From positions 451,011-515,010 of the forward strand of contig CAVSBO010000003.1 in NCBI GenBank assembly GCA_963726195.1: 64,000 bases of DNA, written 5' to 3'. The notes below the pieces were generated by a model. It ran no database searches. It was not told the origin of the DNA and saw only the letters and a program-made list of their open reading frames with translations. The DNA comes from Candidatus Thorarchaeota archaeon. Its GTDB lineage: Archaea; Asgardarchaeota; Thorarchaeia; Thorarchaeales; Thorarchaeaceae. The position numbers and the translations under genes were made by a program. This document shows positions 1 to 64,000 of the stretch, in pieces (positions within the stretch are counted from its first letter, which is position 1; each line of letters begins with the position of its first letter).

Positions 1-1815
1 CAGCTGTTTAGTCCCAAGGTAGTATGTTCTTCGAGCAGCACATCTGTTCAGGTTTGTACGTTAATTGTCAATACTCTCAAAGCCCTGCATATCAACGCAG
101 TTCTCGACACAGCCGACTTCAACACTTACTACATGAACGTCGAATACCACCTTGACTACGACATTCTATTCCATGGTGTGGACTTCGGCACTTTTGACGT
201 GAATTGGCTGGGTTACGACTTCTGGTCTGGCTACATTAACCAGCCGTACTATAACGAACCATGCTGGGCCAATCCGACCTACGATTCGTGGAGAAACCAA
301 TTGCTGCACTCGACGAATCATAGCTTGGTGTACCAAGCAGCTCAAGAAATGCAGAAAATCTGGATATACAACTGCCCAGAGATCATTCTGTACGAGAACT
401 GCTTACTATATGCTTACAGGACCGATAGGTTCGAGGGCTATGTTAACGATGCATTGCATGGTGTGCCCGGTTTCTGGACAGACTACAACGTGCATTTGAA
501 GCAGTCTCAGGGCGGGCCCTTGGGTGGGACATTCCGCTGGAGTCTTCCGCAGGACATTGACACCTTCAACCTAATGGCAAGCAACTTGGCTTACACTTGG
601 GACGTACTGGCCCAGCTGTATGACCCCCTGATTACCACAGACTACCAAGGCAATGATATGCCATGGCTAGCCTCTTCGTGGATTGTTGCTACACATGCTG
701 ATAATGCCTCGGTGCCATCAGGTCATACAAGAATCACCTTCAACATGATCCAGAACGCAACATGGTCCGACGGCCAGCCGTTGACGGCGGATGATGTGGC
801 ATTCAGTCTCAACTTCTACCGAAATGCGTCAGGCAATCCATTTGGGCCATCGCTCGTGGACATGACTGCTGCATATTCAACGTCCACGTATCAGGTCGTA
901 GTCGAGTTCTCAACAGAGTCTTACTGGCACTTACACGACTGTGGGTACCAGTACATAATTCCGAAGCACTTCTTCATCGCCCATGGGATAACTACGAGCA
1001 ACTGGAACAGTTGGAACCCACGACCTCCAACCGACGCGATGGTGACTTCGGGACCATTCTACGTAAGCAACTACGTTGCAGGTGAGTTTTGTGAACTGAC
1101 CCGCAACCCCAACTATTTCTACAAATGTCCCGTGCCACCCGCAGTAGACCATCCGGAAGACCTTGAGTATGAACAGGGACAGACGGGTAACTTCATCATT
1201 TGGCACGCTTCAGGCACGAGTCCCTCAAGCTACTCCATATTCTGGAACGGAAACAGCATCGCTTCGGGTCCCTGGAACACGTCTGGAGAGGTTGTGTACG
1301 TATCGGTTGATGGATTACCTTTGGGAGTCCACAACTTCACAATCAAAGTTACTGATACTGGCGGGCTCTTCGCGACCGATACTGTCTTCGTCACTGTAAT
1401 AGAGGCGGCCGCCCCAATAGTAGATCATCCAGCAGACATTGAATATGAACTGGGACAAACGGGTAACATCATCGTTTGGCATCCTTCAGATATGACCCCA
1501 GCCGCCTATTTCGTGTTCCTCGATGAGAATCTCTCAGCGTTTAGTGTCTGGAAAACATCGGGCGAGGCGATAGCTGTATCGGTCGACGGACTTCCTTTAG
1601 GGATTCACAATTGCACCCTGATGGTCATCGATAGAGGCGGGCTCTTCGCGACTGACACCGTGCTTGTCACGGTGATTCAACCACAGACGACAACAACAAC
1701 TACAACAAATACAACCACTACGCCGACGTTAGATATCCCAGTCATACTAGGCGTTGGTATTGGTCTGGCATGTGTAGCGGTAGTGAGTGCAGTCATTCTT
1801 CGACGCAAATCCTAG
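1..1815 (+). CDS. Extracellular solute-binding protein, ABC family 5 (peptide/nickel type), 5-prime truncated by the window edge; carries two C-terminal tandem Ig-like repeats, a Thr-rich linker and a TM anchor
   Basis: Frame 1 has no stop from nt 1 to the ATG at 133, so the ORF runs off the left edge. Family-5 SBP-like segments are present (ITFNMIQNATWSDGQPLTADDVAFSLNF; GPFYVSNYVAGEFCELTRNPNYF). Two ~90-aa repeats lie at about nt 1141-1410 and 1411-1680. They are followed by a QTTTTTTTNTTTTPT linker, a hydrophobic helix and RRKS. Confidence 0.7.
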   Translation, partial: QLFSPKVVCSSSSTSVQVCTLIVNTLKALHINAVLDTADFNTYYMNVEYHLDYDILFHGVDFGTFDVNWLGYDFWSGYINQPYYNEPCWANPTYDSWRNQLLHSTNHSLVYQAAQEMQKIWIYNCPEIILYENCLLYAYRTDRFEGYVNDALHGVPGFWTDYNVHLKQSQGGPLGGTFRWSLPQDIDTFNLMASNLAYTWDVLAQLYDPLITTDYQGNDMPWLASSWIVATHADNASVPSGHTRITFNMIQNATWSDGQPLTADDVAFSLNFYRNASGNPFGPSLVDMTAAYSTSTYQVVVEFSTESYWHLHDCGYQYIIPKHFFIAHGITTSNWNSWNPRPPTDAMVTSGPFYVSNYVAGEFCELTRNPNYFYKCPVPPAVDHPEDLEYEQGQTGNFIIWHASGTSPSSYSIFWNGNSIASGPWNTSGEVVYVSVDGLPLGVHNFTIKVTDTGGLFATDTVFVTVIEAAAPIVDHPADIEYELGQTGNIIVWHPSDMTPAAYFVFLDENLSAFSVWKTSGEAIAVSVDGLPLGIHNCTLMVIDRGGLFATDTVLVTVIQPQTTTTTTTNTTTTPTLDIPVILGVGIGLACVAVVSAVILRRKS

Positions 1816-2289
1816 CCCGGTGACAAGTACTCGTTGTGTCTGCCCTTGCTACTCTTTCTCTTGAGTCCTCTATTTCAGAAGAAGGACCTTGCGAGGACCC
1901 ACGGTAGTCAGATGACTCTTGGCGAACTAGATCTGTTTCTCTGGTTTCATGTGAACGGAAGCAAGAAAGGATCCAATCGAATCGTCGCATTCTGCCATTG
2001 GGGATTGACCCGTCGTTACGCTCCTGGCGAGCACGAAAGATAAGCGACCCGCAACCATTGTGTCAGCAAACGATATATCCCGGCTGTGCATACGGTCCAG
2101 CTTCACTTAGGTTGCTTTCAATGACAAGCCACCACGTCAATCACTGTGCACGCTCACTGCAACAGGCGTCTCAAACTCATCTTAGAGAAACGAAGACAGC
2201 CTATGAAGGTTAGGAAGGAATACTCTCGTTGCATTCTGATACAAGACACATCAAAGGCAGTATCACATGCTGTGCTCTAGTAGCTCTCT

Positions 2290-5166
2290 TTGCGTTACTG
2301 CTCGCTGCCGTCCCGCCTGCTGCGGCGGCACCTGGCAGCTGATTCTGAGAATTTCACTACCACAACGTACCGAGACACTGGGGCTACGAATGCTACAGGC
2401 TGGGGGAACGGATCAGTCAGGCTTCCCCATAGGGGTCCCGTACTGGTGGCCACCTATGACACGCCCGCGGGTCCGTTTGGGGCAGTGGTGCAAGGAGGCA
2501 TTGCTTATGTCGCAGACAACGTGGGAGGATTGCGGATAATCAACGTGACCAATCCTCGAAACCCGGTCCTATTAGGCAACTGCTCTACGCTCAGCGTGGC
2601 GTTTGGAGTTGCGGTACAGGATGGCATCGCCTATATCGCCAACCAAGTCAAGGGTCTGCAGATAGTCAACGTAACCAATCCTCGAAAGCCTGTGTTGTTA
2701 GGCAATTGCGATACACTGGGCCGTTCAGAATATGTAGCATACAGCGGCGGCTTGGCCTACATCGCTGACTACGACTACGGACTCCAGATATTCAATGTCA
2801 CCAATCCTCATAACCCCGTGCGGATCGGTACATACAACACACCCGGTTTCGCGTTCGGCGTATCTGTGGCAGGAGGCGTGGCTTACGTTGCTGACACTGG
2901 CTCGCTTCTAGCAATCAATGTGACAAACCCACGAAACCCTGTCCTGCTGGGCAGCTACGGCGCGGTCTCCAATGCAATCGAGGTAACGGTATCGGGCTCT
3001 ATCGCGTACGTTGCGAACGGCAATTCGGGGTTGTTGCTGCTCAATGTTACGAATCCTCGACAGCCCGCATTGCTGGGCTCCTGTGATACTCCAGGCACTT
3101 CAGAGGAAGTATACGTGACGGGCGGGTTCGCTTATGTTGCTGACTATTATTCAGGACTTCAAATCATGAATGTTACAAATCCTAAGAACCCAAAGACAGT
3201 GGGCACCTATGACACGCCCGGTATCGCATATGGAGTGACAGTAGCAGGGTCTTACGCTTACGTCTCGGACGAAAGCTCAGGATTGCAGATACTGAACGTT
3301 GCTGACTATGTGACGCCAACTTCGGCTGGCGTGTGTAGCGATCCCCCCTATGCTGATGGAGTGTATGTCGACGGAACATGCGCCTACGTTGTTGCCCATG
3401 ATGATGGACTATACGTGGTCAACGTAACCGACCCCAGAAACCCCGCTGTCCTGGGCCATTGCGCTATCAATGCGTACTCACTTGGCGTATGGGTTGCGGG
3501 CCGGTTTGCGTATGTGGCAAGCTATGGATCATACCCCGATGTTGGCCTGCAAATCGTCAACATCACCGACCCTCGCCATCCGACCATCGTTGCCACCTAT
3601 GGCATGGGCTGGTTTGAGGACGTATGGTCGGACGGGCGCTATGCCTACGCCGTTGGCCCGTACACGGGTAGCAAGGGCATGCTTTCGATTGTCAATGTCA
3701 CGAACCCCAAGAACCCAACGCTTCTGAGTTACTACGTCACGAACGGGACCGCCTTAGGAGTCCACATAGCAGGTCCGATTGCCTACGTAACTGACGCGGG
3801 CCCTGGTTTGTATGTGCTTAACGTTACCAACCCGAGGAAACCCTCTCTCTTGGGCTCCTATGCCTTGCCCCCATCTAGCCTCGGACTTGATGTCTTCGTG
3901 ACCGGCCCCTTTGCGTATGTCGCCGACTATACATCAGGCTTCAGGGTCTTCAATGTCACAGACCCACATCATCCGACCCTCACTGGCTCATATCCCATAT
4001 CCGGGGCATATGGCGTTTGGGTGTCGGGCTCTTTCGCATATGTGGCAGATGAGGACGCAGGTCTGCGAGTCTTCAACGTCACAGATCCCAGGCATCCTGC
4101 TCTCTTGGGCACATATGACACTCCCGGCATTGCATATGATGTATGCGCGGCCGGCGACTATGCGTATGTCGCCGATTACACCCAGGGCTTGAGAGTTGTG
4201 GAAGTCCAGCGTAATCGATGCCGTGAGTTTGAGACTAAGGCCGTAGCTCAGTCCCTGACCGTCTCTTCACCTTCTACCACTGCGCTAGTTGTGAATGCCA
4301 CCCTCACCTCCAGTCAAGGCATCCCGAGCGGCACATCGGTTGCCTACTATCTATCATCAGACGGCGGTGTCAATTGGGAATCAGTGAGTCCCGGAGTTCT
4401 CCACGTCTTCGGTCATATCGAACACGAACTAAGATGGCGGGCAGTCCTGACCACGGGTGATACACTGAAGACGCCAGTAATCAGCAGTCTCTCCATTACC
4501 TATCAAACTCGATTGACAGGTACGACCCTCGCTTCGCCTATTGATGGTAGTGGCAGTAACGACAATACACCCTTGTTGGTCTGGAATGCACTTGCCGGAG
4601 CAAACACCTACCTGCTACAGATTGACACATCAAGCACATTCAACTCGACCAACCTACGCAGTGTGACCGTCGCGAGCACAAGCTACTCTCCAGTCACTCC
4701 CTTGTCGGACGGTACGTGGTACTGGAGAATTGCTGCGAACGACTCGGCAGGTGTTCTGGGTGTCTTCTCTGCAACATGGAGCCTCATTGTCGAGACCGTT
4801 GCACCTACATGGGTGGTCACGCCTGTTTCGCAGACACTGACCTACGGGCAAGCACTGAGTTATCAGCTGCAAGCCTCTGATCCGTCTGGTATCGGCCTGT
4901 GGCAGGTCAACGATACTGCGCACTTTGCTATCAGCTCGGGCGGCCTTCTGACAAATGCAACGACCTTGGCAAGCGGCAGCTATGGTGTCACCGTAACGGT
5001 ATATGACATCTACAACAACCCATTGTCTGTATCCTTTACCATCACGGTCCAGGCTCAGACCACAACGACGACACCTCCGGGCATTCCGTCTACCCTCTAT
5101 TTGGGAATCAGTCTCGGAGCTGTGATAGCAATCATCATAGTGATTCTCCTGCGCCGGAAGGGTTAG
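2290..5166 (+). CDS. LVIVD-repeat beta-propeller surface protein with C-terminal Ig-like region, Thr-rich linker and TM anchor
   Basis: About 16 repeats of the pattern G.AYVAD...GL.I.NVTNPR.P.LLG, which is LVIVD-repeat like. The protein ends in QTTTTTPP, a TM helix and RRKG. The true start is probably the ATG at 2203 (MKVRKEYSR...), but the signal-peptide region reads through two frames. Confidence 0.8.
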   Translation: MRYCSLPSRLLRRHLAADSENFTTTTYRDTGATNATGWGNGSVRLPHRGPVLVATYDTPAGPFGAVVQGGIAYVADNVGGLRIINVTNPRNPVLLGNCSTLSVAFGVAVQDGIAYIANQVKGLQIVNVTNPRKPVLLGNCDTLGRSEYVAYSGGLAYIADYDYGLQIFNVTNPHNPVRIGTYNTPGFAFGVSVAGGVAYVADTGSLLAINVTNPRNPVLLGSYGAVSNAIEVTVSGSIAYVANGNSGLLLLNVTNPRQPALLGSCDTPGTSEEVYVTGGFAYVADYYSGLQIMNVTNPKNPKTVGTYDTPGIAYGVTVAGSYAYVSDESSGLQILNVADYVTPTSAGVCSDPPYADGVYVDGTCAYVVAHDDGLYVVNVTDPRNPAVLGHCAINAYSLGVWVAGRFAYVASYGSYPDVGLQIVNITDPRHPTIVATYGMGWFEDVWSDGRYAYAVGPYTGSKGMLSIVNVTNPKNPTLLSYYVTNGTALGVHIAGPIAYVTDAGPGLYVLNVTNPRKPSLLGSYALPPSSLGLDVFVTGPFAYVADYTSGFRVFNVTDPHHPTLTGSYPISGAYGVWVSGSFAYVADEDAGLRVFNVTDPRHPALLGTYDTPGIAYDVCAAGDYAYVADYTQGLRVVEVQRNRCREFETKAVAQSLTVSSPSTTALVVNATLTSSQGIPSGTSVAYYLSSDGGVNWESVSPGVLHVFGHIEHELRWRAVLTTGDTLKTPVISSLSITYQTRLTGTTLASPIDGSGSNDNTPLLVWNALAGANTYLLQIDTSSTFNSTNLRSVTVASTSYSPVTPLSDGTWYWRIAANDSAGVLGVFSATWSLIVETVAPTWVVTPVSQTLTYGQALSYQLQASDPSGIGLWQVNDTAHFAISSGGLLTNATTLASGSYGVTVTVYDIYNNPLSVSFTITVQAQTTTTTPPGIPSTLYLGISLGAVIAIIIVILLRRKG

Positions 5167-5409
5167 TACAGCACATTTGACCTAAGGTTGAAACGGTCTC
5201 ACAGTTGTGCAAAGGAAGGAAGCCCTACGGGGCTTCCCCTTCATTTTGTTTTGCAGACGCAGAGGGTTTTTGCTACGGTTGACCTGCCATGTCTCTCAAG
5301 GCCGGAGTGGGTTACTCGCTGGACAGAACGAACGTGCCATCAAGCAGCCGAAACCCTCGATACTGTTTTTACCTAGAAGGACCATACCGGGCCCTGTATT
5401 CGCAGGGGA

Positions 5410-6561
5410 TTGATTGTCTTGAAGGTCCTAGTCGTTGGGTCAGGCATGATGGGCAGGGGCGCAGCGTATGACCTTGCCAAGAACCCGAAGGTCGACCAAG
5501 TGGTCATTGGTGACATCGACCTAGCACGTGCTAGTGCTCTTGCCAAGGAGACTGGTCCTAAGGCAATTGCAGAGAAAGTCGATGCACGCAACAGAGCCCA
5601 GCTTGTGAAGTCATTCTCGAAGGTTGACTCGGTCGTCAGCTGTGTCAGCTATACCGTGAACTTGCTGTGCACCGAGGTGGCAATCGAAACCGGGAAGCAC
5701 ATGTGTGACTTAGGGGGCAATCTCGACGTTGTGGAAAAGCAGCTTCAGCTACATGACAAGGCGAAAGCTGCAAGAGTGACCGTGGTACCCGATTGCGGAC
5801 TCGCGCCGGGCATGGTCAACGTTCTTGTCCGAGACGGTGTTGACAACCTGAGCAGAACGGAAAGAGCACGAATCAGAGTTGGAGGGCTACAACAGAAACC
5901 CAAGCCACCGCTCAACTACTCTCTGGTATTCTCTGTTGAAGGGTTGATTAACGAGTATGTAGAACCATGTATGGTGCTGAGAGGCGGGAAAATAGCCTAT
6001 GAGGACCCGCTCATCGGTTTCGAACAGGTGAAGTTCCCTGAACCGTTCGGCATGCTTGAAGCATTCAATACCAGCGGTGGAACGTCCACACTACCAGTGA
6101 CCTATCAAGGCAAGATAAAGAATCTCGACTACAAAACGATCAGATATCCCGGACATGGACACGACATGTGGTGTCTGTTGAAGCTCGGATTCATGGACGG
6201 CAACGAACAGGACTTCGATGGTATCAAAGTCGCTCCGAGAAAGGTGCTCGAAAGACTTCTCGAAAAGAACCTCCCGAAATCCGAAAAGGATGTCACGCTT
6301 CTCCGCGTAACAGTGGAAGGCTGGAAAGGGACGGAGTCGCGTACGATAGAATACGAACTCATGGACTACTTCGATGACAAGACTGGCTTGACTTCGATGA
6401 TGAGAACGACTGCTTTTCCCGCAGCACTCACTGCGGTCTGGATGACTGATGGGACTATCAACGAAAGAGGAGTTCTTCCTCCCGAACGTGCCATACCTTC
6501 GGGCCCATTCATTGAGCAGATGCGCGCACGAGGAATTGATATCAAGCGAAGAGTATTCTGA
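5410..6561 (+). CDS. Saccharopine dehydrogenase family NAD(P)-binding protein
   Basis: N-terminal Rossmann motif VLVVGSGMMGRGAAYDL. Length and C-terminal region fit the Sacchrp_dh N+C domain architecture. Confidence 0.7.
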   Translation: MIVLKVLVVGSGMMGRGAAYDLAKNPKVDQVVIGDIDLARASALAKETGPKAIAEKVDARNRAQLVKSFSKVDSVVSCVSYTVNLLCTEVAIETGKHMCDLGGNLDVVEKQLQLHDKAKAARVTVVPDCGLAPGMVNVLVRDGVDNLSRTERARIRVGGLQQKPKPPLNYSLVFSVEGLINEYVEPCMVLRGGKIAYEDPLIGFEQVKFPEPFGMLEAFNTSGGTSTLPVTYQGKIKNLDYKTIRYPGHGHDMWCLLKLGFMDGNEQDFDGIKVAPRKVLERLLEKNLPKSEKDVTLLRVTVEGWKGTESRTIEYELMDYFDDKTGLTSMMRTTAFPAALTAVWMTDGTINERGVLPPERAIPSGPFIEQMRARGIDIKRRVF

Positions 6562-6640
6562 GTATTGCTCTGGTTGTGAGCAGGTCTCGTCGGAGGGCGA
6601 GAGACCGCATATTCATTAGTGCGAGAGACGGGATACTATC

Positions 6641-7879
6641 ATGCGTGCTGTCAACATGACTCGCTACACTCATATATTCAAGAAGATCCAAGAGGCTCAA
6701 GACGTTCTAAAGGACATTGCGCGAGTGACACCACTCGACAGGTCCACAACCTTCAGCAAGATTACAGGTGGAGATGTGTACCTCAAACTTGAGAATCTCC
6801 AGAAGACGGGGTCCTTCAAAGTTAGGGGTGCAGCCTATGCCATGTCCAAACTGACTCCGAAACAGAGGAAGGCAGGGGTCATTGCCGCTTCTGCCGGGAA
6901 TCACGCACAGGGTATCGCCTATGCGGCTAGTCGCCTTGGCATTGCGGCCACGATTGTGATGCCGTCCTTCTCGCCTGTTGCCAAAGTCCAAGCAACTCGG
7001 GGTTATGGTGCAGAAGTCCTCCTCTATGGTTCTGCATTTGACGACGCACTTGCGAAGGCTATGGAAATCTCCAAGACCACGGGGGCAACTTTCATGCATC
7101 CGTTCAATGACGAGAACGTTATTGCTGGTCAGGGAACGGTTGGCTTGGAAATCCTCAACGAACTGCCCAATGTCGACGTTGTTGCGGTCCCAATCGGAGG
7201 CGGTGGCTTGTCAGCAGGAATTGCCATTGCCATGAAGGAACTTAAGCCGGACGTCGAAATATACGGTGTCGAAGCAGCAACCGCATCGTCCATGAGAGCT
7301 TCAATCGAAGCGGGGGAGGTTGTCGGAGTCGAGAACCTTGATACGATATGCGACGGGATTGCGGTCAAGAAAGTCGGCGATCTCACCTACCCTATCGCAA
7401 AGGAGTTGCTCAGCGGCGTTGTGACAGTGGAAGACCCCCAAGTGACTAGGACACTATTTCACTTGCTTGAGCGAGCGAAGCTGGTGGTGGAGCCTGCTGG
7501 CTGCGTTGGTCTATCCGCATTCGAACATGGAATCATCGACATTCACGGTAAGAAAGCTGTGGCCGTTCTCTCTGGAGGCAACATTGACATGAGCTTCATG
7601 GCCCGCATGGTCGAGAAAGAACTATTCAGTCTTCATCACTTGGTTAGGGTAAGAGGACAGATTTTCGATCGGGTGGGCAGCCTGAACAAGGTCCTTGATG
7701 TTGTCACGGAGTCTGGGGTGAACATCATAGAAATCCAGCATGACAGATACGATCCTGATATCCCTCCCAACCGCGCAGAGATACTCATGATTCTGGAGGT
7801 CCCCGAGGAGTCAGCGCTGGAAAGGCTGTTTGATTTGCTCGAAAAGAAAGGAATGCACTTCGAGGTGTTTGAAGAGTAA
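6641..7879 (+). CDS. ilvA: Threonine ammonia-lyase (threonine dehydratase), PLP-dependent, with C-terminal ACT-like regulatory domain
   Basis: PLP lysine motif KLENLQKTGSFKVRGA, glycine loop PIGGGGL, and a ~80-aa C-terminal regulatory domain. Confidence 0.85.
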   Translation: MRAVNMTRYTHIFKKIQEAQDVLKDIARVTPLDRSTTFSKITGGDVYLKLENLQKTGSFKVRGAAYAMSKLTPKQRKAGVIAASAGNHAQGIAYAASRLGIAATIVMPSFSPVAKVQATRGYGAEVLLYGSAFDDALAKAMEISKTTGATFMHPFNDENVIAGQGTVGLEILNELPNVDVVAVPIGGGGLSAGIAIAMKELKPDVEIYGVEAATASSMRASIEAGEVVGVENLDTICDGIAVKKVGDLTYPIAKELLSGVVTVEDPQVTRTLFHLLERAKLVVEPAGCVGLSAFEHGIIDIHGKKAVAVLSGGNIDMSFMARMVEKELFSLHHLVRVRGQIFDRVGSLNKVLDVVTESGVNIIEIQHDRYDPDIPPNRAEILMILEVPEESALERLFDLLEKKGMHFEVFEE

Positions 7880-7982
7880 TTGGTCTGTACAGAAGACCTC
7901 TGGACTGGACATCTCATCCAGACTCAAAAACAAGAGATGGCGGCGGACCGCAACGTGTGACGGGCCACCGCTGCAATGAGGA

Positions 7983-8948
7983 TTACTTGCCAGGAGCCGC
8001 TAGTTTCGCCTTGAGCTTCTTGAGCATGTCCTTGGTCATGGCTGGCAGGTCGTAGTCCGGCTTCCAACCCCACTCTTTTCTTGCAACGCTGTCATCAATT
8101 GACTTGGGCCACGAGTCAGCTATAGCCTGATGGAAGTCGGGCTTGTAATCGATTTGAAAGTCCGGGATGTTCTTCTTGATTTCGTTGGCCAGCTCTTCCG
8201 GAGTGAAGCTAACGGCGGTTACGTTGAAAGTCCTGTGCACCAGCTTCTTGGCATCCGCTTCGATTAGGTCTATTGTGGACTTGATGCAATCAGGCATGTA
8301 CATCATTGGCAGACGCGTGTCCTTCGAAAGGAACGACGTGTAGCGCTTGTTCTTGATTGCCTCGTAGAAAATGGCGACAGCGTAGTCCGTGGTCCCACCA
8401 CCGGGCAGTGCTTCGGAACTAATGATTCCGGGATAGCGCAAGGATCTGAAGTCCACATTGAACTTGCGAGTGTAGTATTCCCCGAGGAGTTCAATCACGA
8501 CCTTAGTGACTCCGTACATGGTTGTCGGTCTCATAATCACATCATTTGGTGTGTTCTCCCTTGGAGTGCTGGGCCCGAACGCAGCAATCGAGCTCGGAAT
8601 CATCACTTGGCTGAGACCCTGAATTCGTGCGACCTCAAGCACATTGTACGCAGATTGCACGTTCGTTTCCCAAGCTAACTGTGGATTCTGTTCTCCTGCA
8701 GCCGAGAGTATCGACACATTGTGAATGACCACGTTAATATCATAATCGACGATCTTGTTCTGAAGGTCATTCATATCGAGAGCATCGAGCCTGTAGTACG
8801 GACCATCCGCGGTCAAGAGGTCTGGAGCCTTCTTTCGTCCTGTGGCTATGACATTCTCTCCGCCATACTTCTTCCTGAGTGCACCAATGAGCTCGGTCCC
8901 GATTTGGCCGTAGCTGCCAGTGACTAGAACACGCTTCGTCGTCTTCAC
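7983..8948 (-). CDS. tdh: L-threonine 3-dehydrogenase, NAD-dependent epimerase/dehydratase (extended SDR) type
   Basis: VLVTGSYGQIGTEL Rossmann motif. There is full-length similarity to SDR-type TDH, for example YGVTKV, LRYPGIIS, PGGGTTDYAV, RLPMMYMPDC, SFTPEELA and ARKEWGWKP. GTG start. Confidence 0.85.
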   Translation of the reverse strand: MKTTKRVLVTGSYGQIGTELIGALRKKYGGENVIATGRKKAPDLLTADGPYYRLDALDMNDLQNKIVDYDINVVIHNVSILSAAGEQNPQLAWETNVQSAYNVLEVARIQGLSQVMIPSSIAAFGPSTPRENTPNDVIMRPTTMYGVTKVVIELLGEYYTRKFNVDFRSLRYPGIISSEALPGGGTTDYAVAIFYEAIKNKRYTSFLSKDTRLPMMYMPDCIKSTIDLIEADAKKLVHRTFNVTAVSFTPEELANEIKKNIPDFQIDYKPDFHQAIADSWPKSIDDSVARKEWGWKPDYDLPAMTKDMLKKLKAKLAAPGK

Positions 8949-8982
8949 ACCTTCTGTGATTTGCCTAGACCGGTATCCCCTG

Positions 8983-9018
8983 CGCGAGATAACGCAGTTT
9001 TAAGTCTTGACATTGGCG
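8983..9018. repeat. Left copy of a perfect 36-bp direct repeat (cgcgagataacgcagttttaagtcttgacattggcg)
   Basis: Identical 36-mer occurs again at 10564-10599. It lies 35 nt upstream of the tdh start and contains a TATA-like TTTTAAG / CTTAAAA core. Confidence 0.95.
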
Positions 9019-10563
9019 ATTTAGTGGTTCATTATCCTGCAGGAGCAAATGGTTGAACCAAATCTACAAAACGATATTACAGAAACATACACTAACTCAC
9101 AAGAAAGCATCTACGGATATTATGGCTATCCTTCTTCGGAAGTTGCCAAGTCCTAGCAAACTGAATGAGAGTTGGATCCTTTCTTTCTTCAACAAATACA
9201 CCACTTTGTTGAGCAAAAAACGATAACAGACATGAATGAAGAAACAAGATAGGATACATCAGATATCCTTTCTATGCCTTTCTCTGAATTCAATCAGAGA
9301 TACACTCACAATACTGGCCAAACCAACTGTCATCAATAGAATACCTATTGATATCTTTGGCACTACAATTGTTGTTGAATTAGATGATGTCGTAGTCGTA
9401 GCTGTGTTTGCCGTTACAACTGGAACAACCGGATAGAGATCCTTGTATAACATTTCATGCGCAGCATCCAAACCTAGCCCCATTCTAATTGCTCCAATGA
9501 GGAAGGTTCCTGCAAAGCAGTCTTTACACAGGATTGAACTTCCTATGATGCCACTGTGAAACACCTTGCCTCTACAATAGCTGTGCTGATATGCAGCTAT
9601 GGGCTCGATTGGTTCGTCAGATGGATTAATGAAATGCCAGTAGCCGATGATTGTAGTATCTGTCATATTCATCAGCTTGTTCTCTTCCCAGCCAATGTAA
9701 CTGTTGTTTATGTACGAACCATAATTGGCACAGATGAATTCACTCAATGGATGCGTAGTATTCGCAATGAAGCCATTATAGTGTTGTTCTATCCAAAACT
9801 TCCAGTATTCAGAACCTACCCAGTTGACATTTTCTTCTGGCCATCTATGATAGACAGACCGCCAAGCACAAGTTCCATTGAATGCCCAACCTTTTCCTTT
9901 TACAAGGCTAAGGTATCCAGTACCATTCGAAGGATAGTAGGCAACTTCTGCTAAGAAGTTACAGGCATCATCAAATACAATAGTACCACCCGTAGCTACA
10001 AACTGCTTGTACTCCATATACTCTTTTAGAGTCACATACTCTGTAAAGCCACAGACCACAACATCATAGTTTCTAGTTCCATTGCTGCTAAGTAGCAGCC
10101 CTCCATCTACATCTCTATCGTCAATGACAGTCCAATTCCCGATTAGTTGAGACAAAACACCCCCACATGTATCTAAAAACCTACCAAGCCCACCGCTAAT
10201 ACCCCAACCAGGTACAATGGTAGTGTTCAACGTATCTAGATTCGTTGTAACATATGTCTGATTATCTTCCTCATGAAGCCGGAAAAAGGTATAGAATGAT
10301 GAATGGTTTATTGGCCAGAAAACAGTATTAGTGAATGTCGGCATTACAAACACAACTCTTGGATTGGATTTACTGAATTCACTACCAATAGCAGTCATGG
10401 GCATAACTGCAATTAGCAGCAGTATTAGTAAGAGGCACTTCTTCGTTTCTTTCCTCCTAAGCATACTATACTCCTCATGTAAAACAGGAGAATATAAGAC
10501 ATAAAAAGAACAAGGCAAAGTATAGTTACTGCACAAGATAATGTTTCGTTAAGTCGCAGACGC
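9019..10563. other. Low-GC single-gene cassette inserted between the two 36-bp repeat copies
   Basis: Hand counts of sample 60-nt lines give about 35-40% GC inside (9241, 10021) against about 53% in the flank (8041). The segment is bounded exactly by the perfect direct repeat. Confidence 0.6.
9259..10464 (-). CDS. Hypothetical secreted glycoprotein with C-terminal Thr/Ser-rich linker and TM anchor
   Basis: The likely start is MLRRKETKKCLLLILLLIAVMPMTAIG (signal-peptide like) at 10464; the track ORF extends to 10536. The protein has many N-x-S/T sequons and ends in TANTATTTTSSNSTT, a TM helix and RERHRKDI. Confidence 0.6.
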   Translation of the reverse strand: MLRRKETKKCLLLILLLIAVMPMTAIGSEFSKSNPRVVFVMPTFTNTVFWPINHSSFYTFFRLHEEDNQTYVTTNLDTLNTTIVPGWGISGGLGRFLDTCGGVLSQLIGNWTVIDDRDVDGGLLLSSNGTRNYDVVVCGFTEYVTLKEYMEYKQFVATGGTIVFDDACNFLAEVAYYPSNGTGYLSLVKGKGWAFNGTCAWRSVYHRWPEENVNWVGSEYWKFWIEQHYNGFIANTTHPLSEFICANYGSYINNSYIGWEENKLMNMTDTTIIGYWHFINPSDEPIEPIAAYQHSYCRGKVFHSGIIGSSILCKDCFAGTFLIGAIRMGLGLDAAHEMLYKDLYPVVPVVTANTATTTTSSNSTTIVVPKISIGILLMTVGLASIVSVSLIEFRERHRKDI

Positions 10564-10599
10564 CGCGAGATAACGCAGTTTTAAGTCTTGACATTGGCG
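10564..10599. repeat. Right copy of the perfect 36-bp direct repeat
   Basis: Identical to 8983-9018. It lies 100 nt upstream of the cassette gene start (minus strand) and 128 nt upstream of the ATPase gene start (plus strand). Confidence 0.95.
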
Positions 10600-10726
10600 G
10601 GGTCCGGCTGATATGACAAACTAACGTTCCAGAAACGACCAGACACGAAGAACTGGAGGAAATTGGAGTGCAACGCGGGTTGCGCTATTGATACGTTTTA
10701 ATATACTCACGAGGAGGTGAAAGGCG

Positions 10727-11824
10727 TTGATATCAGTGCCGAAAGGTGACACACTTCTCAAAGTGGAGAATCTCAAGGCATACTACGCATCGAAGAAGGG
10801 ACTCGTCCGTGCTGTGGACGACGTTAGCTTTGTTATCCGCGAGGGCGAGTGTGTTGGTCTGCTGGGGGAGAGTGGTTGCGGAAAGACCAGTCTTGCACTT
10901 TCCATAATGGGTTTCTTCGAAAGAGTTGCTCGCTTTGCGGCCGGAACTTCCGACTCGAGTTTACGTCGGCAGTTCGACAATGTTCCCAAGGGGCAGAGCG
11001 AAGATAGACCAGGGGTACAGGGCAAGGTCTTCTTCAGGGGCGTCGAACTGACAAGCCTTCCAGAAGAGGAATTCGTCAAACTAAGGGGCCGAGAGATATC
11101 CATGATTCCCCAAGGGCTTGGCCATGCTCTCAACCCGATGTTCAGCGTTGGAATGCAGACTGGCGAGCCCGTTCAGATTCATGAAGAGCAGGTCAGGCTA
11201 ATTGAACTGAAGAAGAAGGTCTTGGAGTACTTGGCATCGTCCGACTCGGGGATGCAGCGGACTAGGCTAGTGCAAGATCCGGCTTGCTTCAGCGGAGGAG
11301 AGGCTCAGAGAATCCTCATTGCCATGTCACTAATCGCTGGACCGTATCTGGTGATCGCTGATGAGCCAACATCAGCACTTGATGTTACAATCCAGCACCA
11401 GATACTGAACGTGCTCAGAATGATCAGAGACGAATTCGCTGTCTCTCTGTTTTTGATTAGCCATGATGCAGGTGTTGTTGCGGAGCTCGCCGATAAGGTT
11501 GCAGTGATGTACGCAGGCAAGATTATGGAGCTCGGAGATGCCATTCAGATGTTCCACCATCCATCTCACCCATATACAATGGGATTAATGGCGTCCTACC
11601 CGACAATTGCCATGATGCGGATGAAAGCCGGTGGCAAGCGGCCTATACTCAGAGGGATTAGGGGAGACCCACCGGATCTCACTGCTGTCCCTGCGGGCTG
11701 CCCCTTTCATCCTCGCTGCAATTACGTAGTCGACAAATGCAAATCACAGATACCTGAATACAGGGAGGCGGAGTCCGGCCACTGGATACGTTGTCATCGC
11801 TGGGGCGAGATTGAAAGAGAATAG
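10727..11824 (+). CDS. Oligopeptide/dipeptide-type ABC transporter ATP-binding protein, orphan copy
   Basis: Walker A GESGCGKT, Q-loop MIPQG, signature FSGGEAQR, Walker B LVIADEPTSALD, H-loop ISHD, and an Opp-type C-terminal Cys motif (GCPFHPRC). Confidence 0.8.
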   Translation: MISVPKGDTLLKVENLKAYYASKKGLVRAVDDVSFVIREGECVGLLGESGCGKTSLALSIMGFFERVARFAAGTSDSSLRRQFDNVPKGQSEDRPGVQGKVFFRGVELTSLPEEEFVKLRGREISMIPQGLGHALNPMFSVGMQTGEPVQIHEEQVRLIELKKKVLEYLASSDSGMQRTRLVQDPACFSGGEAQRILIAMSLIAGPYLVIADEPTSALDVTIQHQILNVLRMIRDEFAVSLFLISHDAGVVAELADKVAVMYAGKIMELGDAIQMFHHPSHPYTMGLMASYPTIAMMRMKAGGKRPILRGIRGDPPDLTAVPAGCPFHPRCNYVVDKCKSQIPEYREAESGHWIRCHRWGEIERE

Positions 11825-12003
11825 TGTGGGCGCCCGAAGGCGCCCGGAGAAAAATCCGTCCTGTGTGCGCATTGGAGCATCAAACATGCAACGTCTGTTG
11901 CTCCATGTCTCAGTCCTCCCGGTTGAGACGATTGACAATCGACTCGAGTGCATATATATATCCTCTAGGTAAGTAGTCCGCGACACATCAATGGCGCCAA
12001 CCA

Positions 12004-12459
12004 TCATTGCTGTCTAATGTCGAATCCTTCATCATACATCAATCTAAGGCTAAACTGGAACATCGTGGATTGCTGGACAAAGCCCGCTTCCAACAGGGGA
12101 CCTCTCACCTTTGAATCTGATTCTGTTTCACATAGGACTTCGCGAACTCCGCGCTTGTACAGCCCGTTGAGCACCGACCTGACAAGTCGTTCAGAAAAGG
12201 GCGTGGGTTCACCTTGCCTCACGAAGTCTTCATCTACGGAAAGCAATGCCTTGGTCTGATCTGACTGTGAGAGCCTAGCAATCGCGATTGGTTGAGATCG
12301 TTCGAGTTTAACAACGGCCACTGTTCTCCACCTATTCTCCATGTCGTCTCTCAAGCCTTCTAGATCTCGCGTAACCCGCCATGGTGGCGGCCGCAGGAGC
12401 TGTTCGTCACCAGTCTGCGGGCAACTTGGTAACGTCCACCATGCATGAGGAATCAACAT
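12004..12459 (-). CDS. GNAT-family acetyltransferase-like domain; possibly the C-terminal half of a two-domain protein
   Basis: GNAT-like core: ...VDEDFVRQGEPTPFSERLVRSVLNGLYKRGVREVLCETESDSKVRGPLLEAGF. It overlaps the upstream ORF by 53 nt in a different frame. Confidence 0.45.
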   Translation of the reverse strand: MLIPHAWWTLPSCPQTGDEQLLRPPPWRVTRDLEGLRDDMENRWRTVAVVKLERSQPIAIARLSQSDQTKALLSVDEDFVRQGEPTPFSERLVRSVLNGLYKRGVREVLCETESDSKVRGPLLEAGFVQQSTMFQFSLRLMYDEGFDIRQQ

Positions 12460-12958
12460 CGACCAAGTCTGATCGGCCCTCCAATCTCACCTCGAGCAAG
12501 CTCCTAATCTTACGTGGCTCAAATGTATAGGAGGCCAGAATGTCTGAGAAACGGGCTTCAGTATCGGATACCCAAGCAGTAACTGTCTGCACTCTGGCTT
12601 CTCTGCAGGCTGCAAGTAGGTAATCCACTAGAGTACTGCCAGCACTACGATGACCTGGCATCAGGCTTAGGTCGCATATGGCAGCCTCCGGTTTACCGCT
12701 GATTTCGACCCGTGCGACAGCCGCAGGTACCGGTCCCTCAAGCGCCAGAAACAAGCGGTCAATGCTGATTAGGCCCGCGCTGGCAATCCTCTTCACATCA
12801 CGCACGGTCAGCGGAGAGTAGCCGTAACGGTGCTCACGACCTGCATTCAATACGCGTATCCAGTCAGAGAGCCTATCGTCAGCCGCTACGATAATCGAGG
12901 TCCTTGTCACGACTAAGCCAGCGCTGCGTCCTTCGAACACTTTTTGAAGATATCTCAA
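12407..12958 (-). CDS. GNAT-family acetyltransferase-like protein
   Basis: The segment LSLMPGHRSAGSTLVDYLLAACREARVQTVTAWVSDTEARFSDILASYTFE resembles the GNAT acetyl-CoA-binding region. Confidence 0.5.
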   Translation of the reverse strand: MRYLQKVFEGRSAGLVVTRTSIIVAADDRLSDWIRVLNAGREHRYGYSPLTVRDVKRIASAGLISIDRLFLALEGPVPAAVARVEISGKPEAAICDLSLMPGHRSAGSTLVDYLLAACREARVQTVTAWVSDTEARFSDILASYTFEPRKIRSLLEVRLEGRSDLVDVDSSCMVDVTKLPADW

Positions 12959-13056
12959 TGTGAATCATATGACAATGCGCAGTCGTGGACAATCGGCTAG
13001 AGAGCAAAGGCTTTGTCCGACTGCTTGCAGGTTAGAGACTGCCTTGGCGGATACCA

Positions 13057-14364
13057 ATGGCACATGAAAGGGATGATACAACGTCGACCAAATATGCATT
13101 CGATAAGGAGGCCATCGAACGCTTTCAGAAGAAGGTGGGGGTCAACATCGAACTCAATACAGAGCAAACGGCCGCAATAGAAAACAGCTTCCAGACAACT
13201 CTGCAGATAGGACAGATTGCAGGAATTGTCCGGTCTCTCTGCCCGACCTCTCAGTCGCTGTTCAGGTTTGTAGAAAGTGGTACGGCCGAACTACAACCGA
13301 TATCCCTGTCCTTGTTTGTTCTCAACGAGGATACGTGGAGACTCATGCAAAAAAAGAGAGACCACCAGACGAACATGCTTCCTATGTTGACAATCCCATG
13401 GTTCTATTGGGAACCGGCGGCAAAATCAAGGACGAACCCTTTGGGTGTACGACGCGACACGCACGGTCAACTCGGCACGTCAGTGCTTGAGGACAAGAGC
13501 CGCATGGTGTTCAGCGGGACCGGGGGCAACTTCGCAGGACTGATTGAGGGGAGGATCGTCCAAAGGTTGACAGGAATGCGGCCGGTCTTTCTTCCGGGGG
13601 CCGTGGGTGAACGAGAGAAGGTGCCACACTACGAATGTCAGCGTCTGCAAATCACGGTCGATCCTTCCGAATCGGAATGCGCTCTCTATCCAGTACCTGA
13701 CAGGAGACTTGACTTCAGATTCTCTGAGAGTCCGAAGGTATTCCACGAACATGGATTGAGGATAGACTGTGCAAATGCCAGCGTTCATCTCCGGGTCGGA
13801 GCAAATCCTGAAACAGTACTACGAGGCGAGACCAAGATTCTCATAGGCAAAACCCCAGTTTCGGCCCAAGACTCTGAAAGCACCCTTGGTTTTCATGTTT
13901 GGCTCAATGCTGTCGAACGGGCGATGTCACTGAGCGGTGGAGGTCCGAAGCCCGTTCTCAAGTTCGTGAGAAGACGCTCACTCAGTTTGAAGGATTCGTC
14001 GACGGCAGACCTTTTGCTGTTCTCTCTGCCAATTCATACTCCAGATGTGGTCGCGAGCAACGCAAACAGGATAGCGAACAAGAGCACAAAGACAGAAGAT
14101 ACCAGTACTTGCCTGCCGACCACTGCATGCCTCCAAGCTGTGGTAGGTTTGCCCGAACTGTCATATCGTTGTTCATCGACAAGCGGCTGGCGAGCCATCA
14201 GGCAGCCCCCAACAATGAGCATGCCACCAAACTCAACAGTGAGAGCATTGGAAACTATCAAGAATACTGACACACCCGCAAAGGCGAAGAGAAGGATAAA
14301 ACCCAGAAGGAGATCAACCACGACGATGACGGAGGATACTGCAATGGCCTCAAAAACGAACTGA
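13057..14364 (+). CDS. Hypothetical protein; 3-prime third doubtful
   Basis: Long ORF with no motif I recognise. After about 13980 it becomes low-complexity and overlaps a hydrophobic ORF on the opposite strand. Confidence 0.35.
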   Translation: MAHERDDTTSTKYAFDKEAIERFQKKVGVNIELNTEQTAAIENSFQTTLQIGQIAGIVRSLCPTSQSLFRFVESGTAELQPISLSLFVLNEDTWRLMQKKRDHQTNMLPMLTIPWFYWEPAAKSRTNPLGVRRDTHGQLGTSVLEDKSRMVFSGTGGNFAGLIEGRIVQRLTGMRPVFLPGAVGEREKVPHYECQRLQITVDPSESECALYPVPDRRLDFRFSESPKVFHEHGLRIDCANASVHLRVGANPETVLRGETKILIGKTPVSAQDSESTLGFHVWLNAVERAMSLSGGGPKPVLKFVRRRSLSLKDSSTADLLLFSLPIHTPDVVASNANRIANKSTKTEDTSTCLPTTACLQAVVGLPELSYRCSSTSGWRAIRQPPTMSMPPNSTVRALETIKNTDTPAKAKRRIKPRRRSTTTMTEDTAMASKTN

Positions 14365-14396
14365 TAGCGTCCATGCATTGCATCACCACCCGACAT
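14034..14396 (-). CDS. Small integral membrane protein
   Basis: Three hydrophobic helices: AIAVSSVIVVVDLLLGFILLFAF, GVSVFLIVSNALTVEFGGMLIVGG and VLVSSVFVLLFAILFALLA. Confidence 0.4.
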   Translation of the reverse strand: MSGGDAMHGRYQFVFEAIAVSSVIVVVDLLLGFILLFAFAGVSVFLIVSNALTVEFGGMLIVGGCLMARQPLVDEQRYDSSGKPTTAWRHAVVGRQVLVSSVFVLLFAILFALLATTSGV

Positions 14397-14640
14397 TTCC
14401 TAATACATGCGAGAGAAAATGAGGCCAAGGACGATGAGCATTAGCCCAAGAATAACAAGCGGGCAGAAAGATTGTTTCCAGTGAGGCAACGAACAGCGCC
14501 ACATAATCCTTTTTCTCCAAATGCACCGGTAGACCCTGCTCTTCTTGCTGAAAGACAATGTCCTTGTAGTCTACCTCTGAGTCATCTGAGAATGTATTAT
14601 CCTCCGGACTCGGTTCTCTGTCTTCGTTCATGTTAGGCAC
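14383..14640 (-). CDS. Small acidic protein, probably frameshifted near its 3-prime end
   Basis: It starts directly after oppF. An alternative frame at about 14400-14460 encodes a TM helix, LVILGLMLIVLGLIFSRMY, followed by a stop. Confidence 0.3.
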   Translation of the reverse strand: MPNMNEDREPSPEDNTFSDDSEVDYKDIVFQQEEQGLPVHLEKKDYVALFVASLETIFLPACYSWANAHRPWPHFLSHVLGNVGW

Positions 14641-15724
14641 TCACATTTGTCCAGAGACCGTCGAAGGCATTTAAGCATGTTTTCCAGAGGCTAGCTCGCT
14701 TCGGCCTCTGCAGTCGAGCATATTCCATCTGAGCGCTCTTGCCAAAGTCCAGCTCTCCAGCAAAGTGACAGGCAACAAGATGACCATCGCCTACGTCTCT
14801 CAGAGGCGGCTCTTCCTTGCTGCAGATTTCTTGGGCGAAAATGCATCTTGGATTAAAACGGCAGCCAACTGGGGGGTTTATGGAGCTCGGAACCTCCCCG
14901 CTCAGTATAATGGCTTTGCCAGAGAATCTTGGATCAGGGACCGGAACCGCAGACACCAGTGCGAATGTATACGGATGAAGCGCCTTCCTGAAGATGTCAT
15001 GCGGAGTGAGCTCGACGATTTTTCCCAAGTACATCACGGCGAGACGGTCACTCATGTGCTTCACAACACTGAGGTTGTGGCTGATGAACATGTATGTGAG
15101 ACCGAATTCATCCTGAAGGTCCTTCATCAGGTTCAATGTCTGGGCTTGCACTGATACATCGGTACTCGATGTGGGTTCATCCATGACGACGAACTTAGGA
15201 TTCAAAGCCAGCGCGCGTGCTATGCATATCCTCTGTCTTTGACCGCCACTGAATTCATGAGGAAAACGATTGAGGTGGTCCTCCGTCAGACCAACCTTTT
15301 GAAGCAAATCGAGAACCATGGCCCTCATCTTTGGTCCTCTTGCAATGCCGTTTATCAGCAAGGGTTCTCCAACAGTGTTCTTTATCGTGACTCTAGGATC
15401 AAGAGAAGCCATTGGGTCTTGAAAGACAATCTGCATCTCACGTCTGATATTGCGAAGATCAACCCCTCTGAGATGTGTGATGTCCTGGCCCATGAAATTG
15501 ATCGTCCCGTCTGTCGGTTCGAGCAGTCTCAATATGGTCCTGCCAAGCGTCGTTTTCCCGCACCCCGACTCACCGACCACGCCTAATGTCTCTCCTCGAT
15601 ATATGTCAAAGCTCACGCCATCGACAGCATGGACCATACCTATGACCTTCCTAAAGACGCCGCCGGTTAGCGGGAAGTACTTCTTGAGGTCCCTAATGCC
15701 TACCAGCACTTCTGATTCTGACAT
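14633..15724 (-). CDS. oppF: Oligopeptide/dipeptide ABC transporter ATP-binding protein
   Basis: GESGCGKTTLGRT, FSGGQRQRICIARAL, VVMDEPTSSTD, ISHNL, and the C-terminal GCRFNPRC motif. Confidence 0.85.
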   Translation of the reverse strand: MSESEVLVGIRDLKKYFPLTGGVFRKVIGMVHAVDGVSFDIYRGETLGVVGESGCGKTTLGRTILRLLEPTDGTINFMGQDITHLRGVDLRNIRREMQIVFQDPMASLDPRVTIKNTVGEPLLINGIARGPKMRAMVLDLLQKVGLTEDHLNRFPHEFSGGQRQRICIARALALNPKFVVMDEPTSSTDVSVQAQTLNLMKDLQDEFGLTYMFISHNLSVVKHMSDRLAVMYLGKIVELTPHDIFRKALHPYTFALVSAVPVPDPRFSGKAIILSGEVPSSINPPVGCRFNPRCIFAQEICSKEEPPLRDVGDGHLVACHFAGELDFGKSAQMEYARLQRPKRASLWKTCLNAFDGLWTNVSA

Positions 15725-15808
15725 TGCGTGTTTCTCCTCCTATGTTCCCTTGCGGGTTGATGGCAGGCCACATAATGCCCCGGCCTGATTTCCTCAAGAT
15801 GAGGCCTT

Positions 15809-16900
15809 TCAGTGCTGCATATCTCCCGAGGCGAACTCGCATCTGGGGTGAAATCTGCAGCCTGTGGGTGGGTTGATTAAGTTCGGAACACTACCTCGTA
15901 TTTGGTCCAAACGCTCCTTATCTTCGTGAAGCTTTGGAATAGCACTCATAAGACCAATGGTGTAGGGATGAACAGGATTATCAAACAACTCCTTGGTACT
16001 CGTCGACTCTACGGTTGTCCCTGCATACATCACGGTGACCCAGTTGCAGGTCTCAGCAACAACGCCCAGGTCATGTGTGATTATCATGATTGAGGCCCCA
16101 ATGTCCTTCTTGAGCTCATTCAGCAGATGAAGAACCTGCGCTTGAACAGTTACGTCCAAAGCTGTTGTCGCTTCATCACAAATGAGAATGGATGGGTTGC
16201 AGGCCAACGCCATTGCAATCAGTGCTCGTTGCCTCATGCCACCGGAAAGCTCGTGTGGATACTGGTTGGCAACTTGCTCAGGGGAAGGCATCCTCACTAG
16301 TCTAAGCATATCAACGGACTTGGCCCACGCAGCTTTTCGCGCGTACTTCTTGTCGGGCTTAGGCGGGTCATCGAGCTTCGACACGTAGTGCTCGATTTGC
16401 TCTCTGATCTCAGCTTGATGTTCAGGTGAGCGCGAGTTCTTGAGCGACTCTTCCAGCTCTCGGATTCTCATCTCCAGAACATCCCTTCCTAAATCCTGAT
16501 GCAGCAACACGACTTCTGCTATCTGCGCACCGATTCTGAAGACAGGATTTGGATAAGTAGCGGGATCTTGGAAGACAATTGCGATTTTGTTCCCACGAAT
16601 GGCCAGCACCTCCTGTGGGGCTAGCTCGAGAATATCAATCTCTTTGACCTCACCGGATTTGAGATCCTTGTCATAGAAGAATATGTGACCATCGTCAATG
16701 CGACCAGGTGGCTCAATGAGTCTCAGAACACACTTTGCCGTTACCGATTTCCCGCAACCTGTCTCACCTACTATGCCCATGGTATCACCTCTTTTCAGGC
16801 TAAGCTCGATACCATCAAGTGCCTTGACGACACCTTCGTAGGTGTAGAAATTCGTGGTCAAGCCTTCTATGGAAAGGACAACGTCTTCAGAATTGGACAT
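15809..16900 (-). CDS. oppD: Oligopeptide/dipeptide ABC transporter ATP-binding protein
   Basis: GETGCGKSVTAK, LSGGMRQRALIAMAL, LICDEATTALD, ITHDL, and the C-terminal GCRFHPRC motif. Confidence 0.85.
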   Translation of the reverse strand: MSNSEDVVLSIEGLTTNFYTYEGVVKALDGIELSLKRGDTMGIVGETGCGKSVTAKCVLRLIEPPGRIDDGHIFFYDKDLKSGEVKEIDILELAPQEVLAIRGNKIAIVFQDPATYPNPVFRIGAQIAEVVLLHQDLGRDVLEMRIRELEESLKNSRSPEHQAEIREQIEHYVSKLDDPPKPDKKYARKAAWAKSVDMLRLVRMPSPEQVANQYPHELSGGMRQRALIAMALACNPSILICDEATTALDVTVQAQVLHLLNELKKDIGASIMIITHDLGVVAETCNWVTVMYAGTTVESTSTKELFDNPVHPYTIGLMSAIPKLHEDKERLDQIRGSVPNLINPPTGCRFHPRCEFASGDMQH

Positions 16901-16906
16901 GTAAGC

Positions 16907-17959
16907 TCACCCTCGTCTTCTTATCTTGGGGTCTAGTATGTCACGAATCCCGTCACCAACGAGATTGAATGCCAATGCTGCCATAAGTATGGCTAACCCC
17001 GGAATCATGGACATCCAAGGATAGTTAAGCAAATAGTACTGCCCGCTCGAAATCATCAGACCCCATTCAGCAGTGCCAGCAGCGGAACCAAATCCGATGA
17101 AGGAAAGACCCGCAGCAGTCAGGAGGACACCGCCAGTATCCATCGTTGCCTGCACAATCAATGGCTGAAACGTATTCGGTATGATGTGAGAAAGCAGGAT
17201 TCTATTGTCACTTGCTCCGATTGAACGAGCCGCTTCAACATAGAGCTTCTCCCGTTCCGAGAGAACCTGACCCCTGACAAGTCTTGCGTAGGTTGGCCAC
17301 CAGGTGATCATCAGTGCGTAAGATATGGTGTCAAGATTACGAATACCTATGGCCATGACGATGGCCATGGCTAGAATCAAGCCAGGGAAGGCGAAGAATA
17401 TATCGGTGATTCGCATCACTAGCTCATCCAGCTTCCCGCCAAAGTAACCCGATGACGCTCCGATAACAGCACCTGATACCAACGCCACAAGAACCACGCT
17501 TACAGATACTCTCAAGTCGACACCAGCAGCCCAGATAATACGACTGAAAATGTCGCCGCCCGATTCGTCTGCCCCCCAGATGTGAATCGGGTAGTACTGA
17601 TTGTAGATCAGATTGATGAGAACGTCCACTCCCCATCGCACATTCTTGTCACTAGCGACGAACCAGGCAACCCAGACATAGGTCGAAGGCGTGTTATTAA
17701 CGGTTATTTGCCGACGCAATAGCGTGGTCGCATTGTCAGAGCCCACAAGGTACGAATCGCGCTGGCTCGCATTAAGAGAATCGAAAGTCGCTAGGCTGAG
17801 TTTGTACACTGCAAAGTGGATCAAGACATTAGTTAGATTGTCGGTGCCTGTGTTACGGACGTACAGCACAAGCCCTATGTTTGGAGGTACAGGGGTAGTG
17901 ACCTCAGCGGGAGAAACCTGAACCTCTCCCCGGAGGTACGTCAGGATAAAGATTGACAT
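16907..17959 (-). CDS. oppC: Oligopeptide ABC permease OppC, C-terminal part: extracytoplasmic insert plus the conserved permease core
   Basis: IWGADESGGDIFSRIIWAAGVDLRVS (the HxxGTDxxGRD-like entry) followed by the ABC permease core. It is preceded by about 130 aa that are not normally present. Confidence 0.75.
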   Translation of the reverse strand: MSIFILTYLRGEVQVSPAEVTTPVPPNIGLVLYVRNTGTDNLTNVLIHFAVYKLSLATFDSLNASQRDSYLVGSDNATTLLRRQITVNNTPSTYVWVAWFVASDKNVRWGVDVLINLIYNQYYPIHIWGADESGGDIFSRIIWAAGVDLRVSVSVVLVALVSGAVIGASSGYFGGKLDELVMRITDIFFAFPGLILAMAIVMAIGIRNLDTISYALMITWWPTYARLVRGQVLSEREKLYVEAARSIGASDNRILLSHIIPNTFQPLIVQATMDTGGVLLTAAGLSFIGFGSAAGTAEWGLMISSGQYYLLNYPWMSMIPGLAILMAALAFNLVGDGIRDILDPKIRRRG

Positions 17960-18533
17960 CTATCGAGTAGTTAGCGACAACAGCTCGAGAATAATACCTT
18001 GCTTCTGTGGAAGGCGAGCCAGGAGGGAGAAACGCGTCGGGCCAGACACGCTCCTGTGATCCGTATGGAGTAATCCATGGAGCTAGCAATGCAACTGAGA
18101 CATACCCAGCCACAATCACAATTCCAGCGATGACAAGTGGGCTCTTACGAAGAAGATGGAGACTGAATTTGAATTCCTTCCCGCGAGGCCCCATGTCTTC
18201 TCGGAAATCCTTGTACCAGTAGCCTCTCACACTCGGTGCAAATAGCGCAAGCACCAGCATGAAAAAGGCAACAGCAGGTAGCAGCCCCAACGGTCCTATG
18301 GTAAGTAGAATGACGGCATTGATGATATTCAGGTAGAGCGACGATGAAAACGCCTGAACATCTCCCCCGAAAATCGCTTTGCCAACTTTGAAATCCATAT
18401 AGCCGAAAACAAGAAGCCCCAATGCTTGGAGTGGCCAACCAAGAAGCAATGAGGAAATTTCCAGTCCGTGTCCGTGAGTGAGAGAATTCGAAAGCCAACC
18501 AACTAAGGTTGTCTGCCACGTAAGCAGCACCAA
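17904..18533 (-). CDS. oppC: Oligopeptide ABC permease OppC, N-terminal part, split from the core by a frameshift
   Basis: OppC_N-like segment FSLHLLRKSPLVIAGIVIVAGYVSVALLAPWITPYG. It overlaps 16907-17959 by 56 nt in another frame. A further upstream piece starts at the ATG at 18636 (MAIIKAKRSQ...), 32 nt after the oppB stop, in a third frame. Confidence 0.65.
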   Translation of the reverse strand: MVLLTWQTTLVGWLSNSLTHGHGLEISSLLLGWPLQALGLLVFGYMDFKVGKAIFGGDVQAFSSSLYLNIINAVILLTIGPLGLLPAVAFFMLVLALFAPSVRGYWYKDFREDMGPRGKEFKFSLHLLRKSPLVIAGIVIVAGYVSVALLAPWITPYGSQERVWPDAFLPPGSPSTEARYYSRAVVANYSIDVNLYPDVPPGRGSGFSR

Positions 18534-18667
18534 GGATTATCGCCACAAGACATAGAGCAATATGGATGCGCGGAAACACTCTGTAAACCAGTCCCTGCGC
18601 AGGATGTTGGCTCCTCTTCGCCTTGATTATTGCCATTGGTTCGTCCGAAGGTCATTGATCTCTCCTC

Positions 18668-19621
18668 CTAGCCGAATCTTATGCGAGGGTCAAGTGCGCC
18701 ATATGCCACGTCGACTATCAAATTCGCACTCACGAAAACAAGGGCCACGAGAAGAACGAAGCCATTGATTGCAGCCATGTCAGACACTAAGATTGCCTGC
18801 GTTGCCCATCGACCAAGACCAGGCCAGTTGAAAATGGTCTCGGTTAGTACAGCACCGGACATCAGACCTCCGAATGCCAAACCAACGACGGTCACTGTCG
18901 GAATGAGCGCATTCCTCAGAGCGTGCCTGTATATCACTATGCGCTCGGTAAGCCCTTTGGACCGTGCCAATGTGATATAGTCTTCCTTCATGACCTCGAG
19001 CATACTTGAACGCATCATTCTCGTGACGATAGCAAGTGTCATATAGCCTAGGCAAAAACCTGGCATTATGAGATGTAGTATGGCATTCCAGAACAGGATA
19101 GGTTGACCATATAGTAAGGAATCGACAAGAACAAACCCAGTTATGCTGGTATCATAATCGTAGCCGACTCCATTATGGAGGACCGCCTTCCAAAACTCAT
19201 TGTCGATTCTATCGCCACCGGGCAGATAGGGAAGATGATGGATTTCGAGCTGAAAGAAGAACACATACTTGAGCATAAGGCCGAACCAAAAGATTGGCAT
19301 GGACACGCCGGCGAGGGAGAAAACTCGTGTGAAGTGATCGATGGGCTTGTCCTTCCTTGTGGCCGAGAGGATGCCAAGGGGGATGCCAAGGACCACCGCG
19401 AATATCATGGCTACGATAGAAAGCTCAATAGTGGCGGGGAACCTGCGAGCGATTATCTGAAGTACGGGCTGATCGCCCCCAACGGAATAGCTCGTCCCCC
19501 AGTCGCCAGTAAGCAGGCTTCTCAAGTAGAGAAAGTACTGAACGACCAGAGGCTGATCAAATCCGTGGACCCTGATTATTCCAGGGATGGCCGCCGGAGG
19601 TGTCCGATCTGTTATGAACAT
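18668..19621 (-). CDS. oppB: Oligopeptide ABC permease OppB; the N-terminal TM helix is encoded in another frame up to 19733
   Basis: GFDQPLVVQYFLYL and the permease core are present. The canonical N-terminus MKLRDFILRRIILAIPVVFGVLTITWFLAYVVGNPVD is encoded at 19733-19623, one nucleotide out of frame. Confidence 0.8.
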   Translation of the reverse strand: MFITDRTPPAAIPGIIRVHGFDQPLVVQYFLYLRSLLTGDWGTSYSVGGDQPVLQIIARRFPATIELSIVAMIFAVVLGIPLGILSATRKDKPIDHFTRVFSLAGVSMPIFWFGLMLKYVFFFQLEIHHLPYLPGGDRIDNEFWKAVLHNGVGYDYDTSITGFVLVDSLLYGQPILFWNAILHLIMPGFCLGYMTLAIVTRMMRSSMLEVMKEDYITLARSKGLTERIVIYRHALRNALIPTVTVVGLAFGGLMSGAVLTETIFNWPGLGRWATQAILVSDMAAINGFVLLVALVFVSANLIVDVAYGALDPRIRFG

Positions 19622-20075
19622 GGTCCACTGGGTTCCCTACAACATAAGCCAAGAACCAAGTAATCGTGAGCACACCAAAGACAACCGGTATAGCCAGAAT
19701 GATTCTTCTTAGAATGAAATCCCTAAGCTTCATCTATCAAACCTCAAGCGCATCTCGGTTCCGGAAACCGGGTCTGTGCCCTTTTCGAGTAAAGAGGGCG
19801 GTTTGGATGCGGCACTTAAGTATTTGGATGGACCCGATTCGTCACGAGCCGACGGTAGTACCCCTATAATACCTTTTGACTCCCGCAAGATTGGAGAATG
19901 GGCTGTTCTTTGGTCCGAAAAGTAGTAAGCTATATTAGACTCATGTCCAGTAACAATGCACTGTGTTTCGAGAACAGGGGTCTACATGAATTTGCAGCTC
20001 CCAAGCGGTCCTATATGCAGCCTGCTTGGGATGCGATGACCTCTGTGCCAGATAACACAAAAGAAGAGGGAAAAC

Positions 20076-21956
20076 ATGAACAGAAATATGATCCTCGCAA
20101 TCATAGTTGTGGTTGTCGTGGTCGCCTCCGTCGGAGCATTTATTCTGCTGCTGCCGCCGGTTACGACAATCGCACCTCCAAGAGCACATACAGTCATCGA
20201 GGAGACGATTGCGGATCCTCAGCATTTGGACCCCGCCGTCGATTATGAGACCGCCGGTGGAGCCGTGATGGAACAAACTTACGAGACATTGTACTGGTAT
20301 CCTTTCAATAGCGACAACACGACACCCAGTCAACCAATGCTCGCAACGGCCTGTGTGATTTCAGCTGATGGTCTCAATTACACTTTCACCCTGAGGCAGG
20401 GAGTGACATTCTCAGACGGCATTCCTTTCAACGCGTCATGTGTGAAGTACAGCCTTGAGAGACTCATGAAGATCTACTGGGGTGACGGACCGGCCTGGAT
20501 GTTCGGAGAACCCATCTTGGGTGGTCAGGCAGTCGAAGATGCCTCCAACACTTACGGTGGCACTAGTCCTCAGTTCAAGGCAGCCTATGACAACTGGGCA
20601 GCAAACTCGAGTTCTATCATAGTACTCGATAACTACAATGTTCGATTCAGGCTCGCATACAAGTATGCTCCGTTCTTTGCAGTGATGGCATTCTCAGAGG
20701 CCTCCATCATTAGCCCAAGCTGGGTTGAAGCCCACGGTGGAACCGGCTATGGTGTAATCAACGCATATGTGGATACGCATATGTGTGGCACCGGTCCATA
20801 CACGTTCGTCAGCTGGGTACCGGCGGAGCAGTTGCTGCTCACCCTGAACACCAACTACTGGGGAGCCACCTCAATAAAGACTACCTATCCACATGCTGGC
20901 AGTATCACCGACATAGTGTACAAGTACAACGTCGATGTCAACAGCAGAATCCTGAACATGCTGTCTAACGCAACTGACACCGGCGCTTGGCCGACAACCC
21001 ACGCTCTCTATATTTGGAACCAGGTGAATGGTAGCAGCGGCGATGGTACGCTCAAGTCATTCTATTCAACAATGAAACTTTGGTGCGGAGAACCTACGTA
21101 TGTCGTGAACTTCATTGGGATGAACGAGAGACCGTACTTGAACATTTCAAACACCATCGTTAAGAGCCCATTCGTCCTGAAGGGTTTCAGGGAGGCATGC
21201 GCCTACTCCTTTGACTACAGTACCTACATCGCGAACGTCCTTCACGGCTTTGGTAAGCAGGCCCAAGGACCTATCCCATATGGGATGTTTGGCCACAATA
21301 ACAGCCTGTCGATGTACTCGTATGATCTGGACAAAGCAGTGTTAGCATGGAATGATGCCATGGCTCACGGCCTGAATGACATTCTTACCAACATGTCCTT
21401 CAACCTCATCATCTACTACAACACAGGAAACACTGGCCGTCAGCAGGGTTCTCTGCTAATGGCAGATGGTCTGAACAAGGTCCTCGCGGACCCGCTGGCA
21501 ACCAAGCCCAACCACACCCTAACAATAACAGCGGAAGGTGTCGCGTGGCCGTCCTATCTCTACATGCTCAACAACAGGCAGCTCGCGTTCTTCCTGCTCG
21601 GGTGGGCACCTGACTTTGCTGACCCAGATGACTATGTTGGCCCATTCGTGTCCAGCACAGGCACCTACGGCAGCAGAATCGGTCTTTCCTACTCTGCAAC
21701 ATGGAACGCTACCCTCGTTGATGGTTGGATTAAGGCTGCTGCTCAGGAGCTCAACCCAACTGCACGCATAGCAGACTATGGCAAGATCCAGCAGGCCATC
21801 AGTGATGAGGCTGCCTACATTTGGACAGTTCAGCCTACGAACTTCCACGCTGAATGTGTGTACATGAACGGATACTACTACAACCCGATGGTATTCGGCA
21901 ACTACTACTACCTCTACTACAAGGCCTACCCCGCAGGGTGGACCATGCCAGCATAG
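20076..21956 (+). CDS. ABC transporter substrate-binding protein, family 5 (oligopeptide/dipeptide/nickel), N-terminally membrane anchored
   Basis: N-terminal TM helix MILAIIVVVVVVASVGAFILLL. Family-5 SBP-like segments include YTFTLRQGVTFSDGIPFNASCVKYSLER and GTGPYTFVSWVPAEQLLLTLNTNYW. The gene is divergent from oppB. Confidence 0.85.
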   Translation: MNRNMILAIIVVVVVVASVGAFILLLPPVTTIAPPRAHTVIEETIADPQHLDPAVDYETAGGAVMEQTYETLYWYPFNSDNTTPSQPMLATACVISADGLNYTFTLRQGVTFSDGIPFNASCVKYSLERLMKIYWGDGPAWMFGEPILGGQAVEDASNTYGGTSPQFKAAYDNWAANSSSIIVLDNYNVRFRLAYKYAPFFAVMAFSEASIISPSWVEAHGGTGYGVINAYVDTHMCGTGPYTFVSWVPAEQLLLTLNTNYWGATSIKTTYPHAGSITDIVYKYNVDVNSRILNMLSNATDTGAWPTTHALYIWNQVNGSSGDGTLKSFYSTMKLWCGEPTYVVNFIGMNERPYLNISNTIVKSPFVLKGFREACAYSFDYSTYIANVLHGFGKQAQGPIPYGMFGHNNSLSMYSYDLDKAVLAWNDAMAHGLNDILTNMSFNLIIYYNTGNTGRQQGSLLMADGLNKVLADPLATKPNHTLTITAEGVAWPSYLYMLNNRQLAFFLLGWAPDFADPDDYVGPFVSSTGTYGSRIGLSYSATWNATLVDGWIKAAAQELNPTARIADYGKIQQAISDEAAYIWTVQPTNFHAECVYMNGYYYNPMVFGNYYYLYYKAYPAGWTMPA

Positions 21957-22191
21957 GTAGTTAGTGTAAAGGCAGAGGACTGTAATCCTCTGCCCGCTCT
22001 TCTTTTTCGTTGCTCGGGGCCTCTCATAATGAGTGGACATGATTCCCGAACAACAGCAAGGCCCTAAGGGAATCCTCCGGAATAGAGCCAAGCAATTTGC
22101 TCATGGAGCAGGCGTTCAGTCATTAATGGATATGGCGCAGTTGGAAGCTTTTATACGACAAACAGTAGACCGGGACTTGGGTGCCGAATAG

Positions 22192-23061
22192 TTGCAGATA
22201 GTCAAGAGAAGGAGAGACCTGTCCACTATGACAGCGAGGGAGATGCTCTCTCTGTGGTGGGAAGAGAGATGGGTTCGATATGTTGTCTTCTCGCTTACTC
22301 CAATTGGTCTGATCGATGCTGTCTACACAGTTATGCTCTGGAACAGCTTTGGAGCAGCCTTTGAGTTCAACCCCTTCGTCCGTTTTGCTCTCAGCACAGA
22401 TTGGTGGTATCTATGGTTCGCAATTGACATAGTTTCCTTCTCGCTGTTTGCCATGATTGCCGGATCCTACTATCTTCATACTCGCTCTCGAATCTTCGGA
22501 AACCGCGTCGGATGGCTTGCCGCCCTCGTTGGTTTCCGCATAGGAGCTGCGGCATACAACATCCTATTGTTCTACGAATTCCAAGCCGCACTTACAGCGG
22601 CAGCGATTGTCGGGATTTGTTCAGCCCTTCTACTCAGGGTTCTCCTTGGAAGAACGGAGGACATCAGCAAGCAGGGATTCGTGGGCTACTGGATGGGCAA
22701 GTACGATTCATTGCGTGATAGGTTGCTGAAAAGAGGAATGAAGGCGGTAGAACCGACAGTTCGAACTCATGTTGCGACCCAGACGGAAGCCATGTCGAAC
22801 GACTCCACATCCCTATGGCTTAAGCGCGCAGGTTACCTCTCCATCGCTGCGATTGTATTTGTTTCTACACCATTCTTTCTGGTCATGGTATCTGACTTGA
22901 CCGGCGCAAATACATTCAGTCAGCTTTACGGGTCGGTTGTATTCTTCAATGAACTATCATCGAACGCCTTTCTACTAGCGTTCTTGTCTGTCGTTGTTCT
23001 GGCGGCAGCCATGATGTTTTTCATCCTCAAAGCTTTTAGCGCGAGTGAAGGCACTTGGTAG
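22192..23061 (+). CDS. Integral membrane protein: DUF5658-like N-terminal region plus a C-terminal 2-TM module
   Basis: Multiple TM helices, and a GLIDAVYTVMLW...FEFNPFVRF motif. The C-terminal ~85 aa are paralogous to the next gene. Confidence 0.6.
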   Translation: MQIVKRRRDLSTMTAREMLSLWWEERWVRYVVFSLTPIGLIDAVYTVMLWNSFGAAFEFNPFVRFALSTDWWYLWFAIDIVSFSLFAMIAGSYYLHTRSRIFGNRVGWLAALVGFRIGAAAYNILLFYEFQAALTAAAIVGICSALLLRVLLGRTEDISKQGFVGYWMGKYDSLRDRLLKRGMKAVEPTVRTHVATQTEAMSNDSTSLWLKRAGYLSIAAIVFVSTPFFLVMVSDLTGANTFSQLYGSVVFFNELSSNAFLLAFLSVVVLAAAMMFFILKAFSASEGTW

Positions 23062-23085
23062 GCGATTTAGAGTCGATTTACAGGA

Positions 23086-23388
23086 TTGAATCAGGAGCAG
23101 AGTGCGATGGTTGACAGCCAGCAGGTCAATTGGAAACGCATCTGGGTTAAACGGGCAATCTACTTGGCACTGGCGATAGGAGTCTTTGTTGCATTGCCAA
23201 TGCTTCTGTTGGTGATAGCAAACCTAACCGGCGTGATTAATTTCAGTGAGATATACGGGCCACTTGTCTGGTTCAACGAGCTTTCGGCCCCGGCGTTTAT
23301 GATCGCATTCTTTACGATATTGATCGTTATAGGCGTGATCCTATTCCTCATACTGAAGATGTTTGAAACGTCAGAAGGTGGGTGGTAG
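23086..23388 (+). CDS. Small 2-TM membrane protein, paralog of the C-terminus of the preceding gene
   Basis: It aligns by eye with 22192-23061: LTG.N.FS..YG..V.FNELS..AF..AF......L...F.ILK.F..SEG.W. Confidence 0.6.
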   Translation: MNQEQSAMVDSQQVNWKRIWVKRAIYLALAIGVFVALPMLLLVIANLTGVINFSEIYGPLVWFNELSAPAFMIAFFTILIVIGVILFLILKMFETSEGGW

Positions 23389-23412
23389 CCGACTGGGATG
23401 GAGGATAGGACC

Positions 23413-24174
23413 TCAGCTCTGCTTTGGATTAGCCATCGTCAAAGCCATTATCGCTTTCTGAACATGCAGTCGATTCTCAGCTACATCATACACGATAGAT
23501 TGCGGTCCGTCGCACACTTCATCAGTGACCTCAGCCCCACGGTCTACTGGTCCGCAATGCGTGAAGAATGCGTTGTTCGTCTTTGACATCAACTCACTGT
23601 TGCATATCCAATCATCGTACTTAGATGCCATGTCGATTTCTTTCTTCTTGGCGGCATCTACGCCGATTTTCTTCATGTCGGCATAGAAGGCAGGGCTCTG
23701 CCAGTTGCGGCTGTAGACGAAGTCAGCTCCCTTGTATCCTTCCTCGAGGTCATGCACGATTTCAAACCGACCACCCGATATAGCAGCGTTGCTTTCACAC
23801 GACTTGATGACTTGTGGGTCCAAATCATAACCTTCCGGATACGCCAAGGTCACATCCATTCCGAGACGTGTATTGATGAGAATGCTTTCTTGTACCGAAC
23901 ACCATGACCGTACCAACGCCCCTTTTCCCCAGACTTGAAGGAGCTTCTTGTGCTTGAGATTCTTGCCACCATGCATCCTCATTCCCATGACATCAGCCAT
24001 TCCCTGGCAAGGATGGAACTTGTCATGAGCCATACTAATGACCGGCACACTAGCCCACTTTGCATACTCGCGGAGAAGCTCATCACCTTCGCCATAGTGT
24101 TCCACTGCGGTCTCGAGAGTCCTGATGCCGATTCCGCAGGCGTACCTACTCATCACATTCGCTGCGTCCTGCAC
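23413..24174 (-). CDS. Carbamoyltransferase family protein (OTC/ATC superfamily, non-canonical), C-terminal part of a frameshift-split gene
   Basis: HPCQGMADVMG, LAYPEGYDL, and THCGPVDRGAEVTDEVCDGPQSIVYDVAENRLHVQKAIMAL. Confidence 0.8.
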   Translation of the reverse strand: MQDAANVMSRYACGIGIRTLETAVEHYGEGDELLREYAKWASVPVISMAHDKFHPCQGMADVMGMRMHGGKNLKHKKLLQVWGKGALVRSWCSVQESILINTRLGMDVTLAYPEGYDLDPQVIKSCESNAAISGGRFEIVHDLEEGYKGADFVYSRNWQSPAFYADMKKIGVDAAKKKEIDMASKYDDWICNSELMSKTNNAFFTHCGPVDRGAEVTDEVCDGPQSIVYDVAENRLHVQKAIMALTMANPKQS

Positions 24175-24487
24175 AGTCTCGCCCGGCAGTAGTCTTAGTC
24201 TTAAGCCTCATCGAGGTGGGTTCCAAAAACTGAGCATGGCCGCCGAGCTCAGTAGCTGCACACTCAAAGCTTTGACGCGTCCTGACGCTGGGATTGTAGA
24301 AGAACATGAAGAAGGTCTTGCGGTCAAGACAGTTTCTCAACGGATGATTGAAGCGGTTCGCTTTGAACTCGAAGGCTAGGGCGAGAGTACGTTCAAGCTC
24401 ATCAACACTCCAGTCTTGAGTGCAAATGAGGTCACGTCCGAACAGGCTCTTTGCGCTCCCTCTTTGAGACTTTGCCATCAGATCCAC
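24146..24487 (-). CDS. Carbamoyltransferase family protein, N-terminal part of the same split gene
   Basis: Carbamoyl-phosphate-binding region FFYNPSVRTRQSFECAATELGGHA. The frame changes near 24170 at a ggg run. Confidence 0.75.
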   Translation of the reverse strand: MDLMAKSQRGSAKSLFGRDLICTQDWSVDELERTLALAFEFKANRFNHPLRNCLDRKTFFMFFYNPSVRTRQSFECAATELGGHAQFLEPTSMRLKTKTTAGRDCAGRSECDE

Positions 24488-24584
24488 CGCTGATAAAGAA
24501 TGGCCGCCTATTTTAAGATGTATCGGAAGTCACGTCATGGCGTTGTCGTTCGCGTCATGCGTGACTCCGACGTGAAAGAAGAGA

Positions 24585-24743
<159 letters not shown>

Positions 24744-24853
24744 CTAGGGGGCGCCCTTCAAGCGTTAAGGAAGCGTTAAGGTAAAGAGAGTTAACAACCC
24801 TCGCAACAGTCAATACCCAAAGAACCGAGAGGTGTCCAAGGCTTCGGGGTGAC

Positions 24854-26731
24854 GTGATGTCGGAGGAGCGCTACAGGGCAAACGCGATACTAATCATGAT
24901 TGTGCTGCAAATAGCTTCTATATCGTTGATTCAACTGGGGCTGGGCGCAGTCCTGAGCAAGCCAGGCAGCACCGTAGACCAGCAGAGGATTATTGTCATC
25001 CCTGTATACTTCCCTGATTGCGGACCCAGCACATCGATAGACACGTTCATCCAGAGAATGTCGAAGGTCGCAGACTACTACACAGAGTGCTCCTATTCTC
25101 AGGTTTCGATAACAAGCGACGTTCTGGGTTGGGTCGAACTTGATTCGCCCATGCTCTCCTATGCTCAAACACAGACCATGGGCGAAGTCAACCATACTCC
25201 CGCGCAGGGACGAATCTTCACCGAAGCCATAGCAAAAGTCGACTCGCAAGTGAACTTCCTCTACTATGACAGGCTCATACTGGTCCACTCGGGACCCGGG
25301 GCAGATGCGAAGAACTACTCGCTCATAGGAACCTGCAACGTGCCGGGCTGGTATGCAACCAGTGACGGCAGGGGCTTCACCAAGGCTTCGATCGTATCGG
25401 AATACGATGAATTTGGCACGATTGCACATGAACTCGGGCACGATTTCGGGGCTCCAGACCTATACGACTACTACGCCAAGAATGCTGACATCACAGGACT
25501 CTATCGATGGGACATAATGAGTTCAGGCAGCTACAACGGAAACCCCATGGGTTCCATGCCTGCTCACATGAGTACTTTCACCAAGCTTCGCACAGGCTGG
25601 ATTCACCAGAACGAAATCTACAACCTCTCAAACGGCACTCTCAGAATCAATCTTGTACCACTCAGTGTGCAGGGGAATGGGTTCAGGGCACTCCGATACG
25701 ACCTGCCAGATGGCCGTTATTATTTGGTGGAATCGAGGAGCCGAGTGGGATTCGACCAAGGATTGCCCGGAGAAGGTGTGCTGGTCATGCTCGTCGACGA
25801 ATCACTGATTGTTCGGAATAGAGATGCCGTTCGGTTGCAGGTTCCCCCGTTCGCAGAAGGTCTCTGGAATGCGGAGCTGAAAGAAGGCGAATCTTTCAGT
25901 GACTCGAATAGCTCCTTTGTTGTTCGGGTTCTGAAGTGGACTACAGACTTGGCCACCGTTGTCGTGGGCACCGACCTCAGGCAGGATTGGGCCGTTTGCG
26001 ATAGGATTGGGCTCCCAGTGGGGCTAGACGTTAATGGAGTGGTGGTCACGACAGCACATGCGGACGCGTGGTTGCCGGCGACAACGACTTTCGCCGCTGT
26101 CAGTCTCTCGAACCACACATACTCTTGGTTCAATGTGTACTCCTCGAATGATTCAGGGAGAGACTGGGTACTAAAGTTCAGTACGGCAGGTTCGGGCTAT
26201 GGGATTAGCATGTATAGACTCACGGTAACCTACTATGAATGTAACGTGATTTTCGCAGGTTGGATAGGGGTCCTCAATAGTTGGCAGGCGGGTGTCTTGC
26301 TCTATAACCTCGGCTCAAAGACCTTCGGGTTCTCAAACCTTAGCTTGCTAGTGCCCGGCCTATTCATCTCGTCCGTTGCCGCATGTGCTTCGGTGGACAC
26401 TTACTACATGTGTTGTTCGGGAGGTCTCAATGGGACTAGGGGTCTTGCCTACGTCAGGTTAAGACAAGCACAGTGGAACTACACATGGGTACCAATACCA
26501 GATGTCCTTGACGCGAAGGTTAGCAACCCTCCTACTTACAACGGCATTCCTTACGTCCTGTATCAAGACGGCAACAAGCATCTAAGACTTGTTCGGTTCA
26601 ACGAAACATCTGTTCTAGTTTCCTTCGACGCGCTCTATGACGGCACGCGCGATTTCGACTTGGTTTCTTCACCCAGCAGGTTGTTGATTGCGTACCACGA
26701 TGGATCCGAGAACGAGAACAAATCGAATTGA
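24854..26731 (+). CDS. M6-family (immune inhibitor A-like) metalloprotease domain protein, N-terminal part
   Basis: N-terminal TM/signal segment, and a zinc motif in the M6 context: TIAHELGHDFGAPDLYDYY. A long beta-rich C-terminal region follows. Confidence 0.7.
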   Translation: MMSEERYRANAILIMIVLQIASISLIQLGLGAVLSKPGSTVDQQRIIVIPVYFPDCGPSTSIDTFIQRMSKVADYYTECSYSQVSITSDVLGWVELDSPMLSYAQTQTMGEVNHTPAQGRIFTEAIAKVDSQVNFLYYDRLILVHSGPGADAKNYSLIGTCNVPGWYATSDGRGFTKASIVSEYDEFGTIAHELGHDFGAPDLYDYYAKNADITGLYRWDIMSSGSYNGNPMGSMPAHMSTFTKLRTGWIHQNEIYNLSNGTLRINLVPLSVQGNGFRALRYDLPDGRYYLVESRSRVGFDQGLPGEGVLVMLVDESLIVRNRDAVRLQVPPFAEGLWNAELKEGESFSDSNSSFVVRVLKWTTDLATVVVGTDLRQDWAVCDRIGLPVGLDVNGVVVTTAHADAWLPATTTFAAVSLSNHTYSWFNVYSSNDSGRDWVLKFSTAGSGYGISMYRLTVTYYECNVIFAGWIGVLNSWQAGVLLYNLGSKTFGFSNLSLLVPGLFISSVAACASVDTYYMCCSGGLNGTRGLAYVRLRQAQWNYTWVPIPDVLDAKVSNPPTYNGIPYVLYQDGNKHLRLVRFNETSVLVSFDALYDGTRDFDLVSSPSRLLIAYHDGSENENKSN

Positions 26732-27704
26732 CACGCTTCAAGTCTACTTCGGGAGCACGGAAGCGGGCTTTGCACGAATCCTCGTCCGCGAGAGTACCCA
26801 GAACTTCGCACTTGAGGGGCTATGCTACAAGAATCAGACTGACACCTTTTACCTTACGAGCCGGCACGGGGACAACTTGACGCAGTATCAAATCAAGGAT
26901 GGGGTCGCTCTGGCATATTCCCGCAATGTCACTAGTCCAAGTACGGTTATGTCGAAATGGGACGTCACTCACAGCAACTTTCCTCTCGTAGTGGGCTACC
27001 AATACGGAAAGACCAACGTCAGCTCAGTCCTTTGGTTAGCAGTTCCGGGCATCTCTGGTAACGAGGTCATCTTCTATATGGGGCCCGCAGTCGTGACTGC
27101 CCCTTACCTTCAATTGATTCCTGTGCTAGTCCTCGGTGGGATACTCATTCCTTCTGTTGCTTTGTACAGGAGCCAAGGTAGGAGACGATGGCTCGTTAGC
27201 ACTGCCCGACGACTCAAGCAAGGTACTGTGCTCGGGGTCGCGGACTTGACCAAACCGTATGAAAGATACCTTGTTCCATGGCGATACCAAGTGCTAATCA
27301 TAGCAACTGGTCTCATCACGCTTAACGTAGCATTGGTTATGCCTTTTCTGACCGAATCTCTTGGCTCAGTCCTGATGATTCCCTTCGTAATCCTCCATGA
27401 ACTCAGTGGCCAAGAGGCTTTGGCAGGAGTGTTTGTTTCGGCTGCGGCGGTTCTGTTGCCTCTGTCTGGCCTTGGCCAATCTTCGTCAGCTTGGTTGTCA
27501 CGGTGTCAGAGACTTCTAATCGTGCTCTTTGGACTAACGCTAGTCGTCTATGGCATTCTCGGGGGTCTGAACATCGCTGTAACGCTGTTGATTCTCTCGG
27601 CCATAGTCTACTTGCTCCTGATAGTGGTTGGCGGGGTTCCACTTTTGATGACAGAGATTGCCGTGAAGATAATCTGTGACGACTTGCCGGATACTGCTCA
27701 ATAG
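26688..27704 (+). CDS. Probable continuation of the M6 protease gene: extracellular region followed by a multi-TM C-terminal domain
   Basis: It overlaps the previous ORF by 44 nt in another frame, and a sensible fusion reading exists across about 26720. There are 5 or more hydrophobic helices after aa 140. Confidence 0.5.
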   Translation: MRTTMDPRTRTNRIDTLQVYFGSTEAGFARILVRESTQNFALEGLCYKNQTDTFYLTSRHGDNLTQYQIKDGVALAYSRNVTSPSTVMSKWDVTHSNFPLVVGYQYGKTNVSSVLWLAVPGISGNEVIFYMGPAVVTAPYLQLIPVLVLGGILIPSVALYRSQGRRRWLVSTARRLKQGTVLGVADLTKPYERYLVPWRYQVLIIATGLITLNVALVMPFLTESLGSVLMIPFVILHELSGQEALAGVFVSAAAVLLPLSGLGQSSSAWLSRCQRLLIVLFGLTLVVYGILGGLNIAVTLLILSAIVYLLLIVVGGVPLLMTEIAVKIICDDLPDTAQ

Positions 27705-27921
27705 TGATGCCCTAGTCTCGGTCCTGACAAGGATGGTGCTTGGTCTTTGATTCGAAAAACGTGTCGCCCAGCACCCGATGCATTTCAGTTGTTTCACAGA
27801 TCGGACCAGTGTTTGGCGTTTTCATCAACAGGAATGGTAGACATCACCTCATCTTTCGTCGGGACCGTGCATACAGATGTGTAGAATCCTCTCGCTCGCA
27901 AAAGCATAGAGAAAAATCCTT

Positions 27922-28404
27922 ATGGTTCTATTCCCGAATGAGGAAATCCTCCAAATGGACATTGTGCGATTGGGCAGAGGAATTTCATCGAACCTAGCTG
28001 TATTAGGAGTCTCGTTCCTTGCCAGCGGGGGCATTCTGGTCCTATTGTTTTGGCTGGGCATCTGGTCATTCCCGACTACCTATGAGACCGACCTGTACGT
28101 GGTCACAGTCTTCTTCGTTGGCCTTGTCGCTGCGGCTCTCGGCGGCTGCTTCTGGGGGATTTACAGCATTGAGGAGTACTTGGAATTCCGGAGACTGGCA
28201 CGGCTTATAGACCGAGCCGAGCAATCGAAAACAGCGGATCTAAGCCTGAGTCCCGCTCTCTTGCTCGACACGGTGGACAGGGAGCCTCTGCACACGGTCC
28301 AAGAGGCTGGTGGAGATGTCTTGTCCATAAGGAATCAAATGAAGAACCGTGCTCTAGCCCTCAATCCTGAGGAACTGAGAACAAAGAGTCGCCGGACTTC
28401 TTAA
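27922..28404 (+). CDS. 2-TM membrane protein with a cytoplasmic C-terminal tail
   Basis: Helices LAVLGVSFLASGGILVLLFWLGIW and VVTVFFVGLVAAALGGCFWGIY. Its stop is 7 nt before the next gene. Confidence 0.5.
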   Translation: MVLFPNEEILQMDIVRLGRGISSNLAVLGVSFLASGGILVLLFWLGIWSFPTTYETDLYVVTVFFVGLVAAALGGCFWGIYSIEEYLEFRRLARLIDRAEQSKTADLSLSPALLLDTVDREPLHTVQEAGGDVLSIRNQMKNRALALNPEELRTKSRRTS

Positions 28405-28411
28405 CTTAAAG

Positions 28412-28897
28412 ATGGTTCAAATCTACGAGAAGAGAATCGGACTGACCCCCATGGAACATGAGGCGATAAGCACCCCATCGGCTGTGTTTACGTCTAGAGT
28501 ACCCACTCGCGTGCGCCAATATCTCTACGAAGCCAAGCGCGATCTATTTCGCGAGAACTGGGGTCAGTGCGTGCTCGATACTCACAAGGCAATTGAAGCT
28601 GCCTACAAACAGCTGATTGCAGAGGCCAGCGAGAGAGATCAGGAAATCCGAGGAACCGTAGAAGAGCTGAAGAGAAAAAGAACACCTATTGACACGAGCA
28701 CAGCCGGGCAGCTACACCATCTCATGGTGGAAATGAAACAGCTGAAACGTGATAAGCTAGAATACTGGCTGAGCAAGGAAGTAACACAATACCGCCCAAG
28801 GGCACACGATGTCGAACACAGCGGAGCCTTTTCTCCCGAAGATGCTTGTCGTTGTGAGCTCTACACGGGTATTCTAATGAGAATCCTCTACGCCTAG
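28412..28897 (+). CDS. HEPN-like (DUF4145-like) small protein
   Basis: All-helical composition. The R-x5-H motif RAHDVEH is followed by SPEDA....L..ILMRILY, the layout of HEPN/DUF4145 domains. Confidence 0.45.
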   Translation: MVQIYEKRIGLTPMEHEAISTPSAVFTSRVPTRVRQYLYEAKRDLFRENWGQCVLDTHKAIEAAYKQLIAEASERDQEIRGTVEELKRKRTPIDTSTAGQLHHLMVEMKQLKRDKLEYWLSKEVTQYRPRAHDVEHSGAFSPEDACRCELYTGILMRILYA

Positions 28898-29286
28898 AGT
28901 TTTGCTGCCAGCCATGCCACTCTCAAATAACAGAGTGGCTTTTCGGAGATGTGTGTAGTAGTTTATAAAACCGAGCCAACAATGAGTAAACAAGGAGCCG
29001 ATGGGCAGTTCTCCAGCAGGAAACAGTCCAACCACCGGTTCCTCGTTGCACCGGGTCGAATCCCGCACCCAACGGAGTGTTCGGCCCTATGCAACTCCGT
29101 TCTCGTCTCATTATATAAACAACCCAGTGAGACATGACATTACGTTAAGTGGCCGCCCTATGGGTGTTCCGTTTCCAAACCGATTGGCAAGAACTACTTG
29201 AGAACATCTGATGATTTCGCATCTGTAGGCGTTTAATAGCGGATACAATAGTAGTACCCTGGGTCATTCTTCGTGGTCATTCAACC

Positions 29287-29697
29287 TCAGCCAAACCGGA
29301 TTGGCACATGATACCGCCTCCGTCTTTCCTCCTCCTGTGACACCTCTCTGACAATGTCTGAGTACGTCTGCAGATTCTGAGCCATGGGAAGCAAACGGGT
29401 CCGGTATTTGTTGGCGCTCAGCCCAGAATAGACAAAATGCGCCCACAAGAGGGCCATGAGCGCAAACAGCGCGATGAAAACGTAATACGACAGCACATCC
29501 CCACCTAGTAGTCTTTCTCCTTGGCCAATCAAGAAAGAAATGAGCCCGAGGAGCAAAAGCATAACCAGCGATGGGACATCAAGCCCATAGAGAATTCCGG
29601 CGGAGACCCAACCGGGTCCATCAAGCCAGCTTCTCTTCTTTCTGCGGTCAACATATCCCAGGCTGCATCGGCCTTCTCTTCCACAAGTGAGCCACAT
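29287..29697 (-). CDS. Multi-TM membrane protein, C-terminal part of a split gene
   Basis: Helices VSAGILYGLDVPSLVMLLLLGLISFLIG and VLSYYVFIALFALMALLWAHFVY. It overlaps 29529-30095 in another frame. Confidence 0.45.
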   Translation of the reverse strand: MWLTCGREGRCSLGYVDRRKKRSWLDGPGWVSAGILYGLDVPSLVMLLLLGLISFLIGQGERLLGGDVLSYYVFIALFALMALLWAHFVYSGLSANKYRTRLLPMAQNLQTYSDIVREVSQEEERRRRYHVPIRFG

Positions 29698-30095
29698 CCC
29701 AATGCTAAGATTTCGGCAGCGAATATGAAAAGCACTACTGCAAAAATGACAGGCAGTTCGGATTCAGTTAGAGGAAGGGGATGCAGAAAAATCAGGGCAA
29801 TGAACATCGCGAGGATCATAAGGCTGCCTGAAGGAATGCCGACCAATAGGAAGCGCCAGAATGTCTTGACGAGAAGCAGTCTCACTTCTACTGCATCTTT
29901 CAAGTCCGCATAGGCGCGAATGAAAAGGACGTATCCAGTGGCGATCCCCAGGAAGATACGTACGTAGTCCCCGAGTCCCAAGAGCCACCAGAATGCGGAA
30001 ACAAAGGTCATGATTGCGACAGACCAGTTGGCTTCCTTGTCCAACCTCACTAGTTCCTCGTTGTTGACCTGTTTACGAAGAATCTCACGCAACAC
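29529..30095 (-). CDS. Multi-TM membrane protein, N-terminal part
   Basis: Four hydrophobic helices and a GTG start. The first 46 nt overlap the end of the upstream 118-aa gene. Confidence 0.5.
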   Translation of the reverse strand: MLREILRKQVNNEELVRLDKEANWSVAIMTFVSAFWWLLGLGDYVRIFLGIATGYVLFIRAYADLKDAVEVRLLLVKTFWRFLLVGIPSGSLMILAMFIALIFLHPLPLTESELPVIFAVVLFIFAAEILALGCGSLVEEKADAAWDMLTAERREAGLMDPVGSPPEFSMGLMSHRWLCFCSSGSFLS

Positions 30096-30406
30096 CAGTT
30101 AGGATTAACGTCAATCGCGTCGCGTATCAGCCTGGTTGTATCAAGGGTGTGCCAATTGGATGTTACGACCTCGACTCTCATTGGCCCTTGACGACTACCC
30201 GATAGATGGACCGCCAGCTGGCGGTCCTCCCAAGTCCATGTGCAAATTGGCCGTGAGTATCCGTTGTTCCGTACGGCTGGCTGAGGCCGCTCTACGGGAC
30301 AACCGAGTTCACCACAGAATATGCGAAGAAGACTAGCGTAGCTTTCCATGACATCAAAGATGTCCTCATCATCCTTTGCATGATTCACAGCTTTGATAGA
30401 TGCCAT
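30050..30406 (-). CDS. Hypothetical small cytoplasmic protein, first gene of a two-gene minus-strand unit
   Basis: ORF with normal composition, translationally overlapping the downstream membrane gene. No motif recognised. Confidence 0.4.
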   Translation of the reverse strand: MASIKAVNHAKDDEDIFDVMESYASLLRIFCGELGCPVERPQPAVRNNGYSRPICTWTWEDRQLAVHLSGSRQGPMRVEVVTSNWHTLDTTRLIRDAIDVNPNWCCVRFFVNRSTTRN

Positions 30407-31011
30407 TGCCCCTTGCTCAGAAGAAGACTACTAGACGCTAAGACAACTGGATACGCTCGCCTATTTCTGTTTTGCCGCTCATGACCAGTACGATACCATG
30501 TGAGCATACCGGAAGGCAACAGGCTCTGAAATGCGTCCGGCCAATTCGGTTCTCGTGTCTTGACACCAACCTAGGTTCGGCGATTACACTGCTGGTCTTG
30601 GCCACGCTTTGGTTCTCGCCTTATCTGGCATTCCAATTCAAACGGCGGAGATTTACGGACACATCTTTCTTTGCTTTGTCCTCGCCAATCTCCATGGAGT
30701 TGTCTGGTCGGGAAATCATTAACGACGACGTGACCCAGCTTCTTGAGGCCCTCGGACGTTCAGCCGGGAAAAGACACAACAGAGTCCGACAGTTGAGTCG
30801 GAGCGGCCGAACACCCATCTACGCAGCAATCCACAAAGAACCCGTCTCTTGCCTGAGCGACTATCATCCACTTGGAAGTTCAGAATAGGTGAGGATGACT
30901 ACATAATAAGGCCAGATTGGACATCCTCCACGGAAGGCATCTATGTCGCTGCAAAGGTTTATCATCAATACACCATGAAGACGATGTGACTGAGGACGAT
31001 ATCGCACCTCA

Positions 31012-31641
31012 ATGTTTCGCAATCGGGGGCCAATACAGGTGATTGTAGAATCGATAAGAGTGCAGAATTTTCGATCGATAAGGGACCAGACTCTTGCACT
31101 CGACGAACTAACGATGCTTGTGGGTCCTAATGGCGCGGGGAAGTCTTCGTTTCTGAAGGCCCTGAACCTCTTTCATACTCCAAGTGCAGCCTACAACGAG
31201 GACGATTTCTACAACAAGGATAGCAGCAGAGAGATTGTCACAGCTGTAACATTCGGCTGCCTGACCACCGTAGAGAAGGAATTGTTCCGCAAATACGTTG
31301 AGGGCGACAAACTGACAGTTGAAAAGGTGATGACTTGGCCCAAAGACCGAACGAGTCAGAAGTATCACGGATCCAGATTGATGAATGAAGAGTTCAGCCA
31401 GTTCAGGAAGGCAACCGGCCAAAGTCTCAGAGCGGAGTACAACAAGCTCCGCGAGGGTAAGTACAAACACTCCCCGGCCTACACAAACAAGGAAGACGCT
31501 GAGCAATCATTACAGAGTGGGAGAGTTCCAATCCAACCAACTGTACGAGACAACGGGACGATGGTCAGTTCTTTGGCTTCAAGGAGGTTGGGACTGCGCA
31601 TCTTGAACGATTCTGGAGGTACATATTCGTTCCGGCCGTGA
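31012..31641 (+). CDS. OLD-family ATPase/TOPRIM nuclease, fragment 1 (Walker A region)
   Basis: IESIRVQNFRSIRDQTLALDELTMLVGPNGAGKSSFLKAL is a typical AAA_15/OLD N-terminus. Confidence 0.7.
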   Translation: MFRNRGPIQVIVESIRVQNFRSIRDQTLALDELTMLVGPNGAGKSSFLKALNLFHTPSAAYNEDDFYNKDSSREIVTAVTFGCLTTVEKELFRKYVEGDKLTVEKVMTWPKDRTSQKYHGSRLMNEEFSQFRKATGQSLRAEYNKLREGKYKHSPAYTNKEDAEQSLQSGRVPIQPTVRDNGTMVSSLASRRLGLRILNDSGGTYSFRP

Positions 31642-31782
31642 GAGATGCCTCAGAAGACGCGCAGGAAAGCAAGGACAGCCCCCTAACTGAGATTATGAAC
31701 CTCGTAGTAAGAAGCGTGTTGCAGAGTCGAAAGGAGATACAACTACTAAAGGAGCGAACTGAGCTCAGACTACAATGCTATA

Positions 31783-32187
31783 ATGGATGAAGCGAAACGC
31801 ACGGAGATGCGAAATCTCGAGACCAGTCTCAATTCCTCTCTTCGCACCTATGTCCCGACTGCGAGTGTTCAGCTGAGCTGGGACCTGACGACTGAAGTTG
31901 ACATTCCTTCACCCCGCGCATACGTCAACCTCGTTGAAGACGATTATCCAACTCCTGTCGAGCGTTGCGGACATGGACTTCAGCGAGCATACATCTTGAC
32001 CATGCTTCAGCAACTGGCTTATGCCCAGGCTGCGGCCAAGCTGGCAGAGGACGAAGCTACCGGAGAAATACCAGGTGCCGAGCCAGGCTATCTGATTGGC
32101 ATCGAAGAACCGGAACTGTATCAACACCCTAACAGACAGCGCCACCTATTCAAGATTCTCCAAAAGCTCGTCCCGCGGCGGTATTGA
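31783..32187 (+). CDS. OLD-family ATPase/TOPRIM nuclease, fragment 2 (ABC-like signature and Walker B region)
   Basis: GHGLQRAYILTML and LIGIEEPELYQHPNRQRHL. The bridging segment 31565-31786 reads QFFGFKEVG...IFVPAVRDASEDA... in a third frame. Confidence 0.65.
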   Translation: MDEAKRTEMRNLETSLNSSLRTYVPTASVQLSWDLTTEVDIPSPRAYVNLVEDDYPTPVERCGHGLQRAYILTMLQQLAYAQAAAKLAEDEATGEIPGAEPGYLIGIEEPELYQHPNRQRHLFKILQKLVPRRY

Positions 32188-32992
32188 AGGTATCGCAAAG
32201 AATACTCAGATAATCTGCAGTACGCACTCGCCACTTTTCGTTGACATCAGGTTGTTCAGCAATATCAGACGAATCTACAAAGTTCAAACCCAAGCAGAGA
32301 ATCCAAAGGAGAGTATAGTGATCAGGACGACCCTTGACGACGTGGCTGCTAGGATTGGCTTTGCGGACCAGAAGCCACAGGGCACGTTTACTGGCACAGC
32401 CCTCGAACCAAGGCTTCAGACTCTCATGACACCGTGGATGAATGAAGGCTTCTTTGCGGATGCCGCAGTTCTGGTCGAGGGCGAAGAGGACAGAGCGCTA
32501 ATCCTAGGAGTAGCCCAGACAATGGGATGCAATCTCGAAGGCAATGGCATCTCTGTCATTCCGTGTATGGGAAAGACTAACCTCGACCGACCTGCAACTG
32601 TCTTCAGCTTGCTCGGCATTCCAGTGTACATGATTTGGGATTCTGACCACGAAGGCAAGGATGCCCTTCCCGAAGACAATCATAGGCTTCTGAGGTTGTT
32701 GGGTGTGGCCGTGGAAGACTGGCCCGATGAGATTGCAGACAACTATGCATGTTTCGAGCATACCATCTCAAAGACGTTCCAGGAGGAGATTGGAGAGGAA
32801 GTATTCAGTGATCGTCTGAAAGCATGCCAAAGCAGATTCTCTATCAGGAAGAAAGACCATGCCATGAAGAACCCTCTTGTAATTCAGAGTATCGTCGAAG
32901 AAGCCAAGACATTGGGACACACGAGCAAATCGTTAGAAGACATCGTCACGAGGTTGACTCGACTCGTTCACCAAGAGGCAAGCGAGAACTAG
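32096..32992 (+). CDS. OLD-family ATPase/TOPRIM nuclease, fragment 3 (end of the ATPase plus the TOPRIM domain)
   Basis: ICSTHSPLFVD, then TOPRIM-like AVLVEGEEDRALI and VYMIWDSDHEG. Confidence 0.7.
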   Translation: MASKNRNCINTLTDSATYSRFSKSSSRGGIEGIAKNTQIICSTHSPLFVDIRLFSNIRRIYKVQTQAENPKESIVIRTTLDDVAARIGFADQKPQGTFTGTALEPRLQTLMTPWMNEGFFADAAVLVEGEEDRALILGVAQTMGCNLEGNGISVIPCMGKTNLDRPATVFSLLGIPVYMIWDSDHEGKDALPEDNHRLLRLLGVAVEDWPDEIADNYACFEHTISKTFQEEIGEEVFSDRLKACQSRFSIRKKDHAMKNPLVIQSIVEEAKTLGHTSKSLEDIVTRLTRLVHQEASEN

Positions 32993-33244
32993 ATTCATCT
33001 TGACGTAAACATCATTCTCAACGATTCGTGACATCAACGCGATGCGCTGTCGCGCCAACTTGAGCCGGAATCTGGCATGTGATGCATGGGCAAGAGGGAT
33101 CTGCCAAGAATCTCAGCGTGATCGCAGTATGAAGTTGGTGGTTTAAAGGAAGGCCTCAATACCCCAGAAAACACAAATAACCATAGGTCAATAGACCATT
33201 TGCGCCATTAGGCTTTGCCCTTAGGGTTCAAAGCCAGCAGAGAT

Positions 33245-33327
33245 GCCGCCGTAGCCTAATGGTTATGGCGCAGGTCCGATAAACCTGTACCCTTCGTGGT
33301 TTGGGGGTTCGAGTCCCCCCGGCGCAT
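33245..33327 (+). tRNA. tRNA-like gene with anticodon-loop triplet GAU (Ile?) and non-canonical features
   Basis: Acceptor GCCGCCG, D-arm GCCT/AATGGTTA/TGGC, anticodon stem CAGGT/ACCTG with loop CCGATAA, a 15-nt variable region TACCCTTCGTGGTTT, and T-arm GGGGG/TTCGAGT/CCCCC. The 3-prime acceptor CGGCGCA pairs fully only if one G is added. Confidence 0.6.
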
Positions 33328-33531
33328 CACTATGTTCTCGAAGGTCGGGCTTAGGGATGTGATACTCGCTTCATGCTCGTTGATTGTTTCAGAAAGATGC
33401 GTCATCCGAGTAGGAGTTTCCAGAATCATCGCTGATAGAGAGATCTTGCTTCTTCTCAAACATGTCGGGGGTCACGCAGCAGCTTGATGGATGCCTGTCG
33501 CGCGTGACTCCGACGTGAAAAATAGAGATTA

Positions 33532-34574
<1,043 letters not shown>

Positions 34575-34670
34575 GTTGATTCACGACCTTGGCTGCAGCA
34601 GACTGAATCTTACTGAAAAAGCTTGTCAACAACATCGATAATCATTGGCCGCACGTTTGGCCATTGACCT

Positions 34671-35879
34671 TTGGGGTTCATCAACCACAAGCCCTGCCTT
34701 CGCCAAGACTTATCTAGCGGCTTGCGTATTTGGAAAGGCTATACTTCTCGCTACAAGGGGAGAAATGTGAAGAAGATAATCAAATTCGGCCTTTCCTTGG
34801 TGGGACCTATCGTAATGATAGTGATTCTCACCATGCCGATAGGCCCACTGGCTGGCGGTCTCGGGATACTGCAGCCAATCGGTGGCATCTTCGATGTCGG
34901 GCGAGCCGTCACCGAACCCACCGCACAGACTGTGAACTTACCCGGTCTCACCGCCCAAGCTACTGTGCTTGTCGATCAATGGGGAATACCCCACATATAC
35001 GCAAGCACAGTTGAGGATGCATACATGGCCCTAGGCTACCTGCATGCAAAGGACCGTCTTTTCCAGATGGTCATACAGAACTACCTAGCTGAAGGCCGCA
35101 TCTGTGAACTGGTGGGTGCCTACGCAGCCAGCTCGGACAGGTTCTATCGCACGATAGGGCTTGCAAGAGCGGCGCAGAGAACACTCGACTGGTACGTGGC
35201 GAACAGTGCAAACCCTGACATCGCGTCTGGTCTCAAGGTCATTGACGCTGAGTGCGCTGGAGTCAACGCCTTCATCAAGTCGATGACAAGCGTCACGACG
35301 CCCTTGGAGTTCAAGATTCTAGGATTCACACCACAGCCTTGGACTCGTCTGGATGTATTCGTCTGGGCAAAGATGATGACGTGGGGTCTGTCTGGCGACA
35401 CGTACGACCTAGAAAGAGAATGGGTAAGGACCACAGTCAACAACGACACTATGTACAACCAACTCTTTACTGATGTGATGCCCTTCGAGATTCCCATAGT
35501 GCCTGAGCAGACAAACCTGAGCATCGTCACATATCCGAACGCACCTGGAAACGTCACGGTGTCAGCCTATCAACAGAATCCTGTCGTGGAGAAGACTGCC
35601 GCAGAGGCATTGATACCTCAGGCAAAACTCCAGGCGGTAATGAAACTCCTTGCGTCCATAATCCAGGCTCCTGGGCCGGATGACATCATAGGTAGCAACA
35701 ACTGGGCTGTCAATGGCTCAAAGTCTACAACGGGGAAGCCGATACTGTGCAACGACCCTCATCTTGGGCTTCAAGCACCATCACTCTGGTATGAGGCACA
35801 AATCGTTGTGCCCGGTCAGACTCAATGTGATGGGTGTGACACTGCCGGGCCTTCCTGCAGTGCTTCTAGGTCACAATGA
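34671..35879 (+). CDS. Penicillin acylase family (Ntn hydrolase S45) protein, fragment 1
   Basis: QWGIPHIYASTVEDAYMALGYLHAKDRLFQM, with the nucleophile region GSNNWAVNGSKSTTGKPILCNDPHL. The likely start is the GTG at 34767, just before a TM/signal helix. Confidence 0.8.
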   Translation: MGFINHKPCLRQDLSSGLRIWKGYTSRYKGRNVKKIIKFGLSLVGPIVMIVILTMPIGPLAGGLGILQPIGGIFDVGRAVTEPTAQTVNLPGLTAQATVLVDQWGIPHIYASTVEDAYMALGYLHAKDRLFQMVIQNYLAEGRICELVGAYAASSDRFYRTIGLARAAQRTLDWYVANSANPDIASGLKVIDAECAGVNAFIKSMTSVTTPLEFKILGFTPQPWTRLDVFVWAKMMTWGLSGDTYDLEREWVRTTVNNDTMYNQLFTDVMPFEIPIVPEQTNLSIVTYPNAPGNVTVSAYQQNPVVEKTAAEALIPQAKLQAVMKLLASIIQAPGPDDIIGSNNWAVNGSKSTTGKPILCNDPHLGLQAPSLWYEAQIVVPGQTQCDGCDTAGPSCSASRSQ

Positions 35880-36459
35880 CCACATTGCGTGGGGCTTCAC
35901 AAATGTCGGTGCCGATGTCACGGATGTCTTCGTGGAGAAACTGAACCCTGCCAATTCATCTCAATACTGGTACAATGGACACTATGTTCCATTCAAGGTC
36001 TACGACGAAACCATTCACACAAAAGAGGGAACTGACATACCCTTGCAAGTCAAAGAGTCAGTACATGGTCCTTTGATTGATTCTGCATTGAGCACCTACG
36101 GAACCGACACTGAGAGTCAGCCGAACCTCGCAATGAATTGGACTGGGTACGGCGTCACTCATGAACTCCTGGCAGCGGAGATGCTGAACCGTGCAACCAA
36201 CCTCGCGCAGTACTTTGACGCGCTATACTTCTGGGACAGTCCTGCTCAGAACATCATATACGCAGATGACGCAGGACACATCGCGATAACCTGCGCAGGA
36301 AGATATCCAATCAGGGCAGGATACACAGGTGAATACCCGGTGGCTGCGTACAACGACTCAGTTGGAATGGTAAGCTACATTCCGTATGCGTACATTCCAC
36401 GCTCAGTCGACCCAGCACAAGGCTACTTGGCGTCTGCGAACCAGAGGTCAATAGACTGA
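35713..36459 (+). CDS. Penicillin acylase family protein, fragment 2
   Basis: LNVMGVTLPGLPAVLLGHNDHIAWGFTNVGADVTDVF continues the family alignment after a frameshift near 35815. Confidence 0.75.
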   Translation: MAQSLQRGSRYCATTLILGFKHHHSGMRHKSLCPVRLNVMGVTLPGLPAVLLGHNDHIAWGFTNVGADVTDVFVEKLNPANSSQYWYNGHYVPFKVYDETIHTKEGTDIPLQVKESVHGPLIDSALSTYGTDTESQPNLAMNWTGYGVTHELLAAEMLNRATNLAQYFDALYFWDSPAQNIIYADDAGHIAITCAGRYPIRAGYTGEYPVAAYNDSVGMVSYIPYAYIPRSVDPAQGYLASANQRSID

Positions 36460-36645
36460 GCAAGTACGGGTACCAACTGCTGGGACCATTCGATGATGGC
36501 TATCGTGGTCGACGCATCAACTACCTGCTCAATAGCACTCCAACTGTTTCCATAGACGACATGAAGAGGTTCCAGGCGGACTCGTTGGAGGTCGCTGCCC
36601 AACAGATCGTGCCTTATGTCGTAGCAGCTTGGGACTGGTTGGGAG

Positions 36646-37344
36646 ATGGCAATAGCGACCATTGACAGTGTAGCCAACGAACTCAGCAGCTGGAACTACG
36701 TGATGGATACAGACACTTGGGCTCCAACGGTCTGGATGTACCTGAAAGATGCCATTCACTACCTGACCTTCGACGAACTGCGATCCATTAACCCAGATCT
36801 TCCTCTATCTCGCACACCAGTACTGGAGAAACTAATCAAAGACAATAACGCCTACTACTTTGACGACCACACGACGACCGGCAAAGTGGAGACCCGCGAC
36901 CAGATCTTGGTGGAAGCCCTGCATAGAGCAGTAGATCAGATGGTCCAGCAATATGGCAACGACAAAGCGAATTGGCTCTATGGTCTGTACCACAGGGTCT
37001 ACTTGGACCATCTGGCTGGCTTCACGTACATAGGCGGTGGACCTGCCCGTGGACAACAGACCCTGAATGCTGCAGGTGGATGGAGGGTCACGCATGGACC
37101 TTCCTGGAGAATGGTGGCTGATCTCAGCAACCTTCAGAAGTCGTACGGCGTCTATCCGGGTGGACAGAGCGGCAACATGTTCAGCCCTCACTGGGACGAC
37201 TTGTTCAAGCTCTGGTATGCATACAACAAGACAACGCAGCAGTACGGATACCACCCAATGTACTTCTACTCGACCGCAGCGGCGTTTCAAGCAGCTGACA
37301 CAGCCGGAACAATGATCGAGAGAACCATCACCTTTGTGGGCTAG
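36646..37344 (+). CDS. Penicillin acylase family protein, fragment 4 (C-terminal)
   Basis: HGPSWRMVADLSNLQKSYGVYPGGQSGNMFSPHWDDLFKLW is a typical S45 C-terminus. Fragment 3 (KYGYQLLGPFDDGYRGRRINYLL...) lies at about 36462-36665 in another frame. Confidence 0.75.
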   Translation: MAIATIDSVANELSSWNYVMDTDTWAPTVWMYLKDAIHYLTFDELRSINPDLPLSRTPVLEKLIKDNNAYYFDDHTTTGKVETRDQILVEALHRAVDQMVQQYGNDKANWLYGLYHRVYLDHLAGFTYIGGGPARGQQTLNAAGGWRVTHGPSWRMVADLSNLQKSYGVYPGGQSGNMFSPHWDDLFKLWYAYNKTTQQYGYHPMYFYSTAAAFQAADTAGTMIERTITFVG

Positions 37345-37349
37345 GAGGC

Positions 37350-37643
37350 ATGGCAATGAGAAAACTCGATGATATATTCCCAAACCTCGGATTCGTGAAA
37401 GCGCTCATCGTCGTGATCGTACTGGCTATCGCTCTTGAGTTGAGCGGAGCATGGATTACAATGCTGATCGCTGGAGCGTTCGGAGGTCTGTTCACAAGAA
37501 AGACCTTACACGCATTTCTAGTGGGGCTGCTAGGTGTTGGCCTCGCATGGGGCGTTCTCTTCCTGTACCTGTCCATGACAGCCCAAGCCATGGCCATTGC
37601 GAACATCTTCATAGGGCTCCTAGGCCTACACGGCATGGGCTGA
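37350..37643 (+). CDS. Small multi-TM membrane protein; probably continues to about 37770 in another frame
   Basis: Three hydrophobic helices. After 37640 a shifted frame gives a fourth helix, LVLFVSILIGALLGGFGGLLG. Confidence 0.45.
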   Translation: MAMRKLDDIFPNLGFVKALIVVIVLAIALELSGAWITMLIAGAFGGLFTRKTLHAFLVGLLGVGLAWGVLFLYLSMTAQAMAIANIFIGLLGLHGMG

Positions 37644-37778
37644 CTCGTGTTGTTCGTGAGCATCCTCATTGGGGCATTGCTCGGGGGCTTCGGCGGCCTG
37701 CTTGGAAGGTCTCTGGCTGAAGTTATAGACGACATGTCAGGCAAAGGCTCTGCCGCGGCCACTCCAGCGTAGTATCCG

Positions 37779-38426
37779 TTACAGCGAAACGGCCGGAGAC
37801 TTAATGGGCTCCGGCCTTGTTTCTTCTTTTTGCTCGGGCTGAGTGGCTACGTGAAGTGACCGAAGTCCGAAGAATCTCAGAATAAGCGTGATAGCGACAG
37901 CCGAGAGAGCGGCGACAGAGGCGATTATGAGCACTCCTGCTGGGGTCCATGCAGCGACTTGATCGATTGAGATTTCAATGTGCTTGCGGAAGATAGAGTC
38001 ACTATAGTAGACAACATACCACCTGCCACTTTCTGGCACTTCGGTTCTCCAAGAACAACTAGACACATGATCCTTGGTCAGAATGGTTGTTGCTTGCTTT
38101 CCGTTCACCCAGAGATCGTGGTTCTTCTGGTCACAGATCATGATGCTTGCACCTTGAATCAACCAAAGGTCATACTTGGTTTGGTCGCCCGGAAAGAGGT
38201 CGCCGTCCTGCTTCACTTGGAGGGTTCCTGAGAGAACATCGTGGGCATTACAGTCGAATGCATACTGCTCTGATGACCAAGCCTCCAGCCAGAAGTCACG
38301 AGTCCCAGTGAAAGCAGATCCTGGCCGGACAAACAAGCCTTGGACCACGAACAACGAGACAAAAGCCGCCACGAAAACAACAAGCAAAGACCGTTTCCCG
38401 TACCGCATTTCTGAGAACCCCTGCAC
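37779..38426 (-). CDS. Secreted protein with C-terminal TM anchor, paralog of 45007-45693
   Basis: Signal-like N-terminus SLLVVFVAAFVSLFVVQG, a shared core (DVLSG....DGDLF.., W...VPE.G.WY.VY) and a C-terminal helix. Confidence 0.55.
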   Translation of the reverse strand: MQGFSEMRYGKRSLLVVFVAAFVSLFVVQGLFVRPGSAFTGTRDFWLEAWSSEQYAFDCNAHDVLSGTLQVKQDGDLFPGDQTKYDLWLIQGASIMICDQKNHDLWVNGKQATTILTKDHVSSCSWRTEVPESGRWYVVYYSDSIFRKHIEISIDQVAAWTPAGVLIIASVAALSAVAITLILRFFGLRSLHVATQPEQKEETRPEPIKSPAVSL

Positions 38427-38610
38427 GGCACTGAGTTATGGTGCCCAAGCTCCCACATATGTCTTGTTCAGCGAAGACCAAGTCTCAGGCCCATGTCCCT
38501 AGGCCCCGGTTGCGGGTATTCTCTCAATGCCAACCCGCACGCACAAGGCCGTCATGCAACTCAATGGAATTGCTTTTTAGTCCGGCTTGGTCAGTTCGGT
38601 CATCTTCTAG

Positions 38611-39810
38611 GTGAACACCATGCATCGCGAAATCGCCAAGGGCGTATACTACGTTGGAGTTGATGACCATCATACTGAGTTGTTCGAGAATCTTTGGACT
38701 TTGCCCTACGGTGTTTCATACAACAGCTACCTGATAGTCGACGAGAAAGTCGCACTGATTGAATGCGTCAAGGAGCCATGGTCTGCGGAATGGCTGGCCA
38801 ACATCCGCGAAATCGTAGACCCGTCGAAGATAGACTACATCATACTCAATCACATGGAACCTGATCATACGGGTGCATTGCCAGACTTGGCCAAGGTCGC
38901 AAAGAGAGCTGTCATTGTTTACACTCAGAAAGCTTCGGATATGCAGAAGTCGTTCTACAATACCCGCCTCCCGGAGAAGATAGTAGGAGACCTTGAGGAG
39001 ATTTCGCTTGGCAGCAGAAACCTCAGGTTCATTCATGCGCCATTTCTTCACTGGCCAGAAACGATGTTAACCTACGACACGAAGGAGCATGTACTGTTTT
39101 CATGCGACGCCTTTGGCTCATTTGGAGCTCTCAATGGGAACCATTTTGACGATGAAATCAACATGGAGATGGTCGAATCAGAAAGCAGGCGATACCTGTC
39201 AGCAATAATCGCGAGTTATCTGAAATTCATTCAGCAAGGCATTGCCAGAGTCAAAGAACTGAACTTGGATGTCAAAATGATTGCACCCAGTCACGGACCG
39301 ATCTATCGCAAGAACCCCACGTGGATTGTTGAACGATACGCAGAGTGGAGCAATCCTGAACTGGAGAAGAACTGTGTCATAGTGTACGGAACCATGTATG
39401 GTTTCACTTACAGATTGGTCATGATATTGAAGAAGGAACTAATCAACCTCGGCGTGGAAGTCAAGACCCATAACGTCTCGGTCTCAGAGTTGAGCAGAAT
39501 CATAACCGACACCATGCGAGCGGGAGTGATAGTGCTTGGTTCACCGACCTACGATGCTTTTCCCTTTCCCAGAATCCAGACTGTCGTCGATGAGATGGAG
39601 TGCAAACGCTATGCCAAACGTCCGATTGGTCTCTTCGGTACTTACGGTTGGGGAGGAGGAGGTCTAAGGAGACTTCAGAAGCAACTCGACGGGATGGGAT
39701 TCAGCATTCTTGAGCCCGTCATAAGCGTGCATGGCCAGCCAAACCCGCAAGAAGTTGAGGACTGCAAGAGACTTGCCAAGGCCATCGCGAGCGTTCTCGG
39801 ACGGAAATGA
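38611..39810 (+). CDS. fprA: Flavodiiron protein (FprA-type; metallo-beta-lactamase-like plus flavodoxin-like domains)
   Basis: Di-iron ligand motif LNHMEPDHTGALP, the length, and a C-terminal flavodoxin-like VIVYGTMYGFT...GSPTY. Confidence 0.8.
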   Translation: MNTMHREIAKGVYYVGVDDHHTELFENLWTLPYGVSYNSYLIVDEKVALIECVKEPWSAEWLANIREIVDPSKIDYIILNHMEPDHTGALPDLAKVAKRAVIVYTQKASDMQKSFYNTRLPEKIVGDLEEISLGSRNLRFIHAPFLHWPETMLTYDTKEHVLFSCDAFGSFGALNGNHFDDEINMEMVESESRRYLSAIIASYLKFIQQGIARVKELNLDVKMIAPSHGPIYRKNPTWIVERYAEWSNPELEKNCVIVYGTMYGFTYRLVMILKKELINLGVEVKTHNVSVSELSRIITDTMRAGVIVLGSPTYDAFPFPRIQTVVDEMECKRYAKRPIGLFGTYGWGGGGLRRLQKQLDGMGFSILEPVISVHGQPNPQEVEDCKRLAKAIASVLGRK

Positions 39811-39930
39811 CCCACCTGCATCATGACTGGTAATGAGAACGTACTCTATGCTCAGACTTAATAGCACCGCCAACCGAAAGCCGAAACATTCTGTCTCAAA
39901 GAATGAGAGACTCCGGCTTTCGGAGCCAAG

Positions 39931-40545
39931 ATGATCACTGAGCAGAAGGAGAGAGACGCTATGGAATTCAAAGGATCAAAGACTGAAAGAAACCTCGTGG
40001 CTTCTTTCGCTGGAGAGTCTCAGGCTCGAAATCGTTATACTTACTACGCTGACAAAGCGAAGGAAGAGGGCTACATTCAGATTTCGGCCGTGTTCGAGGA
40101 GACCGCAAACCAAGAACGTGAGCATGCTGAACGATACTTCAAGCTACTGCAAGAAAACAACGCAGCAAACGCTGTCAAGGTCGAAGCAGAGTTCCCTGCT
40201 CGACCCTTGGGTAAGACCGAGGAGAATCTGAGAGCGGCTGCAGCAGGGGAGCACTACGAGACAACCTCAATGTACCCCGGCTTTGCAGACATCGCAGACA
40301 AAGAGGGCTTTCCTAAGATTGCTGCTGTTTGGAGAGCAATTGGCAAGGCAGAAGCATGGCATGAGCAGCGCTACAACACACTTGCCGACAATGTGGCCAA
40401 GGGTCGCGTGTTTAAGCGAGAAACAAAGGTCAAGTGGCGCTGTCAGAATTGCGGCTACATTCATGAAGGCACAAGCCCTCCAGAGATGTGTCCTGCTTGT
40501 GGCTATCCTAAGAGCTACTACATGGTACACAGCGCCGAGTTCTAG
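39931..40545 (+). CDS. rbr: Rubrerythrin
   Basis: Ferritin-like EREHAERY and EAWHEQRY motifs, plus the C-terminal rubredoxin-like CQNCGY...CPACGYPK. Confidence 0.9.
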   Translation: MITEQKERDAMEFKGSKTERNLVASFAGESQARNRYTYYADKAKEEGYIQISAVFEETANQEREHAERYFKLLQENNAANAVKVEAEFPARPLGKTEENLRAAAAGEHYETTSMYPGFADIADKEGFPKIAAVWRAIGKAEAWHEQRYNTLADNVAKGRVFKRETKVKWRCQNCGYIHEGTSPPEMCPACGYPKSYYMVHSAEF

Positions 40546-40560
40546 AAACGACAGTCAGAT

Positions 40561-40610
40561 AACACCTTGACCTCGAATGTCTGTTTCAGCATCAGCAGGG
40601 TCAAGGTGTT
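40561..40610. repeat. Inverted repeat (12-bp stem, 26-nt loop) 16 nt downstream of the rubrerythrin stop
   Basis: aacaccttgacc (40561-40572) is the reverse complement of ggtcaaggtgtt (40599-40610). Confidence 0.7.
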
Positions 40611-40980
40611 TGTAACTGGCAAATCATCCCCAATTAGAGGAGTGGAGGTCCTCAAGGAAACAACAGGAGGGGGTGTCGAGGAGTTAGTGGGGTGATCTAC
40701 AATCAGCGAATTCCTGTTGAAGCCTCCACTCAAACAGCACGACGCGCCTAGCCCACATTTCTTTGTGTGTGTTATGACATAACCAAGCACACTTTTCCCG
40801 ATTAGAACACGCTCTTCTCTCAGGTAAGAACGGAATTCCCAACGCTCCGGGTAAGACATTCGGCATGAACGCTGGCGCCATTGATCACATGGTCAAGCTG
40901 CAGCAGGGTCGTTGCTCTTTTGCCAAGACCCCACACGCGCGGCTGCAATGCCTGGCAGCCCATGCCAGAACAGATCACGG

Positions 40981-41304
40981 TCATTTCGTTGAACTTGCTG
41001 CACGTCCTTTTTTCCGGGGTGGGGCACATGCCTCATCAAGCAAGAAAGCCAGCGTTAGGTTGAACACTGCGTCAGCCGTCTTCTTGTCTACCTTGAACTG
41101 TTTTGGATGAACAGAAACGGTCCTGTATTCGTTGAGCTGCTTGAAAAGATTCTCATACACTTTCGGGATGCAGCTTCCGAATACAGCCCTATTCCTCACG
41201 TATAGGTCGGCGAGTTGACCAAGCGATAACCTCATTTCCGGGTCTGACTGTTCCAAAGTCTTCCGGCTCTTCGCTAGTAGAATCAAGAACAATCTGCTCT
41301 CCAC
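40981..41304 (-). CDS. HEPN-like (Swt1-like) domain protein, probably the C-terminal part of a longer frameshift-split gene
   Basis: LSLGQLADLY...FKQLNEYRTVSVHP contains an R-x4-H motif in the usual HEPN context. The same frame is open upstream across the stop of 41322-41651. Confidence 0.4.
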   Translation of the reverse strand: MESRLFLILLAKSRKTLEQSDPEMRLSLGQLADLYVRNRAVFGSCIPKVYENLFKQLNEYRTVSVHPKQFKVDKKTADAVFNLTLAFLLDEACAPPRKKGRAASSTK

Positions 41305-41321
41305 AGCAACTGAGCTATTGA

Positions 41322-41651
41322 CTACCGCGGACCAATAGCAAGCTTTCCAAGAGGCAGTGAAAAGTCTTCATTGATTCTGTCTGCTTCTTCATCAGTCAGT
41401 TGCCCCAGTCGTAGCAAAGAGGTGCTCTCCACGCTTGAGTATAGGCTTGAAACCTCACCAAGTGCCTCAGGCAGGTCGTCTTTGCTCGAGTCTGTGCCTG
41501 GCGCCAGTCTATACAGAGCTTTCTCGAGCTTGTCATATCTCTCATCTATCCGGACAAGGAAATCAATCATGGAATTCAGTAGGCTTCGATAGGTAACAAA
41601 ATCGACAATGTACCGCCAACTCTCAAACTTGACTCCCTGCGCATCTTCCAT
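41322..41651 (-). CDS. Hypothetical helical protein, probably the N-terminal part of the HEPN-like gene
   Basis: It lies 17 nt upstream of the previous ORF and contains a similar LLRLGQLTDEEA element. Confidence 0.35.
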   Translation of the reverse strand: MEDAQGVKFESWRYIVDFVTYRSLLNSMIDFLVRIDERYDKLEKALYRLAPGTDSSKDDLPEALGEVSSLYSSVESTSLLRLGQLTDEEADRINEDFSLPLGKLAIGPR

Positions 41652-42911
41652 CAGCTTGTCGCAGTGGTCGGGAAGATGAAGTGCTATCGAGAACGTAATC
41701 TTTCAATGTCAGGAATCTCCTGCCGTCACGGCCAATGAAACTTCATTCTTGTTTAGAATCAGAACCGCGGGCAAGTGGGGGTGTGCGCTTACCCAAGGAC
41801 TTCACCCAAGGACTCGTCACATACCTACCTCAGAGCAATTTCAAGTTCAGTCCTGTATTTGAATGTTGCATTAGACTAGAAGAAACCAGTGCGCAAGGCT
41901 TATCTCAGAACTCGCAACAGTGAGAGCAGGTGTTTCTAATTGAGTGGCAAAGCTGTCTCTATGATATTCATGGTAATCGTATCCGTCGCTGCGCTCTTGA
42001 TGGCTATGTTTTTCCTTTTGTCAGGCTGCCTATGACCCGACCCTGACTTGGGATCAGCGTGTCTATGATGGTGCCGTTGGGATAGTTCTGATTGCGATTC
42101 TTCTTGGGGTCTCAGTCACGTGCGTCTTCCGTGGTGCTAGAGTTAGGATAGGTTGAGGCGTTAGGCTCTGCCGTTGTTGCTGATCACTTGCTTCGCTACC
42201 TTGTTGCCAAGACCAATACTGGCCTCCGACCCGGCGAAAGGTCGTGGAATCTCGCAGCGACACGTTGGCCGAGCACAAAGATCAGATCAGTGAGGTTGAG
42301 AGAGCGTGGAACTATGCCCGCTATGTGGCATATGTCAATACTGGTAAACACCACACGCCGGCCGAATTGATGCAGATTAAGGAAAACGATTATGAAGCCT
42401 TAGCAGCATTACTAAGGTCCACGGGAAAACCGGACTGCGAACGTCTAAAGTCTCTCTTGTCACTCATGCTAGTTCCTCATCGTTATCTTCACACTCTATG
42501 GCCGGCCCCTCTCTATTCTCAGATTCTCTATTTGCCATTTCGTAACAGAGACGAGCACAAAAAGAGATGGGTACAATACCTATTGCGAAAAGTGCAGTTA
42601 CTGATTGAGCATTGCCTTGGTCAACTTGAGATTTAACCAATAGGACAAGTATTGCCAACAGGACTATCAGGATGGGTACTAAGAATACCCTTGTTCTTGT
42701 TCTAATGTTTTCTCACCCCACATTTCCCGCCCTCACCAAAATCGTGCTCTTACCGTAATTGCGTGTCCCGCGGAAAAGTAGAGCGCAGTGTCAGATAAGT
42801 TAGACGATTTATGTCTGTGTCAGTCTGGCGACGAGCTTGATCAGTTTGTCGAGCCTCTGAGCGATGGCCGCGAGCTCGTCCAAAATCTGGAAATGTCTCT
42901 TCGTATTGATG

Positions 42912-43559
42912 TCATGTTAGTTCACTTCGTTTCTTGAATACGTACAGAGCCCCAACGTTGTCGCGGATATGCTCCTTCAAAAGTTGAAGTTCAGGTAGCA
43001 GGGTTAAGTACTCTTGAAGCGGCCGGAATATCTGGTACCTGCAATCTGTGTTTGAATCGCCAAATGGGCTTCTGTACCAAGTGTAAACAAACAAGATTTC
43101 ATCAGTCCACTTGGAGAGATTTCTGAGTATTGAACGAAAGTCTTGATCCTTCATCACATGAAAGAGAACATCCATGCACAGAACGACTTGCCTATGAACT
43201 TCAAGTGTTTCACTCGCATTAGCGCATATGAAACTCAAATCAGGATACAGTCGTCTGTCCTTAGTTATAACATCTGGAGAAAAGTCTATTCCCAAGTATG
43301 AAAGACATGACCGTTTCTCCCAGAAGTGCAGATCACCACAGCCCACATCGAGAACTGACTTGGTTTTCACATCGACGTACTGCCCTATGATTGACCACTT
43401 CCAGTTTCTTTGTTCACCAGATGACCCTGCACCGCTTGTAAGGCCACTCTTGTACCTGTTATCCCAGTAGTCACGATCAGATGAGAAACTGTCATCAACT
43501 TTGAGTCCGAGCACTTTCCTCAATTTGCCTTTTGCTCTTAGCGCTAGATTATTGGGCAA
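42912..43559 (-). CDS. Class I SAM-dependent methyltransferase
   Basis: Motif I VLDVGCGDLHFW, with downstream motif-II/III-like VLCMDVLFHV. Confidence 0.7.
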   Translation of the reverse strand: MPNNLALRAKGKLRKVLGLKVDDSFSSDRDYWDNRYKSGLTSGAGSSGEQRNWKWSIIGQYVDVKTKSVLDVGCGDLHFWEKRSCLSYLGIDFSPDVITKDRRLYPDLSFICANASETLEVHRQVVLCMDVLFHVMKDQDFRSILRNLSKWTDEILFVYTWYRSPFGDSNTDCRYQIFRPLQEYLTLLPELQLLKEHIRDNVGALYVFKKRSELT

Positions 43560-45006
43560 CTATTTCACCCTACAGCTGGCGCAACCTTTTACTCTACTGC
43601 GTCTGTGAAGCATCCTCTACTTGAACCTCACGAAACTGGGCAATGACTTTCCTGCGACAGTTACACCAGAGTGGATTGATATCAGTCATATCAGTAATCT
43701 GCAGTTCGATTAACGTTCTTGGGTCCCCACCGACTTCTGCCGATGGAAACGCTTTTATATGCACCTTTCGCCTCGCTCGCCGTAGGCAGGAGGCAATGGT
43801 GATGGTCAAAGATATTGACCGCTTTCTGGATTCTTTCATCACGGTAGTCATAGCTTCAATCCCCATATTCCTTGTCGCAGTGAGTCTTCTGGTCCAAAGG
43901 ATTTGATGTGATTGTGAATAGAACTATGCAGACCTACTATTTGGTGCCAGCAAGCATGCAGGTTTTTGTAATCCAGATTGTTTTCTCAGTTGGCTCTCTC
44001 GTTCTTGGTCTTTGGAGCAGAACGTCTGATGACACTCCATCAAAGGAGCAAAAACTCTATGCTTCACTCATCTTGTATCTAGTATCCATCGGATTCTTCC
44101 TAGTTTGGCTATCGGCTATATTCACTTTTACTTAGATTCCCAATCATCTCGGAGACCGTGAAGCATCGCATCAGTGAGCAAGAAAGGCGATACAGAGCCC
44201 GAAATCAGTATGGCGATGGGACACATTCAAGATGATGGCCCAAAACCCCCGCAGAAGCTTCGTGATGGGCCTCCTCATTGGGTGACGCATATATACTTAG
44301 AAAGAGTGGATTGCACACATGAACGACTCCAAGATTCAAGGAGAAGGGAGATGATATGAGAATCTTTCCGAGGGATTACTGGTACTGGTACAGAGAAGAC
44401 TTGGGGCGGTGGGGAATAGCACCACGTTCTACTTTCTTAGAATTATTTGTGCCTGTTGTCCTTGCCATGGCAGCTCTGATATCACTGTGGTGCTTTGCTC
44501 TGCTGGTGCTGCCTTTTCTATACAATTTCTATTCAACGTATCAGAGGACCAAGCCCATTGACGAGATTCCTTTCAGGTTCTTCTGAGCGTTCTACCCGAG
44601 GAGACTGAAACAGACGTGAAGAAAACCGAGGAGATAGGCAAGTGACTGACAAAAAGAAGAAACAAGAAGAGAAAAGTGTTCTGCAGTTGATTAGTGAGAG
44701 ATTAGACGAGATTGCTGACGCGGCTTTTTGCTGCGAGGCGGCCGCGAATACGGACGCGATATGTACCATTCCAGGCACGGTGGATGACATAAAGGCTATC
44801 ATCAAAAAGGAAGAACTGAGGGAAAGGGAAAAGCATCATCACCTTTAGTAGAGTGCCTAGTAATTGAGGTCTGTTCTGCGATTCTGCCGACGGAAACGTG
44901 TGTGTTGGCGGGTCCCCGAAATCACCGTGCCCATATTCGCTAAACGGTGTACTCGCCTATCCCACAACCATCTGACGCCTCAATGTCAGTATGCTGCTGA
45001 TTCCGC

Positions 45007-45693
45007 CTAGGCATCGGTATCCAAGAGACGTTGTCCACAGTTAGGGCAGAATCTTGTCCCGGGTGCCAGACCTGCCTGACCACAGGATGGGCACAAACGA
45101 CTCGGTGCTGGTGCAGTGGGCGGTGCCTGCGTAAACACAACTCGCTGAACTGGCCTTTTCGAAGGCGAATTCAACCAGTGGAAGACGAAGGCCAGCGCCA
45201 CCACAATAATGACCAAGGCGATGCCTAGTGCTTGGATTTGAATCGGCGAGACCGGGATGGCCGCCGGGGTTCGACTATGAGAACCTTGGAAATATGCGAT
45301 GGAGAAGTTGCTGTTCCTGTTCTCGTAGACTGTGTACCAAGTCCCTGCTTCGGGAACCGTGACACTCCAAGAAACGCTCCATGTTGTAGTTTGAATATTC
45401 GCATTGTTTGTTGAATAAACCTTCGTCGGATTCTGTCCGCCTTGGTACAGACCGTAGTTTGAATCATCGCAGACGAAGAAATCCAAATCATCGCCTAACG
45501 CAGTGAAACTGCCCGAGAGGACGTCGCCCTTCTCGCATGTCCAGTTGAAGCCTTTGTGTGACGGGGGATAAAGAAAGAAATCAAAATCCACCAGAGGCCG
45601 GGATTGATGTGTGTTAACAAAGCCAGTGGTCGCCAGTACGGCAGATGGCATGGAGAACGCAAGGAGAACCATAAACAACAAGAACTTCTTCAC
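45007..45693 (-). CDS. Secreted protein with TM anchor and cytoplasmic C-terminal zinc ribbon, paralog of 37779-38426
   Basis: Signal peptide MKKFLLFMVLLAFSMPSAVLA, the shared core, TM helix ALGIALVIIVVALAFVF, and CPSCGQ...FCPNCGQ. Confidence 0.6.
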   Translation of the reverse strand: MKKFLLFMVLLAFSMPSAVLATTGFVNTHQSRPLVDFDFFLYPPSHKGFNWTCEKGDVLSGSFTALGDDLDFFVCDDSNYGLYQGGQNPTKVYSTNNANIQTTTWSVSWSVTVPEAGTWYTVYENRNSNFSIAYFQGSHSRTPAAIPVSPIQIQALGIALVIIVVALAFVFHWLNSPSKRPVQRVVFTQAPPTAPAPSRLCPSCGQAGLAPGTRFCPNCGQRLLDTDA

Positions 45694-45820
45694 GGTAAAC
45701 CCCTCTCGACAAAGACCTACAGACTCGCTTCATCCTTATTCCCTTTTCTGTTTATGGAGATTCAGATTTCCAAACGAGAAGTGCTCCACACCGTCACTGC
45801 CACACGTGGCTGTTGAGCAG

Positions 45821-46042
45821 TCATTCCCGCGACCGGGTCTGCCATCCTCTGAGATACCATTCGACGAGGGCAAACATGAGTAGAACGACAAGGGCCCTCC
45901 AGAAATCGACTGAGCCCGCCGTTATGTAAGGTATGAACCAAGCAGCCAGAAACACAACAACCAGTGATACAATCAATCTAGCAATAGCGTGAGAAACGCT
46001 TCGCTTCTTCACCTTGTTTTCGTGTTCATTGGTTTCTTCCAT
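45821..46042 (-). CDS. Small 2-TM membrane protein
   Basis: Helices IARLIVSLVVVFLAAWFIPYI and ALVVLLMFALVEWYL. Confidence 0.4.
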   Translation of the reverse strand: MEETNEHENKVKKRSVSHAIARLIVSLVVVFLAAWFIPYITAGSVDFWRALVVLLMFALVEWYLRGWQTRSRE

Positions 46043-46239
46043 CTCAAGCGTCCCTGCTGTTCGCCTGCACCACTTGCCACCGGGTTTCGTGATATCGATT
46101 CATTTCTGATACTGCCGGCTGTGCGGATGAGCCATTCGAGAAGAGGGTGCTATATTCGCTTTGTTCGTCTGTGCTTGCACCCCGATTGTCATTTCGAGTG
46201 GAGTTCACAAGTCTTATGGCTCTCAAACTGGATGGCCCT

Positions 46240-47421
46240 CTATTCAGGCTTAGTGTGACGCTTGTAAAGGAACGCGCGACATTCTGTCCAGAAACTGGAT
46301 GCGTAGGCCCTAGGCTCACGAAGGCTCAGATAAACGAAAGAGCCGACGAAGCGGAGTACTGTGCTCAACATCATCATCGTGAATACAGCGCTGTAATCTC
46401 CGAGAAGTGGCGCCATAGCCTGACCAATAATGCCTGATATCAATGAGCCAAAGAGGAAGACTACTCCTGTGAAGGTGTTGTAGACTGCGATATGAGACCC
46501 TCTCTCGCCTTCTGGTGATACATCATAGATGTAGGCTGTCGCCGCGTTGTCCGAAGCGGCTGATGCAATACCTGAAACTGCGTTTGATACGTATACCAAG
46601 GTGGCATCCACGGCCAAGATGTAGAGCAGCGGCACCAAGAAGTATATGGCTCGTCCCAAGAAGATCAGGGGTCGTCGTCCGACTCTGTCGCTGAGCTTGC
46701 CGAGAGGCACAGTGAAGGCAACAGTGAACGCGATTGATACTGCTGAGGCAATAGCAATCTGCAGCAAGGTCATCTTCAACCAAACGACTGAAACTATTAT
46801 GAAAAAGGGCCAAGCCATCGACATCGCAAACGAGAAGAACGTAGCTGTGAAGCAGAGCCTCCGAAAGTCGCCGGGCCGCGTAAGAAGCTTCAGCATAGGA
46901 GGGAATCCGTGCTTTCCGTTGCCATTCCGGGGATTCTCCTTTATCGTGAAACAAAGTACCGCTGCAAGGAGACCGGTCACTGCAGTCAAATAGAATGGGA
47001 GATAGTATGGTTCTCTCCAAGCCTCTACGGGCGGAAACATAATCGGACCAAGAGGACCCCACCAGGCTCTGAAGTAAGACATCAGCCCGGGGACAATCGT
47101 CATGTATCCCGCCAAGACTGTGGCCAAAAGCGCAGCTACGTTTGTGACCATTCCTAACCGGCCGAGCTCGGTTCCTCGTTTGGACGGATGAATCAGTGCG
47201 CCAACCAGTGAAAGCCACGTAGGTATCTGTATACTCAGCAGTATTGACTCAACGGTATAAAGAAGAATCAAGTTCAGCGGCGAGGTTGCCCAGAGAAAAA
47301 GATAGACTGTTACTAGGCCGGTCAGAGTACCGAATGCAACGAAGAGCTTGTTGTGTCCTATTCTGTCAGACAGAGCACCCCATGCAGGCTGAAGAATCGC
47401 AGGGCTGATGTTTGCCGACAC
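46240..47421 (-). CDS. MFS transporter; the N-terminal ~55 aa are encoded in another frame up to 47584
   Basis: Ten or more TM helices, and the MFS loop motif GALSDRIGHNK / GKLSDRVGRRP. The upstream ORF 47366-47584 supplies TM1 and joins near 47400. Confidence 0.75.
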   Translation of the reverse strand: MSANISPAILQPAWGALSDRIGHNKLFVAFGTLTGLVTVYLFLWATSPLNLILLYTVESILLSIQIPTWLSLVGALIHPSKRGTELGRLGMVTNVAALLATVLAGYMTIVPGLMSYFRAWWGPLGPIMFPPVEAWREPYYLPFYLTAVTGLLAAVLCFTIKENPRNGNGKHGFPPMLKLLTRPGDFRRLCFTATFFSFAMSMAWPFFIIVSVVWLKMTLLQIAIASAVSIAFTVAFTVPLGKLSDRVGRRPLIFLGRAIYFLVPLLYILAVDATLVYVSNAVSGIASAASDNAATAYIYDVSPEGERGSHIAVYNTFTGVVFLFGSLISGIIGQAMAPLLGDYSAVFTMMMLSTVLRFVGSFVYLSLREPRAYASSFWTECRAFLYKRHTKPE

Positions 47422-47727
47422 TTCTGAATAGTCCCATCTCGGCGAAATTCGCGCCCAGTCCTAGTACATAGGCGCTGAGAAAAGGACTGTAAAGGCCCTG
47501 AGAAAAGCTCGAGACATAGAACCAACTACATATACACTGGCGAGGAAGCTTCTCAGCAATGGGCGGTGCTTCTGACTCGCTCAACCAGATTCGGGCCTTT
47601 CAGTTCGGGCCGGTCTGATACGCCATTTAAGAGTAGTCGTGACTACCTCATTCTTTCCCAGCACCAAGATTGACCGAACAGGTTATCTGCTCTGCTAACA
47701 AGACCGTGTGCTCGGCCTGACTACCAT

Positions 47728-47928
47728 ATGCTGACAAGTAAGGTCTACATACAGAGATTGGAGAAGCTTCGTGAGTCGATGCGCTCACAAGATGCCGGTT
47801 TTGCCCTTCTCACTCCATCACCCAATTTCCGATATCTGACAGACATCGTCTACGAGATGCGGGAACGACTTGTCGCATTTCATCGTCAAGGAGCGACGGA
47901 GAACCATCGTCGTTGCTCCAAAGTTTGA
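47728..47928 (+). CDS. Xaa-Pro dipeptidase / aminopeptidase P family (M24), N-terminal fragment
   Basis: Creatinase_N-like start YIQRLEKLRESMRSQDAGFALLTPSPNFRYLT. The frame shifts near 47878. Confidence 0.6.
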   Translation: MLTSKVYIQRLEKLRESMRSQDAGFALLTPSPNFRYLTDIVYEMRERLVAFHRQGATENHRRCSKV

Positions 47929-48838
47929 CGTCTCGAATCTCTCCAGGGACACGTGGATCAAGGAATTCCTTCCTTGGAACGAAGATGAGAACCCATACTT
48001 GATGGTTGCGAAGGCCGTTCGTTCAAAGCCAAAGGAGTGCGTAGCTCTGTTCGATGACCACATGCCAGTGGGGGTTTTGTGGGCTCTCGAGAAAGCGGTT
48101 GGCGGTTTCAAAAAGACTCTGTCGATGACTCCGCAGCTTGAGTCCATGAGGATTGTGAAGAGCAAAGAGGAAGTAGAGCTCATGAGGAAAGCGAGCAGCA
48201 TAATCGGAGAATCTGTCAGCAAGGCAATGACTCAGGCCAGACTGGGAATGACTGAACTCGAGATGCAGCAACTTGTCATAAACGAGTGTGCTCGGAGTGG
48301 CGGCGCGCCCACCTTCACTACTGTACAGTTTGGTGAGAACACTGCACTTCCACATGCAGATTCTGGAACAAGACAGCTTCGGAAGGGCGACATCGCCCTG
48401 TTTGACTGTGGCTGTGAAGTGGAGGGCTATAACACTGACATCACTAGGGTAGCGGTCGCTGGCAAGCCTTCAGCAGAGCAGGCATCAGTATACTCGATTG
48501 TCCTCAAAGCACAACAAGCCGCGATTGATAGAATCAAGGCGGGTCTGACCTGTGAGAAAGCTGACAATCTCGCTCGGCAGGTGATAGAGAAAGCTGGGTA
48601 CGGTGTCTACTTCACGCATAGGTTGGGCCATGGTGTTGGTCTGGAGGTCCATGAGCCTCCATACTTGGTCAAGGGAAACTCGATGCAGCTCAGAGCTGGC
48701 ATGACACATAGCGTTGAACCTGGCGTCTACTTGGAAGGCAAGTTCGGCATTAGGATAGAAGACACTGTGCTCGTGGACGAAACAGGATGTGAAGCCCTCA
48801 CTTCATCCCCAAAGGACTTGTTCCAAATGAATCTGTAG
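47870..48838 (+). CDS. Xaa-Pro dipeptidase / aminopeptidase P family (M24B), main part
   Basis: Metal-ligand context: DIALFDCGCEVEGYNTDITR, HRLGHGVGLEVHE, and VEPGVYLEGKFGIRIEDTV. Confidence 0.85.
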   Translation: MSHFIVKERRRTIVVAPKFDVSNLSRDTWIKEFLPWNEDENPYLMVAKAVRSKPKECVALFDDHMPVGVLWALEKAVGGFKKTLSMTPQLESMRIVKSKEEVELMRKASSIIGESVSKAMTQARLGMTELEMQQLVINECARSGGAPTFTTVQFGENTALPHADSGTRQLRKGDIALFDCGCEVEGYNTDITRVAVAGKPSAEQASVYSIVLKAQQAAIDRIKAGLTCEKADNLARQVIEKAGYGVYFTHRLGHGVGLEVHEPPYLVKGNSMQLRAGMTHSVEPGVYLEGKFGIRIEDTVLVDETGCEALTSSPKDLFQMNL

Positions 48839-48849
48839 AGGTAGGTCTC

Positions 48850-49464
48850 TTACTCTGATTGGTCCTTGGACCTCTTCGACATGATCTCATCAACCTTGGC
48901 CCGGTCTTCCTCAGACAGGCCCTTCATGGCTTCTGCTGACTGGCGAAACATGTGATTCATGAGCACCGCATACAAGCCAGGAAGTGCCTTTTCAGTTTCA
49001 CACCGTTCCTTGAACTCCTGTTCCGCGGTCTCTCTGGCCTCGCGCAGCGAATCCTTCTGAACTTCGCCCTTTCCAATTCCGGAACAGTTCTTCTCAATTA
49101 CCCGGAACTTTGTTCCATCGTAGTCGAGTGGATAGGTCCGGCAAGATATGGGACGAGAATACCTAATGGAGCATGCGTTTGAGTCTTCATGATAAAACAT
49201 ACACGCGGTACTCTCGGGATCCTTCTTGAGCGGGCGTCGCTGGGTCTCAATGCCGATTGAATCCTCCTCGGACTCTGGTGCGACCAGAACGAGTCCGGGA
49301 ATAATGTGCGAAAGATAGTCTTGTTCAGTCCATCTCGAGATGTCGCCAATCGTCACATTGACGTGGGCACGAGTGCAGCAGACCCTCTGCGGGCAGTCCT
49401 GTTCTTGGCATTTGAAGCTGTACTTTGACTTGTCTGACATCAATATCACCAAGACGTCTTGCAC
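48850..49464 (-). CDS. YkgJ-family zinc/iron-chelating (CxxCxxCC-type) protein
   Basis: CPQRVCCTRAHVNVTIGDISRW and ACMFYHEDSNACSIRYSRPISCRTYP match the YkgJ/UPF0153 pattern. Confidence 0.6.
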   Translation of the reverse strand: MQDVLVILMSDKSKYSFKCQEQDCPQRVCCTRAHVNVTIGDISRWTEQDYLSHIIPGLVLVAPESEEDSIGIETQRRPLKKDPESTACMFYHEDSNACSIRYSRPISCRTYPLDYDGTKFRVIEKNCSGIGKGEVQKDSLREARETAEQEFKERCETEKALPGLYAVLMNHMFRQSAEAMKGLSEEDRAKVDEIMSKRSKDQSE

Positions 49465-49633
49465 ATCATGGAATCCACCAGTGAATCTTAATGGTTTCGA
49501 AGGAGGCCTAAATGCTCTCCTGTCCTCTCCGCGGTCAATATGTTTAATACAGCCGACTAGGGGCTTTCGACCCGAGTGCGACCCGGATGGCGTTGTTCAT
49601 GGCGAAGGTGTGTCATCCGGCCTGCGGAGGTTC

Positions 49634-50770
49634 ATGCCAATAATGGAACAAGATTGGCACTCGATTGATGAACAGGCAGTGATGGACGCACTTGGGACCA
49701 GTCGAGCTGGTTTGGATAGGGGAGATGCAGGGGAGAGGCTTCTGCAGTACGGACCTAACGAATTGGTGAGAGCGGAGAAGGAATCTCCTATCAGGATGCT
49801 GTTGGGTCAGTTCACCGATGTTCTCATTGTCATTCTGCTTATTGCCGTGGCAATCTCTTTCGTCGTGGGAGAAATGGTTGACGCGATTCTCATCCTGATA
49901 ATTGTGATCGCCTCTGCGGCCTTGGGTTTTGTTCAGGAGTACCGGGCTGAGCGTGCACTTGAGGCACTTCAGAAGATGTTGGCGCCAACAACCACGGTCG
50001 TCAGAAACAATATGGCGGTAGAGATTACAACACAGGACGTAGTTCCGGGTGACATACTCCAGTTGAAGGAAGGGGATAAGGTTCCTGCAGATGGTAGGGT
50101 GATTGAATCCTTCAACCTGAGGGTAACAGAAGCGGCGATAACTGGGGAATCAATACCTGTACAGAAAAGTACCCCGAAACTCCCTCGAGACACCCTCCTG
50201 TCTGACCGGAAAAACATGGTGCTTTCGGGAACTGAAATCGCCGCGGGCAGGGGCGTTGCGGTGGTAACTGCCACGGGTATGGCGACGGAATTTGGGAAAA
50301 TCGCTCACGAAGTAACTACTGTGGTCAAGGAACAGACTCCGCTTGAGAAGCGCACAAACGAAATAGGCAAGTGGCTGGGTGCTATTTCTCTCACTGTATG
50401 CCTGACTGTGATAGCCGTGGGCGTTGTAAGAGATGTTCTTGCGCATGGATACTTGCGTCCTGCATTCTTTGTGGAGATGGTTCTCTTCGGAGTCTCGCTC
50501 GCCGTGGCAGCTGTTCCGGAATCATTGCCTGCAGTTGTGACAGGCAGCTTAGCAATAGGAATGCACAGAATGGCAAAGAGCAACGCACTTGTTCGCAAAA
50601 TGTCAGCCGTTGAGACACTTGGTTCGACGACTGTGATATGCTCTGACAAGACAGGAACCATCACAAGGGGAGAAATGACCGTCCGAGAGGTTCGCATGCC
50701 CAACTCGAGAATCGGTGTTACAGGAGAAGGGTACGAACCCACTGGCAAGCTTATTGATTACCGAAGGTGA
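49634..50770 (+). CDS. P-type cation-transporting ATPase (P2/Ca-ATPase-like), fragment 1
   Basis: Cation_ATPase_N-like [20 protein letters not shown], the TGES motif (ITGESIPV) and the phosphorylation site [14 protein letters not shown]. The start is placed at the ATG at 49634; the track ORF begins at 49340 inside the opposite-strand gene. Confidence 0.85.
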
Positions 50771-51020
50771 CTCCTCCGTCCAAACAAGAGAAGGGTTCAG
50801 ACTACTAATGAATGCGTGCATACTCTGCAATGATGCAGACCTCGTTCTTGAGAACGCGAAGTGGAGAGTCAGAGGCGATCCCACCGAAGGTGCTCTTGTA
50901 GTGTTGGCAGAAAAGGCGGGATTCCACGTCTCCGAAGTACGCAGCCGCTGCCCGAGGATTGGCGAGGTCCCCTTCAGCTCTGAAAGAAAGCGAATGAGCG
51001 ACAATGCACTATGGAAATGA
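50715..51020 (+). CDS. P-type ATPase, fragment 2 (N-domain)
   Basis: CNDADL....[18 protein letters not shown] and [10 protein letters not shown] continue the alignment in a second frame. Confidence 0.75.
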
Positions 51021-52398
51021 AGACTGTAAGATTGTTTACCTGAAGGGAGCACCGGAAGTTGTACTTAACCGCTGCTCAAAGATACACGAGGCCGATGGTA
51101 TCAAGATCCTGAGCGAGGAGTCGAAGCAGGGATTTCTCGAAGATGCAGAGATGATGGCCCAGAAAGCATTACGGCTTCTTGCATTTGCTTATCGTGAAGG
51201 CAAACACATGGATGACTCCTCGGAAGACACGCTCGAAAAGGACTTGGTCTTTCTCGGGATTGTGGGGATGATCGATCCTCCTCGTGGTGATGCGATAGAG
51301 GCCATAAGGGTCTGCAAGTCCGTTGGAATAAAAACGGTCATGATAACTGGTGACCATGCTCTCACTGCAAAGGCAATAGCGAAAGAAGCCGGAATATACG
51401 AAGACGGCGACCTAGTGCTCACTGATGCGGAAATGGAGAAAATCGATGACAGCAGTTTTGAGCAGATGGTGGAAAAGGTCTCGGTGTACGCAAGAGTCTC
51501 GCCAATTCGCAAATTGAAGATTGTCAGGGCTTGGAAGAAGCGTGGCAAGGTCGTGGCCATGACCGGGGATGGCGTGAATGATGCACCGGCTCTCAGGCAG
51601 GCAGACATAGGAGTTGCAATGGGCCTAACAGGAACCGACGTCACGAAGGAAGCGGCCGACCTCGTGCTTGCTGATGATAACTTCGCAACCATTGTGAAAG
51701 CGATCGAATTGGGCAGATGGATATACGACAACATCAAGAAATACCTAGCCTACCTGATCCAGACCAACTTGGTCGAAATCGTAATGCTCTCTGTTGCAGT
51801 TCTCATAGGATACCCGCTTCCTCTCATACCGGCCCAGCTGCTCTACATCAATCTCGTCACAGACGGTTTCCCAGCAATAGCTCTTGGATTGGGCCCTCCA
51901 GATCCTGATATTATGCAGAGACCGCCCAGAAGTCCCAATGAGAGTATATTCAGCAAAGAGGTAAAGCTGTTCTATGTAATCTCTCTCTTGATGCAAAGCC
52001 CCGTTTTTCTCTACGTATTCGTGAGCATTGTTCCTCTTGGCGCTGCTGAGGGAAGCACGCAATTGTTGTTGGGCAGAAGCATCTTGTTTTACATGTTTGT
52101 TTTCATGGAGCTTGTCGTCGCGATCAAATGCCGGTCTCTGAGATACTCGATCTTTCGGATTCGACCCCATCGGCTTCTGTGGCTGGCAGTAATTGGCAAT
52201 GCGGTTTTGACTATTGGACTATTCAGCGTACCCTTTATCGCTGACGCTTTCGGTCTGGTCCCAATTGGCACGTTCGGTGTCGAGGTCATTGTGATGGTGT
52301 GCCTGCTCACTTTTGTCTCTCTGGAAATTGCCAAATATCTCGTTAGTAAGTTCAGCTTGCCGAATGAGGCGAAAACTCTTCCGACAACTCTGATGTGA
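51004..52398 (+). CDS. P-type ATPase, fragment 3 (N/P domains and C-terminal TM helices)
   Basis: KGAPEVVL, MITGDHALTA, VAMTGDGVNDAPALRQADIGVAMG, and 5-6 C-terminal TM helices. Confidence 0.85.
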   Translation: MHYGNEDCKIVYLKGAPEVVLNRCSKIHEADGIKILSEESKQGFLEDAEMMAQKALRLLAFAYREGKHMDDSSEDTLEKDLVFLGIVGMIDPPRGDAIEAIRVCKSVGIKTVMITGDHALTAKAIAKEAGIYEDGDLVLTDAEMEKIDDSSFEQMVEKVSVYARVSPIRKLKIVRAWKKRGKVVAMTGDGVNDAPALRQADIGVAMGLTGTDVTKEAADLVLADDNFATIVKAIELGRWIYDNIKKYLAYLIQTNLVEIVMLSVAVLIGYPLPLIPAQLLYINLVTDGFPAIALGLGPPDPDIMQRPPRSPNESIFSKEVKLFYVISLLMQSPVFLYVFVSIVPLGAAEGSTQLLLGRSILFYMFVFMELVVAIKCRSLRYSIFRIRPHRLLWLAVIGNAVLTIGLFSVPFIADAFGLVPIGTFGVEVIVMVCLLTFVSLEIAKYLVSKFSLPNEAKTLPTTLM

Positions 52399-52454
52399 CC
52401 AAGAACGAGGATGACTCGCCATGTGAGATCAGTAACGGATAATCCGTGCTGAAA

Positions 52455-52715
52455 CTAATGAGTAAGCCGCTTCTCAAGCCAAGTGTACATATCGTTGAGA
52501 ACCTGTTCCCGACCCACTTCCCCATGCAGTTCATGATAGAATCCGTCATAAAGTCTCCAAGTCTTGTCAGCAGAGCCGAGCCTCTCGAAAAATGATCGAG
52601 TCATGTTCGGATCGACCGCCACGTCGTCACCGGCCTGTTGCACCAAGATGGGAAGCATAATCATTGGTGCAGGCTTCGAATCCCTCGCGCATCGCCTTGA
52701 GAGCGGACCGGCCAA
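52455..52715 (-). CDS. Alpha/beta hydrolase (lysophospholipase / monoacylglycerol lipase-like), C-terminal fragment
   Basis: PILVQQAGDD.V.D.......FFERLGSADKTWRLYDGFYHELH contains the catalytic Asp and His region. Confidence 0.65.
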   Translation of the reverse strand: MAGPLSRRCARDSKPAPMIMLPILVQQAGDDVAVDPNMTRSFFERLGSADKTWRLYDGFYHELHGEVGREQVLNDMYTWLEKRLTH

Positions 52716-53298
52716 ACCTGGCGGTCACCTTGTCAAACCTCAACTTGTCGTCCTTGTGCGCCTGCACCACCTCGGGGTCATGTGACGCATATTCGAACTC
52801 AAGGGAATTACCGAACCGGTGTTTCACGTTGAGCACCGACAAGATTGACGCGGCAGCTCTCGTCCCTCTGCCAATCTTGAGACGTTCAGAGACAGCTGGA
52901 CATGACAGAAGCGCACCTTCCACTCCGCGGGGATATGTAGCCACGTATCTAATCACGTGAAGGCCGCCAAGGGAATGACCGAACACGAAAGTCAGTTTGT
53001 CATGGAATCTGTTCCTGACTTGGTCGACGATATTCTTCATGTCCTCCTTGTACTCGTCGAAGCTCATAACGTGGCCTTTCAATCCTTCATAGTGGCCAAA
53101 TCCTCTCATGTCAGGAGCAAACGTTGCGACTCCGCGTTGAGCAAAGTACTCTCCTATGTTCTTCAGCGTGAATCCATGACTGCCCAACCCGTGGATTGCT
53201 ACGAGAAGCGCACGTGGTTTTTCATCCGCGGGCATCCATACTGACATGAACATCCTAGTGCCGTCGTATCCGACGTAATTGCTCTCCTCGTAAGTCAT
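52627..53298 (-). CDS. Alpha/beta hydrolase (lysophospholipase / monoacylglycerol lipase-like), N-terminal part
   Basis: Oxyanion region LLVAIHGLGSHG and nucleophile elbow FGHSLGG. The frame shifts near 52680. Confidence 0.75.
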   Translation of the reverse strand: MTYEESNYVGYDGTRMFMSVWMPADEKPRALLVAIHGLGSHGFTLKNIGEYFAQRGVATFAPDMRGFGHYEGLKGHVMSFDEYKEDMKNIVDQVRNRFHDKLTFVFGHSLGGLHVIRYVATYPRGVEGALLSCPAVSERLKIGRGTRAAASILSVLNVKHRFGNSLEFEYASHDPEVVQAHKDDKLRFDKVTARFGRSALKAMREGFEACTNDYASHLGATGR

Positions 53299-53419
53299 TG
53301 CGACCAGGCTCTTCGAAACACAAACGCTCTATTAACGTTGGGGCCACAAGCCTGTATGCGAGTGAATGAACCACGAAAAAAGAGAGAGCAAGCCCACGGA
53401 TGAGTGGGCCGCCTTTCTA

Positions 53420-54307
53420 TCAGCCCGTGAACTTGATAGGCTTTGGAGGATCAGTTGAGTAATCGTAGAAGCCTTTGCCCGATTTCCGCCCAAGCCATCC
53501 GGCCCTAACCATCTTCCGAAGCAACGCCGGGGCCCTGTACTTGCTATCTTTAAACTCCTCCACGAAGTAGTCTGAAATGTACAGCGTTGTATCAAGTCCC
53601 ACAAAATCGAGCAGTGTCAGAGGCCCCATTGGCCAATTGAGCCCAAGCTTGATTGCAAGGTCCAAGTCCTCGACCGTGGTGACGCCTTCTTGGATGGCGA
53701 ATACAGCCTCCATCATCGCAGGCACGAGAACCCTGTTGACTGCAAAGCCGGGCGCCTCCTTCACCACAACCGTTTGCTTACCCACCTTGGTCGATACTGC
53801 CTTGATGGTCTCGACAGTCGCATCGTCGGTGGCTTGACCTTTGATTATCTCTACGAGCCCCATTACCGGCACGGGGTTAAAGAAATGCATCCCGATGAAT
53901 TTCTGAGGCCGCTTTGTGACCGCGGCCATTTGTGTGATGCTGATACTGGATGTGTTAGAAGCAAGCACCGCACTCTGGGGTGCAAACGAATCGACCTGCT
54001 GCCAAGTGTCGAGCTTGAGTTTCACGATTTCAGGTATAGCCTCAATCACAAGGTCGACATCCTTCACAGCTTCCTTCAGGTCAAGAACTCCTTTGATTCG
54101 GCGCATCGTCGAATCGATTTCCTCTTGGGTAATCTTGCCTTTCTTGAGACCTCTTTCCAAGTCGCCCTTGATCGTGGCAATTCCTTTATCAATGAACTTC
54201 TGTTCGATGTCCCTCATCTTGACATCGTATCCGGCTCGAGCGCATACATGGGCGATGCCATTGCCCATCTGACCTGCTCCAAGGACGGCTATCTTCTTGA
54301 TTTCCAT
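53420..54307 (-). CDS. hbd: 3-hydroxyacyl-CoA (3-hydroxybutyryl-CoA) dehydrogenase
   Basis: KIAVLGAGQMGNGIAHV, ASNTSS, and HFFNPVPVMGLVEII. The start is placed at MEIKKIAVLG (54307); the track ORF extends to 54424. Confidence 0.85.
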   Translation of the reverse strand: MEIKKIAVLGAGQMGNGIAHVCARAGYDVKMRDIEQKFIDKGIATIKGDLERGLKKGKITQEEIDSTMRRIKGVLDLKEAVKDVDLVIEAIPEIVKLKLDTWQQVDSFAPQSAVLASNTSSISITQMAAVTKRPQKFIGMHFFNPVPVMGLVEIIKGQATDDATVETIKAVSTKVGKQTVVVKEAPGFAVNRVLVPAMMEAVFAIQEGVTTVEDLDLAIKLGLNWPMGPLTLLDFVGLDTTLYISDYFVEEFKDSKYRAPALLRKMVRAGWLGRKSGKGFYDYSTDPPKPIKFTG

Positions 54308-54754
54308 CGTGACCTTCCTCATGGATGTTATTCGGTGCTCGACTGGTCGATTGAGCTCGTAATATGTTTGACTGTCGGCGGCTGTCCCGGCCGAGACTGC
54401 ACAAGTCGCGTCATGTGACCCCATTATGTGTCCCCCTGTTGTGGCTTCGTCTTATATCGAAACGAAAGAACCGACGGCATGCATGAGACAGCGGCGACGA
54501 ATGGGATGGGAGCATTCCATCCCGAGGCCCGGGGTCCATCCCCATGGCCCTCGGGGACCGCCTGAGCATTTCTCTCGTATCTCCCGCAGCCTCTGCAAGA
54601 CTCACGCAGGGGCTGCTCTCATGGAGGTTGCCTATGTGAGCAGACTAATAACGGATAACCATTGGCCCGGAAGGACAGACGGTCCCCGATCGCAGCAGAA
54701 TAGACTTCAGTTCGATAGGAGTGTTCGACGAAAGCTGGGAGGACAGAAACTCGA

Positions 54755-56254
54755 ATGACAGTAACGGCTCGATTCTTCGGTTTGAAGGACTCTCCCCCAG
54801 CTATTCTTGGCATGGCCAGAGTAATGGGCATCTTTCTTCCGTTGGTGGCCGCTACTGTTACTTTCTCCACCACCTTCTACGTAATCTTCGTCGCTGAAGC
54901 ATTGGGCAAAGGCGACTACATTCAAGGAATGGCGCTCATCGGCCCGCTTATTGTCGTTGAGATGGCGGCTCAAACTGCATTGGACTATCCCACGGGCAGT
55001 GTAGGAGACTGGATTGGACAGCGGTTTGTACTATCACTTTCATTCGGACTCTATGCAGTCACATTCTATCTGATATCACGGGTTACCTATGATACTCCGT
55101 ACCTACTTCTCGTCGTCATATACGCTATCCAAGGAGTGGCCGATGCTCAGCAGAGCGGCTCTTGGGGAGCATGGTTCGACAACAACTACAGGGTCGCTGT
55201 TCCGAAGGACACGGATCGAAAACAATACGGAGTCATGCAGGGTAGAATCGGCATGCTATTTCAGATTGTCTCGACCTTGGCACTGATTCCCGGAAGTGTC
55301 ATGGCACTCATCTTCGGTAGGACATGGGTCTTCCAGCTGCAATCCATATTGTGCGTAGTGATAGCTATCTCACTTTTGTATGTGATGCGTGACTTGCCCG
55401 AGGTCAGGAGTAACCGGCAAAAAAGGCCAACCACAAAGGAATATGGTTCGCTCTTGAAATCAGGCGTCAGTTATCTGACGAATAATCAGTTCCTCAAGTA
55501 TGTCGTATTCGGGTCAATGCTCGCAACTAGCTCGATTATAGTGTGGGGAAATCTCATACTTTTTCCCATGTACTACCTGTACTTGCTGGCGGATGTTGCT
55601 GTGGCTTCCTTCAGAACCATGCTCTTCATACCAGGAGTCTTTTCTCAAGGTGTGTCGGGCAGCTGGTCAAGGAGGTTCGAGCCAAAGACATGGATTCCAA
55701 GATTCAGAGCTCTTGAGACGTGCGGGTTTCTTTTCTTCGTCGTCTTTGCAGCAATCATGTTCTTGCTGCCGCCCTCGACCAACCCTACAATGGTTCAGCT
55801 ATTCATTCCTTTCACAAGTATCCCGATAATACAGATACCCTCTGGCAACGCATTCCCACTGTTCATCATATTCATGACTTTCGTATCAACCGGCTTCTTC
55901 GGAGGGTTTGCAGATATCCTCACTCAGCGCCTCATCATTGATACAATACCCAACAGAATCAGGAACAGCATGTATTCGCTCCAGCCAGCCATTGCCACAA
56001 TTCTGGCGATGCCGCAGATTGCGCTGTTCGGATGGCTCACGAGGATATGGGGCTTTCCTCTCACACTGCTTTCTTGTGGTTTGATCTCTCTTCTTGGAGT
56101 GTTGATGATCAGGAAGGGAATGAAGTTTCCTCGTCCAGTCGCGGCTGATGTACCCACTGTTGCCACGACCACACAGAAAGAGGAGGGGCGTGAGTCACTA
56201 GCAGACCCCTTGAACGAGACTGACGCTGATTCTTCCAATGAGCCCCCCAAGTGA
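54755..56254 (+). CDS. MFS-type transporter
   Basis: About 12 predicted TM helices in a 6+6 arrangement, with a central basic loop and a hydrophilic C-terminal tail. Confidence 0.6.
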   Translation: MTVTARFFGLKDSPPAILGMARVMGIFLPLVAATVTFSTTFYVIFVAEALGKGDYIQGMALIGPLIVVEMAAQTALDYPTGSVGDWIGQRFVLSLSFGLYAVTFYLISRVTYDTPYLLLVVIYAIQGVADAQQSGSWGAWFDNNYRVAVPKDTDRKQYGVMQGRIGMLFQIVSTLALIPGSVMALIFGRTWVFQLQSILCVVIAISLLYVMRDLPEVRSNRQKRPTTKEYGSLLKSGVSYLTNNQFLKYVVFGSMLATSSIIVWGNLILFPMYYLYLLADVAVASFRTMLFIPGVFSQGVSGSWSRRFEPKTWIPRFRALETCGFLFFVVFAAIMFLLPPSTNPTMVQLFIPFTSIPIIQIPSGNAFPLFIIFMTFVSTGFFGGFADILTQRLIIDTIPNRIRNSMYSLQPAIATILAMPQIALFGWLTRIWGFPLTLLSCGLISLLGVLMIRKGMKFPRPVAADVPTVATTTQKEEGRESLADPLNETDADSSNEPPK

Positions 56255-56418
56255 TGAACCACAGCTGAGCAGCCGGCACGGAGCATATCGAGAATAATGG
56301 AAATCATGACAAGCTTATTATCTGTAGGTATGGTTGAATGAAGTGGTGATATGTGTGTCAGAGCGGCCGGGTTTCATGACTGTGCAATTCTCTGATTCAG
56401 GTCTGGCGACAATGGGTC

Positions 56419-57201
56419 ATGAGAACGAAGATGATACGTGAAGAAGACGTGAAATTCGAAGGCGAGGAAGGTAACCTGGAACTGACCGACGTTAGACTTG
56501 TCTGGTACAAGAACCCTTCCCATTCAGCTGGCCTCAAGAAATTCGCTGTGATTGCAGGAGCTGTTGCCGGTGCAGCATTGCTGGAGGGCATGGGTTCCCA
56601 AGTCAAAGGAATCGGAGGCGCTGCGATGCGGAGCGCAGGAAGAGGTCTAGGTGTCGCTGCGGTCTTTGGTGCGTTGTCCTCATGGAACCAAGACTCGTTC
56701 GTCAACAAGGACGCGAACGGGCACGCTGAAAGCGTAGCGCTTCCTCTTGTGGCATTCGCCCAGGCTCAGATTATGGGTGACAAACTTGTTCTGCCGCTGA
56801 AAAGCGGAGGCGACATGCGGTTCGAGTTCAAGCACCCCAAGTTGATTACTGCTTTCATAGCCAATATCAATGCGGCACAGGAACAGGGCAAGTGTCCTTA
56901 CTGTGGGGCACCATCTAGAGGATTGACTTCATGCGCACAGTGTGGGGCGCCGCTGGAAGGTGGACGCGCAGGTGCTGCTCCGACTGGACCTGCACAGGGT
57001 ACGACAGTAGTGGTAACTGGACCTGACCTCCTCAGCAGGGTGGACGTGGTGGCTTCTGCCCTAGGTGTGGGCAGCCTGTTCGCGTTGGTGCAAGATTCTG
57101 CGATGCATGCGGACAGAGCCTACGATAACAAGCGATTCAACTGGGCAGGCGATGGTCCTGCCCACAGAGGCTTTTTTCCAGCGTGGCTGGAATCCTCTTA
57201 G
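56419..57201 (+). CDS. Hypothetical protein: PH/GRAM-like N-terminus, Gly-rich membrane-like segment and zinc ribbons; the 3-prime end is frameshifted
   Basis: CPYCGAPSRGLTSCAQCGAPL is in frame. A second ribbon, FCPRCGQPVRVGARFCDACGQSLR*, ends at 57128 in another frame downstream of about 57025. Confidence 0.5.
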   Translation: MRTKMIREEDVKFEGEEGNLELTDVRLVWYKNPSHSAGLKKFAVIAGAVAGAALLEGMGSQVKGIGGAAMRSAGRGLGVAAVFGALSSWNQDSFVNKDANGHAESVALPLVAFAQAQIMGDKLVLPLKSGGDMRFEFKHPKLITAFIANINAAQEQGKCPYCGAPSRGLTSCAQCGAPLEGGRAGAAPTGPAQGTTVVVTGPDLLSRVDVVASALGVGSLFALVQDSAMHADRAYDNKRFNWAGDGPAHRGFFPAWLESS

Positions 57202-57231
57202 TCGGGAGTAAGTCTACCAAAGTGAGCGGTC

Positions 57232-57990
57232 TCATCGAAAGATATCTTCCGCCTTGGGCCGGGGCACACTGTGGCCGCGCTCGTCACCCTCTTCGTATTC
57301 ATATCCTCTAACGACAATCACAGGCGTCCCTTCACCTGCTTGCCCCATCACGTGCTCCACAGCAGCCGCAATTTCATCTATTTGGCAGACAGTTGACCTC
57401 TCGATCACCCTGCCGTAGAGGTCGGTCTTTCCCTTGTTGTACTTGAAAGCATTGATGCCTGCGCACCCTATTGCAAGATTCACAGACCCTTTCCGCCATG
57501 GTCTTCCCTGAGTATCAGAGATAATCACAGCAAGCTTGCGAAGGCCTGTTCTGCGCACCAGAGACTCGCGTATCTGGCCGGCACTGCCGTCCGGATCCAA
57601 AGGGAGAAGGACATAGCCACCTGCAGGAGCGTTTGAATGGTCTACTCCACTGAAGTTGCACACAAGCCCGTACAAGGTTTCAGTTATCAACACGCGTTCA
57701 GTGCGTAGAACTTCATGGCTTTCTCTCAAAGCGAGCTCAGCTTGAACTGGATCGAACCCGTTACGTTCTGCAATCTCCTTCGCTCTAGGCGAGACTTGGA
57801 CCTCTTTCTGGTCCATGGTCCTGCCCTCTGCCTTGGACACAAGAGTATGTGCTATGACCAAGACATCTCCATCTTTCAGGTGAATCTTCCGCCGACTGAG
57901 TGCAGATACCATAAGTTCGGCAACGTCGGCAGGACCGTCAATCACTGGTATGTCAGGAACTGCAAAAACCTCAATCTTCTTAGCACCCAT
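57232..57990 (-). CDS. cofE: Coenzyme F420-0:L-glutamate ligase
   Basis: GDVLVIAHTLVSKAEGR, YVLLPLDPD, and AVIISDTQGRPWRKGSVNLAIGCAG. The start is placed at MGAKKIEV (57990); the track ORF extends to 58179. Confidence 0.8.
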   Translation of the reverse strand: MGAKKIEVFAVPDIPVIDGPADVAELMVSALSRRKIHLKDGDVLVIAHTLVSKAEGRTMDQKEVQVSPRAKEIAERNGFDPVQAELALRESHEVLRTERVLITETLYGLVCNFSGVDHSNAPAGGYVLLPLDPDGSAGQIRESLVRRTGLRKLAVIISDTQGRPWRKGSVNLAIGCAGINAFKYNKGKTDLYGRVIERSTVCQIDEIAAAVEHVMGQAGEGTPVIVVRGYEYEEGDERGHSVPRPKAEDIFR

Positions 57991-58278
57991 TCTTGCGGTC
58001 TCAAACGGCACAGGCACGGCAAGCCGGAAAAGTCTGCCTATATTAGTCATCAGACACACATTGTTATGACCTAGAGAAACCATGACTTGCCCGACCGGTC
58101 CCCCATACTTTGACGCTGAGGAACGCTGAGTAACAACGGGAAAATGATAAATGCACACCGTAGAACTCATCCGGGCCAAATAACGTATTCAAGTAGTCTA
58201 GTAGAGAAACGTACGTTCAGCGAACACGGGCTTTGGTTATGCACGCGCTTGCACGAACTTGGATTTGAGGTGGATTGA

Positions 58279-60456
58279 TTGACTCCGACCGGAAAACATC
58301 CTGCAGGAAAGAAAGCCAAGAAAGCTGAAACAGCAAAGACTGCGAAGAAGGCACGTCCAGAGAAGGCCGTCAAGAAGAGCGGCTCCGTCAGGGCACCAAA
58401 GAAGCTGGCTGCGGGAAGGAAGGCAAAGAAGAGCGGCCGAGCAAAGGCTGCAAGCAAGCCTGTATCCACAAAGACTGCACCTGGAGTCGAAGTTCCAACT
58501 GAAGAGTCTGGTGAGATTCGTCAGGGTACAATAGCCAAGTTCATGCGCAAGCGAACTCAGCTTGTCGGTTTCGAAACCGGGCTCAATAAGCACACTCAGT
58601 ATGCAATTGAGTTCCTCGATAACTCCGCCGACGCAGTTGAGAGCCTATGGTGGAAACAAGAAAGAAAGCCTAGGCTCAGTGACCAGCTCGATCCGAAACT
58701 GCAAGAAGAAATCAAAGAGAGACTCAAGGATCAGCTTACGGACACAATCGCTTTCAGCAAGAAGATTGAGAAAGATGTTCGAGATGAAAAGCCCGTCGAC
58801 ATACCACCAAGACCGAAAGAGAATCTCGAAGCACACCTCACCCGATTCAGGAAATTCCTCGTACCCTTCAGGAGTTTCATCACAAAGCATGAGCCTCTTA
58901 TTGTGATTCAAGTGACAGAGGTGCTAATGCCGGACCTAGTCCCGGTCGACCAAGAAGAAGGATTCAAGGTCTACGAGTTCATTTGCTTTGACACCGGTAT
59001 CGGTATGGTTCCAGCAGACCTGGAGAGATTTGGCATCTATCTTGCATCCAGTAAGTCTGAGCATCTGAAGCAGACCAGAGGAAGTCAAGGCTTCGGTGCG
59101 CCGTCTGCTTTTAGTGATGCTCAGAACACCACTGGCAAGCCAATATTCGTGGTCACCAAGAGATTCAACAGCGACAGAACGACCGTGGCAGAATTCTACA
59201 CGACCACTGCCAACACGAAGGAGTATGTCAATGGGCCCCTAGAGATGGATCTTCCACTGGAGCATGGTACGTACGTGAAGCTCTACTATCTCAATATCCA
59301 GTACAAGCGGGGCTATGCTGATACCTATGCTGAAATGGCATCCCTCTTGGACCCACATATCACGATAGTATTCATAGACCCTTACGGGGAGATACACGTC
59401 TATCCGCGTCGAGTCGGTGCCGTCCCAGACGAACCAAAGTATGCCCAAGCCCATCCTGCGAGCATAAGAATAGGGGAGTTCCAAGACCTGCTCCGTGAGA
59501 CCACAGAACGTGACCTACAAGGATTCTTGACGAGGGGCTTCTGCAGACTCAGCTCAAACAAAGCCAATGCAATTCTGGAGAAAACAAACAAGGAACTTGG
59601 AATCCGCAAACTCGATAAGATAAGCGGCCGAACGCCTACCGATTCTCTGTCGAAGACTGAGATAGAATACCTCTACAAGTCCTTCTCGAGCGAAGAATAT
59701 ATCGCACCGCCGACTGACACTGTGGTTCCCGTGGGAGAGGAGGTCTTCGAAAAAACCATCAGGTCTGCCTTCAAGCCCGAATTCGCAGCTGCGATCACAA
59801 GGAAGCCGACCTCGGGCAAAGGGCTTTCATTCGCCGTAGAGGTATGTATCGCTTATGGCGGTGAAATAAAGTCTGCATCTTCTGCCAATGCCGTGCTTTG
59901 GAGATACGTCAACAGAGTACCCAAGCTCAGGGACAACAGCGACTGTGCCACATGGAAGGCAACCGCTTCAGTAAACTGGAAGAACTACAAGCTTGACGTA
60001 TTCGACAACGGTATACCAAGAGGACCCGTGATGCTCTTCATACATGTGTGTGGTGCTTACGTCCACGTCATGTTCAAGGGACAGAGCAAACAGGCTCTCG
60101 CGGAAGATGAGGTACTTATCAGAGAAATCAAACTCGCGCTCGAAGACACGGGAAGGAAGTTCAGGTCCTTCATCACAAAGCGGGACACTGCGCAACGCAA
60201 GGCGAAAAGAGCAGGTATTCTCGCGATGTACGCAGACCAGTTTGCTCACAGTCTGGTGACAATCGCAAATGATGGCAAACGCAAAAAGCTATACGATGCT
60301 GAAGTTGTCGCACAGAAGCTCAGGGACGCCATATCGGGCTTCGAACTTGAGGCCGATGAAGAAGAGGTTGGAATGGACGTACTCGGTGAAGAGCTGGTTT
60401 CAGGTTCCTCTGCCAGCGAAGAAGAAGGCTTCTCATCTGGGGGCAAGGATGAATAG
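58279..60456 (+). CDS. top6B: DNA topoisomerase VI subunit B with a Lys/Ala-rich N-terminal tail and an acidic C-terminal tail
   Basis: Bergerat-fold N-box EFLDNSADAVE, ATP-lid TRGSQGFGAPSA, and a transducer region. The first ~70 aa are KKAKKAETAKTAKKA... and the last ~45 aa are Glu/Asp-rich. Confidence 0.85.
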   Translation: MTPTGKHPAGKKAKKAETAKTAKKARPEKAVKKSGSVRAPKKLAAGRKAKKSGRAKAASKPVSTKTAPGVEVPTEESGEIRQGTIAKFMRKRTQLVGFETGLNKHTQYAIEFLDNSADAVESLWWKQERKPRLSDQLDPKLQEEIKERLKDQLTDTIAFSKKIEKDVRDEKPVDIPPRPKENLEAHLTRFRKFLVPFRSFITKHEPLIVIQVTEVLMPDLVPVDQEEGFKVYEFICFDTGIGMVPADLERFGIYLASSKSEHLKQTRGSQGFGAPSAFSDAQNTTGKPIFVVTKRFNSDRTTVAEFYTTTANTKEYVNGPLEMDLPLEHGTYVKLYYLNIQYKRGYADTYAEMASLLDPHITIVFIDPYGEIHVYPRRVGAVPDEPKYAQAHPASIRIGEFQDLLRETTERDLQGFLTRGFCRLSSNKANAILEKTNKELGIRKLDKISGRTPTDSLSKTEIEYLYKSFSSEEYIAPPTDTVVPVGEEVFEKTIRSAFKPEFAAAITRKPTSGKGLSFAVEVCIAYGGEIKSASSANAVLWRYVNRVPKLRDNSDCATWKATASVNWKNYKLDVFDNGIPRGPVMLFIHVCGAYVHVMFKGQSKQALAEDEVLIREIKLALEDTGRKFRSFITKRDTAQRKAKRAGILAMYADQFAHSLVTIANDGKRKKLYDAEVVAQKLRDAISGFELEADEEEVGMDVLGEELVSGSSASEEEGFSSGGKDE

Positions 60457-62672
60457 TGGCGGGAGAGAAGGAGAACAGCCAGCCTGAGCAGACCACCCTC
60501 GGAGAGCTCGTCGAACGAAAGAAGTCGGGGAAACATAAAATGAAGTCAGCGAAGAGCAACAAGCAAGCTCAGAAAGGCAGCATTGCCAGTTCACATGGCA
60601 AGAAGACCAACAAGAAACCGGATTCTGCAAAACCAAAGAAGAAACAATCCTCGAAAGCCGCGCCCACCCCGAAGGCGGCAAAGCAGAAGCTGCCCCGTGG
60701 CAAGCCCGGAAAAGAGAAGAAAGAACAAGCAACAGAAGGACTTAGCACTAAAGTTGCCCCGGCCGTTCTAGCTCAGGAGGGCACTCCTCTGAATCTCTTG
60801 CCAGGTGTGGGAGACAAGCTGAATCAGAAGCTAACCTCTGCAGGTTACGACTCAGTAGAGAAATTGTCCAAGGCGAGGGCCGATGCAGTCTCACGTAAGG
60901 TCAAGGGTCTGGACATAGAGGAAGCGAAGGAGATCATTCACACTGCCACAGAGTATCTTCATGGCAAGCTCGCTGCGGAAGAGGTGTCATTAGAGGAAGC
61001 GGCTACTCCAGCCGGTCAGACAGGCCATCCATCTGCTGGCGAGAGTGCAGCTCAGACCGGAGCCGCAAAGTCGGCTGAAGAAAGTGCGAAGGCGCCAGAA
61101 TACGATATTAAGCTCACTGAGTTGCCAGGAGTTGGCCCAAAGCTTGCCGAGAGATTCAGAGAGGCAGGATATGATTCCGTCGCACGCGTTTCGAGATCCC
61201 GTCCCGACGCTCTGGCACGTACTGTCAATGGTCTCAGCAAAGATCGCGCCAAGTCTATTGTCGCCGCTGCCAGGGAGGCTATCACCTCCAGGCAGCTCGC
61301 GGAATTAGCAGAAGAGGCTGCGAAGACACCTTCAGAGGCGAAGAAGGTCAAACCCGAAGCTGGAAGCAAGAAACGAGGGAAAGCAGAGATTCCAGAGGCA
61401 GCCATCTCACCCCTGCTGCGAAAAGCAAAATCCAAGCAGCCGATTGAGAGACACCCGAAACCCGTTACCAAAAAGTCAGGGCTCCCTGTTCCTGAGGCAG
61501 TCATTGAACTGCGAAAGGAATTGAAGGCGCGTTATCGTGCTGCGGAAAAGGCCGAAGCAGCCGCAGGAGAATCGGAAGCATCTTTCGCTCAAGGCACTGT
61601 GCAAGTCGCCAATCTCACATCGGACGAGACCATCGCAAGGTTGGTTGAAGCCGCTTTGGAGGTACTCAATGAGACAATGACCACTGGCCGTCCCTCGTTC
61701 GAGATACCGAGCAGGTCCTCTGACAACATTGTCTGGGACGAAATCAAAGACTTGCTGCTTCTTGGCATGCGCACCATATCTCGGCCCTATCACTCTCTTG
61801 CATCAGTTTTGGACGCGACAAGGACTGCCCGAGTCATGGAGATTGTCTACCAGCTTCTGAAATCCGGTCTCCATGCAACGAAAAGGGAACTCTACTATGC
61901 AGATGTCAATCTGTTCAGGGACCAGAGATACAGTGACAAAATCATTGAGGACGTTGCTTCGATGCTGCCGACAACTCGTGACAGCATCCACGTTGTGGCA
62001 GCCGCAAGAGGCTCTGCAATGGGAAGGATTGTCATTAGAGATGCAGGCGACAGAATAGACCTCACACAAATGGGTACGGGCGGGTGGGCTATAACGCCTT
62101 TCTTGGACCAGGTCGAAATAGTCGAAAGTGATGCGGAGTTCATTCTTCTTTCGGAAAAGGATGCAGCAGTCATGAGGCTGGCAGAAGCCAAGTATTGGAA
62201 CAAGCAGCCCTGCATAGTGATTACTGGGAAGGGATCAGGCGACATAGCCACGAGGGCGTTCCTCAAGACAATGGTGAAGGAGCTTGAAATCCCAGCATTC
62301 GCTCTGATGGACTCAGACCCCTACGGCCATTATATCTATTCGGTCTTTCTGAGAGGCAGCAAGCGGCTCAGCTATGAATCACCTTTCATAGCCACGCCGG
62401 AGCTCAAACTTCTGGGAGTCCTCAGTAGAGACCTAGATGAATTCAAAGTCCCGAAGAGCGTCCGCATTCCCATGGAGCCTGCTGACATCAAACGTGTGAA
62501 AGAGATGCTTAAGGAGCCGTTCGTGCAGAAGAACGATCCTTGGGTCGAAGACCTGCAGTTGATGCTGAGACTCAAAGAGAAAGCAGAGATTCAAGCTTTT
62601 GCAAGTCACGGCTTTGAGTATCTGACAGATACTTACATTCCACGGAAACTGGAAACCGGCGACTGGATTTAG
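60456..62672 (+). CDS. top6A: DNA topoisomerase VI subunit A (Spo11 family) with a ~375-aa N-terminal extension containing two HhH modules
   Basis: The C-terminal ~360 aa carry the Top6A core: catalytic-Tyr region KRELYYADVNLF and TOPRIM region ILLSEKDAA...ITGKGSGDIATRAFL...LMDSDPYGHYI. The GTG start overlaps the top6B stop (taGTG). Confidence 0.85.
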   Translation: MAGEKENSQPEQTTLGELVERKKSGKHKMKSAKSNKQAQKGSIASSHGKKTNKKPDSAKPKKKQSSKAAPTPKAAKQKLPRGKPGKEKKEQATEGLSTKVAPAVLAQEGTPLNLLPGVGDKLNQKLTSAGYDSVEKLSKARADAVSRKVKGLDIEEAKEIIHTATEYLHGKLAAEEVSLEEAATPAGQTGHPSAGESAAQTGAAKSAEESAKAPEYDIKLTELPGVGPKLAERFREAGYDSVARVSRSRPDALARTVNGLSKDRAKSIVAAAREAITSRQLAELAEEAAKTPSEAKKVKPEAGSKKRGKAEIPEAAISPLLRKAKSKQPIERHPKPVTKKSGLPVPEAVIELRKELKARYRAAEKAEAAAGESEASFAQGTVQVANLTSDETIARLVEAALEVLNETMTTGRPSFEIPSRSSDNIVWDEIKDLLLLGMRTISRPYHSLASVLDATRTARVMEIVYQLLKSGLHATKRELYYADVNLFRDQRYSDKIIEDVASMLPTTRDSIHVVAAARGSAMGRIVIRDAGDRIDLTQMGTGGWAITPFLDQVEIVESDAEFILLSEKDAAVMRLAEAKYWNKQPCIVITGKGSGDIATRAFLKTMVKELEIPAFALMDSDPYGHYIYSVFLRGSKRLSYESPFIATPELKLLGVLSRDLDEFKVPKSVRIPMEPADIKRVKEMLKEPFVQKNDPWVEDLQLMLRLKEKAEIQAFASHGFEYLTDTYIPRKLETGDWI

Positions 62673-62827
62673 AGCCCCGTCTCTCGAAACGTGAAACAAA
62701 GCTCACATCGAAGCCTTCGTTAGCACGGTCGAGAATCGTGTTATGTGGCACTAGTCAGCATTTTCATCAGAACCAGAAGTGCCTTCCTTCCGAACCAACA
62801 GCGACACGACTACGGACAGACCCTCTG

Positions 62828-63985
62828 TTAGGCCTTCCTTACCTTTCTATCAAGAGTGGCAAGCTTCCGTGAATCTCCTGCTTCTCGGAATTTCTCAGCC
62901 GCTTCCTTGTACTTAACCAGAGATTCTCTCGACTGTCCACTTTTCGCAAGTGAGTCGGCCTCTGTCTCCAGCTCCCGTCCCCATGCGGCGTAAGACTCAC
63001 GTACTCTCTCGGCGCACCTAGCCCTCTTCTTAGCATCCGTCGAAAACATGTAGAACTCTCGAGCCTTCTTGAACTGGACGATAGCCCATTCGAACTCACC
63101 TGACTTCAGATGGCGTTCACCTTGTATGCAATGAGATTCTGCGAGAGAATCGTAGCCATCATCAGCTCGTCTGGTGCTCTCTTCAACCATCTTGCCGTTT
63201 CCTGCTTTTTCAAACAGCCTCTTTGCCATCTCGAAAGATTCAATCGCACTCTCGTGTTCATTGTCCTTCAGCTTCGCCATGCCAAACTCAAGTCTAGCCC
63301 TGCCCATCGCATCATAGACATACGGCGGATACTCGAACTCGTCTTGAGTAATGACCGCACCACACTTGGGGCACGAAGGCGTCTCCAGCTCGGGCATTGA
63401 GATCGTAGTTCCAATCTTGGTCGGTTTGCCAACAACCGCGTCGATGAAATCGCGGCTCGTGACTCCCCGGCCTTCTGGGAACAGGTGCGCGACCGCAGCC
63501 TTCGTAGAGACTGTGCTCATTTCTGCTTCTGGATGGTGACGCGCTTCCTCATCACTGACCTCCGGTGCCTCAGATACAACCTTCGGCGGCGCCACCTCTT
63601 GAAACGGATTGCCTTCCTTGACATCGCTGCTTTCAATCTCTTTTGTGACAGGATACTCCCACGTAAGGGTCGTATCCTCTTGAGAGTGGGGAATCCGTTT
63701 TTCTTCCTGCCGCGCTGCTGGCGCTGGAGCAGCGGCTACGGGGGTTGCCTTCTTTCCAGTCGCGACCTGGGCTCCAGAGTCTGGCACTTGGGCGTCGTCT
63801 GAATCCCAATCAGACAGTAGGTTCTCGAACTCCTCGTCATTTGTCAGCTGGTCTGAATCGGCACCAGCAGGGAGTTCTCCAAGGTCCGATTCTTCTAATG
63901 CCGGGAGAGTAGCTGAATCCTGTTTGCTGGACGATGCGCTCTGTGCCGTTGCCGTCTCCTTGGCCTCGTCCAACATTCCCAGCAT
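62828..63985 (-). CDS. Hypothetical protein: acidic disordered N-terminus, zinc ribbon-like CPKCG, and C-terminal TPR-like helical repeats
   Basis: Long ORF with normal codon composition. The frame is still open upstream of the ATG at 63985 to the window edge, so the start is uncertain. Confidence 0.5.
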   Translation of the reverse strand: MLGMLDEAKETATAQSASSSKQDSATLPALEESDLGELPAGADSDQLTNDEEFENLLSDWDSDDAQVPDSGAQVATGKKATPVAAAPAPAARQEEKRIPHSQEDTTLTWEYPVTKEIESSDVKEGNPFQEVAPPKVVSEAPEVSDEEARHHPEAEMSTVSTKAAVAHLFPEGRGVTSRDFIDAVVGKPTKIGTTISMPELETPSCPKCGAVITQDEFEYPPYVYDAMGRARLEFGMAKLKDNEHESAIESFEMAKRLFEKAGNGKMVEESTRRADDGYDSLAESHCIQGERHLKSGEFEWAIVQFKKAREFYMFSTDAKKRARCAERVRESYAAWGRELETEADSLAKSGQSRESLVKYKEAAEKFREAGDSRKLATLDRKVRKA

Positions 63986-64000
63986 CCTGTCCTCGAGGTT

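Follow-up and report, generated by a model that had tools for sequence, protein, structure and literature searches.

For restriction-modification (RM) gene complexes, the literature describes insertion with long target duplication (Nobusato et al. 2000, Gene 259:99; Furuta et al. 2010, NAR 38:2428, PMC2853133). The footprint has been known since 2000, without a mechanism, and has been discussed as a trait of selfish bacterial RM genes. RM genes of bacteria served to define the class. The screen of Furuta et al. (PMC2853133) left no case from archaea, and the repeats in that paper are 46 to over 400 bp long. The criteria used there were a repeat of >30 bp that is present in low copy number and is not a tRNA sequence, an empty site with a single copy of it, and an insert of <20 kb without a mobility gene. 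DNA transposons, insertion sequences (IS), MITEs and casposons are likewise flanked by target-site duplications. In transposons, IS elements and MITEs these have a fixed, short length (2-15 bp), and the elements have terminal inverted repeats and multiple copies; target duplications of IS1630 are up to 19-26 bp long (PMC2853133). Casposons combine Cas1 and terminal inverted repeats with a 14-15-bp duplication. Integrative elements of the pNOB8/SSV type, which target tRNA genes, and their decayed remnants show direct repeats of tens of bp, foreign low-GC DNA and a site-specific appearance.

Here we describe an insertion with the footprint of long target duplication in an Asgard archaeon, where the cargo is a surface glycoprotein gene rather than an RM complex; it is the cargo that differs, not the footprint. 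The window analysed comprises 64,000 nucleotides of a Candidatus Thorarchaeota genome (GCA_963726195.1, contig CAVSBO010000003.1, positions 451,011 to 515,010). Within it, the 36-mer CGCGAGATAACGCAGTTTTAAGTCTTGACATTGGCG occurs at 8983-9018 and again at 10564-10599 with 0 mismatches between the copies (36/36), just as the original prediction had it. The ends of the repeat are sharp, the bases flanking the two copies being different on both sides with no extension. A search of the window that tolerated up to 3 mismatches gave no third copy (matching shuffles, 0/100), and the copy number across the whole 2.92-Mb genome is exactly 2. The pair is the sole exact direct repeat of at least 20 bp, genome-wide, that encloses a compositionally deviant block. 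A 29-mer taken from the repeat had no match in public contig collections. The competing idea raised with the original prediction, that the 36-mer is a dispersed intergenic motif of this genome, is ruled out by two genomic copies and none in the public collections.

The DNA between the copies (9019-10563, minus strand; 1545 bp, or 1581 bp with one repeat copy) is absent from seven relatives and has a GC content of 0.40, below the 0.508 of the window and the 0.512 of the genome, so the AT-rich block that had been noticed by eye is real (about 51% GC in the genome). The GC3 of its single gene is 0.39 versus 0.57-0.64 in the neighbouring genes and 0.47-0.60 in homologues from congeners. This value, together with a closest homologue that is only 61-63% identical, supports the predicted foreign origin. 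The genome has a single copy of the insert, which has no terminal inverted repeats and whose non-coding ends show no similarity to sequences elsewhere in the genome or at homologous loci. The cargo gene (9259-10464, minus strand) is an intact ORF of 401 aa, and no ORF inside the insert matched Pfam or PHROG. Upstream of it, the 5' non-coding part of the insert (10465-10563, minus strand) contains, as read directly from the sequence, the TATA-like elements CTTTTTAT (10502-10509) and CTTATATT (10492-10499) and a Shine-Dalgarno-like GAGGAG on the minus strand (10473-10478), a possible promoter and ribosome-binding site belonging to the cassette itself. Downstream, about 40 nt past the stop codon, lies a terminator-like region (9181-9220, minus strand), consisting of an inverted repeat (9181-9196 and 9205-9220) that overlaps an oligo-T run (9215-9220); it would end the cassette transcript ahead of the tdh promoter copy.

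The original prediction had proposed to look for related genomes that lack 9019-10599, and seven such empty sites were found: three in genomes of the same genus (G001, G002 and G003) and four on metagenome contigs (L071-L074). In all seven, tdh and the ABC-ATPase gene adjoin divergently with one copy of the element between them, and the window from which 9019-10599 has been removed aligns colinearly to each. The intergenic region that received the insert measures 206 bp. The closest relative found, L071, with a tdh product 99% identical in amino acids and about 86% nucleotide identity, also has an empty site; its single copy differs from the 36-mer at 4/36 positions and that of G002 at 7/36. 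Since seven relatives, including the closest one, have the empty site, the insertion is recent and lineage-specific. The identity of the two copies, set against these differences in L071 and G002, likewise speaks for a recent event. The event at the tdh site is unusually clean: its repeat is perfect, the empty site is seen in seven relatives and the composition has not been ameliorated.

We then considered what the repeat represents. The resident gene to its left, on the minus strand (7983-8948), has a Pfam Epimerase domain and encodes an SDR-type L-threonine 3-dehydrogenase. Full-length matches to solved enzymes of this type justify the name tdh that it had been given: the E values include 3e-115 for 6jyg, 2e-101 for 2yy7 and 4e-95 for 3a1n, and range overall from about 1e-95 to 1e-123; no NCBIfam model reached its cut-off. 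Its orthologues in congeners are 86-99% identical. The left repeat copy, which aligns to the single copy of the seven empty-site relatives, ends 34 nt before the tdh start (8948), and the right copy lies 99 nt from the ATG of the cassette gene (10464), so the spacings given earlier hold. A TATA-like core lies at 8998-9004 in the left copy (TTTTAAG; CTTAAAA on the minus strand) and at 10579-10585 in the right one. In the element, AAGACTTAAAAC is invariant in 8/8 sequences (the window and the seven empty-site relatives), and this conservation upstream of tdh bears out the suggestion of a promoter-like TATA core. Judged by conservation and position, the 36-bp repeat corresponds to the conserved core promoter of tdh, duplicated here as the TATA-like box with about 15 bp on either side (roughly -45 to -10), and the left copy is predicted to be the one that works for tdh. 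As had been proposed, each of the two minus-strand genes is left with a copy of the promoter element of its own.

On the other side, the plus-strand gene at 10736-11824 adjoins tdh divergently where the site is empty and encodes an orphan OppD/F-type ABC ATPase (Pfam ABC_tran and oligo_HPY; OppD-like in NCBIfam). Its start was reassigned by comparison with G002 and is more likely the GTG at 10736 than the TTG at 10727. A TATA-like box of its own, TTTTAATATA at 10696-10705, is conserved and lies outside the duplicated segment, 95 bp from the 36-mer, and the TATA block GTATATTAAA is kept in relatives. The insertion had been placed in a bidirectional promoter region. The divergent intergenic region is there; a shared promoter is not, and the term is only loosely right because the ATPase gene carries its own conserved, non-duplicated TATA box.

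Neither the insert nor the DNA up to about 10 kb from it contains an integrase, transposase or other mobility gene, the neighbours of the insert being metabolic or transport genes. The genome has one match each to the tyrosine recombinase family PF00589, on contig C17, and to the serine recombinase family PF00239, at C3:855244, 395 kb away. Cas1 (PF01867) had no match in the genome, while control genomes were positive. The absence of terminal inverted repeats and of Cas1 and the single copy rule out a transposon, a MITE or a casposon, and the 36-bp duplication is also longer than those of these elements. Neither a tRNA nor an Rfam family was found at the insertion site, which excludes a tRNA or other RNA gene as the target. 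In contrast to elements of the pNOB8/SSV type, with which it shares the site-specific look, the insert lacks an integrase gene and does not sit in a tRNA gene or another conserved target; its repeat is a fast-evolving local promoter, and it carries one non-mobility gene in 1.5 kb.

Every structural feature by which Furuta et al. (2010) defined their class is present at this locus. The flanking repeat is unique and longer than 30 bp (36/36 bp), it aligns to a single copy at related empty sites (seven here), and the insert is small (1545 bp, within the 20-kb limit), compositionally deviant and devoid of transposase, integrase and tRNA. As in described cases of long target duplication, the repeat spans a gene border or a regulatory stretch, which keeps the neighbouring genes intact. 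The length of the repeat also varies between events, 36 bp at tdh and 42 bp at a second locus of the same gene clade, in keeping with duplications of variable length. That locus, L036, comes from another assembly and another sample and is an independent, older case. There, two 42-bp repeat copies with 90% identity (score reached by 0/300 shuffles) flank a homologue of the cargo gene, and the repeat spans the stop codon of the upstream gene and the promoter of the downstream GNAT gene. The site is empty in the genome studied here (G000) and in G002, and the cassette is co-oriented with the downstream gene, as at the tdh site. A target-site or an att duplication had originally been considered; the duplication stands, and the features of the locus favour its long-target form, without a dedicated recombinase, over an att site.

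Taken together, these observations make it probable that foreign DNA was inserted with long target duplication of the tdh core promoter, most likely through recombinase-independent joining. A 1545-bp foreign fragment with one complete gene and a putative ribosome-binding site and terminator of its own entered the 206-bp tdh/ATPase region. Two illegitimate joins of this fragment, linear or circular, would have been made 36 bp apart without a recombinase, either at a staggered break that was filled in or, at a replication fork, to the two sister duplexes. Only events that left both neighbours their promoters would have been kept by selection. An insertion driven by a nuclease of the cargo, as might be envisaged for RM genes, cannot apply, because a surface glycoprotein cannot itself cut DNA; since the cargo can neither cut nor join DNA, a host-level process, repair or replication, is indicated. 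As a result, tdh would keep an intact promoter and the co-oriented newcomer would gain a copy 99 nt upstream of its start codon. In this way a compact archaeal genome may gain a single gene without silencing of the neighbour, and with a promoter provided for the newcomer.

An alternative that we consider possible, though unlikely, is an att- or Campbell-type integration, in which a 1581-bp circle made of the cassette and one 36-mer recombined with the chromosomal 36-mer, through a site-specific recombinase acting in trans or by homologous recombination, the two copies being attL and attR. A length of 36 bp is typical of att sites, and perfect direct repeats would permit excision of the cassette as a circle. 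In addition, small cassettes on contig C10 form an array with no integrase, in which they alternate with repeats of about 45 bp that resemble tRNA 3' halves, and the closest homologue of the cargo is a cassette of such an array in the G002 lineage. An in-trans site-specific system exists in the genus, given these arrays with tRNA-like repeats. However, there is no integrase in or near the insert, the 36-mer is dissimilar to the tRNA-like array repeat, and no remnant of the array repeat was found within the insert. The tdh and L036 sites have no robust core in common, and neither the insert nor the repeat was found anywhere else (genome, public contig collections and IMG/VR). Because the 36-mer differs in relatives (4/36 and 7/36), the circle must have come from the same site of the same species; the first insertion would then still need an explanation. 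The 36-mer is a local, species-specific version of a fast-evolving intergenic sequence, and so copying of the target fits better than an att site brought in by the element.

We also compared the two insertion sites for sequences that could have guided the event. The 36-mer matches the left copy of the L036 repeat at 20/25 positions (1/5000 shuffles), one matching base being a late lineage-specific substitution, and its similarity to the right, ancestral-like copy has a p of about 0.24. A shared target motif, TTAAGT-N-TTGACATTG, is rare, with 4 hits in the genome, but probably arose by chance; its significance is weakened because the one matching base is late, as comparison with L004 indicates, and because the other copy is dissimilar. 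Conserved element ends common to the homologous cassettes were also sought, and the best candidate, 31/47 near the downstream ends (6/300 shuffles), is insufficient.

What the two sites do have in common is position. Each duplication (36 and 42 bp) has a TATA-like box at its centre, and about 30-34 nt separate its end from the start codon of the gene downstream. Within the preferred reading of long target duplication, a more specific and rather doubtful extension is that Thorarchaeota, perhaps archaea generally, acquire genes by promoter-directed capture without an element-encoded recombinase. Foreign DNA would be joined at the edges of the segment occupied by TBP/TFB (roughly -50 to -10), and this segment would then be duplicated, so that the resident keeps its promoter and the co-oriented newcomer could be expressed from the first generation. 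Two independent, TATA-centred insertions of one surface-protein clade fit this extension.

It is very improbable that the low-GC block was mis-spliced into the contig during assembly. The genome is a MAG (88.9% complete, 3.9% contamination) and contains low-complexity junk elsewhere, with about 1.4 kb of poly-T then poly-C on contig C8 and a poly-A-rich stretch on C3. An exact 36-bp copy of the target at both junctions, however, is not what a chimeric join produces; the gene in the insert is complete and intact, with a putative ribosome-binding site and terminator, and belongs to the same genus-specific clade, and the independent, older insertion of a homologue in the assembly of another sample (L036) has the same footprint. 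Least credible of all is an ancestral cassette lost from the seven relatives, since, even though perfect direct repeats permit a precise deletion that regenerates the observed empty site, the cassette would have to be lost precisely and independently four times or more within the genus, the un-ameliorated GC3 of 0.39 contradicts a long residence, and the repeats match perfectly, whereas the element differs by 11-19% from one species to another.

Finally, we examined the cargo protein itself. It had been described as a secreted, membrane-anchored glycoprotein, and its sequence features agree: an N-terminal hydrophobic signal-like segment, 11 N-X-S/T sequons, a Thr/Ser-rich linker and, at the C terminus, one transmembrane helix followed by a basic tail. 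Exact-protein look-ups with the tdh product and the cassette protein of the window returned no match, and the cargo sequence had no match in the PDB. Structure prediction supports an extracellular domain with a class-I-glutamine-amidotransferase-like or ThuA-like fold, akin to the C-terminal domain of dimethylformamidase. The AlphaFold model has a mean pLDDT of 82, and its best Foldseek matches are 8huy and 6lve/6lvb (E 1e-7 to 1e-8, TM about 0.45-0.49), with the GH42 middle domain and ThuA-like proteins also among the matches. The cargo scores 15.3 bits against Pfam PF20254 (DMFA2_C), for which the cut-off is 27, and 15/20 members of the cargo family match this model weakly (best E 1.3e-8).

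In a search among 5.8 billion proteins, in which the best homologue was 61% identical, the family was confined to Asgard archaea. No relative was found in IMG/VR and no match among PHROGs, so a viral origin of the cargo was rejected. The protein forms a long terminal branch (0.67) within a genus-specific clade whose genes occupy four different loci in four congeneric species, a pattern suggesting that cell-surface proteins turn over rapidly in Thorarchaeota. Such turnover bears on virus-host interactions and on the horizontal gene flow that shapes Asgard genomes. Flanking repeats are not a general property of the cargo family: in 86 family genomes, 1/30 loci had a significant repeat, and this was the tdh locus. 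At L036, a 157-aa ORF in the insert was considered as a D5 primase remnant of a mobile element, and it encodes instead a small zinc-ribbon protein.

The 36-mer CGCGAGATAACGCAGTTTTAAGTCTTGACATTGGCG occurs twice in the window without a mismatch, at 8983-9018 on the tdh side and at 10564-10599 upstream of the cargo gene, and identity ends sharply at either edge of the copies. No third copy was found in the window at up to three mismatches (matches in 0 of 100 shuffles), and a search of the whole 2.92-Mb assembly (a MAG, 88.9% complete, of a Thorarchaeota (Asgard) archaeon, judging from the names of homologues in public sources) returned only these two copies, both flanking the insert, so the repeat is not a dispersed motif. 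The 1545 bp between them have a GC content of 40%, against 50.8% in the window and 51.2% in the genome, and hold one intact ORF of 401 aa (9259-10464, minus strand). The perfect repeat and the low-GC, single-gene block of the original prediction are thus borne out. Among the exact direct repeats listed genome-wide (at least 16-20 bp, spacing 0.15-40 kb), this is the sole pair bracketing a compositionally deviant block, and nearly all others lie within paralogous genes. The same scan gave an exact 29-bp pair at 24595 and 33539 (C3:475605 and 484549), which delimits an 8.9-kb accessory island (24559-33645); two repeat-bracketed insertions therefore lie less than 25 kb apart.

Relatives were compared through the tdh orthologues located in their genomes or contigs. 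The gene and its ATPase neighbour are directly adjacent and divergent, with a gap of ~200-340 bp, in G001, G002 and G003, the other three species of the genus, and likewise adjoin divergently in metagenome contigs from four different samples (L071-L074). A search for relatives lacking 9019-10599 and keeping one repeat copy had been proposed, and it yielded these seven, each with a single element; with 9019-10599 removed, the window aligns colinearly to all of them. The closest relative found is L071 (tdh protein 99% identical, DNA of the region ~86% identical). The single copy differs from the 36-mer at 4 of 36 positions in the nearest relative and at 7 of 36 in G002, and since the two copies are identical to each other, the duplication must be much younger than those splits. 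One gain in the lineage of the window genome (G000) is far more parsimonious than at least four precise losses. Altogether, the insertion is real, recent, lineage-specific and foreign, and it duplicated 36 bp of the predicted tdh core promoter.

The assignment of the repeat to this promoter comes from the comparison of eight intergenic sequences. On the tdh side they share a block (..CAAyGTyAAGACTTAAAAC..TCTCGCGCAGGG..) in which AAGACTTAAAAC is invariant in 8/8, which identifies the 36-mer as a conserved tdh-proximal element; its TATA-like word lies 55-60 nt ahead of the tdh start codon. On the ATPase side they share ..GTATATTAAA..GTATCAATAGCGCAA.., and a separate TATA-like box (10696-10705) belongs to the ATPase gene and lies outside the duplicated segment. 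The region does lie between divergent genes, but the 36-mer is not a promoter common to both: the ATPase box was left single, and the ATPase promoter would thus be untouched by the insertion. The left copy appears to leave tdh under its native promoter and the right copy would start a transcript ~90 nt upstream of the cassette ATG, in agreement with the proposal that each minus-strand gene has its own copy of the element. A hairpin with an oligo-T run (9181-9220), 40 nt past the cassette stop codon, should terminate cassette transcripts ahead of the tdh promoter. The insert also has AT-rich TATA-like words of its own and a putative ribosome-binding site, GAGGAG.

The name tdh (7983-8948, minus strand) is justified by full-length matches of its extended-SDR product to solved L-threonine 3-dehydrogenases (6jyg, E 3e-115; 2yy7, E 2e-101). 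The N-terminus of the cargo protein resembles a signal peptide, the chain has 11 N-X-S/T sequons and a linker rich in Thr and Ser, and it closes with a single C-terminal transmembrane helix and a basic tail; these features fit the secreted, membrane-anchored glycoprotein originally predicted. It has no significant Pfam match itself, and 15 of 20 homologues match PF20254 (DMFA2_C) weakly. Its AlphaFold model (mean pLDDT 82) is closest to the large subunits of N-acetyl-beta-phenylalanine acylase and dimethylformamidase, the GH42 middle domain and ThuA-like proteins, all of which share a class-I-glutamine-amidotransferase-like fold. From these features and fold matches we read it as an extracellular, membrane-anchored and probably N-glycosylated protein with no activity assigned; neither hints at action on DNA. 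The family is found only in Asgard archaea, where it is patchy (22 of the 86 genomes in the taxonomic family), and IMG/VR yielded no relative. The best homologue among 5.8 billion proteins shares 61% identity, and a partial copy in G002 shares 63%. A tree places the protein in a clade of nine sequences that has full support and is confined to the genus, but its terminal branch is long, at 0.67 substitutions per site, where the other members have 0.05-0.12. The GC3 of its gene is 0.39, against 0.57-0.64 in flanking genes and 0.47-0.60 in congener homologues.

Members of this clade sit at four separate loci: (a) in the tdh promoter of G000; (b) between primase large-subunit and zinc-ribbon genes in G001 (L005, C32), G003 (L010, C3) and the contig L038; (c) in the gap separating a GNAT gene from an upstream gene, in G003 (C103, L004) and L036 (Logan contig SRR9617951_359961); and (d) inside a small-cassette array with a tRNA-3'-half-like repeat in the G002 lineage (L037), one of whose cassettes is the closest homologue of the cargo gene. 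The genes flanking locus (b) adjoin, ~50 bp apart, in G000 (C13:30688-30893), where the C-terminal end of the zinc-ribbon gene differs; the clade copy in G001 and G003 is on the opposite strand. Locus (c) is empty, its genes adjoining, in G000 (C4:250172-250309) and G002 (C17, L070). In L036 it retains two direct copies, 90% identical, of a 42-bp sequence (891-932 and 3304-3345; score reached by 0 of 300 shuffles). The repeat covers the upstream gene's stop codon and the TATA-like element of the GNAT promoter, and encloses a 2371-bp insert with a GC content of 0.465, below the 0.52-0.56 of its flanks; in G003, decay has made the left copy unrecognisable. Locus (c) records another insertion, older than that at the tdh site and independent of it, with a matching footprint: a ~40-bp duplication centred on a TATA-like box and ending ~30 nt ahead of the downstream start codon, with the cassette gene co-oriented with the downstream gene. 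No such duplication was detected at loci (b) and (d), and across the wider family one of 30 loci, that in G000, has one. On contig C10 of G000, outside the window (~4700-26700; L033, L034), at least 11 same-strand, tRNA-3'-half-like repeats of ~45 bp (..CCCTGAGACCGGTCGTTCAAATCGACCCCCCGCTACCA), with a variable hairpin in front of each, divide the sequence into cassettes of 0.8-4.8 kb encoding cytidine deaminases, an HNH protein, a DNA methylase and unknowns. No tRNA is called there by ARAGORN and no integrase was found; the stretch resembles a cassette array lacking an integrase, or an integration hot spot.

No terminal inverted repeat, tRNA or Rfam family was detected in the insert, none of its ORFs matches Pfam or PHROGs, and its non-coding ends have no match elsewhere in the genome or at homologous loci. 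Genes within ~10 kb are metabolic or transport genes; Cas1 is absent from the genome, whose recombinases are one tyrosine (on another contig) and one serine (395 kb away). Long target duplications are defined by a repeat above 30 bp, an insert below 20 kb without mobility genes, and a genome-unique repeat aligning to a single copy at the empty site (Furuta et al. 2010, PMC2853133). The tdh-site insertion has all of these structural features. In contrast to the bacterial restriction-modification cases of that screen, which found no archaeal one (PMC2853133), the host is archaeal and the cargo is not a restriction-modification system, making this an archaeal, non-RM addition to a known, mechanistically unexplained class. 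It is an exceptionally clean case, accompanied by a further event within the cargo's own clade, and it shows that a nuclease is not required as cargo; by itself it does not reveal the mechanism.

Of the two origins first proposed for the repeat, target-site or att duplication, we favour a duplicated target. The repeat is the local, species-specific form of an intergenic sequence that diverges quickly; had a 36-base att identical to it arrived on an element, that att must have come from the tdh site itself. Repeat length also differs between the two events (36 and 42 bp). Att or Campbell-type integration is less likely but still deserves serious weight, because the C10 array is clear evidence of an in-trans cassette system in the genus. 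An assembly artefact is unlikely, as misassembly is not expected to give a precise target duplication. Target duplication would likely involve two illegitimate joins, 36 bp apart, made either by a staggered break and fill-in or onto two sister duplexes at a fork; selection may then retain promoter-duplicating events, in which tdh is not severed from its promoter.

Elsewhere in the assembly, outside the window, ~1.4 kb of pure poly-T followed by poly-C (C8:114800-116200) and a ~2.7-kb low-complexity stretch, rich in purines and containing poly-A runs above 100 nt (C3:394000-396700), are with near certainty artefacts of assembly or sequencing and call for caution about local assembly quality. 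The orphan, OppD/F-type ABC ATPase gene (10736-11824, plus strand) is listed from TTG 10727; GTG 10736 (MPKGDTLLKV..) is the more likely start, because the equivalent TTG of G002 is out of frame and its ATG aligns to this GTG, in which case the TATA-like box would leave a very short leader. A 435-aa ORF without a Pfam match (13057-14364, plus strand) lies between GNAT genes and the opp operon. An LVIVD-propeller gene lies between the family-5 solute-binding-protein and saccharopine-dehydrogenase genes in G000 (62-5363) and beyond the family-5 binding-protein gene in L071 (4221-7458), a different gene order.

Follow-up and report, generated by a model that had tools for sequence, protein, structure and literature searches.

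The topoisomerase VI of M. mazei is slow and highly distributive (PMC8837201), and an extra N-terminal helix has previously been reported for the Asgard and eukaryal TopoVIA subunits (PMC9665070). [quoted passage not shown] Thorarchaeota have been reported to lack gyrase (PMC9348778). Here we describe a thorarchaeal Top6A that carries two (HhH)2 domains in a long N-terminal arm, encoded in a window of 64,000 nucleotides (the whole stretch of DNA analysed).

The top6B-top6A operon and the Top6A core

The ORF listing and profile searches revealed a single ORF encoding Top6A directly behind top6B (Table 1). Top6B matched NF003218 at 341.6 bits against a cut-off of 274 (NCBIfam) and Topo-VIb_trans at E 4e-42, and its DNSADA N-box, DTGIGM and GSQGFG boxes are readable in the sequence. 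It opens with a Lys-rich N-tail of ~80 aa (pI 11.1), carries an insertion of ~93 aa after the N-box (aa 123-215) and ends in an acidic C-tail (aa 681-725, pI 4.1). The adjoining Top6B, with its GHKL ATPase and transducer, marks the enzyme as topoisomerase VI, unlike a stand-alone Spo11-like nuclease. The same pair was present in 58 of the loci examined, 53 of them with a complete upstream ORF. The best explanation of the locus is a housekeeping, translationally coupled topoisomerase VI operon of a Thorarchaeota (Asgard) genome.

Profile searches of the core disclosed TP6A_N/5Y-CAP at aa 455-513 (70.7 bits, cut-off 26) and TOP6A-Spo11_Toprim at aa 562-732 (179.3 bits; both Pfam). The catalytic residues Arg-477 and Tyr-481, in the R-x-x-[FY]-Y context K476-R477-E478-L479-Y480-Y481, and the Toprim metal-binding residues Glu-567, Asp-619 and Asp-621 (Glu plus DxD) were invariant in 100 homologs. 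The best NCBIfam model, NF003333, scored 297.7 bits and did not reach its equivalog cut-off of 465; this score reflects divergence of the Asgard clade, with no defining feature lost. The core (pI 5.4) shares 41-46% identity with its nearest non-thorarchaeal homologs, which include a diatom TopoVIA, and was poorly modelled in the full-length AF2 prediction (pLDDT ~50). The protein is a bona fide Top6A, whose putative activity is ATP-dependent strand passage.

Table 1. Features of the top6B-top6A locus (nucleotide positions in the window; residues of Top6A unless stated).
Feature	Position	Strand	Description and basis
top6B gene	58279..60456	+	725 aa; TAG stop shares one base with the top6A GTG start
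top6A gene	60456..62672	+	738 aa including the extension; GTG start; SD-like AAGGATGA 4-11 nt upstream
Conserved N-terminal short linear motif, aa 10-21	60483..60518	+	PEQTTLGELVER; homolog alignment
Lys-rich predicted-disordered tail, aa 22-111	60519..60788	+	pLDDT <50
(HhH)2 module 1, aa 112-166	60789..60953	+	Hairpins LPGVG, KGLD; Pfam, dN/dS 0.16, pLDDT >90
Inter-module stretch, aa 167-218	60954..61109	+	Acidic, Ala-rich; poorly conserved
(HhH)2 module 2, aa 219-274	61110..61277	+	Hairpins LPGVG, NGLS; dN/dS 0.035
Helix continuation, then basic disordered linker, aa 275-346	61278..61493	+	Conservation, model, charge
Extra N-terminal helix, aa 347-369	61494..61562	+	Asgard/eukaryote-type TopoVIA; pLDDT 74-88
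Top6A catalytic core, aa 381-738	61596..62669	+	Pfam, NCBIfam, homolog alignment

The N-terminal arm and its helix-hairpin-helix modules

A first-pass annotation, made from the sequence alone, had described a 738-aa Top6A with a core recognizable only from about aa 380, and this was borne out by the ORF listing and by the NCBIfam Top6A models, whose alignments begin only at aa 383-394. The Lys-rich and module peptides it quoted agree with the translation. Its two modules of ~55 aa, placed at about nt 60790-60950 and 61110-61270, coincide with two stretches matching HHH_5 (Pfam, 63.4 bits, cut-off 27) and with the measured limits in Table 1.

The extension spans ~345-380 aa ahead of the core; Top6A homologs without HhH align from aa 339-361 onward, and the last ~35 aa (the helix at aa 347-369) are the known Asgard/eukaryal TopoVIA helix and not new. 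Outside the modules the arm is predicted to be disordered (AF2), including the inter-module stretch past ~aa 177, beyond the long helix that ends module 1. The basic linker closes with a conserved KKSGLPVP motif (aa 339-346) in which Ser-341 is invariant. The arm as a whole carries a net charge of +25 (pI 9.8) and the complete N-tail (aa 1-111) one of +18 (pI 10.3). Module 1 itself is net neutral, a point against a DNA-tethering role.

The two modules align without gaps at a BLOSUM62 local score of 128; 2,000 shuffles gave 23.3 +/- 4.6 with a maximum of 46, so the repeat lies far beyond chance. Each module holds two hairpins of the GhG type, whose glycines Gly-119, Gly-225, Gly-227 and Gly-259 are invariant and Gly-151 nearly so; module 2, nearer the core, is the better conserved. 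The structure prediction that the annotation had called for returned five-helix (HhH)2 domains for both (AF2, pLDDT >90).

The annotation had likened the modules to the N-terminal domain of RadA/Rad51, and for the fold this holds. The best single-domain Foldseek matches were the RadA/Rad51/Dmc1 N-terminal domains (rmsd 0.9-1.2 Å over 54-58 residues, 33-44% identity), among them 1pzn_A at 44% identity and 1.1 Å, and positions 4-69 of the NCBIfam RadA model matched both modules (E 3e-16, 59.5 bits, cut-off 259). Its wording "recombinase-type" was too specific, because the best PDB sequence match of both modules, slightly ahead of RadA, is (HhH)2 repeat 7 of Methanopyrus topoisomerase V (residues 624-681), and HHH_5 is a general family that includes them all. 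Neither protein describes the whole ORF: a RadA/Rad51 recombinase was rejected, since only those model positions match and Pfam detects no ATPase domain, as was a type IC topoisomerase V, since its matches lie within residues 595-684, part of the (HhH)2 region, and spare its N-terminal topoisomerase domain. Further Foldseek matches comprised topoisomerase V, the NusA AR domains, Hjm domain 5 and the RAD51 N-terminal lobe with a histone H4 tail (8xbw). HHH_5-family domains can also make protein contacts, as in NusA AR and the RAD51 lobe with the H4 tail, which counts against a tethering role.

At the extreme N-terminus, flanked by Lys runs, lies a near-invariant motif with the family consensus [ED][TI][VI]-Q-x-T-L-G-[ED]-[LV]-[VIL], in which Gln, Thr and Leu are invariant. 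It was present in 172 of 195 sequences; truncated sequences lack it, as do P0029 and P0062, whose N-termini are short, and L045, which has a QASL variant. The canonical PIP box, Q-x-x-[LIM]-x-x-[FYW]-[FYW], does not fit, as positions 7 and 8 hold L/V and V/I/L in place of aromatic residues; the Q-x-x-L-x-x-h-h spacing of the motif is that of a relaxed PIP box. The motif represents a new candidate partner-binding peptide.

The annotation had also given 350-400 aa as the usual length of Top6A, called the architecture unusual and proposed a survey of archaeal Top6A. In a representative search of 1.84 billion proteins, full-length non-thorarchaeal matches were mostly 350-430 aa, and the nearest ones, eukaryotic proteins included, had 367-494 aa and no HhH. 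Longer non-thorarchaeal Top6A proteins that were scanned either bear inteins or have HhH-free N-terminal extensions, and, within the top 150 representative clusters, no other Top6A yielded an HhH match. In contrast, all 59 evaluable Thorarchaeota species representatives carry HhH modules in Top6A, two to seven each; where there are three or four, the extra copies are duplicates of the module-1 type. The architecture therefore appears restricted to the Thorarchaeota; it is unusual among Top6A proteins but common in its lineage, and so no one-off. At NCBI these proteins bear only the generic name "helix-hairpin-helix domain-containing protein", probably because the NF003333 equivalog cut-off is missed, and surveys relying on product names could score Thorarchaeota as lacking Top6A. 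Our literature search found no published description of the fusion. The annotation had named, as a second possible refutation, an architecture already common and annotated in the lineage. This holds by half: the design is universal in the Thorarchaeota and the proteins themselves are already in public databases, but under generic names and with no published account that we found.

Possible roles of the arm

By analogy with topoisomerase V, the arm probably tethers the enzyme to dsDNA non-specifically, raising its affinity for DNA or its processivity. From family membership we infer that the modules would bind the DNA backbone without sequence specificity. From its N-terminus the arm holds the conserved 12-residue motif, the Lys-rich tail, two (HhH)2 domains joined by a flexible linker, the basic linker and the N-terminal helix, followed by the core. 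An A2B2 enzyme would thus bring four (HhH)2 domains and its basic tails to the dsDNA backbone, and these could contact either the DNA flanking the G-segment or the T-segment. An otherwise slow, distributive type of enzyme would in this way gain in DNA affinity, in local residence time, in processivity or in tolerance of salt, and the acidic C-tail of Top6B may tune the basic arm electrostatically. Since the module number varies from two to seven, an additive, avidity-type function fits better than a fixed protein interface. Should Thorarchaeota have no further type II enzyme either, topoisomerase VI would have to relax supercoils as well as decatenate. Being the sole type II enzyme is nevertheless not a sufficient rationale for the arm, because other gyrase-less archaea, such as Crenarchaeota, to our knowledge get by without such modules.

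Alternatively, the arm may mainly recruit or bind a partner through the motif, the modules or both, with PCNA or the replisome, archaeal histone chromatin and RadA filaments as candidates. The motif, with its invariant residues, Lys-run flanks and relaxed PIP-box spacing, is consistent with this, as are the structural neighbours that bind protein (NusA AR and the RAD51 lobe in 8xbw). Moreover, the Asgard/eukaryal-specific TopoVI helices have been suggested as partner interfaces (PMC9665070). We nevertheless consider it unlikely as the main function: the PIP-box aromatic pair is replaced by aliphatic residues, the motif occurred in no other protein across ~382,000 residues of thorarchaeal ORFs (a sample without recognized replisome proteins), sequence inspection found no RadA polymerization motif (FxxA) after the modules, and a count of two to seven speaks against a stoichiometric interface.

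A more elaborate proposal, which we regard as distinctly improbable, joins both functions in a self-contained, regulated type IIB topoisomerase coupled to the replisome or to chromatin. The invariant Q-x-T-L-G-E-h-h peptide would dock the enzyme to a hub such as PCNA, the RadA-N-like (HhH)2 modules would clamp flanking or histone-bound DNA, and the conserved acidic C-tail of Top6B would gate the basic arm; the archaeal group that stands nearest to the eukaryotes would have acquired the module from the recombinase lineage. If true, the arm would build into the enzyme what eukaryotic TopoVI and Spo11 complexes recruit in trans as accessory factors.

It is very doubtful that the modules add an AP/dRP-lyase repair activity, as three topoisomerase V (HhH)2 domains do. 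A topoisomerase V repeat is the best PDB sequence match, and that enzyme unites topoisomerase and AP-lyase activities in its HhH array (PMC9489208). The RadA N-terminal domain, equally similar, lacks lyase activity, however, and no conserved lysine cluster was identified beyond general basicity. The match also falls on repeat 7, which is presumably not among the lyase repeats.

Finally, an annotation artefact, in which the real start lies near aa 356-408 and the upstream region is untranslated or a separate gene, is barely credible: although the start codon is GTG and alternatives exist (TTG/GTG codons at aa 356, 382, 396 and 401, ATG at aa 408), the top6B stop overlaps the top6A start behind an SD-like sequence, GTG382 has no such sequence ahead of it, and the reading frame runs on uninterrupted in the window, in the 120 homologs from databases and, among 61 complete ORFs of species representatives, in all but two (59 of 61), one of which has an assembly gap and the other a frameshift where its contig begins. 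Compared with an 81%-identical relative, dN/dS was 0.16 for the extension, 0.035 for module 2 and 0.009 for the core; the extension is translated and under purifying selection, and residues of the aa 10-21 motif and of the modules are invariant. On these grounds a start near aa 370, which the annotation had named as a possible refutation, was rejected, and conservation of the extreme N-terminus places translation initiation at or near the GTG. An additional short isoform may exist.

Comparison with known topoisomerases and recombinases

Like canonical Top6A (M. jannaschii, S. shibatae, M. mazei and A. thaliana), the thorarchaeal protein combines a 5Y-CAP/winged-helix domain bearing the catalytic Tyr with the Toprim Glu and DxD, and, as in canonical topoisomerase VI, its gene lies next to that of a Top6B with GHKL and transducer domains. 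It shares the extra N-terminal helix of Asgard and eukaryal TopoVIA. Unlike canonical Top6A, it is ~345 residues longer at its N-terminus, which accommodates two (HhH)2 domains, Lys-rich disorder and the terminal motif. It differs from RadA/Rad51/Dmc1 in lacking a RecA-type ATPase core and, on inspection, FxxA, and in that its domain occurs twice, fused to a topoisomerase.

The C-terminal domains of GyrA/ParC, the H2TH and Ig-like CTD of Top6B and plant BIN4/RHL1 have the role proposed for the arm, a functional analogy only, as their folds and positions are unrelated to it. In that proposed role, auxiliary contacts with DNA that take no part in catalysis would tune the choice of substrate and the processivity. 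Type IIA topoisomerases have C-terminal DNA-binding domains whose role, like that of the tandem (HhH)2 array of topoisomerase V, is comparable.

An architectural parallel to this putative tether is M. kandleri topoisomerase V, in which a topoisomerase is likewise joined to tandem (HhH)2 domains from that Pfam family, an array thought to be a built-in processivity factor (PMC9489208). The catalytic domains are unrelated (type IIB in Thorarchaeota, type IC in topoisomerase V). The topoisomerase V array is C-terminal and compact with 12 (HhH)2 domains, whereas the thorarchaeal one is N-terminal, its modules are spaced by long disordered linkers, and it counts two domains here and up to seven in relatives. 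An entire Asgard class that has fused two to seven (HhH)2 domains and basic tails to its cleavage subunit represents a natural experiment that bears on how cells make up for a slow, distributive topoisomerase VI, in parallel with the unrelated topoisomerase V and reminiscent of engineered HhH-polymerase chimeras.

Architecture of the Top6A arm

The first-pass annotation had described topoisomerase VI subunit A (Top6A) with an N-terminal extension of about 375 residues carrying two RadA/Rad51-N-like helix-hairpin-helix (HhH) modules. Translation of the single ORF at 60456..62672 (+), which opens with GTG and encodes 738 aa, reproduced the peptides quoted there. Pfam placed HHH_5 at two positions (63.4 bits; cut-off 27), and the two modules of about 55 aa, each a helix-hairpin-helix pair, (HhH)2, align with each other without gaps at a BLOSUM62 score of 128, compared with 23.3 ± 4.6 (maximum 46) over 2000 shuffles; both copies are thus confirmed where they had been placed. 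NCBIfam Top6A models align to the protein only from aa 383–394, in agreement with the proposed start of the core near aa 380. The module was found in none of the other ORFs of the 64-kb window.

Features of Top6A, Top6B and other genes of the window
Feature	Residues	Window position (strand)	Basis or property
P-type cation ATPase, first ORF		49340–50770 (+)	Cation_ATPase_N, E1-E2_ATPase
P-type cation ATPase, second ORF		51004–52398 (+)	HAD hydrolase domain, Cation_ATPase_C
OLD-like TOPRIM protein, 298 aa		32096–32992 (+)	just upstream of the tRNA
tRNA		33245–33326 (+)	sole tRNA gene of the window
Top6B Lys-rich N-tail	1–80	58279–58520	pI 11.1
Top6B GHKL-domain insertion	123–215	58645–58923	about 93 aa, right after the N-box (DNSADAVE)
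Top6B acidic C-tail	681–725	60319–60453	pI 4.1
Top6A short linear motif	10–21	60483–60518	consensus [ED][TI][VI]-Q-x-T-L-G-[ED]-[LV]-[VIL]
Top6A Lys-rich tail	22–111		pLDDT <50
Top6A (HhH)2 module 1	112–166	60789–60953	Pfam, repeat alignment, AF2
Top6A acidic linker	167–218		disordered beyond about aa 177
Top6A (HhH)2 module 2	219–274	61110–61277	Pfam, repeat alignment, AF2
Top6A helix continuation, then basic disordered linker	275–346		conserved KKSGLPVP at end
Top6A helix	347–369		pLDDT 74–88
TP6A_N	455–513		Pfam
Top6A/Spo11 Toprim domain	562–732		Pfam
ORF downstream of top6A, 385 aa		62828–63985 (-)	no Pfam match

The arm has a net charge of +25 (+18 in aa 1–111) and a pI of 9.8, versus 5.4 for the core. 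Its near-invariant N-terminal motif, flanked by Lys runs, occurs in 172 of the 195 sequences of the family; it is missing from truncated ones, from two with a short N-terminus and from one with a QASL variant, and was found in no other protein of the loci examined. The motif has PIP-box spacing, yet positions 7 and 8 are aliphatic rather than aromatic. Conservation of such a PIP-like element could mean that the arm serves as a partner-binding or recruitment device, a reading that we consider rather unlikely given the missing aromatic pair.

Modelled alone, each module forms a five-helix unit with pLDDT >90; in the full-length AF2 model the core reached a pLDDT of only ~50, too poor to place the arm on the enzyme. 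Since homologs without HhH, eukaryotic ones among them, align from about aa 339–361 onward, the helix preceding the core (aa 347–369) is the extra N-terminal helix reported earlier for Asgard and eukaryal TopoVIA (PMC9665070).

Comparison with the PDB by Foldseek disclosed RadA/Rad51 N-terminal domains as the leading single-domain matches (1pzn_A, 44% identity and rmsd 1.1 Å over 54 columns; 1t4g and 3ntu, rmsd about 0.9–1.0 Å), followed by Methanopyrus topoisomerase V (topo V), NusA AR domains and Hjm domain 5. Reported probabilities were 1.00, with weak E-values (at least 0.01) because the domain is small. NCBIfam RadA models matched aa 217–283 through model positions 4–69 only (E 3e-16). 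Among solved structures, the best sequence match of each module is (HhH)2 repeat 7 of topo V (residues 624–681); for module 2 this match reached E 8e-10, versus 5e-08 for P. furiosus Rad51. Sequence favours topo V repeat 7 and structure favours RadA/Rad51, so the likeness to RadA claimed at first pass is correct, though not exclusive. The modules are generic HHH_5 (HhH)2 domains. The topo V match might also be taken to imply a topo V-like AP-lyase function, which is very improbable, specific support being absent.

Translation of the arm and the adjoining genes

Directly upstream of top6A lies the ORF of subunit B, Top6B (58279..60456), identified by NF003218 (341.6 bits; cut-off 274) and Topo-VIb_trans (E 4e-42). 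Its TAG stop shares one base with the Top6A GTG start (TAGTG), and an SD-like AAGGATGA stands just upstream of this GTG. In-frame ATGs ahead of the core occur at aa 29 and aa 408 only, and upstream of GTG382 no SD-like sequence was found. The syntenic pair in Thorarchaeota MAG OWC5 (locus L001), whose genes have the same lengths as those of the window (725 and 738 aa), has the identical overlap, and its Top6A shares 81% amino-acid identity with that of the window. Between these two top6A genes, dN/dS (Nei-Gojobori) was 0.16 both over aa 1–380 and within module 1, 0.035 in module 2 and lowest in the core, at 0.009. An alignment of 100 sequences shows G119, Y131, A164, G225, G227, G238, Y239, R244, R247, G259 and A265 to be invariant, with Q12, T14 and L15 at the extreme N-terminus at least 90% conserved.

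The stop/start overlap with its SD-like site, the dN/dS values and the N-terminal conservation argue that translation starts at the GTG or next to it. An internal start (the first-pass annotation had raised one near aa 370) or a separate upstream gene is ruled out by the uninterrupted frame, the selection acting on the arm and the conservation within aa 12–15. Although the start is a GTG and alternative start codons exist further downstream, the overlap with Top6B, dN/dS and the conserved N-terminal residues leave virtually no chance that the extension is an annotation artefact.

The Lys-rich N-tail of Top6B is long only in the sub-clade of the window, measuring 15–116 aa elsewhere (relatives' loci L003–L073). 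Across the same loci, Thorarchaeota Top6B proteins (644–760 aa) always carry the acidic C-tail, with a conserved GFET..DQEETETD..GSDLVADxPL-type motif. The GHKL-domain insertion was judged against M. mazei Top6B (2q2e), in which residues 14–55 correspond to query 81–122 and residues 58 onward to query 216 onward. The Top6B peptide QGTIAKFM, considered as a PIP box, is instead the canonical N-strap, aligning within M. mazei residues 14–55.

In the 385-aa ORF downstream of top6A, the N-terminal half is acidic and of low complexity and the C-terminal half is helical; a 448-aa gene with a faint Zn-ribbon, found in the matching syntenic position of L001 and L002, may be its counterpart. Elsewhere in the window, the two consecutive ATPase ORFs are separated by ~230 nt; a frameshift or sequencing error could have divided the gene, or it could be a pseudogene or genuinely split. 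The OLD-like TOPRIM gene could be a defence or mobile element remnant.

Distribution and naming of the armed Top6A

The best 120 matches in a large protein collection (644–953 aa) all combine HHH_5 with Top6A domains, and the named sources among them are Thorarchaeota MAGs. An HMM built from the modules detected two copies in 112 of 121 proteins and three, four, five or seven in the remainder. GTDB species representatives yielded 74 loci, essentially all from Thorarchaeota; 59 of the 61 complete ORFs contain two to seven modules (50 with two, one with three, six with four, one with five and one with seven). Two candidates for a module-less Thorarchaeota Top6A were rejected, L060 for an assembly gap (run of N) within the gene and L064 for a frameshift at the contig start. 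Where three- and four-module proteins could be clearly typed, the extra copies are of module-1 type and the core-adjacent copy is of module-2 type.

An exhaustive search of 1.84 billion representatives recovered the fusion in just two 50%-identity clusters (827 bits). The next tier (359 bits, 367–494 aa), with a diatom TopoVIA, a Hydrothermarchaeales Top6A and a further Asgard protein among its members, matches only aa ~355–738. Long Top6A proteins elsewhere (833–947 aa) were considered as further fusions; the three scanned (833, 844 and 911 aa) contain inteins and LAGLIDADG endonucleases rather than HhH, and HhH was likewise absent from the other two long Top6A proteins scanned further down the list. 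With the two-module region as sole query, a word-index search, insensitive to low-complexity sequence, returned one partial protein of the same family. The arm architecture extends across the Thorarchaeota clade; outside it, these searches did not detect it.

Two non-Thorarchaeota metagenome homologs, P0121 (461 aa) and P0128 (470 aa), are extended at the N-terminus by ~75–100 aa that by eye resemble a small beta-grasp or ubiquitin-like domain (no Pfam match at E <= 1e-3); this would be a different lineage-specific add-on to Top6A. In Asgard MAG JBHLNK01, a 413-aa Top6A/Spo11-type gene (P0126; L077, 5001–6242) with 46% identity to the Thorarchaeota core has no recognisable Top6B before it and an unannotated 403-aa gene after it. 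This neighbour could encode a divergent B-like partner; alternatively, P0126 could belong to a non-topoisomerase Spo11-like system.

The Thorarchaeota fusion proteins are named "helix-hairpin-helix domain-containing protein" or "hypothetical protein" by NCBI and "meiotic recombination protein SPO11" by JGI. All NCBIfam Top6A equivalog models score under their cut-offs on the window protein (best 297.7 versus 465), which probably accounts for the generic NCBI name; surveys by product name could therefore miss Top6A in Thorarchaeota. A full-text search found no paper joining topoisomerase VI, Asgard and helix-hairpin-helix, and the topo VI evolution and review papers checked do not mention HhH in Top6A. 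The first-pass concern that this architecture might already be common and annotated in the lineage thus holds for its frequency, but not for its annotation. The HhH-armed Top6A is a real, conserved, lineage-defining topoisomerase VI variant that appears undescribed in the searchable literature, and it is readily testable.

A possible DNA tether

As a family, (HhH)2 domains contact the DNA backbone irrespective of sequence. Given this family property, the processivity of topo V, the distributive behaviour of M. mazei topo VI and the reported absence of gyrase, we infer that each A2B2 enzyme would be tethered to DNA close to the gate by its four (HhH)2 domains and its basic tails. The variable module count, long flexible linkers and strong positive charge fit such an avidity tether. 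Known structures place the C-terminus of Top6B against the N-terminal region of Top6A (PMC13040014), so the acidic Top6B tail could, speculatively, modulate the basic arm.

The M. mazei enzyme relaxes DNA slowly and in a highly distributive manner (PMC8837201), and gyrase is reportedly absent from Thorarchaeota (PMC9348778). In topo V, DNA is wrapped by the tandem (HhH)2 array, which serves as a processivity factor, and polymerases onto which these domains are grafted gain processivity and tolerance to salt (PMC9489208, PMC8313265).
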